A stretch of 64,000 nt of DNA from NCBI GenBank assembly GCA_002269645.1, contig NIVC01000616.1, positions 248,001 to 312,000 of the forward strand, read 5' to 3'. The notes beneath the pieces were generated by a model, which saw only the letters and a list, made by a program, of their open reading frames with translations, searched no databases and was not told the origin of the DNA. Position 1 is the first letter of the stretch; every line of letters starts with the position of its first letter. Source of the stretch: Macrostomum lignano (Eukaryota). The translations under genes were made by a program, and so were the position numbers. Positions 1 through 64,000 of this stretch are shown piece by piece.

Positions 1-500
1 TTCATGTCTTGTTTTTACTCCAAATAGTAATTATTGAATGTTCAAACTTCACTACTTACCAACCAGTCAGTAGTACGGTGTAGCAGAATTCTATTCTAAC
101 GAAAGCAACTATTTTTTACGTTTCTAAGATAACTTTTTTTAGATATTCCCGATGTTTTTTTCGGCTTGGCGTGCAAGTTTGTTGTTGGCTTCTGTGATTT
201 ATCATGTTTTTTAGCTTCTTTCTCGATTTTAGCCATATAGCTTTTTATGATCTCCCTATACTGTTATACATTGATTACCAATCAGCAACTCGACACTGCG
301 ATATGTTATCCTCTATTGTGCATGTAGATATTCATTTCCTTCTGCATTAATTCAATAGTTTGTTTTAATTTGTTTCAATATTTTGCTTACCTTCAGAGGA
401 ATAAAATGGAAAGAGTTGCTTATTTATAAGAACATTTTGTCGCTCAAATTTTCTGGTTTATTGTTTGTTCTTTTTTGCTATGGGCCGCCAGTCATTCTAC

Positions 501-1500
501 AGAATCGCCCCTCAGTTACCCCAGAGAATTGCCCCTCAGTTACCCTAGAGAATCGCCCCTCACCACCCCATAAGAATCGCCCCTCAGCCACCCCAAAAGA
601 ATCGCCCCTCAGCCACCCCAGAAGAATCGCTCCTCCACCACTCCATAAGAATCGCCCCTCAGCCACCCAAAAGAATCGCCCCTCAGCCACCCCAAAAGAA
701 TCGCCCCTCAGCCACCCCAGAAAAATCGCTCCTCCACCACTCCATAAGAATCGCCCCTCAGCCACCCCAAAAGAATCGCCCCTCAGCCGCTCCCTAAGAA
801 TCGCTCCTCCACCACTCCATAAGAATCGCCCCTCAGCCACTCCCTAAGAATCGCCCCTCAACCACTCCATAAGAATCGCCCCTCAGCCACTCCCTAAGAA
901 TCGCCCCTCAACCACTCCATAAGAATCGCCCCTCAGCCACTCCATCATAAGAATCGCCTCTCAGCCACCCCATAAGAATCGCCCCTCAGCCACCCCAAAA
1001 GAATCGCCCCTCAGCCACCCCACCCCATAAGAATCGCCCCTCAGCCACCCTATAAGAATCGCCCCTCAGTCACCCCATAAGAATCGCCCCTCAGCCACCC
1101 CACAAGATTCGCCCCTCAGCCAACCCATAAGAATCGCCCCTCAGCCACCCCATAAGAATCGCCCCTCAACCATGCACTCCATAAGAATCGCCCCTCAGCC
1201 ACCCCATAAGAATCGCCCCTCAGCCACCCCATGAGAATCGCCCCTCAGCCACCCCATGAGAATCGCCCCTCAGCCACTCCATCATAAGAATCGTTCTCAG
1301 CCACCCCATAAGAATCGCCCCTCAGCCACCCCACAAGAATCGCCCCTCAGCCACCCCACAAGAATCGCCCCTCAGCCACCCCATAAGAATCGCCCCTCAG
1401 CCACCCCATGAGAATCGCCCCTCAGCCACCCCATGAGAATCGCCCCTCAGCCACCCCATGAGAATCGCCCCTCAGCCACCCCATGAGAATCGCTCCTCAG
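501..1500. repeat. ~25-bp minisatellite (AAGAATCGCCCCTCAGCCACCCCAT)n
   Basis: Directly visible tandem array; a second array of the same unit lies at ~16165-16765. Confidence 0.95.
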
Positions 1501-1520
1501 CCAGCTCGCCGCCCCTGCAG

Positions 1521-3819
1521 GACCTGATCTTCCTGGGCACAGCCAGCTCGTACCCGTCGCCGCACCGCTGCGCCTCCGGCCTGATCGTCAGGTTCCATGC
1601 CGACGGCGACTGCTGGCTGTTCGACTGCGGCGAGTCTATTCAGGTGCAGCTGATGCGCTCGCCGGTGAAGCTGGGCCGAATCTCGCGCATCTTCATCACA
1701 CACCTGCACGGCGATCACAGCTTCGGCCTGCCGGGCCTTATCAGCACCCTGGGCGGCGGTCGCTGCGAGGCCGGCTCGGTGCTCACCGTGTGCGGGCCGC
1801 CCGGTACCCGGCAGTTCCTGCGGCAGAGTCTGGCTTATGCTAGAAGCGATCTGGTCGGGGTGAGGTCGGGGTGGTCCCCCGAGTCTGTACTCTGCTTCAT
1901 CTCGAAAGCAACTCTAGGCTGAGTCTCCTCTTGCCTCATCTCCTCTCTCCCCTTCTCTCTTGTCTCCTCTCTGCTCTCCTCTCTGTGATAGTTGCCACTG
2001 CGGGTGTAGAAACTTGTATGGTTTGAGGGGTTGGCTCGCAAGGCGGCTGGCTGGTGGCACTCGAGAGCGCCGCGCTGGACCACTGGGCCCTGGCCCTCGT
2101 CATTGATCCACAATCCGTTGCCTGTTTAAACACGCAGTGCTCAGACAAACTGTCGCTTAAGCAGCCGCTACAATCCTCCTCACTTTCAAAACTCTCTCCG
2201 AACTGCTCAGATTCGCCTCGCCATCCGAGAGCTCGCAGGCGTCCCCCTGCTGATGCCGGCGCCCGAGAATGCCCAGATGGAGGCCATCCTTGCCGCAGTC
2301 GCCAGTGACAGCCGCCAAGGCCTGCTGCCCGCCCTGCCCTACGAGATTGACATCGCCGATGCCGACCGACAACCCGACGGCACTTGGACTGTCGTGTCCG
2401 ACCAGGAGGCCGCTGCCGCTAGCGGCGGGGTCACAGTGCAGGCAGCCGCGCTCAGCCACCGGGTGCCCTGTGTGGGGTACAGGCTGGCCACCCGGGCTCC
2501 GGCCACCGGGCACTTGCAGCCGGAGCTGGCATACCAGCTGGGCCTGGCCAGATCTGGCGAATCTGCCCTGCTGGGCGAATTGAAGAGAGGCCGAACCGTG
2601 ACGACCCGATCTGGGGCTGTTATCAGGCCTGAGCAGGTGAGTGAGAATGGGCTTGGGTTAGGCTCTAACTTAAGTTGGAAACTAAATTCCCTTAGTTAAA
2701 GCTCTGATTCATCTGCAGTCTCTGAGACCCCCCAGTCACCTGAAGTCCCTGAATTTCCTTAGTTATTTACAGTTACAGAATCCCCAGAGTCACCTGAAGC
2801 CCCTAAATCCCTAGTCACCTGAAGCCCCTGAATCTCCAGTCACCTGAGGCCCCTGAATCCCCAGTCACCTGAGGCCCCTGAGGCCCCTGAGGCCCCTGAA
2901 TCCCAGTCACCTGAGGCCCCTGAGGCCCCTGAATCCCAGTCACCTGAGGCCCCTGAATCCCCAGTCACCTGAGGCCCCTGAATCCCCAGTCACCTGAGGC
3001 CCCTGAATCCCCAGTCACCTGAGGCCCCTGAGGCCCCTGAATCCCCAGTCACCTGAGGCCCCTGAGGCCCCTGAATCCCCAGTCACCTGAGGCCCCTGAG
3101 GCCCCTGAATCCCCAGTCACCTGAGGCCCCTGAATCCCCAGTCACCTGAAGCCCCTGATTCACCCGAAGTCCCTGAGTCGTCTGAAATCCGTGTCGCTGA
3201 GCCTACTAGCCTCGATTCGATGCGTTACCTCAGTCCAATAGTCAGTCCTTGAGTGTCTGGGTCCCTGAGTGTCTGAATCCTTGAGTGTCTGAGTCCTTGA
3301 GTGTCTGGGTCCTTGAGTGTCTGAGTCCTTGAGTCCCTGAGTCCCTGAGTCCTTGAGTCCCCGAGACCTTAAGTCCGTACCCAGTCAGCCGATCCGGAAA
3401 CCCGGGTGCCGCCGCAGGTGACAGCTGCTCCGCCCCCGCCGCTTCGCCTGGCAGTCTTCGGCGACACCTGCAACTCCGACCTGGCAGCCGACATGTGCCG
3501 CGGCGTCGACTGCGTGGTTCACGAGGCCACCGGGGACAATTCGCTGACTGACAGCTGCTTGGAGAAGGGCCACTCCACGCCCGCCATGGCTGCCCAGTTT
3601 GCCCGCCAAGTCGGTGCCAAATGCCTCCTGCTGACTCACTTCAGCCAGCGCTACACGGACGGAGCCGGGCCCACCGTCAGCGACGCCTCGGTGGAGCTGC
3701 TGCGGCGGCAGGCCGAGGCGGCCCTGGACGGTAGCGGCATCGACCTGCGGATGGCCGCCGACCTCCGGCAGTTCGCTGTCACCCACGAGGGCGTCAAGTT
3801 TGTGGCTGATCACGGCTGA
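1521..3819 (+). CDS. ELAC1: Short-form tRNase Z (RNase Z / ELAC1); exons 1521-1859, 2211-2636, 3418-3819; start Met not genomically evident
   Basis: DLIFLGTASSYPSP N-terminus, WLFDCGE, HLHGDH metallo-beta-lactamase motif, SHRVPCVGY, GDT, HEAT, HST, LTHFSQRY. Both introns are GT-AG and phase 0 (GGG|gtgagg...ctcag|ATT; CAG|gtgagt...cgcag|GTG). Confidence 0.95.
2790..3360. repeat. Intronic minisatellites (CACCTGAGGCCCCTGAATCCCCAGT-type and CTTGAGTGTCTGAGTC-type)
   Basis: Tandem arrays inside ELAC1 intron 2. Confidence 0.9.
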
Positions 3820-3959
3820 TGCGGCTGGTCGACTTTTTGTGCCCAACCTTCCAGAATCCCGCGTGCTCAATGACCGGCTGCCGAAGTCCCATTCTCAGCT
3901 TGGGTTTTAAAATGCGTTCCAGCTTTAATCCTTATTCTGCGATTCTAATTCTCCCCTAT

Positions 3960-4350
3960 CCCCATTTTGGTATTCTACCTAACTTTTAATCCCCAATCTC
4001 GTAATTTTCCGTAATCCTCATTTTGAGCCTCCAATTCTCGCTAATCCTCGTTTTGGGATTCTAATTATCTCTGATCCTCATTTTGGGGTTCTAATTCTCC
4101 ATGATCCTCATTTGGGATTCTAATTCTCTCTGATCCTCATTTTGGGATTTTAATTCTTCCTAATCCTCATTTTGGGATTCTAATTCTATCTAATCCCTGT
4201 TTTGGGTTTCTAATTCTCCATAATCCTCATTTTGGGATTCTAATTCTCTCTGATCCTCATTTGGGGATTCTAATTCTCCCTAATCTTCATTTTGGGATTA
4301 TAATTCTCTCTAATCCCTGTTTTGGGATTCAACCTTCCTAATCCCCAGTC
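3960..4350. repeat. Degenerate ~40-bp tandem repeat (ATCCTCATTTTGGGATTCTAATTCTC...)
   Basis: Visible periodicity downstream of the ELAC1 stop. Confidence 0.8.
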
Positions 4351-4804
4351 TAGAATTCTAAGCTTATTTAATCCTTAGTTTGGTGTTTTAAGCCTTCCAA
4401 ATCCTTGGGATTCTGATATACCCCTTCTTTGATTTCCCGTTAGGAATTGCCACCCATTTAAATTTCATATTAAAAAGTTTCCACGTGAGGCTTATTTCAA
4501 GCCTTCATTATTCATTTCCCTGTGTCAACAAATATCTCTGAGCCTGCAAGGTCCGGCCTACTAATGATTTCCTAGTAATTGCGCATTTGAACTTTGAGTC
4601 CTGCTTTCTCAAGCTTACAATCTTCACTGTGCCTGTTGCTTGTTGTTTTTTGTATTAATATAGTTCTTTTAACTGTTAGCGCTTGCGTTTTGTGCACTAA
4701 AAAATACAATGATGGTTTTAATGAAGTTTTTTGTGCTGTAGTTTCTCCTTTGTACTGTATTGATTTCTGTTAGCTAAGTAACTTCAAGACTTGCACCAAG
4801 GCGC

Positions 4805-4995
4805 CTGCCAGTGGGTGGGTAAACGCGTCTGACTCTCACCCGAGGACCCCTAAGCCCTGGTTCAATTCTGTTTCACAGCCATGAGGGAACCCCCCCCCCA
4901 CCCAAGGCAGAGAGTGTAGATACCTGTATACCCTGTGTGAGCGTGTGTATGAGTGCGTGCCTGCGTACAGCATTGGCGCGCTTGCATGTGCGAAA
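4805..4995 (+). mobile_element. Dispersed repeat, possibly a SINE remnant with a tRNA-like head; related segment at ~19600-19720
   Basis: B-box-like GGTTCAATTC at ~4859. The block ACCCTGTGTGAGCG...TACAGCATTGGCGCG.TTGCATGTGC is shared with ~19657-19720. Confidence 0.45.
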
Positions 4996-5167
4996 TGAAG
5001 CAGTGCTGGTTGGGGTTATGTTACGAGTAAAAACAAATTAAAGATTTCAGGAAACTAAAAAAGTCAAATCCAGTGCCTGTGCTTAGCGAGCAAGAGAAAA
5101 AGGGTGGCGCCCCAGCCAGGCCGATTAACAGTTAGGCTTTCCTCTTTCGTCCGTCTGACTTTGCCCT

Positions 5168-5495
5168 CTCCTTACTGCTCTCTCATTGGCTGAGCTAGAT
5201 TGGGCCTGTTCCCCTTACTGCTCTCTCATTGGCTGAGCTAGATTGGGCCTGTTCCCCTTACTGCTCTCTCATTGGCTGAGCTAGATTGGGCCTGTTCCTC
5301 TTACTGCGCTCTCATTGGCTGAGCTAGATTGGGCCTGTCCCCTTACTACTTTATCATTGGCTGAGCTAGATTGGGCCTGTCCCCTTACTACTTTATCATT
5401 AGCTGAGCTAGATTAGGCCTGCCCCTGGACTGAGTTTTCGTCCGTCTGACTTTGACCTCTCTCCTTACTGCTCCCTCATTGGCTGAGCTAAATTA
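5168..5495. repeat. ~43-bp tandem repeat with ATTGG (CCAAT-box) motifs upstream of YPEL5
   Basis: About 7 units of CTTACTGCTCTCTCATTGGCTGAGCTAGATTGGGCCTGTTCCC. Confidence 0.85.
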
Positions 5496-5805
5496 GGCGG
5501 CCTGTCTCCCAAGGCTGAGTTTTCGTCGATCTTGCGGTCACTTGTGTACATCGAGTTAAATGCTTGTTGTTCATTCTTAATTCCATATACTCCTCAGGCC
5601 GTAAACCCCGAGGAAGGAAAGCAAATTTTAGCTGCCATATTAAATTTAAGTGACAGTGCGCAAACAAACTACTGAAAAATGAGTAGACGTTCTAGTTTTT
5701 CAAAAATTTAGTTATGAAAACCAGCTAAAACGTCACTAAAATTCATGCCCCGCTGGGTACTGCGCCGCTTTCAGTAAATCCCCAGAATTCAATGCTAGCT
5801 ACAGC

Positions 5806-6162
5806 ATGGGCCGCCTGCACATTGAGCACATGGGCGGCGAGCGGGTGTTCAGCTGCGCCAACTGCGACTGTCCCCTCACCAACCGGCAGCAGCTCATCAG
5901 CACCCGGTTCACCGGTGCCACCGGTAGGGCCTTCCTGTTTAACCGGGTGGTGAACCTGGACACTAGCGAGCTGCAGGACCGGGTGATGCTCACAGGCAGG
6001 CACATGGTTCGCGATGTGAGCTGCAGGAAGTGCAAGACCAAGCTGGGCTGGGTGTACGAGTTCGCCACCGAGGAGAGCCAGCAGTACAAGGAGGGCAAGA
6101 TCATCCTGGAGAGGGCGCTCATCAATGAGAGCGAAGGCTTCCCGGATCCGGTCAAGGATTAG
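5806..6162 (+). CDS. YPEL5: Yippee-like protein 5 (zinc-binding, CTLH-complex associated), single coding exon
   Basis: [20 protein letters not shown]...[20 protein letters not shown]...[34 protein letters not shown] is close to human YPEL5 as recalled. The ATG lies 1 nt after an AG acceptor. Confidence 0.97.
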
Positions 6163-6339
6163 AGGGGGCGCCTCCGACCGCATCATGGCCGCATCTGAGC
6201 ACACATTAAAGCAGTCTAGAGACTAAAATATCTGCCAATATTTTTGTTAAATCACCTGATCGAAACTGGTTTGAAGCTTCTGTTTTTTGCGCATTCATTC
6301 TGTCATGGCATTTTTGTCGAGATTTTATTTTTTCAATTT

Positions 6340-7140
6340 GTGTCTTGAGCGCATACGTGTCTGGAACTGTCTGTGTCTTGTGCCTGTAACTGTTTCCGAG
6401 TGTCTGTAACTGTCTCGTGTGTAATTGTGTCCGAGTGCCTGTAACTGTCTGTTCTTTTTGCCTAACTGTGTCCGAGTGTCTGTAACTGTCTGTCATGTGT
6501 CTGTAATTGTCTGTCCTGTGTCTGTAACTGTGTCTTGTGTCTGTAATTGTCTGTTCTTTGTGTCTGTAACCGTGTCTAAGTGTCTGTAACTGTGTCTGAG
6601 TGTCTGTAACTGTATGTCTTCTGATTGTAACACTGTGTCTGAGTGTCTGTAACTATATGTGTCTTCTGATCGTAACTGTGTCCGAGTTTCTGTAACCGTG
6701 TCTGAGTGTCTGTAACTGTATGTGTCCTGAGTATCTGTAACTCTCTGTTCCTGTGTCTGCAACTGTGCCTCGGTGTCTGTAACTGTCTGTTCCTTGTGTC
6801 TGCAACTGTGCCTCGGTGTCTGTAACTGTCTGTTCCTGTGTCTGCAACTGTGCCTCGGTGTCTGTAACTGTCTGTTCCTTGTGTCTGCAACTGTGACTCG
6901 GTGTCTGTAACTGTCTGTTCCTTGTGTCTGCAACTGTGCCTCGGTGTCTGTAACTGTCTGTTCCTTGTGTCTGCAACTGTGCCTCGGTGTCTGTAACTGC
7001 GCCCGAGTTTCTGTAACTGTGTCTGAGTGTCTGCTCCTTGTGTCTGTAACTGTGCCTGAGTGTCTGTAGCCGTGTCTGAGTGTCTGTAACTGTCTGTGTC
7101 CTGAACGTCTGTAACTATCTGTGTCTGCCTGAGGCTGTGG
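6340..7140. repeat. Degenerate TGTCTGTAAC-based tandem repeat
   Basis: Visible periodic sequence; explains the spurious minus-strand ORFs. Confidence 0.9.
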
Positions 7141-7774
7141 CTCTGTGTCTGGGCCTCTTGTGACAGTCCTTCATATTTTCAATTTGCATTCTGTCTCGCC
7201 TCCAATCTGTCTCAGCGCGTCATTTCGCGTATTTTTTAACTGTCTGACTGTCCTGATTATTATCCCAGCAACCAGCATCGCATCTGTGGTTTGGCCTCCA
7301 GTGATCATTTATACTTCAATTTTATTGATTATTGTTGATATAAATCGCCTTAGTGATTACTATTCACAGTTAATATGTCTGTGCACGTGTAGCTCCTGAG
7401 TCGTTGTGGCTCTGTGTATATCTGAGTTTTGGTTTTTGCAGTCATTTCATAGAATAATATGATCAACACCTTTAGAGTCATTTTGGTCATCCAAGCCTTC
7501 CGTTTTTTTCATTTTTCCTGTCATTTGATTTTGATGAAGCCCAGTCTCTGTTGCTGCCGAGTCAGCTCTGGAAATATATGAGAGAATTCGCTCCAGTGTT
7601 TTCACACCTTGCCGACTGTATTTTAGTGACAGGAAACTGCAGATATTTATTCTTCGTTGCTAATTGTCCCTTCTGTCTTTTTGATTTCGGATAATTCAGC
7701 CTTGAGTCGCCTTAGAGGTTGCTCTTAGGAAATTTCCCCATATGCATGTAGTCTCTTATCTCCAAAAACCGGCC

Positions 7775-9060
7775 GTAATCCCTGTTGGATAATCGGCCCT
7801 TAATCCCCTGCAAACCCTGCTGGATAATCGGCCCTTAATCCCCTGCAAACCCTGCTAGATAATCGGCCCTTAATCCCCTGTATTCCCTGCTGGATAATCG
7901 GCCCTTAATCCCCTGCAAACCCTGCTGGATAATCGGCCCTTAATCCCCTGCAAACCCTGCTAGATAATCGGCCCTTAATCCCCTGTATTCCCTGCTGGAT
8001 AATCGGCCCTTAATCCCCTGGATACCCTGCTGGATAATCGGCCCTTAATCCCCTGCAAACCCTGCTGGATAATCGGCCCTTAATCCCCTGCAAACCCTGC
8101 TAGATAATCGGCCCTTAATCCCCTGTATTCCCTGCTGGATAATCGGCCCTTAATCCCCTGGATACCCTGCTGGATAATCGGCCCTTAATCCCCTGCAAAC
8201 CCTGCTGGATAATCGGCCCTTAATCCCCTGGATTCCCTGCTGGGCTGGATAATCGGCCCTTAATCCCCTGCAAACCCTGCTAGATAATCGGCCCTTAATC
8301 CCCTGTATTCCCTGCTGGATAATCGGCCCTTAATCCCCTGGATACCCTGCTGGATAATCGGCCCTTAATCCCCTGCAAACCCTGCTGGATAATCGGCCCT
8401 TAATCCCCTGGATTCCCTGCTGGATAATCGGCCCTTAATCCCCTGCAAACCCTGCTAGATAATCTGCCCTTAATCCCCTGGATTCCCTGATGGATAATCG
8501 GCCCTTAATCCTCTAGATACCCTGCTGGATAATCGGCCCTTAATCCCTGGATTCCCTGATGGATAATTGGCTCTTAATCCCCTGGATACCCTGCTGGATA
8601 ATTGGCTCTTAATCCCCTGGATACCCTGCTGGATAATTGGCCCTTAATCCCCTCGGCCCTTAATCCCCTGCAAACCCTGCTGGATAATCGGCCCTTAATC
8701 CCCTGGATTCCCTGCTGGATAATCGGCCCTTAATCCCCTGCAAACCCTGCTAGATAATCTGCCCTTAATCCCCTGGATTCCCTGATGGATAATCGGCCCT
8801 TAATCCCCTGGATTCCCTGATGGATAATTGGCTCTTAATCCCTTGGATACCCTGCTGGATAATTGGCCCTTAATCCCCCGGATTCCCTGCTGGATAATCA
8901 GCCCTTAATCCCCTCGGCCCTTAATCCCCTGCAAACCCTGTTGGATAATCGGCCCTTAATCCCCTGGATTCCCTGCCGGATAATCGGCCCTTAATCCCCT
9001 GGATTCCCTGCCGGATAATCAGCCCTTAATCCCCTGGATACCCTGCTGGATAATTGATTG
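7775..9060. repeat. 35-bp minisatellite (GGATAATCGGCCCTTAATCCCCTGCAAACCCTGCT)n
   Basis: Period 35 (TAATCCCCTG at 7801 and 7836). Confidence 0.95.
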
Positions 9061-9213
9061 GCCATAAATCTTACATAAAGGCTCTCCAACTACCACAGAG
9101 ATTCGCGCTGTACAATCAACCTCCTGACTAGATTAAGTTCGAAAAATATCTTTTAGCTTAAACTTAGCATAATTATAGTTTTGCCGGTAAACTTTGAGAT
9201 CTAAGAATCCCAG

Positions 9214-12200
9214 CGGGATGTTTCAATCTGCTGGAGACGGCGAGCTCTGGTCCTCCTACACCAGCAACGACATCGGAGCCGCAGCCTCCGCAGCAGCAGT
9301 GCGCCTACTTTGTTGCTAGGAAGCAGCGCCAGTGCCGCTTGAGACCGCTGCCCGGACAGTCGCTGTGCGTTGAGCACTGCCCTGCCGGCTCTGCCGCCCC
9401 CGGGGACAGCCGCGGTCACCGAATCCCCTGCCCCCTGGATCCCAAGCACACCGTGTACGCATCCCAGCTGGACAGGCACCTGACCCGGTGCAACTCCCGA
9501 CCCCGCCTGGTGGGCCAGCCCTTCTACCGGCAGGGCGTCAACTCTTGCGACTCGCTCGAGGATCGAACCCGCGACCTCAGCTGGAGCTTGCTGGACCCGC
9601 CGGAGCACGTGCACCGCCGGCTGGACCAGATCATCGCCCTGGTCGACTCGCTGATCCCCGACTCCGATGTTGCCGACCAGCCGGGCGACGCCGACCAGCC
9701 CATCTGGCCCATGATGGCCGCCCAGCTGAGCAATGCAGCCAGGCGGGCCGCCACTTCTTTCAAGTCCAACAAGCGGCGGATTAATAAGAAGCCGCCGGCA
9801 CAGAAGGTGCAGAGCTACTCGTCCTCCTCCTCAGATGATGATGATGAGGATGATGATGGGGAAGGCGGAGGCTTTGAGAACGGCGAGCCGAGGGCGGTGA
9901 CCAACCTGAGACAGCAGGCGAATCTCCTGGCTCTGGCTGAGAAGTCGCAGCTGCTCCGGAGTCCCTGCGCCTACGTTGAGTTTGGCGCCGGCAAAGGCCA
10001 CCTGTGCCACTGGGTGGCTCGCTACTGGTTCGAGTCCAATAGTAAGAAAGGGGAAGGTGAGCCCGCGGACAGCAACGCCTACCTGTTGATTGATCGCGGC
10101 TCGGTGAGGAACAAGCTGGACTGCGCGCACAAATATTCGGGCCAGCGATTCTCCCGGATTCGGGTAGACATTGCCGACTTGCTGCTGCGGCCGCTGCTTC
10201 TTCCGCCTGCTGAGGGTCCGATGAAAACCGCAGTTGCTGGCAGTGCGGCGTCAAGTAGAACACTTTCCACGACAGCAAAGACTTCGGTTCCCATAGCAAC
10301 CATTGAGAAGAAGCCTGTTTCCATGGAAACCAAATCGTCTGATCCGGTAGCGTCAGTTTCCATCGACACAGAAACCTCGGTTTCCATAGCAACTATTAGC
10401 AAGTCGGTTTCTATAGAAAACAAACCGTCCGATCCGATAGCGTCTGTCAACGCAAAATCCGTTGCCATAGCAACTAAAACTTCAGCTACCACAGCAACCG
10501 TTGAAAGGAAACCAGTTTCCATAGAAGCCAAGCCGTCTAATCCTATAGCGTCTGTTGACACTGTGTTTGTTTCCATGGAAACAGAAAGCTCTGTTCCCAA
10601 AGAAATCATTGAGAAGAAGCCTGTATCTGTGGAAACTGAACCGTCTGACCCTTTGGCGTTTGTCATCGCGGATTCCGTTTCCATGGAAACAGAAACCTTG
10701 GTTTCCGTAGAAACAAAACCATCTGATCCTGTATCATCTGTAGACACAGTGTCTGTTTCCATGGCAACCACTGACTCGGACCCAATAGCCTCCGCCGTTG
10801 GCAATCCTGTTTCGGAAACGCCCGCTTCTTCCAAGCAGAAAGGAGGAAAAAAGTTGGCTGCACCTGCCGTGACAACATCGGCCGCTGATGTTCGAGCGGC
10901 ATCCAGGTGCGGAGTCACGGCCCTGGGCAAGCACCTGTGCGGAGCGGCCACGGATCTGGCACTGCGGTGTCTGGCGGGACTGGACTCTGATGCAGAAGAC
11001 GGCAATAGCAGGTGATTGTCCTATTGAGCTCAGTGCATGTCGCTAAACTTCTTTGGTCACATTAGCAGTATAAAGGCTTAGGTATACTCAGCAACATCGA
11101 AAAGTCGCCACTCTGTGCGCCAGTGAGCAACTTCTATTGGAATATTCTGAAATAGAAGATACGAGAAAACTGATTGGGGTAGCTTTACTCCGTCCAACCC
11201 TCGGACACCGCTCCCCCCACTTCATTCCTCAACTGGTCTGCCGTGGCGTAGCTGAGTTGGGTCACTCGCAAAAATTGAGAAACTTCACCTGCACTCTAAA
11301 AAGTGGCAACCACAGACGGAACCACAGAACTTTTAAAACACTTCTTTCTTTTTTACCAGTGACTTTTTTGCCTTTTTAATCAGTCGAAAGGCTCAGCCTA
11401 TCGCATTCTCAAAAATTTTCTTTATTTTTCAAAGTCTAATAGTAATACTAATAATTGATTGCACCTGCTCTAATGGGCAGATGTGCAGCCGACAGCTCAG
11501 CCACAGCTATTGCGCGGCGCATCTGAAGGCTGCGTACGGCTGTTCAGTCCAATTAAGGACTGGGGGGTCGCCACACACACCCTTAATTACCCCAGCTAAT
11601 GCTGGCACCCATTTTACAGCTGGGTGAACTGAAGCAATGTAGAGGTTGCATGTCTTGCTCAAGGACACAAATTGTTCCCGAGTTGGGTCGAGAATCGAAC
11701 CCCCTTGACCTCCAAGTCGTGAGTCCGATGCTCTGACCACTGGGCTGCAACCCCTATGGTCCTTATACTTGAAGGTGTCAGTAATTTCTCATAAATTATT
11801 TCATTTTTAATTGAGGAAACATGTTGCTCCAGCCTTGCGCTGCAAAATTTGATGTTCAGCAGTGGGTCTCCCCTGACCTGAGCATGCAAGCCTGAGCAGC
11901 AAGTTGTGGTGACATAGTGACACGATGAACTTTGCTATAGGTTGCATGCACTGTAGTGTTGACTCACTAGCAGTGGAGTTGTTATTGATCGGCTTAGAGA
12001 TTGTATTTTATTCCACCCCACCCCATGCGCGCGTTTGAATCTGTCTGCACCCACCACCTCAGTGCTAAATAAACAGCCTAGCTCTCAAGCGAGCACCTTT
12101 TACTCACTCCTGCAATTCCACACTTCTGCCTCGCTTAACAAAGTTATCACAAATTATTTCATTTTTAATTGAGGAAACATGTTGCTCCAGCCTTGCGCTG

Positions 12201-13389
12201 CAAAATTTGATGTTCAGCAGTGGGTCTCCCCTGACCTGAGCATGCAAGCCGCTGGCTCAGCTGTCATTCGTGCCTTCCACACTGCAGAAGCCACGGCTGC
12301 AGCGATAGCAAACGGGCGCGCATTGCGGGCCAACTGGCTGAGGCCGACAGGTCCGCAGGCGTCGGGCCTGTGGGCGGCGTGATCGCGCTGTGCTGCCACC
12401 ACCGCTGCCTCTGGTCCGCCTACGTTGGCAAGCGGCGAATGGCAAGTTTGGGCATCGGGCCGGAGGACTTCCACGCCATCAGCCGCATGGCCGGCTGGGC
12501 CACCTGCGCCAGCAAAGCGGCGCGGCTGAAGCGGAAGCCGCAGGAACACAGGTGTATTGTCGAGCTTCACCTTTTATTCACTCTTGTCTAGTTTGCTATT
12601 TAAACTGATTGACACATCAAGCACACCATAAAGTGAAGCACCAAGCATATGAAGTAACACATGAAGCACATCATAGAGTAACACATTAAGCATGGAGTGA
12701 CACACCAAGCACACCATGGAGTGACACACCAAGCACATCATGGAGTGACACACGGAGCACACCATGGAGTGACACACAGGGAGCACACCATGGAGTGACA
12801 CACGGAGCACACCATGGAGTGACACACAGGGAGCACACCATGGAGTGACACACGGATCACATCATGAAGTGACACACGGAGCACACCCTGGAGTGACACA
12901 TGGAGCACACCCTGGAGTGACACATGGATCATATCATGGAGTGACACACGGAGCACACCCTGGGGTGACACACGGATCACATAATGGAGTGACACACGGA
13001 GCACACCCTGGGGTGACACACGGATCACATAATGGAGTGACACACGGAGCACACCCTGGAGTGACAAACCAAACACATCATAGAGTGACACCAAGCAAAT
13101 TATGGAGTGACACACCAAGCACATCATAGAGTGATACACCAAGCACATCATAGAGTGACACACCAAGCACATCATAGAGTGACACACCAAGCACATCATG
13201 GAGTGACACACCACTGCAACTCATCATTGCAGACGGGAGCTCATCGGTCTGAAGTGCAAGCGGCTTATTGACTCGGGCCGGGTGGCCTTCCTCACGGAGC
13301 AGCTGGGCTACTCAGCCAGGCTCGTGCGCTATGCTAAGCGGTCAGACACGCCAGAGAACTGCGCCCTGCTCTTCTCCAGGGGCATCTGA
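9214..13389 (+). CDS. TRMT13: tRNA:m(4)X modification enzyme TRM13; exons ~9214-11011, 12351-12551, 13233-13389; 5' end unresolved
   Basis: CCCH finger CAYFVARKQRQC...CVEH, U11-48K-type finger CPLDPKHTVY..LDRHL.RC, VEFGAGKGHL, IDRGSVRNKLD, GKHLCGAATDLALRC, ALCCHHRC, ISRMAGWATC, CKRLIDSGR, ENCALL. Both introns are phase 2 and GT-AG. AATAAA at ~13533. Confidence 0.93.
11474..11754 (-). mobile_element. tRNA-derived SINE with CORE-like central domain, near full length, in TRMT13 intron
   Basis: Minus-strand head has A and B boxes (AGCCCAGTGGTCAGAGC...GGTTCGATTC). Body GGTGAACTGAAGCAATG...TGTCTTGCTCAAGGACACA resembles the MIR/CORE domain. Related copies at ~18313-18488 and ~63830-63985. Confidence 0.8.
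12690..13212. repeat. Intronic ~24-26-bp minisatellite (GGAGTGACACACGGAGCACACCAT)
   Basis: Tandem array filling TRMT13 intron 2. Confidence 0.9.
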
Positions 13390-13717
13390 GTTCTTAGTTG
13401 CAGCACTTCCTGAAAAAAATCCAGTGACACGTGTCGCCTCCTTTAGCACAGCTCTAATAATTATCAAAAAGTTCAGAAATATTCGAGCATTTTTCTAGTG
13501 TACTACCGGCATATACTACTAATTGTTCTGCCAATAAAATAGACCGTATTGTTATTGTTGGTTAAGTTATATTATAAATCGAGAGGGTGGTTCGGAATGC
13601 GCGACACTATGCGGATGATTTATGAAATCCATGTTGTGCTCACTTTTTATTTAGCCGATTCTGTCTTATTTACTTCTGTTACATGTTTAGGTTGGGTAGT
13701 AATGGCTGTCTCAAAAT

Positions 13718-13758
13718 CTGTCTGTCGGTCTGCATGTCTGTCTGTATGTCTGTCTGCC

Positions 13759-13791
<33 letters not shown>

Positions 13792-13794
13792 TAG

Positions 13795-13855
<61 letters not shown>

Positions 13856-13858
13856 TAG

Positions 13859-13923
<65 letters not shown>

Positions 13924-13933
13924 GTCTGTCTAT

Positions 13934-13980
<47 letters not shown>

Positions 13981-14025
13981 CCTGTCTGTCCGTCTGCCTG
14001 CCTGTCTGTCTGTCTGTCTGTCTGT
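13718..14025. repeat. (GTCT)n microsatellite between TRMT13 and C8orf76
   Basis: Directly visible. Confidence 0.97.
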
Positions 14026-14134
14026 CCTTCTTGTTGTGTGTCAGCCTATCCGCCCGTCCCTGTCGCACCAGATTTAAGTGCAAGCCAGCTGAGCATGTCA
14101 TGCTATAGATAAACTCATTTCTCGTCAAGCTCAG

Positions 14135-17100
14135 ACATTGGAAATTTCGCGACTGTTCCAGGAGGGATTCGACTTTGATTTCGACGAAAATGGGGGCTCT
14201 GGCGATGATGGAAGAGGCAGCTCAAACTCCGAGCGGGATGACTACCAGCCCCGGGTGCTGACTGAAGGTGTAAGTGCATCTTTAATTTATATCCTTATGT
14301 CTCTAGATCAGCTTCTGAACAGTAGCAAGGAAAGCATGCGAAACGAATTGTTTGGCAGCGTGTTCCAATGTGATTTCGCACTGATGCGCTCGTAGTGGTA
14401 GTTTAACCGAGCTGTTGAGTAGAGATGGCCAGCTGTGGTTGCAGAATAAGAATTAACAAAACCCCTTCAGTATGTTTGTGCGTATATGTGTTCGTTTGGA
14501 CCGCTGCAAAGTGCTGTAATATCACAATTTTATGCTTGAGCTCCAATCTTAAAATTTCACACAACGCTAAGAATGTAGCCAGGGAACGAAAAAGAGTGGC
14601 CTATCTTGGCGCCTTGTCAGATAAAATGGCACTCCCTCAGATAAAATGGCACTCCCTCAGATAAAATGGCACTCCCTCAGATAAAATGGCACTCCCTCAG
14701 ATAAAATGGCGCTCTCTCAGATAAAATATCGCTCCCTCAGATAAAATGACACTCTCTCAGATAAAATGGCACTCTCTCAGATAAAATATCGCTCCCTCAG
14801 ATAAAATGACACTCTCTCAGATAAAATGGCACTCCCTCAGATAAAATGGCACTCTCTCAGATAAAATGGCGCTCCCTCAGATAAAATGGCACTCTCTCAG
14901 ATAAAATGGCGCTCCCTCAGATAAAATGGCGCTCTCTCAGATAAAGTGGCACTCCCTCAGATAAAGTGGCGCTTCTTCAGATAAAGTGGCGCTCCCTCAG
15001 ATAAAGTTGCGCTTTCTCAGATAAAGTGGCGCTTCCTCAGATAAAGTGGCGCTTCCTCAGATAAAATAGTGCTTCTTCAGATAAAGTGGCGCTTCCTCAG
15101 ATAAAGTGGCGCTCCCTCAGATAAAGTTGCGCTTTTTCAGATAAAATGGCGCTCCCTCATATACAATGGCGCTCCTTCAGATAAAATGGCGCTCCCTCAC
15201 AAAATGGCGCCCTAAAGTGAAATGGCGCCCCTCGAATCGAGAAGCGCCCGACCCAAAAAAAGTCAGGGCCGCACCCGCATTCGCAGATTAAATCGCTATA
15301 AATAACAGTGCCGCCAGATTGCCTGAATTTCGGCTACCCTCGGCTCCCCTACTCAACTCAGTGGTTCCGCGACTCCGATCAGCCGCAGCGCGATGACGAC
15401 CAGCGGCTGCTCGAGCTGAAGCTGCGCGCGGATCTGCTGTACTTCGAGGCGCGGTACGACAATGCGCTGGAAGACTATTTGACCGCGTTGGGTGCGTGCC
15501 GATGGGGATCTGAGAATCTGAGACAGAGCTGAGCACTGTCTTCTGTCCTCTTGTCTTCGTGTCTTCTTCGCCCTTATGAGCCCTACCCGACATCTGAAGA
15601 ATCCATGAATGTTCTGAAGAATCTCTGAATGTCCTGAAGAATCTCTGAATGTCCTGAAGAATCTCTGAATGTCCTGAAGAATCTCTGAATGTCCTGAAGA
15701 ATCTCTGAATGTCCTGAAGAATCTCTGAATGTCCTGAAAAATCTCTGAATATCCTGAAGAATCTCTGAATGTCCTGAAGAATCTCTGAATGTCCTAAAGA
15801 ATCTCTGAATGTCCTGAAGAATCTCTGAATGTCCTGAAGAATCTCTGAATGTCCTGAAGAATCTCTGAATATCCTGAAGAATCTCTGAATGTCCTGAAGA
15901 ATCTCTGAATGTTCTGAAGAATCTCTGAGTGTCCTGAAGAATCTCTGAATGTCCTGAAGAATCTCTGAATGTCCTGAAGAATCCATGAATGTCCTGAAGA
16001 TTGACAGCCTTCCTACACCGCCAGACCTGCTGCCCGCCAGCAACGCCATCGTGCGGCGAGACATCACCGAGGCCGTCGCCCGCTGCCAGGCCATTCTGGG
16101 TCGGGGTCAGGAGGCTCTGCAGATTGCCAGGAAGCAGGTGAGTCAGGCTAGCGTGATATCCCTATAAGTCGCCCCTTAGCCACCCCACAAGAATCGCCCC
16201 TCAGCCACCCCATCATAAGAATCGCCCCTCAGCCACCCCACAAGAATCGCCCCTCAGCCACCCCATAAGAATCGCCCCTCAGCCACCCCATAAGAATCGC
16301 CCCTCAGCCACCCCACAAGAATCGCCCCTCAGCCACCCCATAAGAATCGCCCCTCAGCCACCCCTCAAGAATCGCCCCTCAGCCAACCCATAATAAACGC
16401 CCCTCAACCACCCTTCAAGAATCGCCCCTCAGCCACCCCATAAGAATCGCCCCTCAGCCACCCCATAAGAATCGCCCCTCAGCCACCCCATGAGAATCGC
16501 CCCTCAGCCACCCTATAAAAATCGCCCCTCAGCCACCCCATAAGAATCGCCCCTTAGCCACCCCATAAAAATCGCCCCTCAGCCACCCCATAAAAATCGC
16601 CCCTCAGCCACCCCATAAAAATCGCCCCTCAGCCACCCCATAAGAATCGCCCCTCAGCCACCCCACAAGAATCGCCCCTTAGCCACCCCATAAGAATCGC
16701 CCCTCAGCCACCCCAAAAAAATCGCCCCTCAGCCACCCCATAAGAATCGCCCCTCAGCCACCTCAACCCCCTCCCCTCCATCCCAGCTGGACGAGTGCAG
16801 CACGGACGATCAGTTCATGGCCGCCTACAACCTGCTGCTGGACATCTTCCTGCAGCCGGACATCGCCGCTCAGCACTCGGACAGCCACCGGCTCGCCCTG
16901 CAGAACTGCCTGCTGCTCAACCCGCTCTGCGACCGGCTCTGGCGGCGGCTGTCGCGGATCTACGCTGAGCTGGGCCGCTCGGACAGGCGGACCACCTGTC
17001 TGCAGGCTGCTCAGTGAGTCTGGGGCTGGCTGGACCTGCTTACAGCCTCTTCTGTATTTTCCTAATTTACTGATTCATTATTGTAAACTATCGAAATTCT

Positions 17101-17737
17101 TATTGCTCCTAATGCCATGCTTCCAAGCTCCCTAACTGCCATGGTGTAAAGCCTCAAATTTAGAACCCCATCCCACCCTCAGATCCCCACCTCACCCTCA
17201 GATCCCCATCCAATCCTCAGATCCCCATTCAATCCTCAGATCCCCATCCAATCCTCAGATCCCCATCTCACCCTCAGATCCCCATCCAATCCTCAGATCC
17301 CCATCTCACCCTCAATCCCCATCCAATCCCCAGATCCCGATCCCACCCTCAGATCCCCATCTCACCCCCAGATCCTCATCACATCCCCACACCCCCCCCA
17401 ATATCTGAGATCCCTATTATCCCATGCTTGCCGTGTCGCCATCCCGAACTGCAGGCACATCACCACAGTCCTGGCCGTTCAGGAGAGCAACCTGAAGCTG
17501 CAGACCAGCCACGGCTCGGCGGGCAGCGATCAGAGAACGCCCATAGCTGGCAAGGCGATGTCGCTGATTAGTTTCCATGGCAACTATCGCAACCTGCCCT
17601 ACTCTGGCCGGCTGTGGGAGCGGCTGAGTTACAAGCAGGCCAATGTCGGGTTTGATCGGAAGAGAATCGATTGCGGCGGCAACGAGGCTCTGTTTGACTC
17701 CATTTACTTCTCTGATTTGTCCCAGCCGAGCGCTTGA
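14135..17737 (+). CDS. C8orf76: C8orf76-like TPR-type protein; exons 14135-14267, 15309-15491, 16025-16137, 16787-17013, 17455-17737; no genomic ATG
   Basis: STQWF...LKLRADLLYFEARYDNALEDY...SNAIVRRDITEAVARCQAILGRGQEALQIA...ALQNCLLLNP...LWRRLSRIYAELG parallels human C8orf76 (PQWF...KFKGDLAY...[23 protein letters not shown].EAL) as recalled. The exons sum to 939 nt with consistent phases. The first donor choice (GAAG|gtgtaa) is less certain. Confidence 0.8.
14620..15215. repeat. 20-bp intronic minisatellite (ATAAAATGGCACTCCCTCAG)n
   Basis: Directly visible. Confidence 0.95.
15590..16000. repeat. 20-bp intronic minisatellite (GAAGAATCTCTGAATGTCCT)n
   Basis: Directly visible; causes the 15288-16094 minus-strand ORF. 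Confidence 0.95.
16165..16765. repeat. 25-bp minisatellite, same unit as 501-1500, in C8orf76 intron 3
   Basis: AAGAATCGCCCCTCAGCCACCCCAT units in the same orientation. Confidence 0.95.
17165..17400. repeat. Intronic ATCCCCATCCCACCCTCAG-type repeat
   Basis: Visible in C8orf76 intron 4. Confidence 0.8.
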
Positions 17738-17761
17738 CTTCAGCTATAAACTTATGTTGCT

Positions 17762-18090
17762 GGTTTCTAAAAATAGCGACTTTAGGCCTTCCCCAAAATA
17801 TCCAGGTTTCTAAAAATAGCAACTGTAGGCTTCTCCAAGATCCAGGTTTCTTAAAATAGCAACTGTAGGCTTCTCCAAAATCCAGGTTTCTAAAAATAGC
17901 AACTGTAGGCTTCTCCAAAATCCTGGTTTCTAAAAATAGCAACTGTAGGCTTCTCCAAAATCCAGGTTTCTAAAAATAGCAACTGTAGACTTCTCCAAGA
18001 TCCAGGTTTCTAAAAATACAAACTATAGGCTTTCCCAAAATTTAGCTTTCTAAAGATAGCAATTATATACTTTTTCAAAATCCAAGCTTC
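17762..18090. repeat. 40-bp tandem repeat (CCAGGTTTCTAAAAATAGCAACTGTAGGCTTCTCCAAAAT)
   Basis: Period 40; starts just after the C8orf76 stop. Confidence 0.9.
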
Positions 18091-18312
18091 TTAAACTAGC
18101 TTGGTGTTTGTTTAGAATAAGCAGAATCGCCTTTGGTATGGATATTTATTTGCATTTTTGCGTGAAGTGTAAATACATTTATCCTGATGTGCGTACTTCA
18201 ATTATGCATGTCGCTGCATTTGGCTCTGCTACACGAATCAGTTTACAGTGTTGAGCGCTTTATTGATATTTTCTCTTTTAACTAACATTTACCCGGATGT
18301 CAACCCAGATAC

Positions 18313-18488
18313 CACACACACCCTCAATTACCCCAGCTAATGCTGGCACCCATTTTACAGCTGGGTAAACTAAAGCAATGCAGAGTTAAGTGTCTTGCTC
18401 AAGGACACAAATTGTTCCAATTGGGTTGTGAATCGAACTCCCGACCTTTCAGTCGTGAGTCTGATGCTCTGACCACTAGGCTACAACT
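18313..18488 (-). mobile_element. CORE-like tRNA SINE, 5' part
   Basis: Near-identical to 11575-11754. Confidence 0.75.
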
Positions 18489-19859
18489 CCTAAAAAGAAG
18501 CGCCAAAAACTTTAGATGCCAAAGCTCAATGGGAGATTCTTTGGCTCCGAGAGAGAATTCATGAAATTTCAAGGTTTATTGGGACTTGGAAGGATTGTTG
18601 AAATGATGTAGCTCGATCGTAGGGATTTTCTAAGATGTCAGGGCTCATGGGGGAATTGCTGAGATGCCTTAGGCTCATTGAAAAAATCGGTGAAATTCTG
18701 TGGCTCAGAGGGGAACTGCTGAATGTCAAAGATTCATGAGGCTCATGGGGGCTTTCTGAACTGCTGAGGCTCACCAGGGATTGCTCAGACGCATTGAGCC
18801 AAGGCTCACAGGATATGCTGATATCTCAGGCTAGATAGCTGCTTTTAGGGCTGATGCTTTTTTGCTTTAAATAACAACCTTATAATTTTAACAGTTTAAT
18901 GGCTGCAAATGTTCACTATAGTTCAAAACCTACATGTAGTTTCTTTTTAAAAATCTTTCCTCCCCAATTGGGGGGCGCAGATTGCTAGTCCACTATACTA
19001 AAAATGTTTATAGTACACTACAAGCTAAAATGGACAAAGCGGCCCCTTCTCGTATTGTTATTTCCAGTACGTTTCTCAGAACTCACCATGAGCTGGAGTG
19101 AGCAGGAATGTACACGCGCCAACTCTTTGAGGAACGATATACGCTTGTACAATAAGAGTACAGCCAAGGCCAGAGCAACATATAGCTGTGCAACTGAGAA
19201 TCAAGTCTCTCCTCAAGGGTCCGGCAGTGTACAAATACCTTCACAACTGACGTGCGCAAGTCTCACCCACAGTTTTCTGTCTCAAAGTCTCTGCAAGCAA
19301 TGCTGTGACCTGAAATACTTTTAATTGCGAATTAAGTCGGATTGATTCTTCATTGATCTCGGGGTTAATCGGTATTTTCAGGTAAGCTGAGAGCCATCTT
19401 TTTAACTCGTGGCCCAAACCATTGTTAAATACCGCAGTTTTTAATATCAAAAAAACTTGTCGATGAGCTTAAAGTACATGACGTTTTTTTAACTCTGCTG
19501 TCAACTTAAATCTGTCATGTTCGAAAGAAGGGCATGAGGCGGCTTCATTTGGCCCGGGCTTGTGGGCACGAAAATTGGCTGAGGGAGTTCACCAAGAGAG
19601 CCAACCACCAAGACACAGAGAGTGTACATGCCATTAAAAAGTCAGGGCCGCTTTGTACACCCTGTGTGAGCGGGTGCATGATTGGCGCCTGTGTACAGCA
19701 TTGGCGCGTTTGCATGTGCTCAGGAGTCAGCGGAATTGGGGCAGAATTGCCGTCAGCGCTGGTTGCGAGACCATGTCACCGAGGGCAGCCCCTCCTGTAG
19801 TCTCCTGTAGTTTAAGTGAGTCATGTCATATAGGAGCACATCTGCCAGCCTGCTAAAGA

Positions 19860-20350
19860 GGAGAGAAGAAGAGAGGAAAGGAAATTGGAGAGGAGAGGAG
19901 AGGAGAGGAGAGGAAAGGAGAGGAGAGGAGAGGAGAGGGAGGAGAGGGGAGGAGAGGAGAGGGGAGGAGAGGAGAGGGGAGGAGAGGAGAGGAAAGGAGA
20001 GGAGAGGAGAGGAGAGGAAAGGAGAGGAGAGGAAAGGAGAGGAGAGGAAAGGAGAGGAGAGGAAAGGAGAGGAGAGGAAAGGAGAGGAGAGGAGAGGAAT
20101 GGAGAGGAGAGGAGAGGAGAGGAGAGGAGAGGAATGGAGAGGAGAGGAGAGGAGAGGAGAGGAGAGGAGAGGAGAGGAAAGGAGAGGAGAGGAGAGGAAA
20201 GGAGAGGAGAGGAAAGGAGAGGAGAGGAAAGGAGAGGAGAGGAGAGGAAAGGAGAGGAGAGGAATGGGAGGAGAGGAGAGGAGAGGAGAGGAGAGGAAAG
20301 GAGAGGAGAGGAGAGGAGAGGAAAGCTGGAAAGGAGAGCTGAGAGGAAAG
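19860..20350. repeat. (AGGAG)n microsatellite
   Basis: Directly visible. Confidence 0.97.
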
Positions 20351-20445
20351 GAAAGGGAGGGGCCGGGGGCGTGGCCCTCCTTTCTTGCGAATAATGATTC
20401 TACTTGGATTATGCATGGTATTCTGCAGATCAGCTGTCATCAAGG

Positions 20446-21091
20446 ATGTCGGCCTCTGCCGGACCTGCCGCTAAATCGCGCGAGGAGAAGCACGAGTCAA
20501 CCCTGAAGCTGGTGCTGAGCAAACTGCTCCAGAATGCTGAGTTCGAGGAGCTCGCGCTGCACTGGTTCAAGCAGAGGAAGGTCTGAAGCTTTGAGAACTA
20601 GACTTATTGGTTTGTTTCAATTCGTTTGTTTGTGTCTGTATACTGCTGCACTTCTATAAGCCGCTAGTAAATGAAAACACTGCTTGATTTATGCATGCTC
20701 TAGATCTGGCTTCTTTTATATTAATAAACCAAATTACTGGATTAAACAATCAAACAAGCCAGTCAAATAAACCAATCAATCAAATCAATCAACCCAGGCG
20801 GTGCACAATCGCGAGTGCCAGTGAGTCGATGACCGCTACGAGCGCATGGGCATGGACTACCGCGAGGAGCAGACAGATGCCGACATCAAGACCTCCTTCG
20901 AGCGGCTGTCCGCTCTGTCGTCCGAGCCAGAGAAGCGTCAGGCTGTTGCCGAGCTGTGCGAGTGGCTGCGCTACCAGAGCATGCCGCCCAGGGTTCACCA
21001 CCTGTACCCTGACGAGCTCAGAGCCGCTTGCCAGGCCGCTCACTTCAACAAGATTGCCGACCTGGCAGACCTGATCAACGGCTTCTTTTAG
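20446..21091 (+). CDS. Unknown ~142-codon helical protein; exons 20446-20580 and 20798-21091; in-frame TGA at 20822-20824 (gene or pseudogene)
   Basis: Both exons have the host's strong GC3 bias. AAG|gtctga...aacccag|GCG is phase 0. No family recognised. Confidence 0.55.
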
Positions 21092-21354
21092 CTGGCGTTG
21101 CTTCCGTTATTCTTTGTTTAAGGCCAGTGTGTGATCTTACTTACCATTACTGTCAGGTGCCTACAGTGCATGCAGAAAATGCTACAACAACAGAAAAATA
21201 TAAAGTTCATCTTTTCTTCTCGTTTGTACGAGTTTTATTTTTTTAATACAGCTTTCAAACTTGTGAAAAATAAAACTTTTTCTTCAAAACTTTTCCATCA
21301 AGAAGGAAGTGCTTGGTTGCTGTGGTCAAAGTACGTATTTTGAGTCGGGTTTGA

Positions 21355-24300
21355 CCCTCAGTTTGAGCAAAGCATCTCCCAGATCCCCAGTTTGAGCAAA
21401 GCATCTCCCAAATCCAAGTTTGAGCAAAGCATCTCCCAGATCCCCAGTTTGAGTTCAAAGCATCTCCTAGATCCCCAGTTTGAGTTCAAAGCATCTCCTA
21501 GATCCTCAGTTTGAGCAAAGCATCTCCTAGATCCTCAGTTTGAGCAAAGCATCTCCCAGATCCTCAGTTTGAGCAAAGCATCTCCCAGATCCTCAGTTTG
21601 AGCAAAGCATCTCCCAGATCCTCAGTTTGAGCAAAGCATCTCCCAGATCCCCAGTTTGAGCAAAGCATCTCCTAGATCCCCAGTTTGAGCAAAGCATCTC
21701 CCAAATCCAAGTTTGAGCAAAGCATCTCCCAGATCCCCAGTTTGAGTTCAAAGCATCTCCCAAATCCAAGTTTGAGCAAAGCATCTCCCAGATCCCCAGT
21801 TTGAGTTCAAAGCATCTCCTAGATCCTCAGTTTGAGCAAAGCATCTCCCAGATCCTCAGTTTGAGCAAAGCATCTCCCAGATCCTCAGTTTGAGCAAAGC
21901 ATCTCCCAAATCCAAGTTTGAGCAAAGCATCTCCCAGATCCCCAGTTTGAGTTCAAAGCATCTCCCAAATCCAAGTTTGAGCAAAGCATCTCCCAGATCC
22001 CCAGTTTGAGTTCAAAGCATCTCCTAGATCCTCAGTTTGAGCAAAGCATCTCCCAGATCCTCAGTTTGAGCAAAGCATCTCCCAGATCCCCAGTTTGAGC
22101 AAAGCATCTCCCAAATCCAAGTTTGAGCAAAGCATCTCCCAGATCCCCAGTTTGAGTTCAAGGCATCTCCCAAATCCAAGTTTGAGCAAAGCATCTCCCA
22201 GATCCCCAGTTTGAGTTCAAAGCATCTCCTAGATCCTCAGTTTGAGCAAAGCATCTCCCAGATCCCCAGTTTGAGCAAAGCATCTCCCAAATCCAAGTTT
22301 GAGCAAAGCATCTCCCAGATCCCCAGTTTGAGTTCAAAGCATCTCCTAGATCCTCAGTTTGAGCAAAGCATCTCCTAGATCCCCAGTTTGAGCAAAGCAT
22401 CTCCCAAATCCAAGTTTGAGCAAAGCATCTCCCAGATCCCCAGTTTGAGTTCAAAGCATCTCCTAGATCCTCAGTTTGAGCAAAGCATCTCCTAGATCCC
22501 CAGTTTGAGCAAAGCATCTCCCAGATCCTCAGTTTGAGCAAAGCATCTCCCAGATCCTCAGTTTGAGCAAAGCATCTCCCAGATCCCAGTTTGAGCAAAG
22601 CATCTCCCAGATCCAGTTTGAGCAAAGCATCTCCCAGATCCCCAGTTTGAGCAAAGCATCTCCCAGATCCTCAGTTTGAGCAAAGCATCTCCCAGCATCT
22701 CCCAAATCCAAGTTTGAGCAAAGCATCTCCCAGATCCTCAGTTTGAGTTCAAAGCATCTCCCAGATCCCCAGTTTGAGCAAAGCATCTCCCAGATCCCAG
22801 TTTGAGCAAAGCATCTCCCAGATCCTCAGTTTGAGTTCAAAGCATCTCCCAGATCCTCAGTTTGAGCAAAGCATCTCCCAGATCCTCAGTTTGAGTTCAA
22901 AGCATCTCCCAGATCCTCAGTTTGAGCAAAGCATCTCCCAGATCCCCAGTTTGAGCAAAGCATCTCCCAGATCCAAGTTTGAGCAAAGCATCTCCCAGAT
23001 CCCAGTTTGAGTTCAAAGCATCTCCTAGATCCCAGTTTGAGCAAAGCATCTCCCAGATCCCAGTTTGAGCAAAGCATCTCCCAGATCCAGTTTGAGCAAA
23101 GCATCTCCCAGATCCCCAGTTTGAGCAAAGCATCTCCCAGATCCTCAGTTTGAGCAAAGCATCTCCCAGATCCCAGTTTGAGTTCAAAGCATCTCCCAGA
23201 TCCTCAGTTTGAGCAAAGCATCTCCCAGATCCCAGTTTGAGCAAAGCATCTCCCAGATCCTCAGTTTGAGCAAAGCATCTCCCAGATCCCCAGTTTGAGC
23301 AAAGCATCTCCCAGATCCTCAGTTTGAGCAAAGCATCTCCCAGATCCTCAGTTTGAGCAAAGCATCTCCCAGATCCTCAGTTTGAGTTCAAAGCATCTCC
23401 CAGATCCTCAGTTTGAGCAAAGCATCTCCCAGATCCTCAGTTTGAGCAAAGCATCTCCCAGATCCTCAGTTTGAGCAAAGCATCTCCCAGATCCTCAGTT
23501 TGAGCAAAGCATCTCCCAGATCCTCAGTTTGAGCAAAGCATCTCCCAGATCCTCAGTTTGAGCAAAGCATCTCCCAGATCCTCAGTTTGAGCAAAGCATC
23601 TCCCAGATCCTCAGTTTGAGCAAAGCATCTCCCAGATCCTCAGTTTGAGCAAAGCATCTCCCAGATCCTCAGTTTGAGCAAAGCATCTCCCAGATCCTCA
23701 GTTTGAGCAAAGCATCTCCCAGATCCTCAGTTTGAGCAAAGCATCTCCCAGATCCTCAGTTTGAGCAAAGCATCTCCCAGATCCTCAGTTTGAGCAAAGC
23801 ATCTCCCAGATCCTCAGTTTGAGCAAAGCATCTCCCAGATCCTCAGTTTGAGCAAAGCATCTCCCAGATCCCAGTTTGAGCAAGCATCTCCCAATCCAGT
23901 TTGAGCAAAGCATCTCCCAGATCCCCAGTTTGAGTTCAAAGCATCTCCCAGATCCTCAGTTTGAGCAAAGCATCTCCCAGATCCCCAGTTTGAGCAAAGC
24001 ATCTCCCAAATCCAAGTTTGAGCAAAGCATCTCCCAGATCCCAGTTTGAGTTCAAAGCATCTCCTAGATCCTCAGTTTGAGCAAAGCATCTCCCAGATCC
24101 CCAGTTTGAGCAAAGCATCTCCCAAATCCAAGTTTGAGCAAAGCATCTCCCAGATCCCCAGTTTGAGTTCAAAGCATCTCCTAGATCCTCAGTTTGAGCA
24201 AAGCATCTCCTAGATCCCCAGTTTGAGCAAAGCATCTCCCAAATCCAAGTTTGAGCAAAGCATCTCCCAGATCCTCAGTTTGAGTTCAAAGCATCTCCCA

Positions 24301-27300
24301 GATCCCCAGTTTGAGCAAAGCATCTCCCAAATCCAAGTTTGAGCAAAGCATCTCCCAGATCCCCAGTTTGAGTTCAAAGCATCTCCCAGATCCTCAGTTT
24401 GAGCAAAGCATCTCCCAGATCCTCAGTTTGAGCAAAGCATCTCCCAGATCCTCAGTTTGAGCAAAGCATCTCCCAGATCCAGTTTGAGCAAAGCATCTCC
24501 CAGATCCTCAGTTTGAGCAAAGCATCTCCCAGATCCCAGTTTGAGCAAAGCATCTCCCAGATCCCAGTTTGAGCAAAGCATCTCCCAGATCCTCAGTTTG
24601 AGCAAAGCATCTCCCAGATCCTCAGTTTGAGTAAAGCATCTCCCAGATCCCAGTTTGAGCAAAGCATCTCCTAGATCCTCAGTTTGAGCAAAGCATCTCC
24701 CAGATCCCAGTTTGAGCAAAGCATCTCCCAAATCCAGTTTGAGCAAAGCATCTCCCAGATCCCCAGTTTGAGTTCAAAGCATCTCCTAGATCCTCAGTTT
24801 GAGCAAAGCATCTCCCAGATCCCCAGTTTGAGCAAAGCATCTCCCAAATCCAAGTTTGAGCAAAGCATCTCCCAGATCCCAGTTTGAGTTCAAAGCATCT
24901 CCCAGATCCTCAGTTTGAGCAAAGCATCTCCCAGATCCTCAGTTTGAGCAAAGCATCTCCCAGATCCTCAGTTTGAGCAAAGCATCTCCCAGATCCCCAG
25001 TTTGAGCAAAGCATCTCCCAATCCAGTTTGAGCAAAGCATCTCCCAGATCCCCAGTTTGAGTTCAAAGCATCTCCCAGATCCTCAGTTTGAGCAAAGCAT
25101 CTCCCAGATCCTCAGTTTGAGCAAAGCATCTCCCAGATCCTCAGTTTGAGCAAAGCATCTCCCAGATCCTCAGTTTGAGCAAAGCATCTCCTAGATCCTC
25201 AGTTTGAGCAAAGCATCTCCCAGATCCTCAGTTTGAGCAAAGCATCTCCCAGATCCTCAGTTTGAGCAAAGCATCTCCCAGATCCTCAGTTTGAGCAAAG
25301 CATCTCCCAGATCCAGTTTGAGCAAAGCATCTCCCAGATCCCAGTTTGAGCAAAGCATCTCCCAGATCCTCAGTTTGAGCAAAGCATCTCCCAGATCCTC
25401 AGTTTGAGCAAAGCATCTCCCAGATCCTCAGTTTGAGCAAAGCATCTCCCAGATCCTCAGTTTGAGCAAAGCATCTCCCAGATCCTCAGTTTGAGCAAAG
25501 CATCTCCCAGATCCTCAGTTTGAGCAAAGCATCTCCCAGATCCTCAGTTTGAGCAAAGCATCTCCCAGATCCAGTTTGAGCAAAGCATCTCCCAGATCCC
25601 AGTTTGAGCAAAGCATCTCCCAGATCCTCAGTTTGAGCAAAGCATCTCCCAGATCCTCAGTTTGAGCAAAGCATCTCCCAGATCCCAGTTTGAGTTCAAA
25701 GCATCTCCCAGATCCTCAGTTTGAGCAAAGCATCTCCCAGATCCTCAGTTTGAGCAAAGCATCTCCCAGATCCTCAGTTTGAGCAAAGCATCTCCCAGAT
25801 CCAAGTTTGAGCAAAGCATCTCCCAGATCCTCAGTTTGAGCAAAGCATCTCCCAGATCCCAGTTTGAGCAAAGCATCTCCCAGATCCCAGTTTGAGCAAA
25901 GCATCTCCCAGATCCAGTTTGAGCAAAGCATCTCCCAGATCCTCAGTTTGAGTAAAGCATCTCCCAGATCCCCAGTTTGAGTTCAAAGCATCTCCTAGAT
26001 CCTCAGTTTGAGCAAAGCATCTCCCAGATCCCAGTTTGAGCAAAGCATCTCCCAAATCCAAGTTTGAGCAAAGCATCTCCCAGATCCCCAGTTTGAGTTC
26101 AAAGCATCTCCTAGATCCTCAGTTTGAGCAAAGCATCTCCCAGATCCCCAGTTTGAGCAAAGCATCTCCCAAATCCAAGTTTGAGCAAAGCATCTCCCAG
26201 ATCCCCAGTTTGAGTTCAAAGCATCTCCCAGATCCTCAGTTTGAGCAAAGCATCTCCCAGATCCCCAGTTTGAGTTCAAAGCATCTCCTAGATCCTCAGT
26301 TTGAGCAAAGCATCTCCCAGATCCCCAGTTTGAGCAAAGCATCTCCCAGATCCAGTTTGAGCAAAGCATCTCCCAGATCCCCAGTTTGAGTTCAAAGCAT
26401 CTCCCAGATCCTCAGTTTGAGCAAAGCATCTCCCAGATCCTCAGTTTGAGCAAAGCATCTCCCAGATCCTCAGTTTGAGCAAAGCATCTCCCAGATCCTC
26501 AGTTTGAGCAAAGCATCTCCCAGATCCTCAGTTTGAGCAAAGCATCTCCCAGATCCTCAGTTTGAGCAAAGCATCTCCCAGATCCTCAGTTTGAGCAAAG
26601 CATCTCCCAGATCCTCAGTTTGAGCAAAGCATCTCCCAGATCCTCAGTTTGAGCAAAGCATCTCCCAGATCCTCAGTTTGAGTTCAAAGCATCTCCCAGA
26701 TCCTCAGTTTGAGCAAAGCATCTCCCAGATCCTCAGTTTGAGCAAAGCATCTCCCAGATCCTCAGTTTGAGCAAAGCATCTCCCAGATCCTCAGTTTGAG
26801 CAAAGCATCTCCCAGATCCTCAGTTTGAGCAAAGCATCTCCCAGATCCTCAGTTTGAGCAAAGCATCTCCCAGATCCTCAGTTTGAGCAAAGCATCTCCT
26901 AGATCCTCAGTTTGAGCAAAGCATCTCCCAGATCCCCAGTTTGAGCAAAGCATCTCCCAGATCCTCAGTTTGAGCAAAGCATCTCCCAGATCCAAGTTTG
27001 AGCAAAGCATCTCCCAGATCCTCAGTTTGAGCAAAGCATCTCCCAGATCCCCAGTTTGAGCAAAGCATCTCCCAGATCCTCAGTTTGAGCAAAGCATCTC
27101 CCAGATCCCCAGTTTGAGCAAAGCATCTCCCAGATCCTCAGTTTGAGCAAAGCATCTCCCAGATCCCCAGTTTGAGCAAAGCATCTCCTAGATCCTCAGT
27201 TTGAGCAAAGCATCTCCCAGATCCCCAGTTTGAGCAAAGCATCTCCCAGATCCTCAGTTTGAGCAAAGCATCTCCCAGATCCTCAGTTTGAGCAAAGCAT

Positions 27301-27650
27301 CTCCCAGATCCTCAGTTTGAGCAAAGCATCTCCCAGATCCTCAGTTTGAGCAAAGCATCTCCCAGATCCTCAGTTTGAGCAAAGCATCTCCCAGATCCTC
27401 AGTTTGAGCAAAGCATCTCCCAGATCCTCAGTTTGAGCAAAGCATCTCCCAGATCCTCAGTTTGAGCAAAGCATCTCCCAGATCCTCAGTTTGAGCAAAG
27501 CATCTCCCAGATCCTCAGTTTGAGCAAGCATCTCCCAGATCCTCAGTTTGAGCAAAGCATCTCCCAGATCCTCAGTTTGAGCAAAGCATCTCCCAGATCC
27601 TCAGTTTGAGCAAAGCATCTCCCAGATCCTCAGTTTGAGCAAAGCATCGA
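21355..27650. repeat. 6.3-kb satellite, 29-bp unit (CAGTTTGAGCAAAGCATCTCCCAGATCCT) with 28-31-bp variants
   Basis: Period 29 (GATCC at 23461 and 23490). Confidence 0.98.
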
Positions 27651-27811
27651 TCCCAAATCTTCAGTTTCAGCGAAAAATAACAGGAAGAGGAGAATCCTGC
27701 ACACCAAACGCGTTGATTTTCGATTATTTTAATTTTTTTGGCAAGCAGAAGATTTCGCATCAACTACAATACAGTCATTCCTGCTCGATGTAATTTTTGG
27801 TTTCACACCTG

Positions 27812-28446
27812 TCAGATAATGAGCATTTCGAACTCCATCAGCGAGAGTAGTAGAATCCATAGCGATATTTCCATATGATGACGTGACCAAACGGGCCACC
27901 GATGGCGTCAGTGAAGTTCTTGTACACCCCGTTCGGGTGCGTGCTGTAGCAGCCTCTGAACCACCAGCCCCCGGCATAGCGCTCGGCGCAGCTGCTTGAA
28001 GAGTCGTCGTGATCGGCGTCCTTCGTGCTGAACTGGCTGCCGGAAGAGTAGGACAGGCTGTCGCCGATGCCGTCGCTGCCCAGCACCTGCAGCCGGTAGT
28101 TGTCCGACTCAGCACCCACGGAGAAGCTGGAGTACTCAGCCCAGCTCTCCGACTCGTTCCAGGCCTTCATCAGGATTCTCAGCTTCCGGTTTGCCCGACG
28201 AAGTGAGCGACTGAAGGGGTTCAGGCCTGTGAATCGAGGAGGTCATGGAATAAGAGCTGAGATCTGTCCCGCGCAACCAGCTTTGGGTCACGCACGTATA
28301 TGTGTGTACGATTTTTCAAGCTCAAACTCACCGATCCAGTAGTTTTCGTCGGGTCCTAGCTCGCCGAACTCGCTCTGATACTGAGTCCAGTTGCGGTAAC
28401 AGTACACCCTGTGCTGCACGGTGGTCCAGCAGTCACTGCCGGCTGT
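27812..28446 (-). CDS. Fibrinogen-related domain (FReD) protein, last two exons (28332-28446, 27812-28226), apparently frameshifted
   Basis: CWTTVQHR...[13 protein letters not shown]...NYWIG|L...[18 protein letters not shown]...[20 protein letters not shown]...[14 protein letters not shown]...PNGVY are fibrinogen C-domain motifs; the intron is phase 1. Confidence 0.85.
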
Positions 28447-28602
28447 CTGCAAGCTAGGTGACACAACAGGTGCATGTCAGTGCCCTGTCATGCATGAAAC
28501 TTTAAACGGCACTATACCTTCAAGCATCAGACGGAAAAATTAAAAAAATTAGTTGAAATTAAAATTAATTAACTAAATTGGCCAGGCTTACGCGCCTGTG
28601 CA

Positions 28603-29308
28603 GCAAGGACGACTCAAGTAGAAGGACGGGAAAGCTCGTTTCTTAGAAAATTTCTGAAGGCACTTTTTCCCGAAAAAATACACTACGGAGATAGGAAGTT
28701 TTCATTTTTTCAGCACAAAAATTGCTATAACTTTTGATAGGAGGCAGATCCAGTGTTCATCTTTTGATATGTTGTGCCTTTTTTATTGTTTTATCGATAT
28801 TTATAAAGCTTTTCGTTCAGAAAATTAGATTTCTATGTTAATTTTTTATTCTACGTATATTTCCTGTATCTAAAAATCACAAAAATGCATGACACAGCTC
28901 TAATATTTGGTTTTAGGAATCTATTTTATCATCTATGTTACGACTATTTGCTATACAGTCAGGTAAGAAGGATAAAATAGACTCATAAAACCAAAGAGCC
29001 AAGCCGTGGCATTCTAATTAATGTATAATTTCAAGCACAAGACACATGAAAATATACGTAGAATAAAAAATTAACATAGAATCCTAATCTTCTGAACGGA
29101 AAGCTTTATAAGTATCGATAGAGCAATAAAAAAGGCACAACATATCAATAGATGAACACTGGATCTGCCTCCTATCAAAAGTTATAGCAATTTTTGTGCT
29201 GAAAAAATAAAATTTCCTATCTCCGCAGTGTATTTTTTCGGGAAAAAGTGCCTTCAAAAATTTTCTAAGAAACGAGGTTTCCCGTCCTTCTACTTGAGTC
29301 GTCCTTGC
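28603..29308. mobile_element. MITE/foldback element with ~260-bp TIRs and 6-bp TSD TGTGCA (right TSD displaced to 30814-30819)
   Basis: 28603-28865 is the reverse complement of ~29050-29308 (GCAAGGACGAC...GTCGTCCTTGC). A truncated second copy lies at 42248-42716. Confidence 0.88.
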
Positions 29309-29309
29309 T

Positions 29310-30805
29310 GGGTCTACGACAATTGACTGCCACAATTTGACTGCCACAATTTGACTGCGGTCAATTTGACTGCGGACAATTTGACTGCGGTTTGACAAAT
29401 TTGACTGCGGAAATGACAAAAATGATGCTGTTTAGCACTCTGCGTCTATGCATGTTGAAATATTGTATTTAGAAGCTAGAATGATGCCGAGCAATTTGAC
29501 TGCCAGCGAAATGACTGCCGGAAAAATGATGCTCCTAAAGTTTAGCACTCTGTCAACCCTTTTAAGTCTATGCATGTAGTGAAATATTGTATTTAGAAGC
29601 TAGAATGATGCAGAACAGAACACACAACCTTTATACAACAAGCTGTAACAGCTGTTGAAACCCGTGGATTTTGAACAGTGGGAAATGGGAATTCCATCTT
29701 AGGAACTATTTTGCATATATTCTAAAATCTGAAGTTAAACTCAAGCAAAAACTTTTATTATTAGAGTTAAACATAACATAGATTACATTCGTGTAAATTT
29801 AGCATTGGAGGCAAACTATTGATATTGTTGGCTGGGGTGCGGCGCAGAATGTCAGAAAAACTCTGGCCTCTACTTCTGCCTCTCGATCCCTATGTTCCTT
29901 GCATCCTTTGAACCTTCTATCTTCTCTTCTGTTTTCTCACTTCTCTCTCGTCTCTTCTCTCTCGTCTCTGCTCTCTCATCTCCCCTCTCTCATCTGTCAT
30001 TTTTACTCTCTTATACTGGTAATGTTCTCTCACCTCTCTCCTCTGTACTCTTCTCTTTCCCCTCTTTTGACTCCTCTCTTTCCTTTCTCCTTTCTTCCCT
30101 TTTCTTTTCTTCTATTCTTTCTTCTATACTCTCTCCCTCTCTTGTCTTTTCTCTTCTCTCTCTGCGCTCTCCTCTCTCCTCTCCTATATCGTGTTCACTC
30201 TCTGACTCTCATCTTTGCTCTCTCATCCCCCTCTCATCTTACTCTTCACTCCTGTGTACCTGTCACTTCACTCTTTCCCCTCTTCTGACTCCTCTCTTTC
30301 CTTAGTCCTCTTCTTTTCCCTCTTCTATACTCTCTCCCTTTATTCACTTCTCTCGTCTCTCTGCACTCTGCTCTCTCCGCCTTCATCTCTCATCTCATCT
30401 CTCCTTTCATCTCTCTCATCTCTACAATCTCTCCTTTCCCCTGTCTTCTTTTTCAAATTCTCTCTCATCTCTCTCTCCTCTTTTGCATAACGAGAATGCG
30501 CCTAGCAAGCTTTGCCGCTGTCATTTTGTCGGCAGTCAAATCGCCGCAGTCATTTTGTCGGCAGTCAAATTGTCGGCAGTCATTTTGTCGGCAGTCATTT
30601 TGTCCGCAGTCAAATTGTCGGCAGTCATTTTGTCCGCAGTCAAATTGTCGGCAGTCATTTTGTCCGCAGTCATTTTGTCCGCAGTCATTTTGTCCGCAGT
30701 CATTTTGTCGGCAGTCAAATTGCTCGGCAGTCAAATTGTCCGCAGTCAAATTGACCGCAGTCAAATTGTGGCAGTCAAATTGTGGCAGTCAATTGTCGTG
30801 CACCC
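29310..30805. mobile_element. Non-autonomous MULE/foldback-like element with 9-bp TSD GTCCTTGCT
   Basis: Termini GGGTCTACGACAATTGACTGCC and GGCAGTCAATTGTCGTGCACCC, subterminal tandem repeats, identical 9-mers at 29301-29309 and 30806-30814. The interior includes a CT-rich tract. Confidence 0.85.
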
Positions 30806-32602
30806 GTCCTTGCTGTGCATACATTCATAGAAAATTTATAGAAAAGTTACATCACATACGTTACACGTAAAAATGCGTACAAAATTAATTTTAATTATTC
30901 GTAGCTTTCTATCAACTTTTTAATTTTTACTTTGATATGTTGCTAGCGTTTCAGCCCCTAGCCAGGGCTCTTCCGCTAATAATATATTTGTTGCAATTAC
31001 ATTACAATTTGACCTTCTTTAAAACTTTGGCTGCTTTCTGCTTGTAAACTTTAACAAAGTTTTTTAGGTTAAATTTGACACAACCAAGGGAAACGATTCT
31101 TTAATATCTATTGCATTAAAATTCTTCTTTGCCTTTAGGAAATACTTGTGACTTTTTTGATGAATACTTTGGTCAATGCTTCATAAATCTAACATTTCGA
31201 TTTTTCCATTATAATTTTTCGTTTTCGTTTTGTCTAACTGAATTTACCCTTAGCCTTAACAGCTCCAACGGGATATACGTCGTATTTGCGATCCAAAACT
31301 GCATTGCTCTAAATCAAACAGCGTTGTCTTACTCTTACGCCTAGCTGTTTAAATTGAAATAGAATACATACATTACATATACATTGCGTACATAGGCCCC
31401 TATATCTATCATTTTTAGCATAAATTATTCGATGCATATATATATACTCTTTTGATTCGTTGCTTTTTGTCTGTTCTGTTGCCTAGCTAGCTTGGCATAT
31501 ACACTCAGCAATATTTTAAAGTTTTCCATCCCATAGCCAGGGGTCAACAAGCGGCAATGTACTTTAATTTATGCTATAACCCTATTTATTATCTTATTAG
31601 CCAAAGCTATGCTATGGGCCTTATAATGCAATGCAAATGCCACTTGACCAAGTTGAACACTGCATTCAATTCAGGGTAGAAACTTGAATATTTTGCTTAG
31701 TACAATAAACTTATTTGATATTTGGCATACAACTAATTAAAATTATTAGTATTTCATATATATATCAATATTTATATATGCATACTAGCAGTATCCCATG
31801 TAGTAGGCCTATCAAGTAAATAACTTGACTTGACTGCCTGATGTTTATACATTAGACAATTTGAAAAAGCCTTTATAATTTAAAATAATTTGTAGTGTCA
31901 TTGTTATAGCTTTGACTATTACCAACATTATTTGCCTTAATTCTAAATCCATAGCCTTAGGTACTATTTAATAATAGCCTTAATAATTAGTGGGTTTGAG
32001 TGTGAATGTATTGCTTTCTCACTGCATGCAGGCCTGGCTATCACAGTAGTTTATTAATTATTATGTGTTATAAAAAAAGATTTTTTTGCATTTTAAAGAA
32101 TAACTTAAGCAATTAATTATATAACTTACTAATCATACAATACAATAGTTTTTTATAAAAATAAAAGTCAAATGATATTGTATGTTTTTGTAATAAAGTT
32201 CTAGATTTAAAGGTACTAGTATTTTGTGCTAGCTTTAAAATAGCATCATTTTGCCTTTATGTTTTTATAGTAGCCAGTAGCTACCTTTAATCAACTACTA
32301 TATGCCAATTGATTAAAAGTGAAATATTTAGCTTAGATAATATAGCTTGCTAAATAAAGAGTGAAAGAAATAAAGTAACTTATCAATATAAATGAGATAA
32401 ATATCTTTATTTTTAATGTGTTCTGTCTAACAATAGGGTATCACACATAAGGCCCATTTAACAAAAAAAGAAAATTTATGTATAGTCTTAATCCAAGTAT
32501 TTTACAATTAAGTTTGTGTTGCACAAATATTAGAACAACAATCATTACATTAAAATTTCATGTCCCTATCAAATTTCACATTCTTGCTGAGGTGCCTGTC
32601 AC

Positions 32603-35600
32603 ATGGCATCAGCAAATGTGGCAAATGCCAAAGCAGCTGCAAAAATCCAGTTTGCAGTCAGCCTTCTAGGCGATGGTATGCATTCGGTGCTCCAGAGACA
32701 TTTTGGCTTAAAGAACCAACTGGATTTCAACGATTTGCTGAAGATGATGTCCGGCAAGGTCGATGAGGCTTTCCCAGGCTTGGAACCTCAAAATCGGCAG
32801 CTGCTGCAGCGTCTTCTGGAGCGCGCAAAGGCAATCCGTGACCGACATTCTCGCCAAGACTTTGATGTACACCGATCTGAGCACGATCTCGAGTGCTTAT
32901 TAAAGCTCGCGTCCTTGATGGGATTAAGTGAGTGCCAGCAAGAAATCGCCAACTTTGCTGGAGTTTCAATCGGAGACTGGGAGAAGCTCAAATCAGAAGG
33001 CAATGAGCATTATAAGAAAGGAAGATGGTTGGAGGCGATGACCTGCTACACAAAGGCAATTCAGAGCAATGCAAATAATGCTGTTCTGTACTCAAACCGA
33101 GCTCTGTGCGAAATAAATTTGCGAAAGTTCGATCTTGCTCGAGAAGATGCTGAAGATGCGATTGGACTGGACCCCAGCCAGATTAAGTTCTACAGAATTC
33201 TTTCTGAAGCTCTCTATAAGCTGCGGCTACATGAACCAGCCTTGGATGCGTGTCAGACTGGTCTCAGAATCGACTCTACAGACGAGACCCTTCTTCTACG
33301 GGAGCAGCTCTGCACAGCTCTTGTTATGGACAGCCAGCAGGATGTAGGTGCAGAAGGAAGCAGCCAAACCCAAAGCAGCGATCTCTACAAGAAGCTGCGA
33401 GATTGCCAAGTGGAGAGTACATCGGGAATTTCACCTGACGAAGTGAGCCCCATAGACAGCACCATTTTGCAGAGCATCAGCGAGCTGGATAAGGCCCACC
33501 AGATTCTGCAGTCCGGCAGAGGCGACATCACCGAAGAGCAGAAGGCATTTGAGATCTTTGAGTCCGTTGCAAAGCAAGGCAGTGCGCAGGGTCTGTACAA
33601 CATGGCCATCATGTACAAAGACGGCAATGCAGGACTGGCTCGGGATCCAGCAAAGCATTTCCAGCTGTGCCTCCAAGCCGCCGAGCAGAAGCCGTACTTA
33701 TCGGCCATGGACGACGTGTTTCTCAACATTGGCGTGGCGGAGGCGGAGAACGCCCTCGGCGTGGCCTACAGAGACGGCATGGCCGTGGACAAGGATGACA
33801 AGCTCGCATTCAAATGGTTTCTTAAGTCCGCTCGTCACGGCTACGCATCAGCCATGAGCAACCTCGGGCTGGCCTTCTACAACGGAGCTGGCTGCGAGCG
33901 GAGCCCGACCTCCGCCCGATGGTGGCTCCAGAAAGCCGCGGACCTCGGACAGTCGGAGGCGCAGCTGAAATTAGCTGGGATGCTCATCGAAGGCGAGGGA
34001 GGACCAGCCGACTCTGAGAAGGCGGTTGAACTGCTCAAATCAGCTGCGGACCAAGGCCTACCAGGCGCTCTGGAGGCTCTGCAGCAGCAAACGCGGCGCG
34101 GAGCCATGAAAGCGAAGCGCATGAACTCAGCAAGAAAAATCGTGGAAGAGAAGGCAGCGGCTAACGACAAAGAGGCGCTGTTTCTCCTAGGAAAGAACTA
34201 CTTGCAGGGAGAAGGTGGATTCGAGCAGGACTTTGAACTGGCCGAAACGTATTTGAGGAAGGCTTCGGACCTGAACCATGAAAGGGCCTTTCCTGCTGTT
34301 GGAAAGCTGCTTTTGCAGCTAGGAAAAGAAAAAGATGCGGCTTTCTTTCTTCGAAAGGCTGCCGAGAGCGGTGATGCTGAGGCACAGTGGCTTTTTGGGT
34401 GCATGCTGAGTCTTGGACAAGGTTGTGAAAATAACCCCACTGAAGCTCGTAGATGGCTGCTCAGGTCCAAAAAAGACAGCCAAAAAGAAGTGGAAGAACT
34501 GTTGAAAGCTTCTTCTCAGATTTTGTTATTTGAAGCTGCTCGTGGCCTCTCTAAAGATGGTCTTAGTCAATATGAGAGATTTGCAAGGTATGTTGAATCC
34601 TTTGCATCAAGCCACAAGTCGAAGGAAGCGTTTCGCGACATTTTCCAGTATTTTAAGCAGACGATGGGTGTGTCGCTGCACCCTGCGGGATCCAATCACA
34701 TGTCAACTATGCTGACTTCGGAGCAGTTGATGGCAAAAAAGGCTGCACAGGGGTCAAAAACCGCGCAAAAGTACTTCATTGGCTTCGATCTTTTGGACCA
34801 AATGCGCTCTGCTTTAGATAGCAACAACGGACCAGAAGCTTTTCGACTCTACCGACTAGCTGATAGAACCTGGCAGCCTCTTGTCATTGACATTTTTACC
34901 TGGAAGAAACTCTTCGATGCGGCCACTGCAGCCTTTGAGGAGAATCGTAAAGATTCTGAAGCTTATTTCGTCATAATTCATTACCACAGTGGTCGACAAC
35001 TTTCAAATGTTGCTGAACTCCTTCGAATGGCGCTGGCTTGTACCAATCTGAACCCTAATGTGGCTGACTATTACAACTTGCTAGGCAACATGTACGGATT
35101 CAACGGAGATGGAATCAGCGCTTTAAGGGCCTTTGAGCGAGCTTTAGAGCTAGACTGGGAGCCCCATTGGCTTTACGGCAAAGCGTCGGCTGTCAGGCAT
35201 CATCAGCGTCTGAGCGATCGCAGAAGAGTCATTGAAGCGTATGAAGAGTACATCTCTGCCAACGAAAAGGACGATCGTCACATTCCTGAGGCTTGCTATT
35301 GCATAGCGTTCGAGTATTTGGGCTTGAAAGACAAGGCAATGGCCAGGGAGTATTTCCGGAGGGGACTCCAGGCTGAGAGTCCCGAGGTGCGGCTGCCGTG
35401 CTTTGAACCCGTTAACGATTGCCCACCGAAGGAAATGCTGCAGAAGATGTTTCTGCTGTATGATCTTGAGAATTCCAGCCCGCTGAACTCCCAGCTGCTA
35501 AGCGAATCGAGCAGCGGAGACCGGTGCAGTTCCTGTGGAAAGCGGAACGCATCGCAGCGATGCAGCAGGTGCAAGAAGGCCTTCTACTGCGATAGAGACT

Positions 35601-35647
35601 GCCAGCTGAAGCACTGGAAGGTCCACAAGAAGCAGTGTGTTAATTGA
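32603..35647 (+). CDS. Intronless 1014-aa protein: N-terminal HEPN-like domain, 3 TPRs, multiple SEL1-like repeats, further TPRs, C-terminal MYND zinc finger
   Basis: LKSEGNEHYKKG.W.EA...YTKAI...LYSNRALC is TPR. AWFLKSARHGY-type, AMSNLGLAFYNGAGC and AQLKLAGMLIEG repeats are SEL1. C..C...C..C...YC...CQ..HW..HK..C is MYND. The HEPN call is from pattern only. Confidence 0.88.
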   Translation: MASANVANAKAAAKIQFAVSLLGDGMHSVLQRHFGLKNQLDFNDLLKMMSGKVDEAFPGLEPQNRQLLQRLLERAKAIRDRHSRQDFDVHRSEHDLECLLKLASLMGLSECQQEIANFAGVSIGDWEKLKSEGNEHYKKGRWLEAMTCYTKAIQSNANNAVLYSNRALCEINLRKFDLAREDAEDAIGLDPSQIKFYRILSEALYKLRLHEPALDACQTGLRIDSTDETLLLREQLCTALVMDSQQDVGAEGSSQTQSSDLYKKLRDCQVESTSGISPDEVSPIDSTILQSISELDKAHQILQSGRGDITEEQKAFEIFESVAKQGSAQGLYNMAIMYKDGNAGLARDPAKHFQLCLQAAEQKPYLSAMDDVFLNIGVAEAENALGVAYRDGMAVDKDDKLAFKWFLKSARHGYASAMSNLGLAFYNGAGCERSPTSARWWLQKAADLGQSEAQLKLAGMLIEGEGGPADSEKAVELLKSAADQGLPGALEALQQQTRRGAMKAKRMNSARKIVEEKAAANDKEALFLLGKNYLQGEGGFEQDFELAETYLRKASDLNHERAFPAVGKLLLQLGKEKDAAFFLRKAAESGDAEAQWLFGCMLSLGQGCENNPTEARRWLLRSKKDSQKEVEELLKASSQILLFEAARGLSKDGLSQYERFARYVESFASSHKSKEAFRDIFQYFKQTMGVSLHPAGSNHMSTMLTSEQLMAKKAAQGSKTAQKYFIGFDLLDQMRSALDSNNGPEAFRLYRLADRTWQPLVIDIFTWKKLFDAATAAFEENRKDSEAYFVIIHYHSGRQLSNVAELLRMALACTNLNPNVADYYNLLGNMYGFNGDGISALRAFERALELDWEPHWLYGKASAVRHHQRLSDRRRVIEAYEEYISANEKDDRHIPEACYCIAFEYLGLKDKAMAREYFRRGLQAESPEVRLPCFEPVNDCPPKEMLQKMFLLYDLENSSPLNSQLLSESSSGDRCSSCGKRNASQRCSRCKKAFYCDRDCQLKHWKVHKKQCVN

Positions 35648-37133
35648 GCACCGCGAATCTGCCTTTGTTTAAAGTGATGCTCAATTTTGGAAATTAATAA
35701 AATTTGAAGGGTTGATTTATGAATTAATTTATAAATTAAATTAAAAATAAATTAAATTAAGTTACTGTTAATTTATACATTATAACTTGTTTGAAAAAGT
35801 TTTTATTTAACCAGGTCCGAAATCCTGAAACTAAGCTTAATATTATCGCCGGCAGTCCGATTCCAGAAGTTAATTTTCGTGCTTTCTGAAAAATCAGTAT
35901 CAATTAAAGGTGTAAGTTTATGTTAAGCTTACGCTCTTATAACCATCTAGACGACTATTTTTCTGTCATTCTGTTTCAAGTTGCACCATAAATTTCAATT
36001 TCCAGCCCCATGGGACAAAAGTAATTTCAAATGAGGCAAATTTTTTATGGCCTAAATAGAGGAGCTTTGGCTTTCCAAAAAAAATCGTTGCTGGTGAGGC
36101 TCTTTAAGAAATCATTTTCAAGTATGCAAAAATGTGGCGCTGCTTCAGTAGCTTATTGCAGGTTTGCAGCAAAACCAGCCTAAAACAAACAAATGAGCAC
36201 AAAGGACCAAAGCATGTCCTGGTGTATGCACCTCATGGGTACTGACGGTACCGTGCAACTTGGCTGTGTCACTCCTGACAATTTTTCAACGTCATGTAAA
36301 TTCAGGATGCCAAACTTCAGATCAAATCCATAGAGAAAGTTTGCACATTTGAAATTGCCTCTGTCAGTCAATGATTTATTACTAAATTGTTAACAGTAAT
36401 GGAAGCCAGAAAATAATTGATTAATAGCCCTACAAATAAATTTTCCATGTTTTAATACGCTTTACAATTCAGTTTTTGTTTTTCTTCGCTGTACTGATCG
36501 GTTTCGTTCCTTATCGGTTTTGAAAGGTGCTAAAGTTAAGCAGTTTACTGCTTAAACTGTTTATTGCTAAATGCTTCCAATTCTAATAAAGATTACAATT
36601 TTTCTATATACGAGCTAGTTGTTACCAGCAATCGCACTTTTGATGATGACCAAGCTACCTGGTGTAAAAAAAACTAGGAATCAAAATGTTTAACGTTTTC
36701 TTAGAACTGAAGTATGTTTGCAACTTCAAATATGAACTTATTTGTATCGGATTTGAAAATCACTGTAATAGTGACAACTTGGTCGTATAAGCAATATAAA
36801 ATTTACCCAATACAAGCGTTAATTCAACTTCAAATAATTGATTAGTTTTCACTTTTTTTACTTTTAACCAAAAATATGGCTGGCTCTGTTTATTTATTCC
36901 TTTTTTATATTTCGTTATTGTTTTTTAAAATCTGTATCCAATCCAGTCCAGAACCCTACGTTGAAGGTGCCGACGACGTCAGGATGATAACGGAATGCTT
37001 GACAAACTAGTTTAGGATGCCCAACCTGCAAAATTCAAGTGTCTCATGGGTGTCTCCTTCGCCAGTAAAGGCCCAATAAGTGTGCCAGTGCCAACAAATT
37101 GCCTTGATGAGCTAATACTTTCAAACGAATCTA

Positions 37134-38071
37134 TGATGTAGCCGCCCTTGTCGCCCGTCGGCTCCGCGGGGAGGCGAACGCATGACCAGAGGGGGCAATG
37201 ACCGTAGGCTGCCTATGACCTGGCAATGACCTGACGGACCTCCAGCACCAGACTGTCCCGCCCACATGATAATAGCTTTGGTAGCGCTTTCGTAACCAGA
37301 GGGCCAAGAACCCACATGGACCCCACCTGTAGCCAAGGTGCAATAGTTGGTCACTCGGTCATAGCATGACCGAGTAGCTGCAACCACTCTATGTGACCTG
37401 GTGCACCTGGATCTTACTTACTACCAGACCTCTCGAGGCTAGAGCCCCGCCTGGATTGATTACCAGGGGATTTAGGCTAACATGGGAGACACATGCAGCC
37501 GAGTACAGGGACTCTGCTTGGGGCATGATCGGGAACTCTGGGCTCAATCTGGAGAATTTCTCAGCAGGGGATTCTTTGTGGCTGTGAGCGAGGCAGACTT
37601 GCGGCTTCAATTACTAAGAGTAGTGTGAGATGAACATGTACTAGCTATAGTTGAGATTGCTCAGGGCGAAGGGACGCGTCAGCATGGGGGTGCAACCTTC
37701 CTACTGCCATTATGTGCCAAGACTCGCTAATCCCCTCTACTGCACGCACACACAGGCGGGCTTTGCACGGGGAGAGGCCATTAGCTTGCCCAAACTTCCT
37801 TATGCTTTGCCACCCAGGGAGAAGGCTTAGCAAGCCATGAATGAAATGATGGTGAAAGTGTGAATAATGAGGAGGTTAGTTAATAGTTAATAATTAGGCC
37901 CTTCGGCAAAATAATCAGGCAATTAGGCGGCTTCACTATTGAGTAAAATACAGCAAAAGATACGGTATCACAATTGGTTCAGCTCTCTAATCAAGCAATG
38001 GGAAGTAAGCAAACCCCGGATAAGCAAAGGCAATTAGAGCACAGATTAGTAACAGGAACTTACCGGCGGCT

Positions 38072-38136
<65 letters not shown>

Positions 38137-39297
38137 TGGAATGACCGTGAGCGGCTGCTGGCTGCAGTCAGGCAGACTGTGATGCGCTGAAGCGACGAGG
38201 CGCTGACGTAGTTCAGGCGATGCTGAACAATACATGCTGGGCGGTAACAGACCGCGGGCCGGCAGAGGTTCGTCCTATAGACGAATGGGTCAGATCAAGG
38301 TCTGACAGCGAGTCCAAAGAAGGACCAGAGGAGAGCCAAAGTCTTAAAAGTTGAGGATTCCCATGCCGAAAACCGCTTCCTTATATAGCCTTCCCAGCCG
38401 CCGCCTCAAGGTCGTTTCCATGACTCCCTCTCTCTGATTGGCTGCCGGCAAAATGACGTCAGAATGAGTCATGATGAGAAGCATGAGAACGGCATAGCAA
38501 CATGAGAAATGGGAAAATTGCGCAATCTGGAGGTGGGGTGGGAGGATAATTGGCGCAGCGGGAGGTCGCGAAAGTGTTGCGCGAGCAAACATTGAGAACA
38601 ATGGGGCTGGGGTCGAGAACAAAGGAAATGGAAATCGGGGATAATTGGGGAGAATCGATAACAATAGAAAAGTAAACATTAGAGAAAGGGTGCTAGTTGG
38701 GTGCGAAAACGAGAACAAAAGAAAGAGAAAATCGGAGAAAATGTGATAATTAGGTGCGAAAGGAGAACAAAAGAATCAAAAACGAGAACAATAGAAGCGG
38801 AGGTGGGGTGGGTGTCGCATGAGAAATTTGAGGAGGAGAACAATGGCATGAGAAAAGGTTGCGCAAGAGAGGTTGATGAGTCATCGAGGGGAAAGAGGGG
38901 TCACAAGACTTGCGTCACCGTTTGGGAGTTTAAGTAAGGGATGGGGTGACGATGAGCGCACAAAGTACTGTCAGTAGGTACCAGAAGAGGGGGGACAGCG
39001 CAGGAAAACAGTGCAAAAAGATGGAAAGCGGGAAAAGTACATGATAGATAGGGTAGAACGCCTGGGAAATAGGGTAGCGGGTGGGGTACAGAGAGGGATA
39101 GGGGCTCCGGAAAGGCATGCGTGGCGGCGTGGGAGACGGAGCCGAGGCAGCAGGGGGTGCAGCAGAGCGGGAGTCAGCAGGCCTGGTCAGAGACCTGGCC
39201 CAGTCTCGACGGCTCTGCTCCGGAGGTGCACGGAGATTGGAGGTACTTTTGAAAAATTTCCCTAGCCATATCCCGCGACCAGAGCGTGGTTACATCA
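37134..39297 (-). mobile_element. Solo-LTR-like element (~2.16 kb), TGATGTA...TACATCA, 4-bp TSD TCTA
   Basis: TSD at 37130-37133 and 39298-39301; reverse-complement homologue of 52554-54772. Confidence 0.88.
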
Positions 39298-39349
39298 TCT
39301 AGTGTATTTAAAAGAAGACAACTTATGGGCATTCTTGATCAAATGTGAG

Positions 39350-41100
39350 GCTTATAATTCGCATAGATCTGCGTTGGCATATATCATTTGCCCTACAAGT
39401 TTCCATACTTTGGTAAAAATGGCCATATTACCACTGTGTGTCGTAAGTGATGAAACAATTCTCATTTTCTTTCTACGCTCGTAATTGTTACTCCAAGTCA
39501 GTGGCCGTGGCATGACGTGAATTTCGATTTTCGCAAAAATCCGATCCCAATACGCGAAAGCAAGCAAACCTTTGATTCCTTTGAATTGAACCATTTCGCA
39601 GTACTTTTGCATTTGTCGCTCATTATGAAAGGGTGACAAGTAGTTCTAACTGTACGCTCGTAATAAGTAAGAGACAAATTAAGAGTAACAATGAGCCCGA
39701 GGGACCGAAAGTGTCCAATTTTCGGCCGACAGTAGACTTTCGAGCATTATCGTCATCTGTCACTTCTGGCTAAAATAGAATTTTTTGGCATTCAGTTGGT
39801 TTTTTCTCATTCAACTTACTTTTAGTTATGTTTTATGGGCACCGACAAGGTGTCACTTTCGGCGCCAAAAGTGTTTGGAAGAGGAGTCCCTTTTGGCTAG
39901 CTTTTCCCTATTTTTTAATTAAAATTTATGACCGAACCTGTCAAGTTCGGCCCTTGAGTTCAAGTTCAAGGTCGATGATCAAGAGGTCGCCCGCGGTTGC
40001 CTGGGCTGCACCAAATCGGAAAATTCGACTTTGGTTATAACAAGTTGGCCACTGGAAGTTTATTTATAGTGGCGACATTCAGTGATTTTCGACAGCCCTC
40101 TCGGCAGACGGGGTTCTATATCTTTATCGTCGTGGAACTCCGTTGTCTTCTCCCCGAATCAACATTATCTGGGATCAGCGACAGCAGTCATAATCCAAGA
40201 TTGGCAGCAGAAGTCATTCGGTCAGTCTGGAGTCTGGACTTCCTGGTCACCAGCAGCTTGATTGGTTGGATTTGATGAGTGGTGTCGGATTTCCATCCTC
40301 CAAATAATTGTACTTTCTGTTTTGCAATTCAGCCTCGTACTTTTCAGTTAGCCGTCTCCCTTCGTCTACCATACTCTTCCCTGCAGACAATCTCAACCGT
40401 TAATTCACCATAAATAATTCAGCTAACCTGTTTATTATTGTTAGTATACATACAACTTCAACCCGCGGCTCAGGCCCTCCACTTCTTTTCTGCCCAGCTA
40501 ATCACTTATAGCTCGTATTATTAGTTTATTGTCTATACGACAAGTGGCCTTCTTGACCTGCTTTACTGGATGCACTTTTAGTCTGACCTTTTTTCAGTAG
40601 TCTGAAAGGAATAGAACTTTTGCTTATTTGCTTTTGTGTACGTTCAGCAGAATGACCTATTTGCTCTGTAGAGACCCACAAGAACCCCCCTGCAAACGTC
40701 TTGTGTCCCTGCATGTTCAATGCGATCCAGTACCAGCAGTGTCGCTTCATATCGGCTACGACTTTAAGATTGACAAAAAAGGTTAACGAGTTTAGGATTA
40801 ACTAACTCCACCTTTCAAAATTCTTTCTGCTCTTGGGGCTGACCTTCAAGCAGGGGGAAGGCCAGAGCACTCAGCGATTAATTTCTGCACTTTGAGGCCC
40901 AAGAAGCCTTGCGATCCAAAAGCTCAAGAAGGCTGGACTTACTCGTATCTGAAGCGGGTGTTCAGTACCAATTTATAAGCATAAGTTTGAAAGGTTTGCA
41001 ATGAGTTATGGAACAAGTGCAGCATCATGGGATATTTTTAACTACCTCGCATTCCCTTCGCGCCCATTCCAGGGACAGAGTTGCAATTGCCTCCATTTTG
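39350..41100 (-). pseudogene. Possible decayed multi-exon gene, interrupted by the LTR
   Basis: Short protein-like stretches with scattered stops and splice-like sites. The frame continues across the LTR site once the element is removed. No family recognised. Confidence 0.25.
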
Positions 41101-41394
41101 TGAATTGCATTTCAGTTGATTGCCTAATATGACGTTATTGCTGCCAGCGAGCCCTCGGGACTGGAATTTGCAACCGGTCTATTATCAATTGCTATCGTGA
41201 GAACACTGCATGGCTACCGCAGTTGTGGGGTGTGCGGCACTTATATTAATCATCTGTTTGTTGATCAGCTAAAAATGCAGAGCCATTACGTATAAAATGG
41301 GATGCAGCTTCAACAGACCTGCACATGCCGCTTCTGTGAGACAGCTCTCAGCGATTATTGCCTCCCTCTCTTTACTTCGTCCAAAGCCTCGCAG

Positions 41395-44300
41395 ATGAAT
41401 TTCCTAATTGGAATCCTGGGCTGCCTGCTCCCAGCCGCGGTCCTTGGTCGGCAGTTCCATCTCACGCAGGTCGGCTGCTTCAAGGATCTGGTTAACGGCA
41501 CGCGAAGGGATCTGAGAGAGCTGAAGGACTTCGGCTTCAACAGGCTCGGAGATGCTGTCTTGCAGCATGGATCGTACGACAATTTCCTGTCGAACACGTC
41601 TGTTTTCAGCGCCTCGATGACTCACGAGCTGTGTGGCAGCGTCTGCGCTCTCGGAGGCAATGCGTTCATTGGCCTGCAGTCGGGCTGGTGTCACTGCAGC
41701 AACTCCTACGGAAGCCAGGGAGCCGTCGCCCTGGCCGAATGCAGCTCAGGCTGCCCCGGAAATATGTCGCAAGTCTGCGGCGTTAACTACCGGAACATTG
41801 TGCTCAAGATAAGCTATGCCAGTGAGTTGGGGTACCCGCGTTGTCAAAAAGCGATTTTACACTTTGCCGAAGTTGTCACTTCGTCATTGTTTGTCACTAT
41901 GTACAGGATGGGCTTTTCCTTTGACAATAAGAAGATTTAGCTGTAGGGATGGGCATTTTGGTGTGTTTAGAGGCTGATGTACAAGTTTTCCTATATTTGC
42001 GTGTAAAGAGCGAGGATGTCAACTTAGTCCCTGGAATGGAAGCGATGCACCAGAGCGACGCTTCCAGCAATGGCCGCTCAATAGGAAGGCTCTGTGACTG
42101 TTTATTTGATGGAGCAATGGCAACTCAAGAGGGACAACTGCCTCTGTGGTTAACCTCCCCATCCCACTTATCTTCCTAGCCCTCTCAGCCCTCTCATTGT
42201 GAATGGATTTATTTAAAAAATACATTAAAAATTTATGCATCCTGATTACAAGGACGACTTAAGTAGAAGGACGGGAAACCTTGTTTCTTAGAAAATTTTA
42301 GAAGGCAGGTTTTCCCGAAAAAATACACTACGGAGATAGGAAATTTTCATTTTTTCAGCACAAAAATTGTTATTGCTTTTGATAGGAGGCAGATCCAGTG
42401 TTCATCTTTTGATATGCTGTGCTTTTCTTATTGCTCTATCGATATTCATAAAGCTTTTCGTTCAAAGAAGTAGAGTTTTATGTTAATTTTTTATTCTACG
42501 TACATTTCCTGTACCTAAAAATAATAAACATGCATTTCACGGCTCTAAATCTTTGGTTTTATAAATCCATTTAATCATTTGTGCTACGCGTATTTGTTAC
42601 ACAGTCAGATAACAATGATAAAATAGACTCATAAAACCAAAGAGCTGAGCCTTGATATTCTAATATGGTTTTAGGCACAAGACATGCGCAAATGTACGTA
42701 GAATAAAAATTAACATGTATGGATTACTGATTAATGATCGGCCCGTTCCATCGCTGTAGACCAAAGATCATATATACACAAGATGGGCCACTCATTAACC
42801 GCTTATGTGGCCACATGAAAGCTAATGTAAAAAAAATTGCATCTCGCGACAGCGCGAAAATCAACTACTGAAATCAATTTCGTCAGTAGTCTGTGCCGTG
42901 AATTCATGTGAATTCATCATTCCTAGTTCAATTGAGTAGCTTTTTAATTCATTCATTAGAATTTTTATTCAATTCTGCAAAAATAGCGTCTATGTCCCTA
43001 AGCTACTGAACTCAAATTTATAAGCAACCCATGTCGGCTTTTTTGCACAAGTGACGAAAAACAGCGTTCACGCTTTCCCCATTGCCGAAATACAAAGTGG
43101 CCTATCTAGACAACATAAGATCTATACTGTAGATAGGAAAAATGCATTCTTTTAATAGCAGCCTCTAATAAAATGGCACCCCAACTATAATGAAATGGCA
43201 CTACAACTATAATAAAATGGCATCCCAACTATAATGAAATGGCACTACAACTATAATGAAATGGCTCCCCAACTATAATAAAATGGCACCCCAACTAAAA
43301 TGAAATGGCTCCCCAACTATAATAAAATGGCTCCCCAACTATAATGAAATGGCTCCCCAACTATAATAAAATGGCTCCCCAACTATAATAAAATGGCTCC
43401 CCAACTATAATAAAATGGCACCCCAACTGTAATGAAATGGCTCCCCAACTGTAATAAAATGGCACCCCAACTATAATAAAATGGCTCCCCAACTATAATA
43501 AAATGGCACCCCAACTATAATGAAATGGCACCCCAACTATAATGAAATGGCTCCCCAACTATAATAAAATGGCACCCCAACTATAATAAAATGGCACCCC
43601 AACTATAATAAAATGGCTCCCCAACTATAATAAAATGGCACCCCAACTATAATAAAATGGCTCCCCAACTATAATAAAATGACACCCCAACTGTAATGAA
43701 ATGGCTCCCCAACTGTAATGAAATGGCACCCCAACTATAATGAAATGGCACTACAACTATAATTAAACGGCACCCCAACTAAAGAAATGGCATCCCAACT
43801 AATGAAATGGCATCCCAACTGTAATGAATGGCACCCCAACTGTAATGAAATGGCACCCCAACTACTCGTATAATAAAATGGCACCCCAACTGTAATGAAG
43901 TGGCACCCCAACTGTAATGAAATGGCACCCCAACTGTAATGAAATGGCTCCCCAACTATAATAAAATGGCTCCCCAACTATAATAAAATGGCTCTCCAAC
44001 TATAAAAAAATGGCACCCTAACTATAATAAAATGGCACCCCAACTATAATGAAATGGCACCCCAACTATAATAAAATGGCACCCCAACTATAATGAAATG
44101 GCACCCTAACTATAATAAAATGGCACCCCAACTATAATGAAATGGCACCCTAACTATAATAAAATGGCACCCCAACTGTAATAAAATGGCACCCCAACTA
44201 TAATAAAATGGCACCCCAACTATAATAAAATGGCACCCCAACTATAATGAAATGGCACTCCAACTATAATAAAATGGCACCCCAACTATAATAAAATGGC

Positions 44301-44809
44301 ACCCCAACTATAATAAAATGGCACCCCAACTATAATGAAATGGCACCCCAACTATAATGAAATGGCTCCCCAACTATAATAAAATGGCTCCCCAACTATA
44401 ATTAAACGGCACCCCAACTAATGAAATGGCATCCCAACTAATGAAATGGCATCCCAACTAATGAAATGGCATCCCAACTAATGAAATGGCATCCCAACTA
44501 CTGAAGGTTGACCCTCGCTTGCTCATGGAGGCCACTGTCAGATTAACCATGACGCACCAACCTCCACTTCCAGACAAAAACCTCTTCGTCCCTGGCAACC
44601 GCACCCTGATCGGCATGAATAAGCCGGAGGCGCCAGCCTTCTCGACCGTTGGCGCTCGAACACTCACCGAATGCGTGTACCTGTGCGGTGCTGACTGCCA
44701 GGCGGTGATCTTCAGTCGGCAGCAGCGCCTGTGCCACCTGCTGGAGTATGCTGTGGTGCCAGCCGCCCTCAACAGCACCAGTAGTGGCGAGTACTTTGTC
44801 CGTGGCTGA
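41395..44809 (+). CDS. Secreted WSC-domain + PAN/apple-domain protein; exons 41395-41821 and 44574-44809 (220 aa)
   Basis: Signal peptide MNFLIGILGCLLPAAVLG; WSC GCFKD...MTHELCGSVC...FIGLQ..WCHC...C..GCPGN..QVCG; PAN TLTECVYLC..DCQAVIF..QQRLCHL. Phase-1 intron A|gtgagt...cttccag|AC; total 663 nt. Confidence 0.8.
42248..42716. mobile_element. Truncated copy of the 28603 MITE in the WSC-PAN intron
   Basis: CAAGGACGACTTAAGTAGAAGGACGGGAAA... left TIR and interior match; most of the right TIR is missing. Confidence 0.85.
43170..44500. repeat. 21-bp intronic minisatellite (AAATGGCACCCCAACTATAAT)n
   Basis: Directly visible. Confidence 0.95.
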
Positions 44810-44814
44810 CACAG

Positions 44815-45765
44815 CAAGAGTGCCCAGTCTACGGTCGAATGTTTTTGTAGGTTTTCAATGGAATTTGTCAATGGACTTAACTTATCTATTAGGAACCTGA
44901 TTCTCTCCTGTTTTTCTAATAACACAAAGGTCAATCTGTTAGTTACTCTCGTAGACGATTTTTTAATAGTAGTACATTGTGCCAATTGAAAAAAAGTCTA
45001 GTTTGACTGACGAAGCTAAGAGGTCGAATTCCAGTGATGTGCTGATCAAACTCCCATTCCTTGGTGTCCCGTCCCTGAGTCTGGTAAGGGGCTTAAAAGA
45101 ACTTTCTTGAAGTATTTCAACTCTCGGGTTATGGTTGTGTTTCAGACCGCCAAAATCGGCCAGTTTGTTAGCAGGTTGAAGTCGAAGGCCCCTAGAGCTC
45201 TGTCTGCTGGTGTCATCTATCAATTTTGTTGCTCTGGTCATCAGAGCACTTCCTACATAGGAAAAACCAAAAGGCATCTGTACACTAGGGCTAGGGAGCA
45301 TAGAATGAATAACTCTGCTGTGCATCATCACTTGCTTAGTTGCAATGCTTGTTGTGAGCATGAGCCGACTGAGCTTTTCTCACTGTTCTGGATAGATGTA
45401 GATTTGATGGCAAACTCAGAGTGCTGGAAGCCTTGCACATTCGTAAGCATCATAGACCTAGTTTGAATACTCAGCTTGCAGGTGGAGGAGCCAGTTTACA
45501 GCTCAAAGTTTTCTAGGCTTGGTGTGGGTTTGCGGCTCTCTCCCCGACAATATTGTTTGCTCTGTGTTTGTTCTGTGTGATGGCCTAATAATTTAATTTA
45601 TTTTCGTCTGTTAATGTACAATTATCGACCGGACTGAAACCATTCGTCTATTGCCCTGTACAGTTTTAGATTTTATTTATTTATTTAAATATACGGAATT
45701 GTGAACCATGAGTGCAAGCCCTGAAGATGACCGCTTGTGTCGAAACGCGTTGGCTATAATAATTT
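44815..45765 (+). mobile_element. Penelope-like retroelement 3' fragment (RT C-terminus + GIY-YIG endonuclease), degenerate
   Basis: IKLPFLG...VMVVFQT.KI...K...GVIYQFCC...SYIGKTKRHLYTRAREH...SAVHHH; PLE-type tail CCTGAAGATG...CGAAAC at ~45720-45747. Confidence 0.85.
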
Positions 45766-46069
45766 ACTTATATGTTGGTGTTGGCCTTCATTTTTCTATT
45801 ATTTTTTAATTTTATTCTAAAGCAGACGAAACATATCAGTAAGTGTGCTTCACCTATAAGATGATATCCGGTACTGTCACTCCATGGTGATCAAAAATAT
45901 ACCGAAATCAAAGAAACAATATAGTGTTTCCGATTCATTTCAACACAAACAGTTAGTATGCTATTGCGGATCAGTGGCGAATGTAAAAATTTTTATGCAA
46001 TAAGTATCTCAATCGTTTCACAGTTCGGCAGCTGAAGAGTCCCTTCTTGTCCGCGAAGCGTCTGGTCTT

Positions 46070-47894
46070 TTAAGTCTTGAAAATTGCTGTCTTTGAGACC
46101 TCGCAGCTTTTTGCGAATGCTGAAAACCTTTTGCGGGTGCAAAACGCATCAGCTACCAGCAGCTCCTGCTCGTCCGCATCGGCCCGCTGGGCCACATCCC
46201 GGATCCACGCCTGGGCGCTCAGTTCGCTCTCTGTTTGCCATTCGAGACGCAGGGCCCACAGCAATGCGTCAAAATTGATGTAGACACAAAACTGATTATT
46301 GTCTAGCACTTTCGGAAAGCAGTGGGACAAAAAATCCTGACCTGGCAATGACAGTTTCGGCCTCTCCTGAAACTCAAACAGAATTTCCACGCGCAGTCTT
46401 GGCCCGTCATCAGATGCCGCCAAACACAAGCAACAGTCGCCTCAGTCGCTGACCTCTCAGCAGACCAGGCGATGCCTCTGCTCACCGAGTGGCCTCTGCA
46501 CTGACTCACGATTCTCTCCGCAGCTTTCCGGTCGCCAAACTTCAGGCAGGCCAGCGCTCTGAGAGCCTCCCGTGCTGAGCGGGCGCAGTCTGGCAGTCGG
46601 GCAGTCAGCTCTGTGAGCGACTCTCGAGATCGCGAGCTGCAGTCGCCGCGGCAGAGATGCTCCAGACACTCTCTTGCCAAATCGTAAATCTCGTAATACT
46701 CAAGTCCACTATCCTTTCGGAGTGGCATTGGCTTTAGATCTGGCAGGGTTTGAAACGGATGGAAGTGGAATATCCCTGACTCGGTCACAGGTTCAAGACT
46801 GCCCATGAACTGTTGAAGCAGCTGAGGGAGCTGATCGATTGCTGTTCTCAATGTACTAGCAAGTGCCATAAGCTGTTTTTTATCCTTCTGAGCTGCACTT
46901 TTTAAGTACACAGCGACGTCGCTCAGAAAGAAGTGCTCCATAATCCGGCCGTGAGCATTGTCGGACGAGTAGCTGCTCTCCACACAGCAAAGCAGCATCT
47001 GCAGCGACATCCTCACGAGGCTCACGAGATTCTCCGGCTTCCATTGCTCGACCGGCGTCTCCTCCACCATTCGGAACGTGATGGTCTTTACGTGGTACGG
47101 CTTGAGGCCTTGCTGGTTGAAGCCGTATTTGTTGCAGATGACCTTCTTGACCAGGTATTTCAGTGTGACGAACAGCTGACCTTGCAAGGTCGTGAGACTT
47201 CTGAGCATCCGCTTCTCTAGAAAGCTGGTGCTCACACGGAGCTCTTGGCCTCCACGCCCAGGAGAGGCCGCATGCACTACGTGACAGGGCGATGCATCGG
47301 AAACGAGACTCTGCTGGAGGGCCCGCAGTACTGACTCTGTGATGTTTGACTCGGAAAGTCGTCGAGGCTGGAGCGGCGCGATAGGCGGGTAGCAGCAGAG
47401 ACGACCGGCGGAAACTTCGTCAAAGGCCGGCCTCAAGGCGGATCCGAGATGCAGAACAGCAGGGTTCGAAGCTGAAAGGCAACAAGTAAAGCAATTACCA
47501 ATCTGCATTTCTTTTGTAACTTTGAATCCAACTTACCGAATCCGGGGCACTGAATGTGTCCATTATTCAGCTCATGCTGGTCTGTCGCACCGCTGCACTC
47601 GCACAGGCCCTTAGGATGGTAAAGTCTCCCTGGAATCAGCCTCATCACGTCAATATCGGACTGGATGTCAACTCTGCCGTCCAGTGTCGTCAGGCTGTTA
47701 CCCCAGCCTTCTGAAAAGCTGCCAACAACGTACAGGTGATTGTAGTTCAGTCTTCTTCTCAGAATCTCTTGCAGAACATCAGCGACAGCACTTTGCAGGG
47801 CGGCTCTGGAGGCCACGAATCCGGAATTATTGAGGGCCGAGTGAAGCATTTGATTCAGCTCTGCGTCGCTGGGAACTTCTCTAAAATGGTGCAT
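46070..47894 (-). CDS. Mab-21-domain nucleotidyltransferase (cGAS-like receptor); exons 47537-47894 and ~46070-47471; 1-nt frameshift near 46378
   Basis: VVGSFSEGWG...SDIDVM NTase motif, FDEV third acidic residue, LRVSTSFLEK, LFVTLKYL, LKPYHVKT, WKPENL, MEHFF (Mab-21). 65-nt phase-1 GT-AG intron. Confidence 0.88.
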
Positions 47895-48171
47895 TCATCG
47901 ACAAATTTCTGTACTAAACAAATGTAAGGTCACAGCTACCAAACAAAATTTTTATACATGATTTAGCATAGGATCAATTGTCTGCTCATAATGCATAGAC
48001 TGTTTTCAAATGTCACTGCTAAATACTCGTACGAGCGTACCGGTATGAGATGACTAAGATTACAATTCACTAGCTAATCGAGCAGCGGCCATAACATTTA
48101 AGGATCTTTCACACCGCTATCAAATGAAGATAAAATTTTGCCTGATCATACAGATTGTACACAAATTTTCG

Positions 48172-49569
48172 TTACTTTATGTTACATAAATCACAGCTTT
48201 TAGTGTGAATGTTTAAGTGCTCAAAAATCATACTTTCGTACTTGATTGCCAAATCGCTCGAGTGATTGCGCAGAAGATTCACATTAGGATCCAACGGACT
48301 CTGCTGATTAGCCTCCGCTTTCACAAGTAAGTCCACAACCGTCTCGTGTCCGTTTTGCAATGCAATTTGTAGAGGAGTGAAGCCGTTGTTTGCTTGAAGA
48401 CTGACATCAGCTTGGGCGTTTATGAGGGATTCCACGATTTGCAAATGGCCGTTCTGCGCCGCCACGTAGAGAGGGGATTCTCCGGTGTTTGTCTGAAGAT
48501 TGACGTTTGCCTGAGCATTGATGAGCGTTTCCGTGACTTGCTGATGACCGATTTGCGACGCGATAAAGAGAGGCGAGTAGCCATTGTTCTGCTGGCAATC
48601 CACTTCCGATTTTGCCTCGATGAGCTCGTTCATGACTTGAACTTGGCCATGCTGTGATGCAATGTAAAGCGGCGATGAGCCATTTGCCTTTTCTAAACAG
48701 TTTATATCCGCCTGTGCTCCGATGAGCGAGTCGAAGACTTTCTGATGACCATTGATTAATGCGATGTGTAGTGGGGACAGGCCAGTTCTGGTGTAGACAT
48801 CGACGCTTGCGAATGCCCCGATGAGTGTCTGAACCACCTCATGGTGACCAAAATGCGATGCTATGTATTGAGGTGAGCAGCCTTCGTCAGTGCATTGGTG
48901 ATTGATGTCAGCTTGTACTTGCGAGAGTAAATCCACGACTTGCTGATTGCCATTCTGCGATGCAAAGTAGAGAGGGGACATGCCATTGTTAGTTTGAAGA
49001 TTGACATCGGCTTGCGCTTCAATCAGTGACTCGGCTATTTGCAAATGGCCGTTCTGCAATGCGACATACACGGGTGACTCTCCTGTGCTCCGTTGAATAT
49101 TGACGTCAGCTTGTGCCTTGATTAGCACGTCAACGACTCCCTGATGGCCCTGAGTCACCGAAATAGTGAGCGGTGTCTCACCGTCGACTCCTCGGCTGTT
49201 CACGTCGGCTTGCGCATCGAGGAAAATTTCCACCACGCTCTGTTTTCCAAGAATGCACGCAAAATGCAGGGGAGGCAACCTTTGTCCGAAGGCGGTGATC
49301 AGGCGGTCGAAGTTTGTTTGCTTCTTGACGATGTTGAAAATTGCTTTCAAATTTTTCGAAGTTATCGCCTCAACAATTTCTTTATCGCTCAAATCAGGAA
49401 TTTCGTCTTTTCTGTTCTTCTTTTTTGCCTCTCTTTTTCTCCGGAGTCTTTCTCGCCGCTTTCTGCAGATTTGAATGATTTTTCGGATGAGAAGGCCCGG
49501 CAGCACTAGAAGCGCAGCTAGTGCGTAAATAATTATGAACACCGTGAAGAACCTCACGGGGTCAGTCAT
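48172..49569 (-). CDS. Single-exon ankyrin-repeat protein (~9-10 repeats) with N-terminal transmembrane/signal-anchor helix and basic stretch
   Basis: FFTVFIIIYALAALLVLPGLLI followed by RKRRERLRRKR; repeated GxSPL(Y/H)xAxQNGHxxVVxxLIxAQADVN. Confidence 0.92.
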   Translation of the reverse strand: MTDPVRFFTVFIIIYALAALLVLPGLLIRKIIQICRKRRERLRRKREAKKKNRKDEIPDLSDKEIVEAITSKNLKAIFNIVKKQTNFDRLITAFGQRLPPLHFACILGKQSVVEIFLDAQADVNSRGVDGETPLTISVTQGHQGVVDVLIKAQADVNIQRSTGESPVYVALQNGHLQIAESLIEAQADVNLQTNNGMSPLYFASQNGNQQVVDLLSQVQADINHQCTDEGCSPQYIASHFGHHEVVQTLIGAFASVDVYTRTGLSPLHIALINGHQKVFDSLIGAQADINCLEKANGSSPLYIASQHGQVQVMNELIEAKSEVDCQQNNGYSPLFIASQIGHQQVTETLINAQANVNLQTNTGESPLYVAAQNGHLQIVESLINAQADVSLQANNGFTPLQIALQNGHETVVDLLVKAEANQQSPLDPNVNLLRNHSSDLAIKYESMIFEHLNIHTKSCDLCNIK

Positions 49570-50404
49570 TGCTGCAAGTTAACTATCGATAATTGGATAA
49601 ACTCGAGATATTTTCTGGATCGAGAATATGCTGAGTCGGCTGCAGCCTTCCTTTTTTATAGGCAGCTTCAATCCGCCCACCCGCCGCCGCCAACGCGCAA
49701 TTTCTTTCCATTTCTTCCAGTTTCACAACCGCCCGGCCCGTCCAAACTTCTGTTGTTAAAACGAGGTTGTTACAAAAAAATACAGCTTTGCCTGCGGAGT
49801 TTGCTGGGCTGCTTTACATGAGCAATGCATCTTATTGTTCTGTTTCACATATACTGGGATGGACTAGGGGCCGAAAGAATGAGTCACCCTCTCGTCACAG
49901 TACCTTGTTTCGTCGTAAACCCGATTCCAATTAATTACTTTACGTGTTGCTCTGTGTCCTTGAAGGGCGCATTGATGCCTTTTTTCTTTTATTCTGCAAT
50001 AAATATTCTTGTCTCAAATTGCACAAAATATTGTTTGACCCCTTAGCAAATATTGCTAATACATGAATGAGGGCTCTTGCTGTGTGTGCTGCTGTACGTG
50101 GGTCCACTAGGAGACAAGGGGTCAGCAAACTTTTTTACCTCAAGGTCCAGATAGAGAAGCTGGAGCATGACTGCAGGCCAGAGAGAGGAGAGAAGCGAAA
50201 GAGATTAGAAAGGAGATTAGAGGATTGGAGAGAAGAGCGATAAGAAAAGACAGGCCTTCTCTGGTCTCAGCGAGTTCAGGTGCGAACCTACTCATCAGCT
50301 CACAGTCCCTGATCACACTCCTCCCGCTCAGGTCACAGCCAGTCATCTAGGGCTCTAGCTGAACACGCTCCGAGGTCTATATATTCACGGTATAAACCAA
50401 AGGT

Positions 50405-51430
50405 GGTCTGGGGAAGATAGGACAGAGGGACGGAAAGAATAGGGAAGATAGGACAGAGAGACGGAAAGAATGGGGTAGATAGGACAGAGAGACGGAAAGA
50501 ATGGGGAAGATAGGACAGAGAGACGGAAAGAATAGGGAAGATAGGACAGAGGGACGGAAAGAATAGGGAAGATAGGACAGAGAGACGGAAAGAATAGGGA
50601 AGATAGGACAGAGGGACGGAAAGAATAGGGAAGATAGGACAGAGAGACGGAAAGAATAGGGAAGATAGGACAGAGGGACGGAAAGAATAGGGAAGATAGG
50701 ACAGAGAGACGGAAAGAATAGGGAAGATAGGACAGAGAGACGGAAAGAATAGGGAAGATAGGACAGAGAGACGGAAAGAATAGGGAAGATAGGACAGAGG
50801 GACGGAAAGAATAGGGAAGATAGGACAGAGAGACGGAAAGAATAGGGAAGATAGGACAGAGAGACGGAAAGAATAGGGAAGATAGGACAGAGAGACGGAA
50901 AGAATAGGGAAGATAGGACAGAGGGACGGAAAGAATAGGGAAGATAGGACAGAGAGACGGAAAGAATAGGGAAGATAGGACAGAGGGACGGAAAGAATAG
51001 GGAAGATAGGACAGAGAGACGGAAAGAAAGGGGAAGATAGGACAGAGAGACGGAAAGAAAGGGGAAGATAGGACAGAGAGACGGAAAAAATGGGGAAGAT
51101 AGGACAGAGAGACGGAAAGAATGGGGAAGATAGGACAGAGAGACGGAAAGAATAGGGAAGATAGGACAGAGGGACGGAAATAATAGGGAAGATAGGACAG
51201 AGGGACGGAAAGAATAGGGAAGATAGGACAGAGAGACGGAAAGAATAGGGAAGATAGGACAGAGAGACGGAAAGAATAGGGAAGATAGGACAGAGAGACG
51301 GAAAGAATAGGGAAGATAGGACAGAGAGACGGAAAGAATAGGGAAGATAGGACAGAGGGACGGAAAGAATGGGGAAGATAGGACAGAGAGACGGAAAGAA
51401 TAGGGAAGATAGCACAGAGAGACGGAAAAG
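50405..51430. repeat. 31-bp purine-rich satellite (GGGAAGATAGGACAGAGAGACGGAAAGAATA)n
   Basis: Period 31; stop-free on the minus strand in all frames, giving three artefact ORFs. Confidence 0.97.
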
Positions 51431-52009
51431 ATACAGCGGAGAAAACCAAATCTATACATGCTTCAAACTTCTCAACCAGTATTTTTCGACTTGATTTTCC
51501 CTTGTTTTGAATAAATTTTCACTTTGCAAACAGACTTGACTATCGCTACAATACTAATGAATAATACAATGGCACGAATATATTCTAACATTTTAACATA
51601 AAACCCTCTGGTTCAATGGAAATAATTGATACTAATAAGTCGGAATTATTTGTTAGAATTATATATAGGCTAGACTACAAGCGTGTGTGCTGTAGTACAT
51701 TTAAACCGGTTTAGGTATATTTTAGATAAAATCAAGACGTTTTTTACTCATCATATTCAGTATATAATTCGATCATGAAAACAGAAAGCTAAAACAATAC
51801 ACGACTCAAGAGGCACATAAAGCAGAAACACTTACAAGTTGAAGCTGTGCATGCACAGTTTAAAGATGCACCAGAAAGCTACCGTTTAGAACGAAATTTT
51901 CAATTAATCTCTGAATGCACTCTGTTTTCAAGAAGATATTCAAAACAGTGGCACACACAGCTATTTTTATTGAAGGGCACCGCAACCCTCGGGGGGCCAA
52001 TATTTGGTC

Positions 52010-52175
52010 TCTTGGTTGGCGCCCGCTTTCTCTTGTGTTGGACGACCTGTCTCTTGTGTTGGGCGCCCCTGTCTCTTGAGTTGGGCGCCCCTGTCTCTTG
52101 GGTTGGGCGCCCCTGTCTCTTGGTGGGCGCCTCTGTCTCTTGGTGGGCGCCCCTGTCTCTTGGGTTGGGCCTGTA
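52010..52175. repeat. GGGCGCCCCTGTCTCTT-type short tandem array
   Basis: Visible ~19-21-bp units. Confidence 0.75.
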
Positions 52176-52553
52176 AACCTGTTCATTGAGTTTTTGAATA
52201 GGCGGCATTTTTGTGGGGGCGATTGGTGGGAGGGGCCCCTGACCCGAATGCGCACTCATCTAGAAGCGAAGGAACAGTAATTTAAGTAGATCTGTGTGCT
52301 CTTACTCGCTTAGACCGCATTTAGTGCTCTAGAAAATGAAAAAGGTGCAAAAAGTACGCATGAGGGAGAAAATAATCGGTCGCGCATGGTAAAAGGATTC
52401 CAAATTGAGTTTAATTGGAAAGTTTCCTTTGCTTTTTTAGTTTGCTTGCAGCTTGCATGTTTTTGTGAAGCAGAACTGAAAATTGTTTAATATAACATGA
52501 AAATTGTGCTTCTTTAGGAGAAATATCAATTTAAACAGAAAAATTTCATTAAT

Positions 52554-54772
52554 TGATGTAACCACGCTCTGGTCGCGGGATAGGGCATGGGAACTTTTTC
52601 GAAAGTGCCTCCTATCCCGTGCACCCTCTGCACAGAGCTGCCGAGACTCGGCCAGGTCTCCGACCGGGCCTGGAGACTCCCGCTCTGCTGCACCCCTCCT
52701 GCTGCCTTGGTCCCGTCTCTCCTGCCGCCACACCTGCCTTTCCGGAGCCCCTACCCCTTTCTGTACCTCCCCCTCTACCCTATCTCTTCTGTTCCCGCCC
52801 TATTCTTCCTGTACTTTCTCTACCTCCTCTCTTTTTTTTGTCTCCCTCTGCACTCTTTTCCTGCGCTGTCCCCTCTTTCCCTGTGCCTACTTACAGTACT
52901 TTGTGTGCTCACCGTCTCCCCATCCCCTCTCAAACTCCCAAACGGTGACGCAAGTCGTGTGACCCCTTCTCCCCCTCGGTGACTCATCGATGACTCATCC
53001 CCCTCTCTTGCGCAACCTTTTCTCACGCTATTGTTCTCCTTCCCAAATTTCTCATGTGACACCCACCCCACCTCCGCTTCTATTGTTCTCGTTTTTGCTT
53101 CTTTTGTTCTCTCGACCCCCACCAATTATCACATTTTCTCCGATTTTCTCTTTCTTTTGTTCTCGTTTTCGCACCTAATTATCACCTTTTCTCCAATGTT
53201 TAATTTTCCATTGTTCTTAGTTTTCCCCAATTATCCCCGATTTCCAATTCCTTTGTTCTCGACCCCAGCCCTATTGTTCTCAATGTTTGCTTGCGCAACA
53301 CTTTCGCGACCACCCGCTGCGCCAATTATCCCCCCACCCCACCTCCGGATTGCGCAATTTCCCGATTTCTCATGTTGCTATGCCGGTCTCATGCTTCTCA
53401 TCATGACTCATTCTGACGTCATTCTGCCGGCAGCCAATCAGAGAGAGGGAGCCATGGTAACGACCTTGAGGAGGCGGCTGTGAGGTCTATAAAAGGAAGC
53501 GATTTCGGCATGAGAATACTCAACTGAGTTTATCTCTGTTCCTCTCCTCGTCCTTCTTTGGACTTGCTGTCAGATTGAGTTCTGACCCATTCGTCTATAA
53601 GACGAATCCCTGCCGGTCCGCGGTCTGTTACCGCCAAGTTATCCTTAGCTCCCCAAGTGAGCTCGCCTATCGGCCAGCGGTCTGATACCGCCCAGCATCA
53701 TCAGCATCGCCTGATCTACATCAGCGCCTCGTCGCTCCAGCGCATCGCCGCTTCACCGTCTGCCTGACTGCAGCCTACAGCCGCCCTCGGTCACTCCGCC
53801 TCTCTCTCTCTCTGTGCAGCTGCCGGTAAGTTCCTACTACTAATTTGTGCTCTAATTGCCTTTGCTTATCCGGGGTTTGCCTATTTTCCATTGTCTGATT
53901 AGAGAGCTGAGCCAATTGTGATACCGTATCTTTTGCTGTATTTTACTCAATAGTGAAGCCGCCTAATTGCCTACTTATTTGCCTAAGGGCCTAATTATTA
54001 ACTATTAACTAACTTCATCATTATTCAATCTTTCACCATCATTTCACTCATGGCTTGCTAAGCCTTTCTCCCGGGGTGGCAAAGCATAAGGAAGTTTGGG
54101 TAAGCTAATGGCCTCTCCCCGTGCAAAGCCCGCCTGTGAGTGCGTGCTGCGGGGCCGCGTGTGCGTGCAGTAGAGGGATTAGCGAGTCTTGGCACAGAAT
54201 GGCAGTAGGAAGGTTGCAACCCCATGCTAACGCGTCCCTTCGCCCTGAGCAATCTAAACTGTAGACAGTACATGTTCGCCTCATACTACTCTTAGTAATC
54301 AAAGTCGCAAGTCAGCCTCGCTCACAGCCACAAAGGATCCCCTGCTGAGAAATCCTCCAGGATTGAGCCCAGAGTTCCCGATCATGCCCCAAGCAGAGTC
54401 CCTGTACTCGGCTGCATGCGTCTCCCCTGTTAGCCTAAATCCCCTGGTAACCAATCCAGGCGGGGCTCTAGCCTCGAGAGGTCTGGTAGAAAGATCCAGG
54501 TGCGCCAGGTCACATAGAGTGGTGGCAGCCACTCGGTCATACCATGACCGAGTGACCAACTATTGCACCTTGGCTACAGGTGGGGTCCATGTGGGCCCTT
54601 GGCCCTCTGGTCACGAAGCGCTACCAAAGCTACTAATCATGTGGGCGGGACAGTATGGTGCTGGAGGTCCGTCAGGTCATTGCCCGGTCATAGGCAGCCT
54701 ACGGTCATTGCCCCCTCTAGTCATGCGTTCGTCTCTCTACGGAGCGGACAGGCGACAAGGGCGGTTACATCA
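52554..54772 (+). mobile_element. Solo-LTR-like element (~2.22 kb), TGATGTAACC...GGTTACATCA, 4-bp TSD TAAT
   Basis: TSD at 52550-52553 and 54773-54776; 10-bp terminal inverted repeat; TATAAAA at ~53488 suggests an internal promoter. Confidence 0.88.
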
Positions 54773-54834
54773 TAATAATTTTTGATGCTTTAATTAAAAG
54801 CATCTAAGAGCATCTGGTAGCTTAGTTCAAGCTT

Positions 54835-57800
54835 AGTCCTGAACTAAGCTACCAGAATGCTGTAGTCCTAAACTAAGCTACCAGAATGCTGTAGTCCTGA
54901 ACTAAGCTACCAGAATGCTGTAGTCCTGAACTAAGCTACCAGAATGCTGTAGTCCTGAACTAAGCTACCAGAATGCTGTAGTCCTGAACTAAGCTACCAG
55001 AATGCTGTAGTCCTGAACTAAGCTACCAGAATGCTGTAGTCCTGAACTAAGCTACCAGAATGCTGTAGTCCTGAACTAAGCTACCAGAATGCTGTAGTCC
55101 TGAACTAAGCTACCAGAATGCTGTAGTCCTGAACTAAGCTACCAGAATGCTGTAGTCCTGAACTAAGCTACCAGAATGTTTTTGTCCTGAACTAAGCTAC
55201 CAGAATGCTGTAGTCCTGAACTAAGCTACCAGAATGCTGTAGTCCTGAACTAAGCTACCAGAATGCTGTAGTCCTGAACTAATCTAACAGAATGCTGTAG
55301 TCCTGAACTAAGCTACCAGAATGCTGTAGTCCTGAACTAAGCTACCAGAATGCTGTAGTCCTGAACTAAGCTACCAGAATGCTGTAGTCCTGAACTAAGC
55401 TACCAGAATGCTGTAGTCCTGAACTAAGCTACCAGAATGCTGTAGTCCTGAACTAAGCTACCAGAATGCTGTAGTCCTGAACTAAGCTACCAGAATGCTG
55501 TAGTCCTGAACTAAGCTACCAGAATGCTGTAGTCCTGAACTAAGCTACCAGAATGCTGTAGTCCTGAACTAAGCTACCAGAATGCTGTAGTCCTGAACTA
55601 ATCTACCAGAATGCTGTAGTCCTGAACTAAGCTACCAGAATGCTGTAGTCCTGAACTAAGCTACCAGAATGCTGTAGTCCTGAACTAAGCTACCAGAATG
55701 CTGTAGTCCTGAACTAAGCTACCAGAATGCTGTAGTCCTGAACTAAGCTACCAGAATGCTGTAGTCCTGAACTAAGCTACCAGAATGTTTTTGTCCTGAA
55801 CTAAGCTACCAGAATGCTGTAGTCCTGAACTAAGCTACCAGAATGCTGTAGTCCTAAACTAAGCTACCAGAATGCTGTAGTCCTGAACTAAGCTACCAGA
55901 ATGCTGTAGTCCTGAACTAAGCTACCAGAATGCTGTAGTCCTGAACTAAGCTACCAGAATGCTGTAGTCCTGAACTAAGCTACCAGAATGCTGTAGTCCT
56001 GAACTAAGCTACCAGAATGCTGTAGTCCTGAACTAAGCTACCAGAATGCTGTAGTCCTGAACTAAGCTACCAGAATGCTGTAGTCCTGAACTAAGCTACC
56101 AGAATGCTGTAGTCCTAAACTAAGCTACCAGAATGCTGTAGTCCTGAACTAAGCTACCAGAATGCTGTAGTCCTGAACTAAGCTACCAGAATGCTGTAGT
56201 CCTGAACTAAGCTACCAGAATGCTGTAGTCCTGAACTAAGCTACCAGAATGCTGTAGTCCTGAACTAAGCTACCAGAATGCTGTAGTCCTAAACTAAACT
56301 ACCAGAATGCTGTAGTCCTGAACTAAGCTACCAGAATGCTGTAGTCCTGAACTAAGCTACCAGAATGCTGTAGTCCTGAACTAAGCTACCAGAATGCTGT
56401 AGTCCTGAACTAAGCTACCAGAATGCTGTAGTCCTGAACTAAGGTACCAGAATGCTGTAGTCCTGAACTAAGCTACCAGAATGCTGTAGTCCTGAACTAA
56501 GCTACCAGAATGCTGTAGTCCTGAACTAAGCTACCAGAATGCTGTAGTCCTGAACTAAGCTACCAGAATGCTGTAGTCCTGAACTAAGCTACCAAAATGC
56601 TGTAGTCCTAAACTAAGCTACCAGAATGCTGTAGTCCTGAACTAAGCTACCAGAATGCTGTAGTCCTGAACTAAGCTACCAGAATGCTGTAGTCCTGAAC
56701 TAAGCTACCAGAATGCTGTAGTCCTGAACTAAGCTACCAGAATGCTGTAGTCCTAAACTAAGCTACCAGAATGCTGTAGTCCTGAACTAAGCTACCAGAA
56801 TGCTGTAGTCCTGAACTAAGCTACCAGAATGCTGTAGTCCTGAACTAAGCTACCAGAATGCTGTAGTCCTGAACTAAGCTACCAGAATGCTGTAGTCCTG
56901 AACTAAGCTACCAGAATGCTGTAGTCCTGAACTAAGCTACCAGAATGCTGTAGTCCTGAACTAAGCTACCAGAATGCTGTAGTCCTGAACTAAGCTACCA
57001 GAATGCTGTAGTCCTGAACTAAGCTACCAGAATGCTGTAGTCCTGAACTAAGCTACCAGAATGCTGTAGTCCTGAACTAAGCTACCAGAATGCTGTAGTC
57101 CTGAACTAAGCTACCAGAATGCTGTAGTCCTGAACTAAGCTACCAGAATGCTGTAGTCCTGAACTAAGCTACCAGAATGCTGTAGTCCTGAACTAAGCTA
57201 CCAGAATGCTGTAGTCCTGAACTAAGCTACCAGAATGCTGTAGTCCTGAACTAAGCTACCAGAATGCTGTAGTCCTGAACTAATCTACCAGAATGCTGTA
57301 GTCCTGAACTAAGCTACCAGAATGCTGTAGTCCTGAAGTAAGCTACCAGAATGCTGTAGTCCTGAACTAAGCTACCAGAATGCTGTAGTCCTGAACTAAG
57401 CTACCAGAATGCTGTAGTCCTGAACTAAGCTACCAGAATGCTGTAGTCCTGAACTAAGCTACCAGAATGCTGTAGTCCTGAACTAAGCTACCAGAATGCT
57501 GTAGTCCTGAACTAAGCTACCAGAATGCTGTAGTCCTGAACTAAGCTACCAGAATGCTGTAGTCCTGAACTAAGCTACCAGAATGCTGTAGTCCTGAACT
57601 AAGCTACCAGAATGCTGTAGTCCTGAACTAAGCTACCAGAATGCTGTAGTCCTGAACTAAGCTACCAGAATGCTGTAGTCCTGAACTAAGCTACCTGAAT
57701 GCTGTAGTCCTGAACTAAGCTACCAGAATGCTGTAGTCCTGAACTAAGCTACCAGAATGCTGTAGTCCTGAACTAAGCTACCAGAATGCTGTAGTCCTGA

Positions 57801-57983
57801 ACTAAGCTACCAGAATGCTGTAGTCCTGAACTAATCTACCAGAATGCTGTAGTCCTGAACTAAGCTACCAGAATGCTGTAGTCCTGAACTAAGCTACCAG
57901 AATGCTGTAGTCCTGAACTAAGCTACCAGAATGCTGTAGTCCTAAACTAAGCTACCAGAATGCTGTAGTCCTGAACTAAGCTA
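54835..57983. repeat. Highly homogeneous 29-bp satellite (GTCCTGAACTAAGCTACCAGAATGCTGTA)n, ~3.15 kb
   Basis: Period 29, few variants, no spacers. Confidence 0.98.
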
Positions 57984-58027
57984 CATCAAACGCAAAGTTA
58001 GTTCCAAGAGTTTGCACTCCAGGAACT

Positions 58028-61000
58028 TCAGCAGATGTTGCGGCAGGCAAACTGCTGCAAGAAGGCGTACGCCAGGAACACCAGGTACAGCAGGATGAGG
58101 ATTGCGGCCACTTTCCTGCCAATCTTCAAACGAGCGGCGCCCAGGATGCCCAGCGTGATGACCAGCACAATGATCAGGATTAGGCCGAACTTCACGTGCA
58201 CCATCATGCGCATCTTGTTCTCGCAGTAGTCGCGCTGCCGGCGGGTGGGGAAACAGTTCAAGTACACAGACACTGCAAACAGCTCAAGTACACAGACACT
58301 GCAAACAGCTCAAGTACACAGGCATTAGACACAGCTCTTGTACACAGACACTGCAAACAGCTCAAGTACACAGGCATTAGACACAGCTCTAGTACACAGA
58401 CACTGCAAACAGCTCAAGTACACAGGCATTAGACACAGCTCTTGTACACAGACACTGCAAACAGCTCAAGTACACAGGCATTAGACACAGCTCTTGTACA
58501 CAGACACTGCAAACAGCTCAAGTACACAGGCATTAGACACAGCTCTTGTACACAGACACTGCAAACAGCTCAAGTACACAGGCATTAGACACAGCTCTTG
58601 TACACAGACACTGCAAACAGCTTAAGTACACAGGCATTAGACACAGCTCTAGTACACAGACACTGCAAACAGCTCAAGTACACAGGCATTAGACACAGCT
58701 CTTGTACACAGACATTGCAAACAGCTCAAGTACACAGGCATTAGACACAGCTCTTGTACACAGACACTGCAAACAGCTCAAGTACACAGGCATTAGACAC
58801 AGCTCTTGTACACAGACATTGCAAACAGCTCAAGTACACAGGCATTAGACACAGCTCTTGTACACAGACACTGAAACAGCTCAAGTACACAGGCATTAGA
58901 CACAGCTCTTGTACACAGACACTGCAAACAGCTCAAGTACACAGGCATTAGACACAGCTCTGATACACAGACATTGCAAACAGCTCAAGTACACAGGCAT
59001 TAGACACAGCTCTTGTACACAGACATTGCAAACAGCTCAAGTACACAGGCATTAGACACAGCTCTTGTACACAGACACTGAAACAGCTCAAGTACACAGG
59101 CATTAGACACAGCTCTTGTACACAGACACTGCAAACAGCTCAAGTACACAGGCATTAGACACAGCTCTTGTACACAGACACTGCAAACAGCTCAAGTACA
59201 CAGGTATTAGACACAGCTCTTGTACACAGACACTGCAAACAGCTCAAGTACACAGGCATTAGACACAGCTCTTGTACACAGACACTGCAAACAGCTCAAG
59301 TACACAGGCATTAGACACAGCTCTAGTACACAGACACTGCAAACAGCTCAAGTTCACAGGCACTGCAAACAGCTCAAGTTCACAGTCATTAGACACAGCT
59401 CTGGTACACAGGCATTAGACACAGCTCAAGTACACAGACACTGCAAACAGCTCAAGTACACAGGCATTAGACACAGCTCTTGTACACAGACACTGCAAAC
59501 AGCTCAAGTACACAGGCATTAGACACAGCTCTTGTACACAGACACTGCAAACAGCTCAAGTACACAGGCATTAGACACAGCTCTTGTACACAGACATTGC
59601 AAACAGCTCAAGTACACAGGCATTAGACACAGCTCTTGTACACAGACACTGAAACAGCTCAAGTACACAGGCATTAGACACAGCTCTAGTACACAGACAC
59701 TGCAAACAGCTCAAGTACACAGGCATTAGACACAGCTCTGATACACAGACATTGCAAACAGCTCAAGTACACAGGCATTAGACACAGCTCTTGTACACAG
59801 ACATTGCAAACAGCTCAAGTACACAGGCATTAGACACAGCTCTTGTACACAGACACTGAAACAGCTCAAGTACACAGGCATTAGACACAGCTCTTGTACA
59901 CAGACACTGCAAACAGCTCAAGTACACAGGCATTAGACACAGCTCTTGTACACAGACACTGCAAACAGCTCAAGTACACAGGCATTAGACACAGCTCTTG
60001 TACACAGACACTGCAAACAGCTCAAGTACACAGGCATTAGACACAGCTCTTGTACACAGACACTGCAAACAGCTCAAGTACACAGGCATTAGACACAGCT
60101 CTAGTACACAGACACTGCAAACAGCTCAAGTTCACAGGCACTGCAAACAGCTCAAGTTCACAGTCATTAGACACAGCTCTGGTACACAGGCATTAGACAC
60201 AGCTCAAGTACACAGACATTGCAAACAGCTCAAGTACACAGGCATTAGACACAGCTCAAGTACACAGGCATTAGACACAGCTCAAGTACACAGACATTGC
60301 AAACAGCTCAAGTACACAGGCATTAGACACAGCTCAAGTACACAGGCATTAGACACAGCTCAAGTACACGGGCATTAGACACAGCTCTGGTACACAGACA
60401 TTGCAAACCGCTCAAGTACACAGGCATTAGACACAGCTCAAGTACACAGACATTGCAAACAGCTCAAGTACACAGGCATTAGACACAGCTCAAGTACACA
60501 GACATTACAAACAGCTTAGTACACAGACATTAGACACAGCTCTGGTACACAGACACTGGAAGTGCCTCACTTACCCGTTCATCCTGGCTAAAAACATCCA
60601 ACGGCTCGGCCTTGTTGATGAGCAGGCGGACAAAGAACGGCAGGCCGAGACCGATATCGATGTCGAACACGTTCGATCCGATGGCGTTGGAAACGGCCAT
60701 GTCGGCGAAACCGTCCCTGGCAACTATGATGGAGCTTAGAAGATCCTGGAACGATTGTTTATCGAACGTGTGTATCGAGCTAGTAATGGGTGACTCAAGC
60801 TTCATGTGTTTCAAACAATTAGGACTAGAGATTAGGGCTACAGATTAGGGCTACAGATTAAGGCTACAGATTTGGGCTTCAGAGCTTCAGATTTGGGCTA
60901 CAGATTAGGACTACAGATTAGGGCAATAGATTAGTTAATTAGATTTCACAGACGCTCACCGGAATGCTGGTGCCCGCGGCCAGCACCGTGATGGCCATCA

Positions 61001-63683
61001 CGAAGGTGTCGATGCCCAGCAGGCAGCCCAGCCGGCCCACCACCGTCACCATGGCGAAGGAGACGCCGGCGATCCACAGCACGGAGATGAAGAAGCTGAC
61101 TAGGAAATATTTCCTGAGGGAATTTTGCACAGAGTGTAATTATCATAATACTTCTCAATCCCATCCCTCTTCCGTCCCGATTCACATGCAGATTCCCGTT
61201 GCTATCAAATTAAAATCTCATCAAAATTTCAGATACCCATCCCCATCCCAATTGCCATCCCCATCCCCATCCCAATTGCCATCCCCATCCCAATTGCCAT
61301 CTTCATCCCAATTGCCATCCCCATTCCAATTGCCATTCCCATCCCCATCCCCATCCCAATTGCTATCCCCATCCCCATCCCAATTGCCATCCCCATCCCC
61401 ATCCCCATCCCAATTGCCATCACCATCCCCATCCCCATCCCAATTGCTATCCCCATCTCCATCCCAATTGCCATCCCCATCCCCATCCCCATCCCAATTG
61501 CTATCCCCATCCCCATCCCAATTGCCATCCCCATCCCCATCCCAATTGCCATCTTCATCCCAATTGCCATCCCCATCCCAATTGCCATCCCCATCTTCAT
61601 CCCAATTGCCATCCCCATCCCCATCCAAATTGCCATCCCCATCCCCATCCCCATCCCAATTGCCATCCCCATCCCCATCCCAATTGCCATCCCCATCCCA
61701 ATTGCCATCTTCATCCCAATTGCCATCCCCATTCCAATTGCCATTCCCATCCCCATCCCCATCCCAATTGCTATCCCCATCCCCATCCCAATTGCCATCC
61801 CCATCCCCATCCCCATCCCAATTGCCATCACCATCCCCATCCCCATCCCAATTGCTATCCCCATCTCCATCCCAATTGCCATCCCCATCCCCATCCCCAT
61901 CCCAATTGCTATCCCCATCCCCATCCCAATTGCCATCCCCATCCCCATCCCAATTGCCATCTTCATCCCAATTGCCATCCCCATCCAATTGCCATCCCCA
62001 TCTTCATCCCAATTGCCATCCCCATCCCCATCCAAATTGCCATCCCCATCCCCATCCCCATCCCAATTGCCATCCCCATCCCCATCCCCATCCCCATCCC
62101 AATTGCCATCCCCATCCCCATCCCCATCCCGATTTCCATCCCCATCCCCATCCAAATTGCCATCCCCATCCCCATCCCAATTGCCATCCCCATCCCAACT
62201 GCCATCTTCATCCCAATTGCCATCCCCATCCCAATTGCCATCCCCAAATCCATCCCCATTCCCATCCCAATTACCATCCCCATCCCAATTGCCATCCCAT
62301 CCCCATCCCCATTCCCATCCCAATTGCCATCCCCATCCCCATCCCCATCCTCATCCCCATCCACATCCCCATCCAGATCCAAATCCCCACCCCCATCCTC
62401 ATCCCCATCCACGTCCTCATCCAGATCCAAATCCCCATCCCCATCCTCATCCCCATCCATATCCCCATCCACATCCACATCCCCATCTCCATCCAAATCC
62501 CCATCCTCATCCTCATCCACATCCTCATCCAGATCCAAATCCCCATCCCCGTTCTCGTCCCCATCCACAACCTCATCCAGTCCAAATCCCCATCCCCATT
62601 CTCGTCCCCATCCACATCCCCATCCAGATCCAAATCCCCATCCCCATCCTCATCCCCATCCACATCCCCATCCACATCCCCATCCACATCCAAATCCCCA
62701 TCTCCATCCAAATCCCCATCCAAATCCCCATCCCCATCCTCATCCCCATCCAAATCCCCATCCCCATCCTCATCCCCATCCACATCCCCATCCACATCCA
62801 AATCCCCATCTCCATCTAGATTCCTATCCTCATCCCCAAACAGATCCACATCCTCATCCAGATCCTCATCTCCATCCAGATCCCCAACCCCATCCCCATC
62901 CCAGACCTGCAAACTGTCCTGATCCCCACGCTGCCGCAGACTCACTTGAGATGCGGCCGGGAGCAGTCGGGGATGGTGAGGCTGTAGGCCACAATGAAAG
63001 GAAAAGCCAGCACGAAGACAATCCACTTCAGCGCGTACAGCAGCCAGTCTCCGCAGCTCATCGCGTCGGAGCGCTGCGGTGGGGCGCCGCGCATGTCGGG
63101 GCAGCAGGCGCAGCAGCAGCTCATGCGGGCCACCTCGTCTGCCTCCTCGTCCTTCGCCTCCGGCTTGTCGACTTCCACAACAACCAGGCCGGCACTCGAA
63201 CCCGCGGCCACCGACCGGTTTTCGGAGGCTTCCTGTCAGAATTTTTAATAGGCGGCCATTCCGATCTGAGCTCTGGGAACAGTTGGCTTGAGACTGTGGC
63301 GCCCAAAACACCTAATAATGGCCCATAACTGTAACCGTTTTGGCGCCCCCATCACTCGATAGTGGCGCCCCCATCACTCGATAGTGGCGCCCCTATCACC
63401 CGAGAGTGGCGCCCCTATCACCCGAGAGTGGCGCCCCCATCACCCGAGAGTGGCGCCCCTATCACCCGAGAGTAGCGCCCCTATCACCCGAGAGTGGCGC
63501 CCCTATCACCCGAGAGTGGCGCTCCTATCACCCGAGAGTGGCGCCCCTATCACCCGAGAGTGGCGCCCCTATCACTCGAGAGTGGCGCCTACCTCCTGAA
63601 TGGGGTCAATGTGGCCCAGTTGAACAGGCGGGCTGCGAGCTGCCGCGGAGTCCACTCCGTCATTCGTGCCGGCCATTGGGTGC
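58028..63683 (-). CDS. SLC24A: K+-dependent Na+/Ca2+ exchanger (NCKX/SLC24), 3' exons: 63593-63683, 62946-63232, 60960-61113, 60575-60745, 58028-58234; 5' part outside window
   Basis: LTIPDCS...KYFLVSFFISVLWIA...[50 protein letters not shown] (alpha-2 repeat); all four introns GT-AG with matching phases. Confidence 0.95.
58255..60560. repeat. Complex intronic tandem repeat (ACAGCTCAAGTACACAGGCATTAGACACAGCTCTTGTACACAGACACTGCAA)
   Basis: Fills the last NCKX intron. Confidence 0.95.
61225..62905. repeat. (CCCAT/CCATCC)n-derived intronic low-complexity repeat
   Basis: Directly visible; source of the PSPS and GDGD ORFs. Confidence 0.95.
63345..63590. repeat. 21-bp intronic repeat (GAGAGTGGCGCCCCTATCACCC-type)
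   Basis: Directly visible, abutting an NCKX donor site. Confidence 0.9.
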
Positions 63684-63829
63684 CTGTATCGAAAATTAGA
63701 ATATAGGGCGGAAAGTTTAATTGACACACCAACTGATTTTAGTTAAACACCAGGTGCTGTTCATATCATTTTTAGTTAACACATTAATTAATTAATTAAC
63801 ATTTTCCCACATCTTCATCCTCATCTCTG

Positions 63830-63985
63830 GGAGGCTGTAGCCCAGTGGTCAGAGCGTCGGACTCACGACTTGAAGGTCGGGGGTTCGATTCCCGATTCCC
63901 GATTTCGACAGCCGTACGCAGCCTTCAGATGCGCCGCGCAATAGCTGCGGCTGAGCTGTCGGTTGCACATCTGGCCCAATTGGGA
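63830..63985 (+). mobile_element. Internally deleted copy of the tRNA/CORE SINE (head joined to tail)
   Basis: GGCTGTAGCCCAGTGGTCAGAGC...GGTTCGATTCC followed directly by CAGCCGTACGCAGCCTTCAGATGCGCCGCGCAATAGC, the tail of the 11474 copy. Confidence 0.8.
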
Positions 63986-64000
63986 CATGTTTAATCAATT

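Follow-up and report, generated by a model that had tools for sequence, protein, structure and literature searches.

A gene near the start of a Macrostomum lignano contig raises the question of where its start codon comes from. The window (the whole stretch of 64,000 nucleotides analysed here) is taken from contig NIVC01000616.1 of assembly Mlig_3_7, and its first 13.5 kb match our locus L010 with zero mismatches, L010 position 10001 being window position 1521. There, the reading frame of a conserved enzyme begins directly behind a splice acceptor, with no ATG at the site where one would be expected. The first-pass annotation had proposed that the initiator codon of this gene, ELAC1, is supplied in trans by a spliced leader (SL).

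The coding sequence is carried by three exons on the plus strand (1521–1859, 2211–2637 and 3419–3819), which, with GTGAG donors and AG acceptors, give an open frame of 388 amino acids plus a Met. Exon 1 begins with GAC (Asp, the inferred residue 2), encodes motif I (PSPHR) and the HxHxDH motif (HLHGDH), and ends at a GTGAG donor, as does exon 2. The latter encodes the flexible-arm region and motif III, and its junctions match the deposited protein PAA73292.1. Exon 3 encodes the GDT, HEAT and HST motifs and the motif V His, and closes with a TGA stop at 3817–3819. The 388-aa frame is 99% identical to PAA73292.1, the full-length protein deposited for another gene copy. An alternative exon 3 (3455–3547, plus strand, acceptor at 3453–3454) shifts the frame and stops early; the resulting 285-aa isoform (ending ...IRPEQSSATPATPTWQ...) is the one deposited for NIVC01000616.1, with its coding sequence ending at 3547.

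Against protein structures, the predicted protein matched human ELAC1 (3zwf; E = 6.9e-58, residues 2–348), with 2cbn (E. coli RNase Z; 2.3e-45) and 1y44 (B. subtilis RNase Z; 2e-38) as further alignment references. All catalytic motifs are present (HLHGDH, GDT, HEAT, GHST and THFSQRY), and FGDT, VHEAT, GHSTP and LTHFSQRY align with the same motifs in 3zwf and 2cbn. The Pfam families Lactamase_B_2 and Lactamase_B scored above the cut-off, and Lactamase_B_4 (tRNase Z) reached 19.7 bits, below its cut-off of 27. On these alignments and motifs, the gene is the short-form RNase Z, ELAC1, an enzyme of tRNA 3'-end processing.

Immediately upstream of exon 1 lies a 3' splice acceptor, CCCCTGCAG (1512–1520, plus strand), followed in phase 0 from position 1521 by GAC CTG ATC TTC CTG GGC ACA, just as the first-pass annotation had read it. 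Its last six nucleotides, CTGCAG (1515–1520), fit the motif enriched at M. lignano trans-splice acceptors, [T/C]TNCAG (PMC8629364), and the acceptor as a whole is the same in the two other genomic copies (L001 and L009). Extended upstream, the ELAC1 frame stays open for 28 codons, translating as TP, a stop and ESPLSHPMRIAPQPPHENRSSASSPPLQ before DLIFLGT; the stop is an in-frame TGA at 1434–1436 (plus strand). A single in-frame ATG lies between this stop and the acceptor, at 1458–1460 (plus strand), 63 nt upstream of 1521 and with no stop codon in between. Frame reading and a repeat scan agreed with the earlier claim that it is the only one upstream and that it sits inside a minisatellite unit. 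None of the ATGs at 1231, 1256, 1408, 1433 and 1483 is in the ELAC1 frame. Reading on from 1521, no Met occurs until residue 46, which lies past the conserved motif I.

The expected position of the initiator can be read from homologous proteins. The codon at 1521 gives an Asp that lines up with residue 2 of both human ELAC1 and B. subtilis RNase Z (residue 3 in the E. coli enzyme); ELAC1 does lack a start codon of its own at the expected site. Short RNase Z proteins had been said to begin M(E/D)xxFLGT, a rule that proved roughly right. Among 189 non-flatworm homologues beginning with M, the F of FLGT stands at offset 4 from the Met (M-x-x-x-F) in 63, with E or D as residue 2 in 35 of those 63, and at offset 6 in 98. 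Offset 4 or 6 together account for 161/189 homologues. A start at 1458 would put the same F at offset 25.

The published M. lignano SL, CGGTCTCTTACTGCGAAGACTCAATTTATTGCATG, is 35 nt long and ends in ATG (...ATTTATTGCATG; PMC8629364), which bears out for this species the statement that the flatworm SL ends in AUG. The SLs of related Macrostomum species likewise end in ATG, and a Macrostomum genome paper names the SL as the probable source of the start ATG. That the SL AUG can serve as initiator Met was shown in Schistosoma mansoni by Cheng et al. (2006), to go by the papers that cite this study; on their account, what the first-pass annotation stated of schistosomes holds. Initiation at the SL AUG has been restated for Echinococcus (PMC3510090), for parasitic flatworms generally, and for SL-started open reading frames, or slORFs (PMC9851317). 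When the SL is joined to ELAC1 exon 1 in silico, the product reads ...UUGC AUG GAC CUG..., in frame, and translates as MDLIFLGT (MDLIFLGTASSYPSPHR). The SL brings a single AUG to this product, at its 3' end, with a G next to it.

The deposited gene models point to the same boundary. In the Mlig_3_7 annotation, mRNA 5' ends were cut at peaks of SL-containing reads (PMC5730564), and in all three copies the deposited ELAC1 coding sequence, marked as partial, has its first nucleotide right behind the acceptor: NIVC01000616.1 (at 1521), NIVC01000201.1 (L009) and NIVC01001020.1 (L001). A deposited coding sequence that begins at D places the transcript 5' end within 1519–1521. Since the upstream frame is open, a transcript truncated at the edge of the repeat would have kept the residues SSPPLQ, as the older ML2 models of ELAC1 do upstream of D. 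Annotated 5' ends are sometimes inexact: in L009, yippee is given a start 4 nt away from its acceptor, and for TRM13 two copies have the start placed at a site lacking AG. No protein beginning MDLIFLGT was found among the Logan and transcript-derived proteins of the 90% cluster.

We conclude that the start AUG of M. lignano ELAC1 is probably donated by the spliced leader, through trans-splicing between positions 1520 and 1521. The proposal of a start codon supplied in trans is thus supported, short of proven, by the SL end, the motif fit, the deposited starts, the paralogue and the orthologues, the last two of which are described below. The ELAC1 pre-mRNA would be trans-spliced behind CAG (1518–1520) and before the G at 1521, and the RNA upstream, including about 1 kb of minisatellite with several AUGs, would be discarded as an outron. 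The 35-nt SL would then be joined straight to GAC, giving the predicted junctions ATTTATTGCATG to GACCTGATC and ATTTATTGCATG to GACCTGATCTTCCTGGGC. The mature mRNA would begin ...UUGC AUG GAC CUG AUC UUC CUG GGC ACA and encode MDLIFLGT..., an N-terminus canonical for RNase Z; position +4 would be a G. From the deposited model and the motif fit, we infer that SL reads map to the ELAC1 acceptor; the ribosome would then initiate on this mRNA at the AUG of the SL. With the first Met after 1521 at residue 46, the SL AUG is the only sensible initiator in a trans-spliced mRNA. The predicted mature mRNA contains no cis AUG able to give the conserved N-terminus, and the ATG at -63 falls within the presumed outron.

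The region upstream of the acceptor looks like an outron. It contains a 25-bp minisatellite (501–1503, plus strand; 39.7 copies in TRF with 88% matches; consensus AGAATCGCCCCTCAGCCACCCCATA), some units of which contain an ATG. Unit numbers are approximately 40, 23 and 30 across the three genomic copies, and the period of 25 bp is not a multiple of three; from the varying unit number, we conclude that the array is not under coding constraint. The kilobase adjoining the acceptor contains 4 GT dinucleotides, against approximately 17.6 expected. The common M. lignano donor GT[AG]AG is absent from the 3.5 kb between the stop codon of the upstream kinase gene and the acceptor in all three copies, where 2–3 would be expected; 19 to 48 of 500 shuffles per copy were equally low. 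Neither an Rfam scan at the gathering cut-off nor a tRNA scan returned a hit in the window, and a search of the window with the SL 35-mer, allowing up to 3 mismatches, found no SL RNA gene. A second array of the same 25-bp unit lies at 16169–16762.

Translation could instead begin in cis at the ATG at 1458, if the RNA escapes trans-splicing or has its 5' end within the last repeat units, giving a protein of 409 aa with a 21-residue extension, MRIAPQPPHENRSSASSPPLQ (N-terminus MRIAPQPPHENR). We regard this as unlikely to be the principal start, although the ATG might act as a minor one on non-trans-spliced RNA. It is in frame and stop-free as far as 1521, it is kept in all three genomic copies, and a few RNase Z homologues have longer N-termini. 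However, the last 90 nt before the acceptor are near-identical in the three copies, differing by one substitution in L001, so the three-copy comparison is uninformative on this ATG. The codon belongs to a repeat unit whose number varies, its frame is an accident of the period of 25, and by our estimate an in-frame ATG would precede the first stop by chance in about one case in four or five. A scanning ribosome would meet the out-of-frame ATGs at 1231, 1256, 1408 and 1433 before reaching 1458, and that at 1483 after it. The copies differ by one non-synonymous change within the 21-codon extension, neither the paralogue nor the orthologues have anything equivalent to it, and the deposited RNA-guided coding sequences leave it out despite the open frame.

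An unannotated upstream exon, cis-spliced to 1520, could also supply the ATG and perhaps a few residues, in which case the partial models would be 5'-truncated. A phase-0 acceptor fits cis-splicing equally well, cis- and trans-splicing are reported to share acceptors in parasitic flatworms, and some deposited Schistosoma and Echinostoma models contain short upstream exons; in the M. lignano paralogue, 22 codons ending at a GTAAG donor might serve as a mini-exon. Yet GT[AG]AG donors are lacking upstream in all three copies, GT is scarce beside the acceptor, and the sole ATG directly followed by GT in the upstream region sits in the kinase's last coding exon. RNA-guided models of six loci, three copies of each M. 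lignano paralogue, all end 5' at the acceptor, and the upstream-exon N-termini predicted in other flatworms are mutually inconsistent. A cis-spliced origin of the ATG therefore seems improbable to us. The least credible reading is that this is a decaying copy, or one using non-AUG initiation, and that the ATG went missing as function was lost in a polyploid genome with redundant copies. M. lignano does have several ELAC1 copies and a paralogue, and what has been deposited for NIVC01000616.1 is a non-productive isoform. However, the full frame is open with its catalytic motifs intact and conserved, it is near-identical to the other copy's deposited protein, and a start without ATG recurs in the 45%-identical paralogue as well as in trematodes and cestodes, a pattern of conservation, not decay; we therefore rejected the pseudogene reading.

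The paralogue offers a comparison for the SL-donated start within the same genome. It is 45% identical to ELAC1 and present in three copies (P0002, P0127 and P0128), and D is again the first residue of its deposited coding sequences (DLVFLGT), which are flagged partial too. Its boundary is ttcaag followed by GAT, and the frame is closed by a TGA 9 nt upstream; the nearest ATG is out of frame, and reading through upstream of the D codon meets no in-frame ATG. The predicted trans-splice junction would be GCATG to GATCTCGTATTC. An open 22-codon frame that starts with an ATG ends at a GTAAG 68 nt before the paralogue acceptor; the two together could form a cis mini-exon, which the deposited models do not use. 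A frame of this kind would arise by chance in approximately one case in five (our estimate), and two of the copies are 99% identical over the candidate mini-exon, which makes their comparison uninformative on it.

The arrangement extends to other flatworms. An AG directly precedes the D/E codon in 9 of the 10 flatworm ELAC1 genes examined, which answers the comparison of orthologue starts that the first-pass annotation had suggested. The AG-bearing genes include the M. lignano paralogue and seven other species: Schistosoma mansoni, S. rodhaini, Echinostoma caproni, Calicophoron daubneyi, Paragonimus heterotremus, Rodentolepis nana and a Taenia-like Logan contig. Recurrence in the paralogue and in seven other species takes the arrangement beyond chance. 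Five of the nine have no in-frame ATG before a stop is reached; none was found ahead of the in-frame stop in Echinostoma, Rodentolepis, Paragonimus or the Taenia-like contig. Among the ten, only the monogenean Cichlidogyrus has an ATG of its own, at exactly -3.

Deposited N-termini of flatworm ELAC1 proteins conflict with one another even within Schistosoma, where they read MINCVTSLFQ-, MFKSYMK- or MEF-, or are cut to an internal Met; no Logan or transcript-derived protein in the Schistosoma cluster has a start of the MELVFLGT type. At least seven deposited flatworm models carry an mS23 domain upstream, that is, ELAC1 fused to mS23. The S. mansoni gene Smp_068090 (zinc phosphodiesterase / ribonuclease Z), tied to the ELAC1 orthologue by its product name alone, is listed in an SL-trapping table (PMC5832876); a literature search for this identifier returned nothing.

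We tentatively suggest, as a plausible history, that ELAC1 lost its own start codon before the split of macrostomids and neodermatans and has depended on the SL AUG since then, that the Cichlidogyrus ATG is a secondary regain, and that a polycistron with mS23 is possible. If this is true, rhabditophoran flatworms in general would depend on SL trans-splicing for ELAC1 expression, and trematode and cestode ELAC1 would lie downstream of mS23, maybe in a conserved polycistron whose members are regularly merged by gene predictors.

The SL-donated start proposed here has close relatives among known systems. With schistosome SL-AUG mRNAs it shares an SL ending in AUG, an acceptor directly before the second codon of a conserved protein, and an in-frame SL AUG that is needed for the orthologous N-terminus; those mRNAs, however, come from a trematode and were established by experiment, whereas ELAC1 belongs to a free-living macrostomid and is known here from sequence. 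Among Echinococcus granulosus SL-cDNAs, too, the SL AUG is sometimes required to match conserved orthologue N-termini (PMC3510090), but those cases rest on sequenced SL-cDNA junctions and ours on genomic sequence and deposited models. The slORFs found with slORFfinder (PMC9851317) also receive their start codon in trans from the SL; they are mostly new or alternative ORFs detected by ribosome profiling in nematodes, Oikopleura and trypanosomes, whereas here it is the main, conserved ORF that would do so. Human ELAC1 (3zwf) and the bacterial RNase Z enzymes (1y44 and 2cbn) share with the flatworm protein the short form, the metallo-beta-lactamase fold and the HxHxDH, HEAT and HST motifs, but in their genes a native ATG precedes the D/E-x-x-F-L-G-T strand, either immediately or by two codons.

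Because an SL AUG was already shown to act as initiator in schistosomes in 2006, ELAC1 is a further example and not a new mechanism, and it leaves knowledge of SL-AUG initiation unchanged. In the texts searched, ELAC1 was not mentioned in the context of an SL-donated start, and a literature search for Macrostomum together with ELAC1 was empty. The conservation of an ATG-less ELAC1 start from macrostomids to trematodes and cestodes, and the recurrent mS23–ELAC1 fusion models, may be pointed out here for the first time. The main value of the finding is practical: annotations call such genes partial, invent N-termini for them or fuse them to upstream genes, and recognising SL-donated start codons would correct the proteomes of M. 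lignano and of parasitic flatworms. ELAC1 provides a clean, deeply conserved test case of how a housekeeping gene can come to rely on trans-splicing for its initiator codon, and the transgenesis tools available in M. lignano allow its start to be tested directly.

The setting of the gene also recalls the SL-resolved operons of M. lignano (PMC8629364), with a same-strand gene upstream, a spacer inflated by repeats and a trans-splice acceptor downstream. The upstream gene is an OSR1-type kinase, whose coding sequence ends 3.5 kb before ELAC1 on the plus strand. AATAAA/ATTAAA signals occur at window positions -380, -301 and +400, the last of which is absent from L001. We estimate the repeat-adjusted spacer between kinase and ELAC1 at approximately 0.1–0.9 kb, a value that hinges on the assumed kinase poly(A) site; it could therefore fall below the 1-kb threshold for repeat-adjusted spacers in M. 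lignano operons (PMC8629364). Set against the published operons, the kinase–ELAC1 pair is a candidate only, known from its sequence. Among the rows listed in the supplements of PMC8629364, PMC5816591 and PMC5730564, we found no TRANSSPLICED flag for ELAC1. Neighbouring genes such as Mlig031651.g2 (DCAF13) and Mlig034454 (TRIP13) carry the flag in those supplements.

The yippee-type neighbour of ELAC1 contrasts with it, because there the AUG at the end of the spliced leader (SL) is neutralised. The acceptor TTTCAG lies at window positions 5769–5774 and the exon then opens TAAATCC, so that joining the SL at this site would give AUG-UAA, a start followed immediately by a stop. The gene has its own ATG at 5806, which leads into the conserved MGRLHIEH start. 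This site (window 5770–5808) has counterparts near 10289 and 14076 in L001 and L009, respectively, the other two genomic copies of the region. The partial flag on the deposited coding sequence is due solely to a frame that stays open as far as the 5′ end.

A second SL-AUG start is possible for TRM13, whose annotated coding sequence begins without an ATG, at GAG ACG GCG (ETASSGPP...; window 9228–9240; 17714 in L010, the locus on the window's contig, 13004 in L001 and 17647 in L009). CTGCAG, a consensus trans-acceptor, stands immediately 5′ of this start in L001, the copy for which such a start is suggested; the same site in both the window and L009 reads CTGCTG and has no AG. Either the acceptor was lost in particular copies or the gene model was carried over between copies.

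In the region 5′ of the ELAC1 paralogue, a 22-codon frame starting with ATG (MKTLILGGFPNYTTDWPLTSRI; 5867–5937 in L002, and likewise in L013, another paralogue locus) runs, in phase with DLVFLGT, to a GTAAG situated 68 nt 5′ of the acceptor. It may be a mini-exon spliced in cis or an open frame that arose by chance; the models deposited for the paralogue do not include it. Among the flatworm genes examined, only ELAC1 of the monogenean Cichlidogyrus casuarinus has its own ATG immediately 5′ of the E codon (tatagACATG|GAG; L006 2990–3010), which is either the ancestral state retained or a secondary regain.

On the same strand as ELAC1 and 5′ of it, the fetched trematode and cestode loci carry an mS23 (PF10484) gene or domain (L003 436–904, L004 3788–8018, L005 810–5031, L007 242–4015, and L008, L011 and L012). 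It is a separate gene in some loci and part of a fused model in others, the two proteins being fused in seven deposited models. The spacer is about 110 nt in a Taenia-like contig versus 2.7–3.7 kb in Echinostoma and Schistosoma. The pair may form a conserved polycistron in trematodes and cestodes. M. lignano does not have this arrangement: an OSR1-type kinase precedes ELAC1, and DCAF13 precedes the paralogue.

Among the three ELAC1 copies, the full-length model of 388 aa is deposited for L001 only, and the isoforms deposited on the window's contig and on L009 (window 3453–3547; L009 10001–10402) are non-productive. In one of these isoforms, splicing to an alternative acceptor of exon 3 shifts the frame (285 aa); in the other, of 133 aa, intron 1 is retained.

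The 25-bp minisatellite upstream of ELAC1 (window 501–1503) is a dispersed family, not specific to that gene, and a second array of about 24 units lies in the same orientation at 16169–16762. The ELAC1-upstream array has approximately 40 units in the window, 23 in L009 and 30 in L001, and the share bearing an ATG is very unequal, with 6, 4 and 23 ATGAGAATCG units, respectively. Across the last 90 nt plus the acceptor, one base differs among the three copies, in L001 only. Minisatellites are very abundant in the window, occurring in ELAC1 intron 2, 3′ of the ELAC1 stop and between genes (2778–3376, 4012–4330, 5170–5421, 6357–7093, 7780–9054, 21356–27671, 54834–57984, 58251–60552 and 61236–62903). 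One of these arrays spans 6.3 kb, with 217 copies of a 29-bp unit, and others extend for 2–3 kb.

Follow-up and report, generated by a model that had tools for sequence, protein, structure and literature searches.

The five genes ELAC1, YPEL5, TRMT13, a C8orf76 homologue and an orphan (gene 5), found in a 64,000-nt stretch of Macrostomum lignano DNA (the window), belong to a run of at least seven genes on one strand, in the order TRIP13, OSR1-type kinase, ELAC1, YPEL5, TRMT13, C8orf76 and gene 5. On balance, we read this run as a spliced-leader (SL) trans-spliced and partly polycistronic one, probably a repeat-inflated operon of the kind known in M. lignano.

Gene content of the run

The window was identical to contig NIVC01000616.1 of the M. 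lignano assembly Mlig_3_7 (13,547/13,547 bases). Gene calls on three scaffolds placed all five genes on the + strand, uninterrupted by any gene of the opposite strand, as the initial annotation had it, and the gene identities it had assigned were borne out; no family was found for gene 5. Its placement of ELAC1 at the head of the unit was wrong: a same-strand OSR1-type kinase lies upstream in all three copies of the locus, and TRIP13 lies upstream of the kinase in the single copy for which the retrieved DNA extends that far. ELAC1 appeared to start the unit because the window edge cuts there, and users of the window should be warned that the unit is truncated at this edge. The deposited kinase protein is 622 aa long; a homology search with kinase exon 1 gave no match. 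All three duplicated scaffolds have the same gene order, and in the alignment of the window with copy L001 the tandem arrays are collinear. Beyond the first minus-strand gene (Table 1), gene orientation in the remainder of the window is mixed. No SL RNA gene, tRNA gene or Rfam family was found in the whole window, and the supplements of PMC5730564, PMC5173321 and PMC5816591 contained none of the run's gene names or symbols except for a TRIP13 entry.

ELAC1 matched the Pfam families Lactamase_B and Lactamase_B_4 (metallo-beta-lactamase/tRNase Z), carries HLHGDH, an instance of the HxHxDH motif, and qualifies as a short-form tRNase Z; its closest solved structure is human ELAC1 (3zwf, E = 9.5e-58, residues 1-365). 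YPEL5 contains a Yippee domain (Pfam), and an exact look-up with its 118-aa protein gave no match, as the gene is deposited as a 5'-partial ORF of 128 aa. TRMT13 contains the Pfam domains TRM13 and zf-U11-48K; its exon 1, which holds a degenerate repeat insert of roughly 230 aa, shares 98% identity with a protein of M. lignano, and in one duplicated copy the gene is split by a retrotransposon. This match excluded a dinoflagellate source, which GC-rich genes of one orientation together with trans-splicing had suggested. The C8orf76 homologue matched DUF5588 at 35.3 bits (cutoff 30). Its stop had been placed at 17017, but an extra exon was found further downstream, so that the stop is at 17737 and the gap to gene 5 is 2.7 kb. 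For gene 5, a profile search returned no family, and its N-terminal 53 aa matched only M. lignano sequences among representative proteins. This copy of gene 5 carries an in-frame stop (CGA to TGA, 20822-20824) and was therefore deposited as an 81-aa product from ATG 20846. The corrected gene models are of local practical value.

Table 1 Features of the run and its surroundings (window coordinates)
Feature	Position	Strand	Details
25-bp tandem array	501-1503		about 40 copies; stops 17 nt short of the ELAC1 acceptor; TRF, self-BLAST
ELAC1 (short tRNase Z)	1521-3819	+	exons 1521-1859, 2211-2636, 3418-3819; 388 codons plus stop
ELAC1 to YPEL5 spacer	3820-5774		1955 nt; 29% tandem repeat (arrays 4012-4330, 5170-5421); ATTAAA at 4469, 5037, 5639
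YPEL5	5775-6162	+	single exon; own ATG 5806, stop 6160-6162
YPEL5 to TRMT13 spacer	6163-9233		3071 nt; 66% tandem repeat (arrays 6357-7093, 7780-9054); ATTAAA at 6205
TRMT13	9234-13389	+	exons 9234-11011, 12288-12551, 13233-13389; 732 codons
TRMT13 to C8orf76 spacer	13390-14134		745 nt; AATAAA 13533; (TCTG)n 13717-14026
C8orf76/DUF5588 homologue	14135-17737	+	exons 14135 (or 14162)-14269, 15362-15491, 16061-16137, 16787-17013, 17455-17737
C8orf76 to gene 5 spacer	17738-20428		2691 nt; 30% tandem repeat; 40-mer array 17762-18100; (AGAGG)n 19857-20322
Gene 5 (orphan)	20429-21091	+	exons 20429-20580, 20798-21091; intact, 142 aa; AATAAA 21269
Array of 29-bp unit	21359-27674		6.3 kb; after gene 5; TRF, self-BLAST
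Fibrinogen-C-domain exon	27838-28170	-	first minus-strand gene; co-oriented run ends here

Trans-splice acceptors and start codons

SL trans-splicing and operons are documented in the flatworm M. lignano, which has one 35-nt SL, CGGTCTCTTACTGCGAAGACTCAATTTATTGCATG, a trans-spliced gene share of about 30% and the acceptor motif [T/C]TNCAG (PMC8629364, PMC5730564). In the deposited M. lignano gene models, boundaries were set at SL-read peaks. As had been proposed, the first exons have the character of trans-splice acceptor exons, with deposited starts at AG and a fitting SL frame. Deposited CDS starts adjoin AG in ELAC1 (1521), YPEL5 (5775/5776) and C8orf76 (14162, with an older model starting at 14135), as well as in TRMT13 (9234, where the CAG is found in L001). 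The motif was matched in the window by four of the six acceptors (1521, 5775, 14162 and 20429); GCTCAG before 14135 does not match, and the TRMT13 site at 9234 matches only in L001.

Three of the five genes (ELAC1, TRMT13 and C8orf76) lack an ATG, and each is in frame with the terminal ATG of the SL; trans-splicing is therefore well supported. We infer from sequence and annotation that the SL AUG is the start codon of these three genes, which, if confirmed, would be three clear cases of a start codon donated by the SL. ELAC1 begins right after cCTGCAG, and addition of the SL ATG to its DLIFLGT gives MDLIFLGT, by which the usual ELAC1 N-terminus is regained; consistently, in alignments with RNase Z and ELAC1 chains of solved structure, residue 1 of the deposited ELAC1 frame falls opposite their residue 2. 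TRMT13, which lacks any in-frame ATG, can start at 9234 or 9237, and either choice keeps the SL-ATG frame (METASS or MTASS); its start site reads ctgCAG/GAG in L001 versus ctgCTG/GAG in the window, where the next AG lies at 9235-9236. C8orf76 has two acceptors, gctcag/14135 and ttccag/14162, both again in the SL-ATG frame (MTLEIS or MEGFDF). In gene 5, ttCTGCAG ends at 20428 and ATG 20446 follows 18 nt downstream.

The acceptors originally placed at 1520 (ELAC1), 14134 (C8orf76) and 20428 (gene 5) are correct, and a second in-frame C8orf76 acceptor at 14161 had been overlooked. Two others were rejected. For YPEL5, joining the SL ATG at 5804 puts the exon out of frame, and the gene as deposited begins right after cTTTCAG, which ends at 5774; from that end the SL ATG would run directly into TAA. 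For TRMT13, joining at 9213 is likewise out of frame, the deposited start differs, and the coding frame opens at 9234 or 9237.

Spacers, co-transcription and alternative readings

In M. lignano, 15% of genes belong to operons, the largest of 9 genes, which are defined as same-strand neighbours with no gene of the other strand in between, one promoter and one polycistronic precursor, and an intergenic distance below 1 kb after repeat subtraction; repeats inflate the spacers, and the distance mode is near 100 bp once they are subtracted (PMC8629364). According to the same group of studies, transcriptional units break at repeat-rich spacers (PMC8629364, PMC5730564). The gaps of the run had been described as mostly tandem repeat, which holds for YPEL5 to TRMT13 (TRF) but not for the others, at 29-42%. 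The repeat family of the 25-bp array upstream of ELAC1 also fills C8orf76 intron 3 (16169-16762), and a tRNA-derived SINE-like repeat at about 18312-18492 in the last spacer has a second copy in TRMT13 intron 1.

All members of the run are same-strand neighbours. With a mask limited to TRF and self-BLAST, the repeat-subtracted distance from TRMT13 to C8orf76 is about 220-400 nt, and this pair is, as claimed, the tightest, its gap being the sole junction clearly below 1 kb after repeat removal. ELAC1 to YPEL5 (about 360-1165 nt) and YPEL5 to TRMT13 (about 930-1000 nt) are borderline under this mask, and C8orf76 to gene 5, at about 1400-1600 nt under the same limited mask, exceeds 1 kb. The operon interpretation of the initial annotation is partly supported.

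Co-transcription of the five genes as an operon is plausible, and three hints point to it. ELAC1 on this scaffold is Mlig034454g7, and TRIP13, two genes upstream, is Mlig034454.g1/g5/g13 and is flagged TRANSSPLICED in published data. An older chimeric model, P0137, which contains frameshifts, combines the final exon of TRMT13 with C8orf76 from exon 2 onward; chimeric gene models count as operon evidence in PMC12582326. The sense-strand pyrimidine fraction is 0.55-0.61 in the non-repeat spacers upstream of C8orf76, close to the 0.54 of introns, versus 0.505 in the remainder of the window.

The same genes could instead be independent, monocistronic and SL-trans-spliced, with promoters in the spacers, outron trimming and a shared orientation left by a broken-up operon or by chance. 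About 60% of M. lignano trans-spliced genes lie outside assigned operons (PMC8629364, PMC5730564), and the spacers here are kilobase-sized. In L001, ELAC1, YPEL5, TRMT13 and gene 5 carry four different transcriptional-unit prefixes, so that published RNA-seq assemblies left these four genes unjoined there. The C8orf76 to gene 5 spacer still exceeds 1 kb once the masked repeats are taken out and has no intron-like pyrimidine bias on the transcribed strand. A dispersed + strand element with the core ACCCTGYGTGAGCGKGTGYATGA, which occurs nowhere but in this run's spacers, lies twice before the kinase, once before YPEL5 (core 4930-4952) and once before gene 5 (core 19659-19681), and could be promoter-associated or an internal promoter. 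Against independence, seven consecutive same-strand genes are expected by chance at about 1/64 while orientation elsewhere in the window is mixed, ELAC1 and TRIP13 share a transcriptional-unit cluster, TRMT13 and C8orf76 are fused in one model, and the spacers upstream of C8orf76 show an intron-like strand bias. We regard independent transcription as a serious possibility, though a doubtful one.

Under the operon reading that we prefer, each mRNA of these at least seven conserved housekeeping-type genes would be capped by the 35-nt SL, trans-spliced at the first-exon acceptor, and the ATG at the SL 3' end would provide the initiator codon of ELAC1, TRMT13 and C8orf76. At least some neighbours would share a polycistronic pre-mRNA that is resolved by 3' end formation and SL trans-splicing, the likeliest co-transcribed sets being TRIP13–kinase–ELAC1 and TRMT13–C8orf76. 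Tandem arrays and pieces of transposons would later have swollen the intercistronic spacers, once short, to 0.75-3 kb.

At two acceptors the copies differ in a way that suggests scars left by polishing with SL-derived bases. In one copy, the C8orf76 sequence ttCCAG/GAG has become ttCATG GAG, with a genomic ATG at the SL-AUG position, and in two copies the TRMT13 acceptor CAG has become CTG. Some acceptor sites of Mlig_3_7 may have been overwritten by SL bases during RNA-seq-based polishing, and splice-motif mining in this assembly should beware of them. It is unlikely that the differences are instead real, with trans-splice sites being lost and the C8orf76 start codon turned genomic while the spacer element, as an internal promoter, splits an old operon of at least seven genes into sub-units; were they so, they would offer a snapshot of gene escape from SL dependence and from the operon.

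The pairing of two tRNA enzymes had been suggested as a functional cluster, which was not borne out, as they are two non-adjacent genes among at least seven. ELAC1 (3' trailer removal) and TRMT13 (2'-O-methylation, position 4) each have tRNA as substrate and belong to one co-oriented run, but YPEL5 sits between them, and TRIP13, the OSR1-type kinase, YPEL5, C8orf76 and the orphan gene have no common theme. If about 0.5% of genes are tRNA-related (an estimate), two in a seven-gene run have a chance of about 5e-4, and a few such runs are therefore expected per genome by chance; moreover, the retrotransposon-split TRMT13 is tolerated in one copy. A co-regulated tRNA-processing operon is thus improbable, and coincidence is the most likely explanation. 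Hardly credible is a run of ordinary cis-spliced genes whose 5' UTR or ATG first exons are hidden in the spacers: these are long enough to conceal small exons, but the deposited 5' ends, derived from SL-read peaks, coincide with the acceptors, the frame of each of the three ATG-less genes continues that of the SL ATG, TRIP13 in the unit cluster of ELAC1 bears the flag given above, and the two acceptor differences resemble the SL 3' end, as expected from polishing with SL reads.

Comparison with known systems

Operons of C. elegans have spacers of about 100 bp and a dedicated SL2, and their transcripts are resolved by SL trans-splicing that is coupled to 3' end formation. The run resembles them in the proposed mode of pre-mRNA resolution and in operon-size range. 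In contrast to these SL2-type operons, its raw gaps are 745-3071 nt and M. lignano has a single SL, which place it outside that type.

In Schistosoma, the 3'-terminal AUG of the SL serves as initiator methionine according to Cheng et al. 2006 (J Biol Chem 281:733), as cited in PMC12582326. The frames of ELAC1, TRMT13 and C8orf76 likewise open at the acceptor in the SL-ATG frame, whereas use of the SL AUG in the M. lignano run is predicted from sequence and annotation. Operon candidates of parasitic flatworms, such as the Schistosoma cytochrome b-c1 subunit 7/enolase pair, have gaps of 300 bp or less and mostly two genes (PMC12582326). They share with the run same-strand pairs, a trans-spliced downstream gene and chimeric models as signs of polycistrons, but none described there includes the genes of this window.

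The closest counterparts are the published M. lignano operons (Wudarski et al. 2017, PMC5730564; Ustyantsev & Berezikov 2021, PMC8629364), from the same species with the same single SL. The run differs from them in repeat-subtracted distances of about 0.2-1.6 kb versus a mode of about 100 bp, in one junction that exceeds 1 kb under the limited mask, and in that a single transcript is here a prediction. It is like them in its same-strand neighbours, its trans-spliced downstream members, its spacers inflated by tandem repeats and transposons, its members mostly conserved with human, and its size, with five to at least seven genes against a maximum of 9. Operons with repeat-inflated spacers are known genome-wide in M. 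lignano, and the finding is therefore sound but ordinary: if confirmed, it would add one more, fairly long operon (five to at least seven genes) that would not surprise specialists.

Gene content and extent of the co-oriented run

The window, animal DNA with a moderate GC content, has GC-rich exons and a great many tandem arrays. TRMT13 exon 1 shared 98% identity with an M. lignano protein (second-best match, 31%), and the window agreed with the NIVC01000616.1 locus (Mlig_3_7, GCA_002269645.1) at all 13,547 bases of overlap; the flatworm source guessed in the initial annotation was therefore correct. The five genes it had described were all real and all on the plus strand, as judged by Pfam, structure match and M. 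lignano models, with gene 5, the orphan gene that ends the run, lacking a family (Table). This observation was largely right once its coordinates were corrected: the stop of C8orf76, whose exon limits were set by M. lignano UniRef models, moved from 17017 to 17737 because the last exon had been missed. A search of 1.84 billion representatives with the N-terminal 53 aa of gene 5 found no relative beyond M. lignano.

Table. Genes, starts and spacers of the co-oriented run (window coordinates)
Feature	Position or raw length	Strand	Details
ELAC1	exons 1521-1859, 2211-2636, 3418-3819	+	metallo-beta-lactamase/tRNase Z Pfam; HLHGDH motif; human ELAC1 structure, E = 9.5e-58
YPEL5	one exon; ATG 5806, stop 6162	+	Yippee domain
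TRMT13	exons 9234-11011, 12288-12551, 13233-13389	+	TRM13 and zf-U11-48K; 732 codons
C8orf76 homologue	exons 14135/14162-14269, 15362-15491, 16061-16137, 16787-17013, 17455-17737	+	DUF5588 above Pfam cutoff
Gene 5	exons 20429-20580, 20798-21091	+	no family
ELAC1 deposited start	1521	+	follows cCTGCAG
YPEL5 deposited start	5775/5776	+	follows cTTTCAG
TRMT13 deposited start	9234	+	
C8orf76 deposited start	14162	+	follows tTCCAG
C8orf76 start in older models	14135	+	follows gctcag
Gene 5 acceptor	20428	+	ttCTGCAG; ATG 17 nt downstream
ELAC1 to YPEL5	1955 nt		repeat-removed ~360-1165 nt; borderline to 1 kb
YPEL5 to TRMT13	3071 nt		repeat-removed ~930-1000 nt; borderline to 1 kb
TRMT13 to C8orf76	745 nt		AATAAA 13533, (TCTG)n array; repeat-removed ~220-400 nt, under 1 kb
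C8orf76 to gene 5	2691 nt		repeat-removed ~1400-1600 nt (limited mask), over 1 kb

Several gene models varied in structure. The ELAC1 isoform deposited on NIVC01000616.1 (285 aa) uses an alternative acceptor within exon 3 (3450-3451), and the resulting frameshift yields a truncated protein. The 388-aa model agrees with the other copy and human ELAC1. TRMT13 exon 1 carries an insert of ~230 aa within the methyltransferase region (10200-10800), made of degenerate ~33-aa repeats (…KPVSIETKPSDPIASV…); two copies (732 and 730 aa) retain it without loss of frame. In the window copy of gene 5, CGA to TGA at 20822-20824 produces a stop and also a GTGAGT donor-like site; the deposited product is 81 aa, from ATG 20846, and those of other copies are 142 aa. 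P0138, a protein from another data set, has the N-terminal allele of the window with the arginine intact.

The left boundary at ELAC1 proved to be the window edge rather than biology: ELAC1 is preceded on its strand by an OSR1/SPAK-type kinase gene, and TRIP13 lies upstream of the kinase, two genes from ELAC1. The order kinase, ELAC1, YPEL5, TRMT13, C8orf76 is common to three duplicated scaffolds, and NIVC01001020.1 (fetched loci L001 and L004), the furthest-reaching of the fetched DNA, also holds TRIP13 upstream and gene 5 downstream. L001 is 91-97% identical to the window at the nucleotide level, with collinear tandem arrays. On the right, a 29-bp unit arrayed over 6.3 kb follows gene 5, and then comes a minus-strand fibrinogen-domain gene, which closes the run. 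Further genes at 32603-35647 (+), 41302-41940 (+), 46303-47894 (-) and 48172-49569 (-), of mixed orientation, are not part of the run; among them are an ankyrin-repeat ORF and a single-ORF gene for a 1014-aa Sel1/TPR/zf-MYND protein. In L001, TRMT13 exon 1 is interrupted by a 10-kb minus-strand LTR retrotransposon (10813-20836; window equivalent ~10043-10046) whose 1240-aa ORF encodes RT, RNase H and integrase. The 498-aa protein deposited for this copy lacks a conserved portion of the TRM13 domain, so the copy is probably impaired.

Spliced-leader acceptors and start codons

The deposited annotation was made via TBONE, in which RNA-seq 'transcriptional units' are cut at spliced-leader (SL) read peaks and poly(A) reads. 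On the window scaffold and two duplicated scaffolds, the deposited CDSs of ELAC1, YPEL5, TRMT13 and C8orf76 begin directly downstream of an AG and carry a partial flag. The 35-nt M. lignano SL (3' tag, for example, CTCAATTTATTGCATG) terminates in ATG (PMC8629364). ELAC1, TRMT13 and C8orf76 all have no ATG of their own, and the SL ATG joins their first exons in frame, giving MDLIFLGT for ELAC1, METASS or MTASS for TRMT13, and MTLEIS or MEGFDF for C8orf76. Residue 1 of ELAC1 pairs with residue 2 of solved RNase Z/ELAC1 chains, so exactly one methionine is absent. Initiation at the flatworm SL AUG is established (Cheng et al. 2006, as cited in PMC12582326). In YPEL5, TAA would directly follow the SL ATG, and 31 nt of exon precede the native ATG. 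Trans-splicing of the five genes is thus well supported by gene models and sequence. Of the acceptors at which the initial annotation had begun each first coding segment, 1520 (ELAC1), 14134 (C8orf76) and 20428 (gene 5) stood; 5804 (YPEL5) and 9213 (TRMT13) were rejected, as their SL products are out of frame and the deposited starts lie elsewhere.

Two acceptors differed between copies. The TRMT13 start reads ctgCAG/GAG in L001 (9998-10000) and ctgCTG/GAG in the window (9231-9233) and the third copy (locus L003, 13569-13571), and the second C8orf76 acceptor reads ttCCAG/GAG in the window (14158-14161) and the third copy and ttCATG/GAG in L001 (24667-24670). Both variants replace genome bases with SL 3' bases (…GCATG). 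Pilon polishing of the assembly drew on both RNA-seq and genomic reads, so the variants are probably polishing scars of SL-bearing reads and not real mutations; if SL reads did overwrite the acceptors, this would indirectly place SL reads at exactly these junctions. Real acceptor loss, with a genomic ATG captured where the SL donates one, is unlikely.

A 25-bp repeat family (…TCGCCCCTCAGCCACCCCATAAGAA…), each unit of which contains an acceptor-like CCTCAG, makes up the array at 501-1503, just before the acceptor of ELAC1, and fills intron 3 of C8orf76 (16169-16762). The start of one UniRef ELAC1 model, 18 nt before 1521, is suggestive of alternative acceptor choice near the array edge.

Spacers and the case for co-transcription

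In M. lignano, trans-splicing affects 30% of genes, and operons, with nine genes at most, contain 15%. Intercistronic distances are enlarged by repeats; for trans-spliced neighbours they peak at ~100 bp once repeats are subtracted, and operons are called at a subtracted distance below 1 kb (PMC8629364). Our distances (Table) rest on a repeat mask limited to TRF and self-BLAST, with candidate hexamers as poly(A) ends. The gaps had been described as mostly tandem repeat, which holds for YPEL5 to TRMT13 (66%) but not for the others (29-42%). A dispersed element of ~45-90 nt with the core ACCCTGYGTGAGCGKGTGYATGA, on the plus strand in every copy, is confined to the spacers of the run: before YPEL5 (4930-4952), before gene 5 (19659-19681), and twice close upstream of the kinase start (L004 2112-2134 and 2708-2730, equal to 585-607 and 1180-1202 of locus L002). 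None occurs in the remaining 43 kb of the window. The element could be the remnant of a transposon, or it could serve as an internal promoter or as a processing signal. Separately, a tRNA-derived SINE-like element occurs twice on the minus strand, in TRMT13 intron 1 (11507-11760) and the C8orf76 to gene 5 spacer (18312-18492); ARAGORN called no tRNA gene in either copy.

Several observations point indirectly to co-transcription. ELAC1 on NIVC01000616.1 is named Mlig034454g7 and TRIP13 is Mlig034454.g1/g5/g13, a prefix common to transcriptional units clustering at 95% identity, from which we infer that both sequences occurred together in one or more assembled units; the TRIP13 entry is flagged TRANSSPLICED and neoblast-enriched. 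P0137, a frameshifted UniRef model of uncertain provenance from an older assembly, opens with the last TRMT13 exon, from its first base, and runs into C8orf76 from exon 2 onward; such chimeric models are taken as traces of polycistronic precursors in PMC12582326. Non-repeat spacers upstream of C8orf76 have a sense-strand pyrimidine fraction of 0.55-0.61, an excess like that of introns (0.54; exons 0.495, rest of the window 0.505), and the C8orf76 to gene 5 spacer shows no such excess (0.495). Seven consecutive genes on one strand have a chance of ~1/64, and orientation is mixed in the rest of the window. We lean slightly towards at least some junctions being truly polycistronic, the best candidates being TRIP13–kinase–ELAC1 and TRMT13–C8orf76; one unit of all five genes has a clearly lower chance.

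The main rival, that the genes are independently transcribed and trans-spliced, each from its own promoter in the spacer, is a possible but tentative reading. The majority of M. lignano trans-spliced genes lie outside operons (PMC8629364), and the L001 models of ELAC1, YPEL5, TRMT13 and gene 5 bear four distinct unit prefixes; both count against co-transcription. Units break within repeat-rich spacers, as the authors of PMC8629364 warn. The proposed functional cluster of tRNA enzymes is very improbable: YPEL5 parts ELAC1 from TRMT13, no theme is common to a run that also includes TRIP13, the kinase, C8orf76 and an orphan, two tRNA enzymes in seven neighbours would arise by chance a few times per genome (rough estimate), and one duplicated copy has TRMT13 split by the LTR retrotransposon.

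A putative operon plausibly matches the published M. lignano pattern in qualitative terms. Like the operons of PMC8629364, the run has trans-spliced neighbours and repeat-inflated spacers, and it is at most one more example of an operon type already published.
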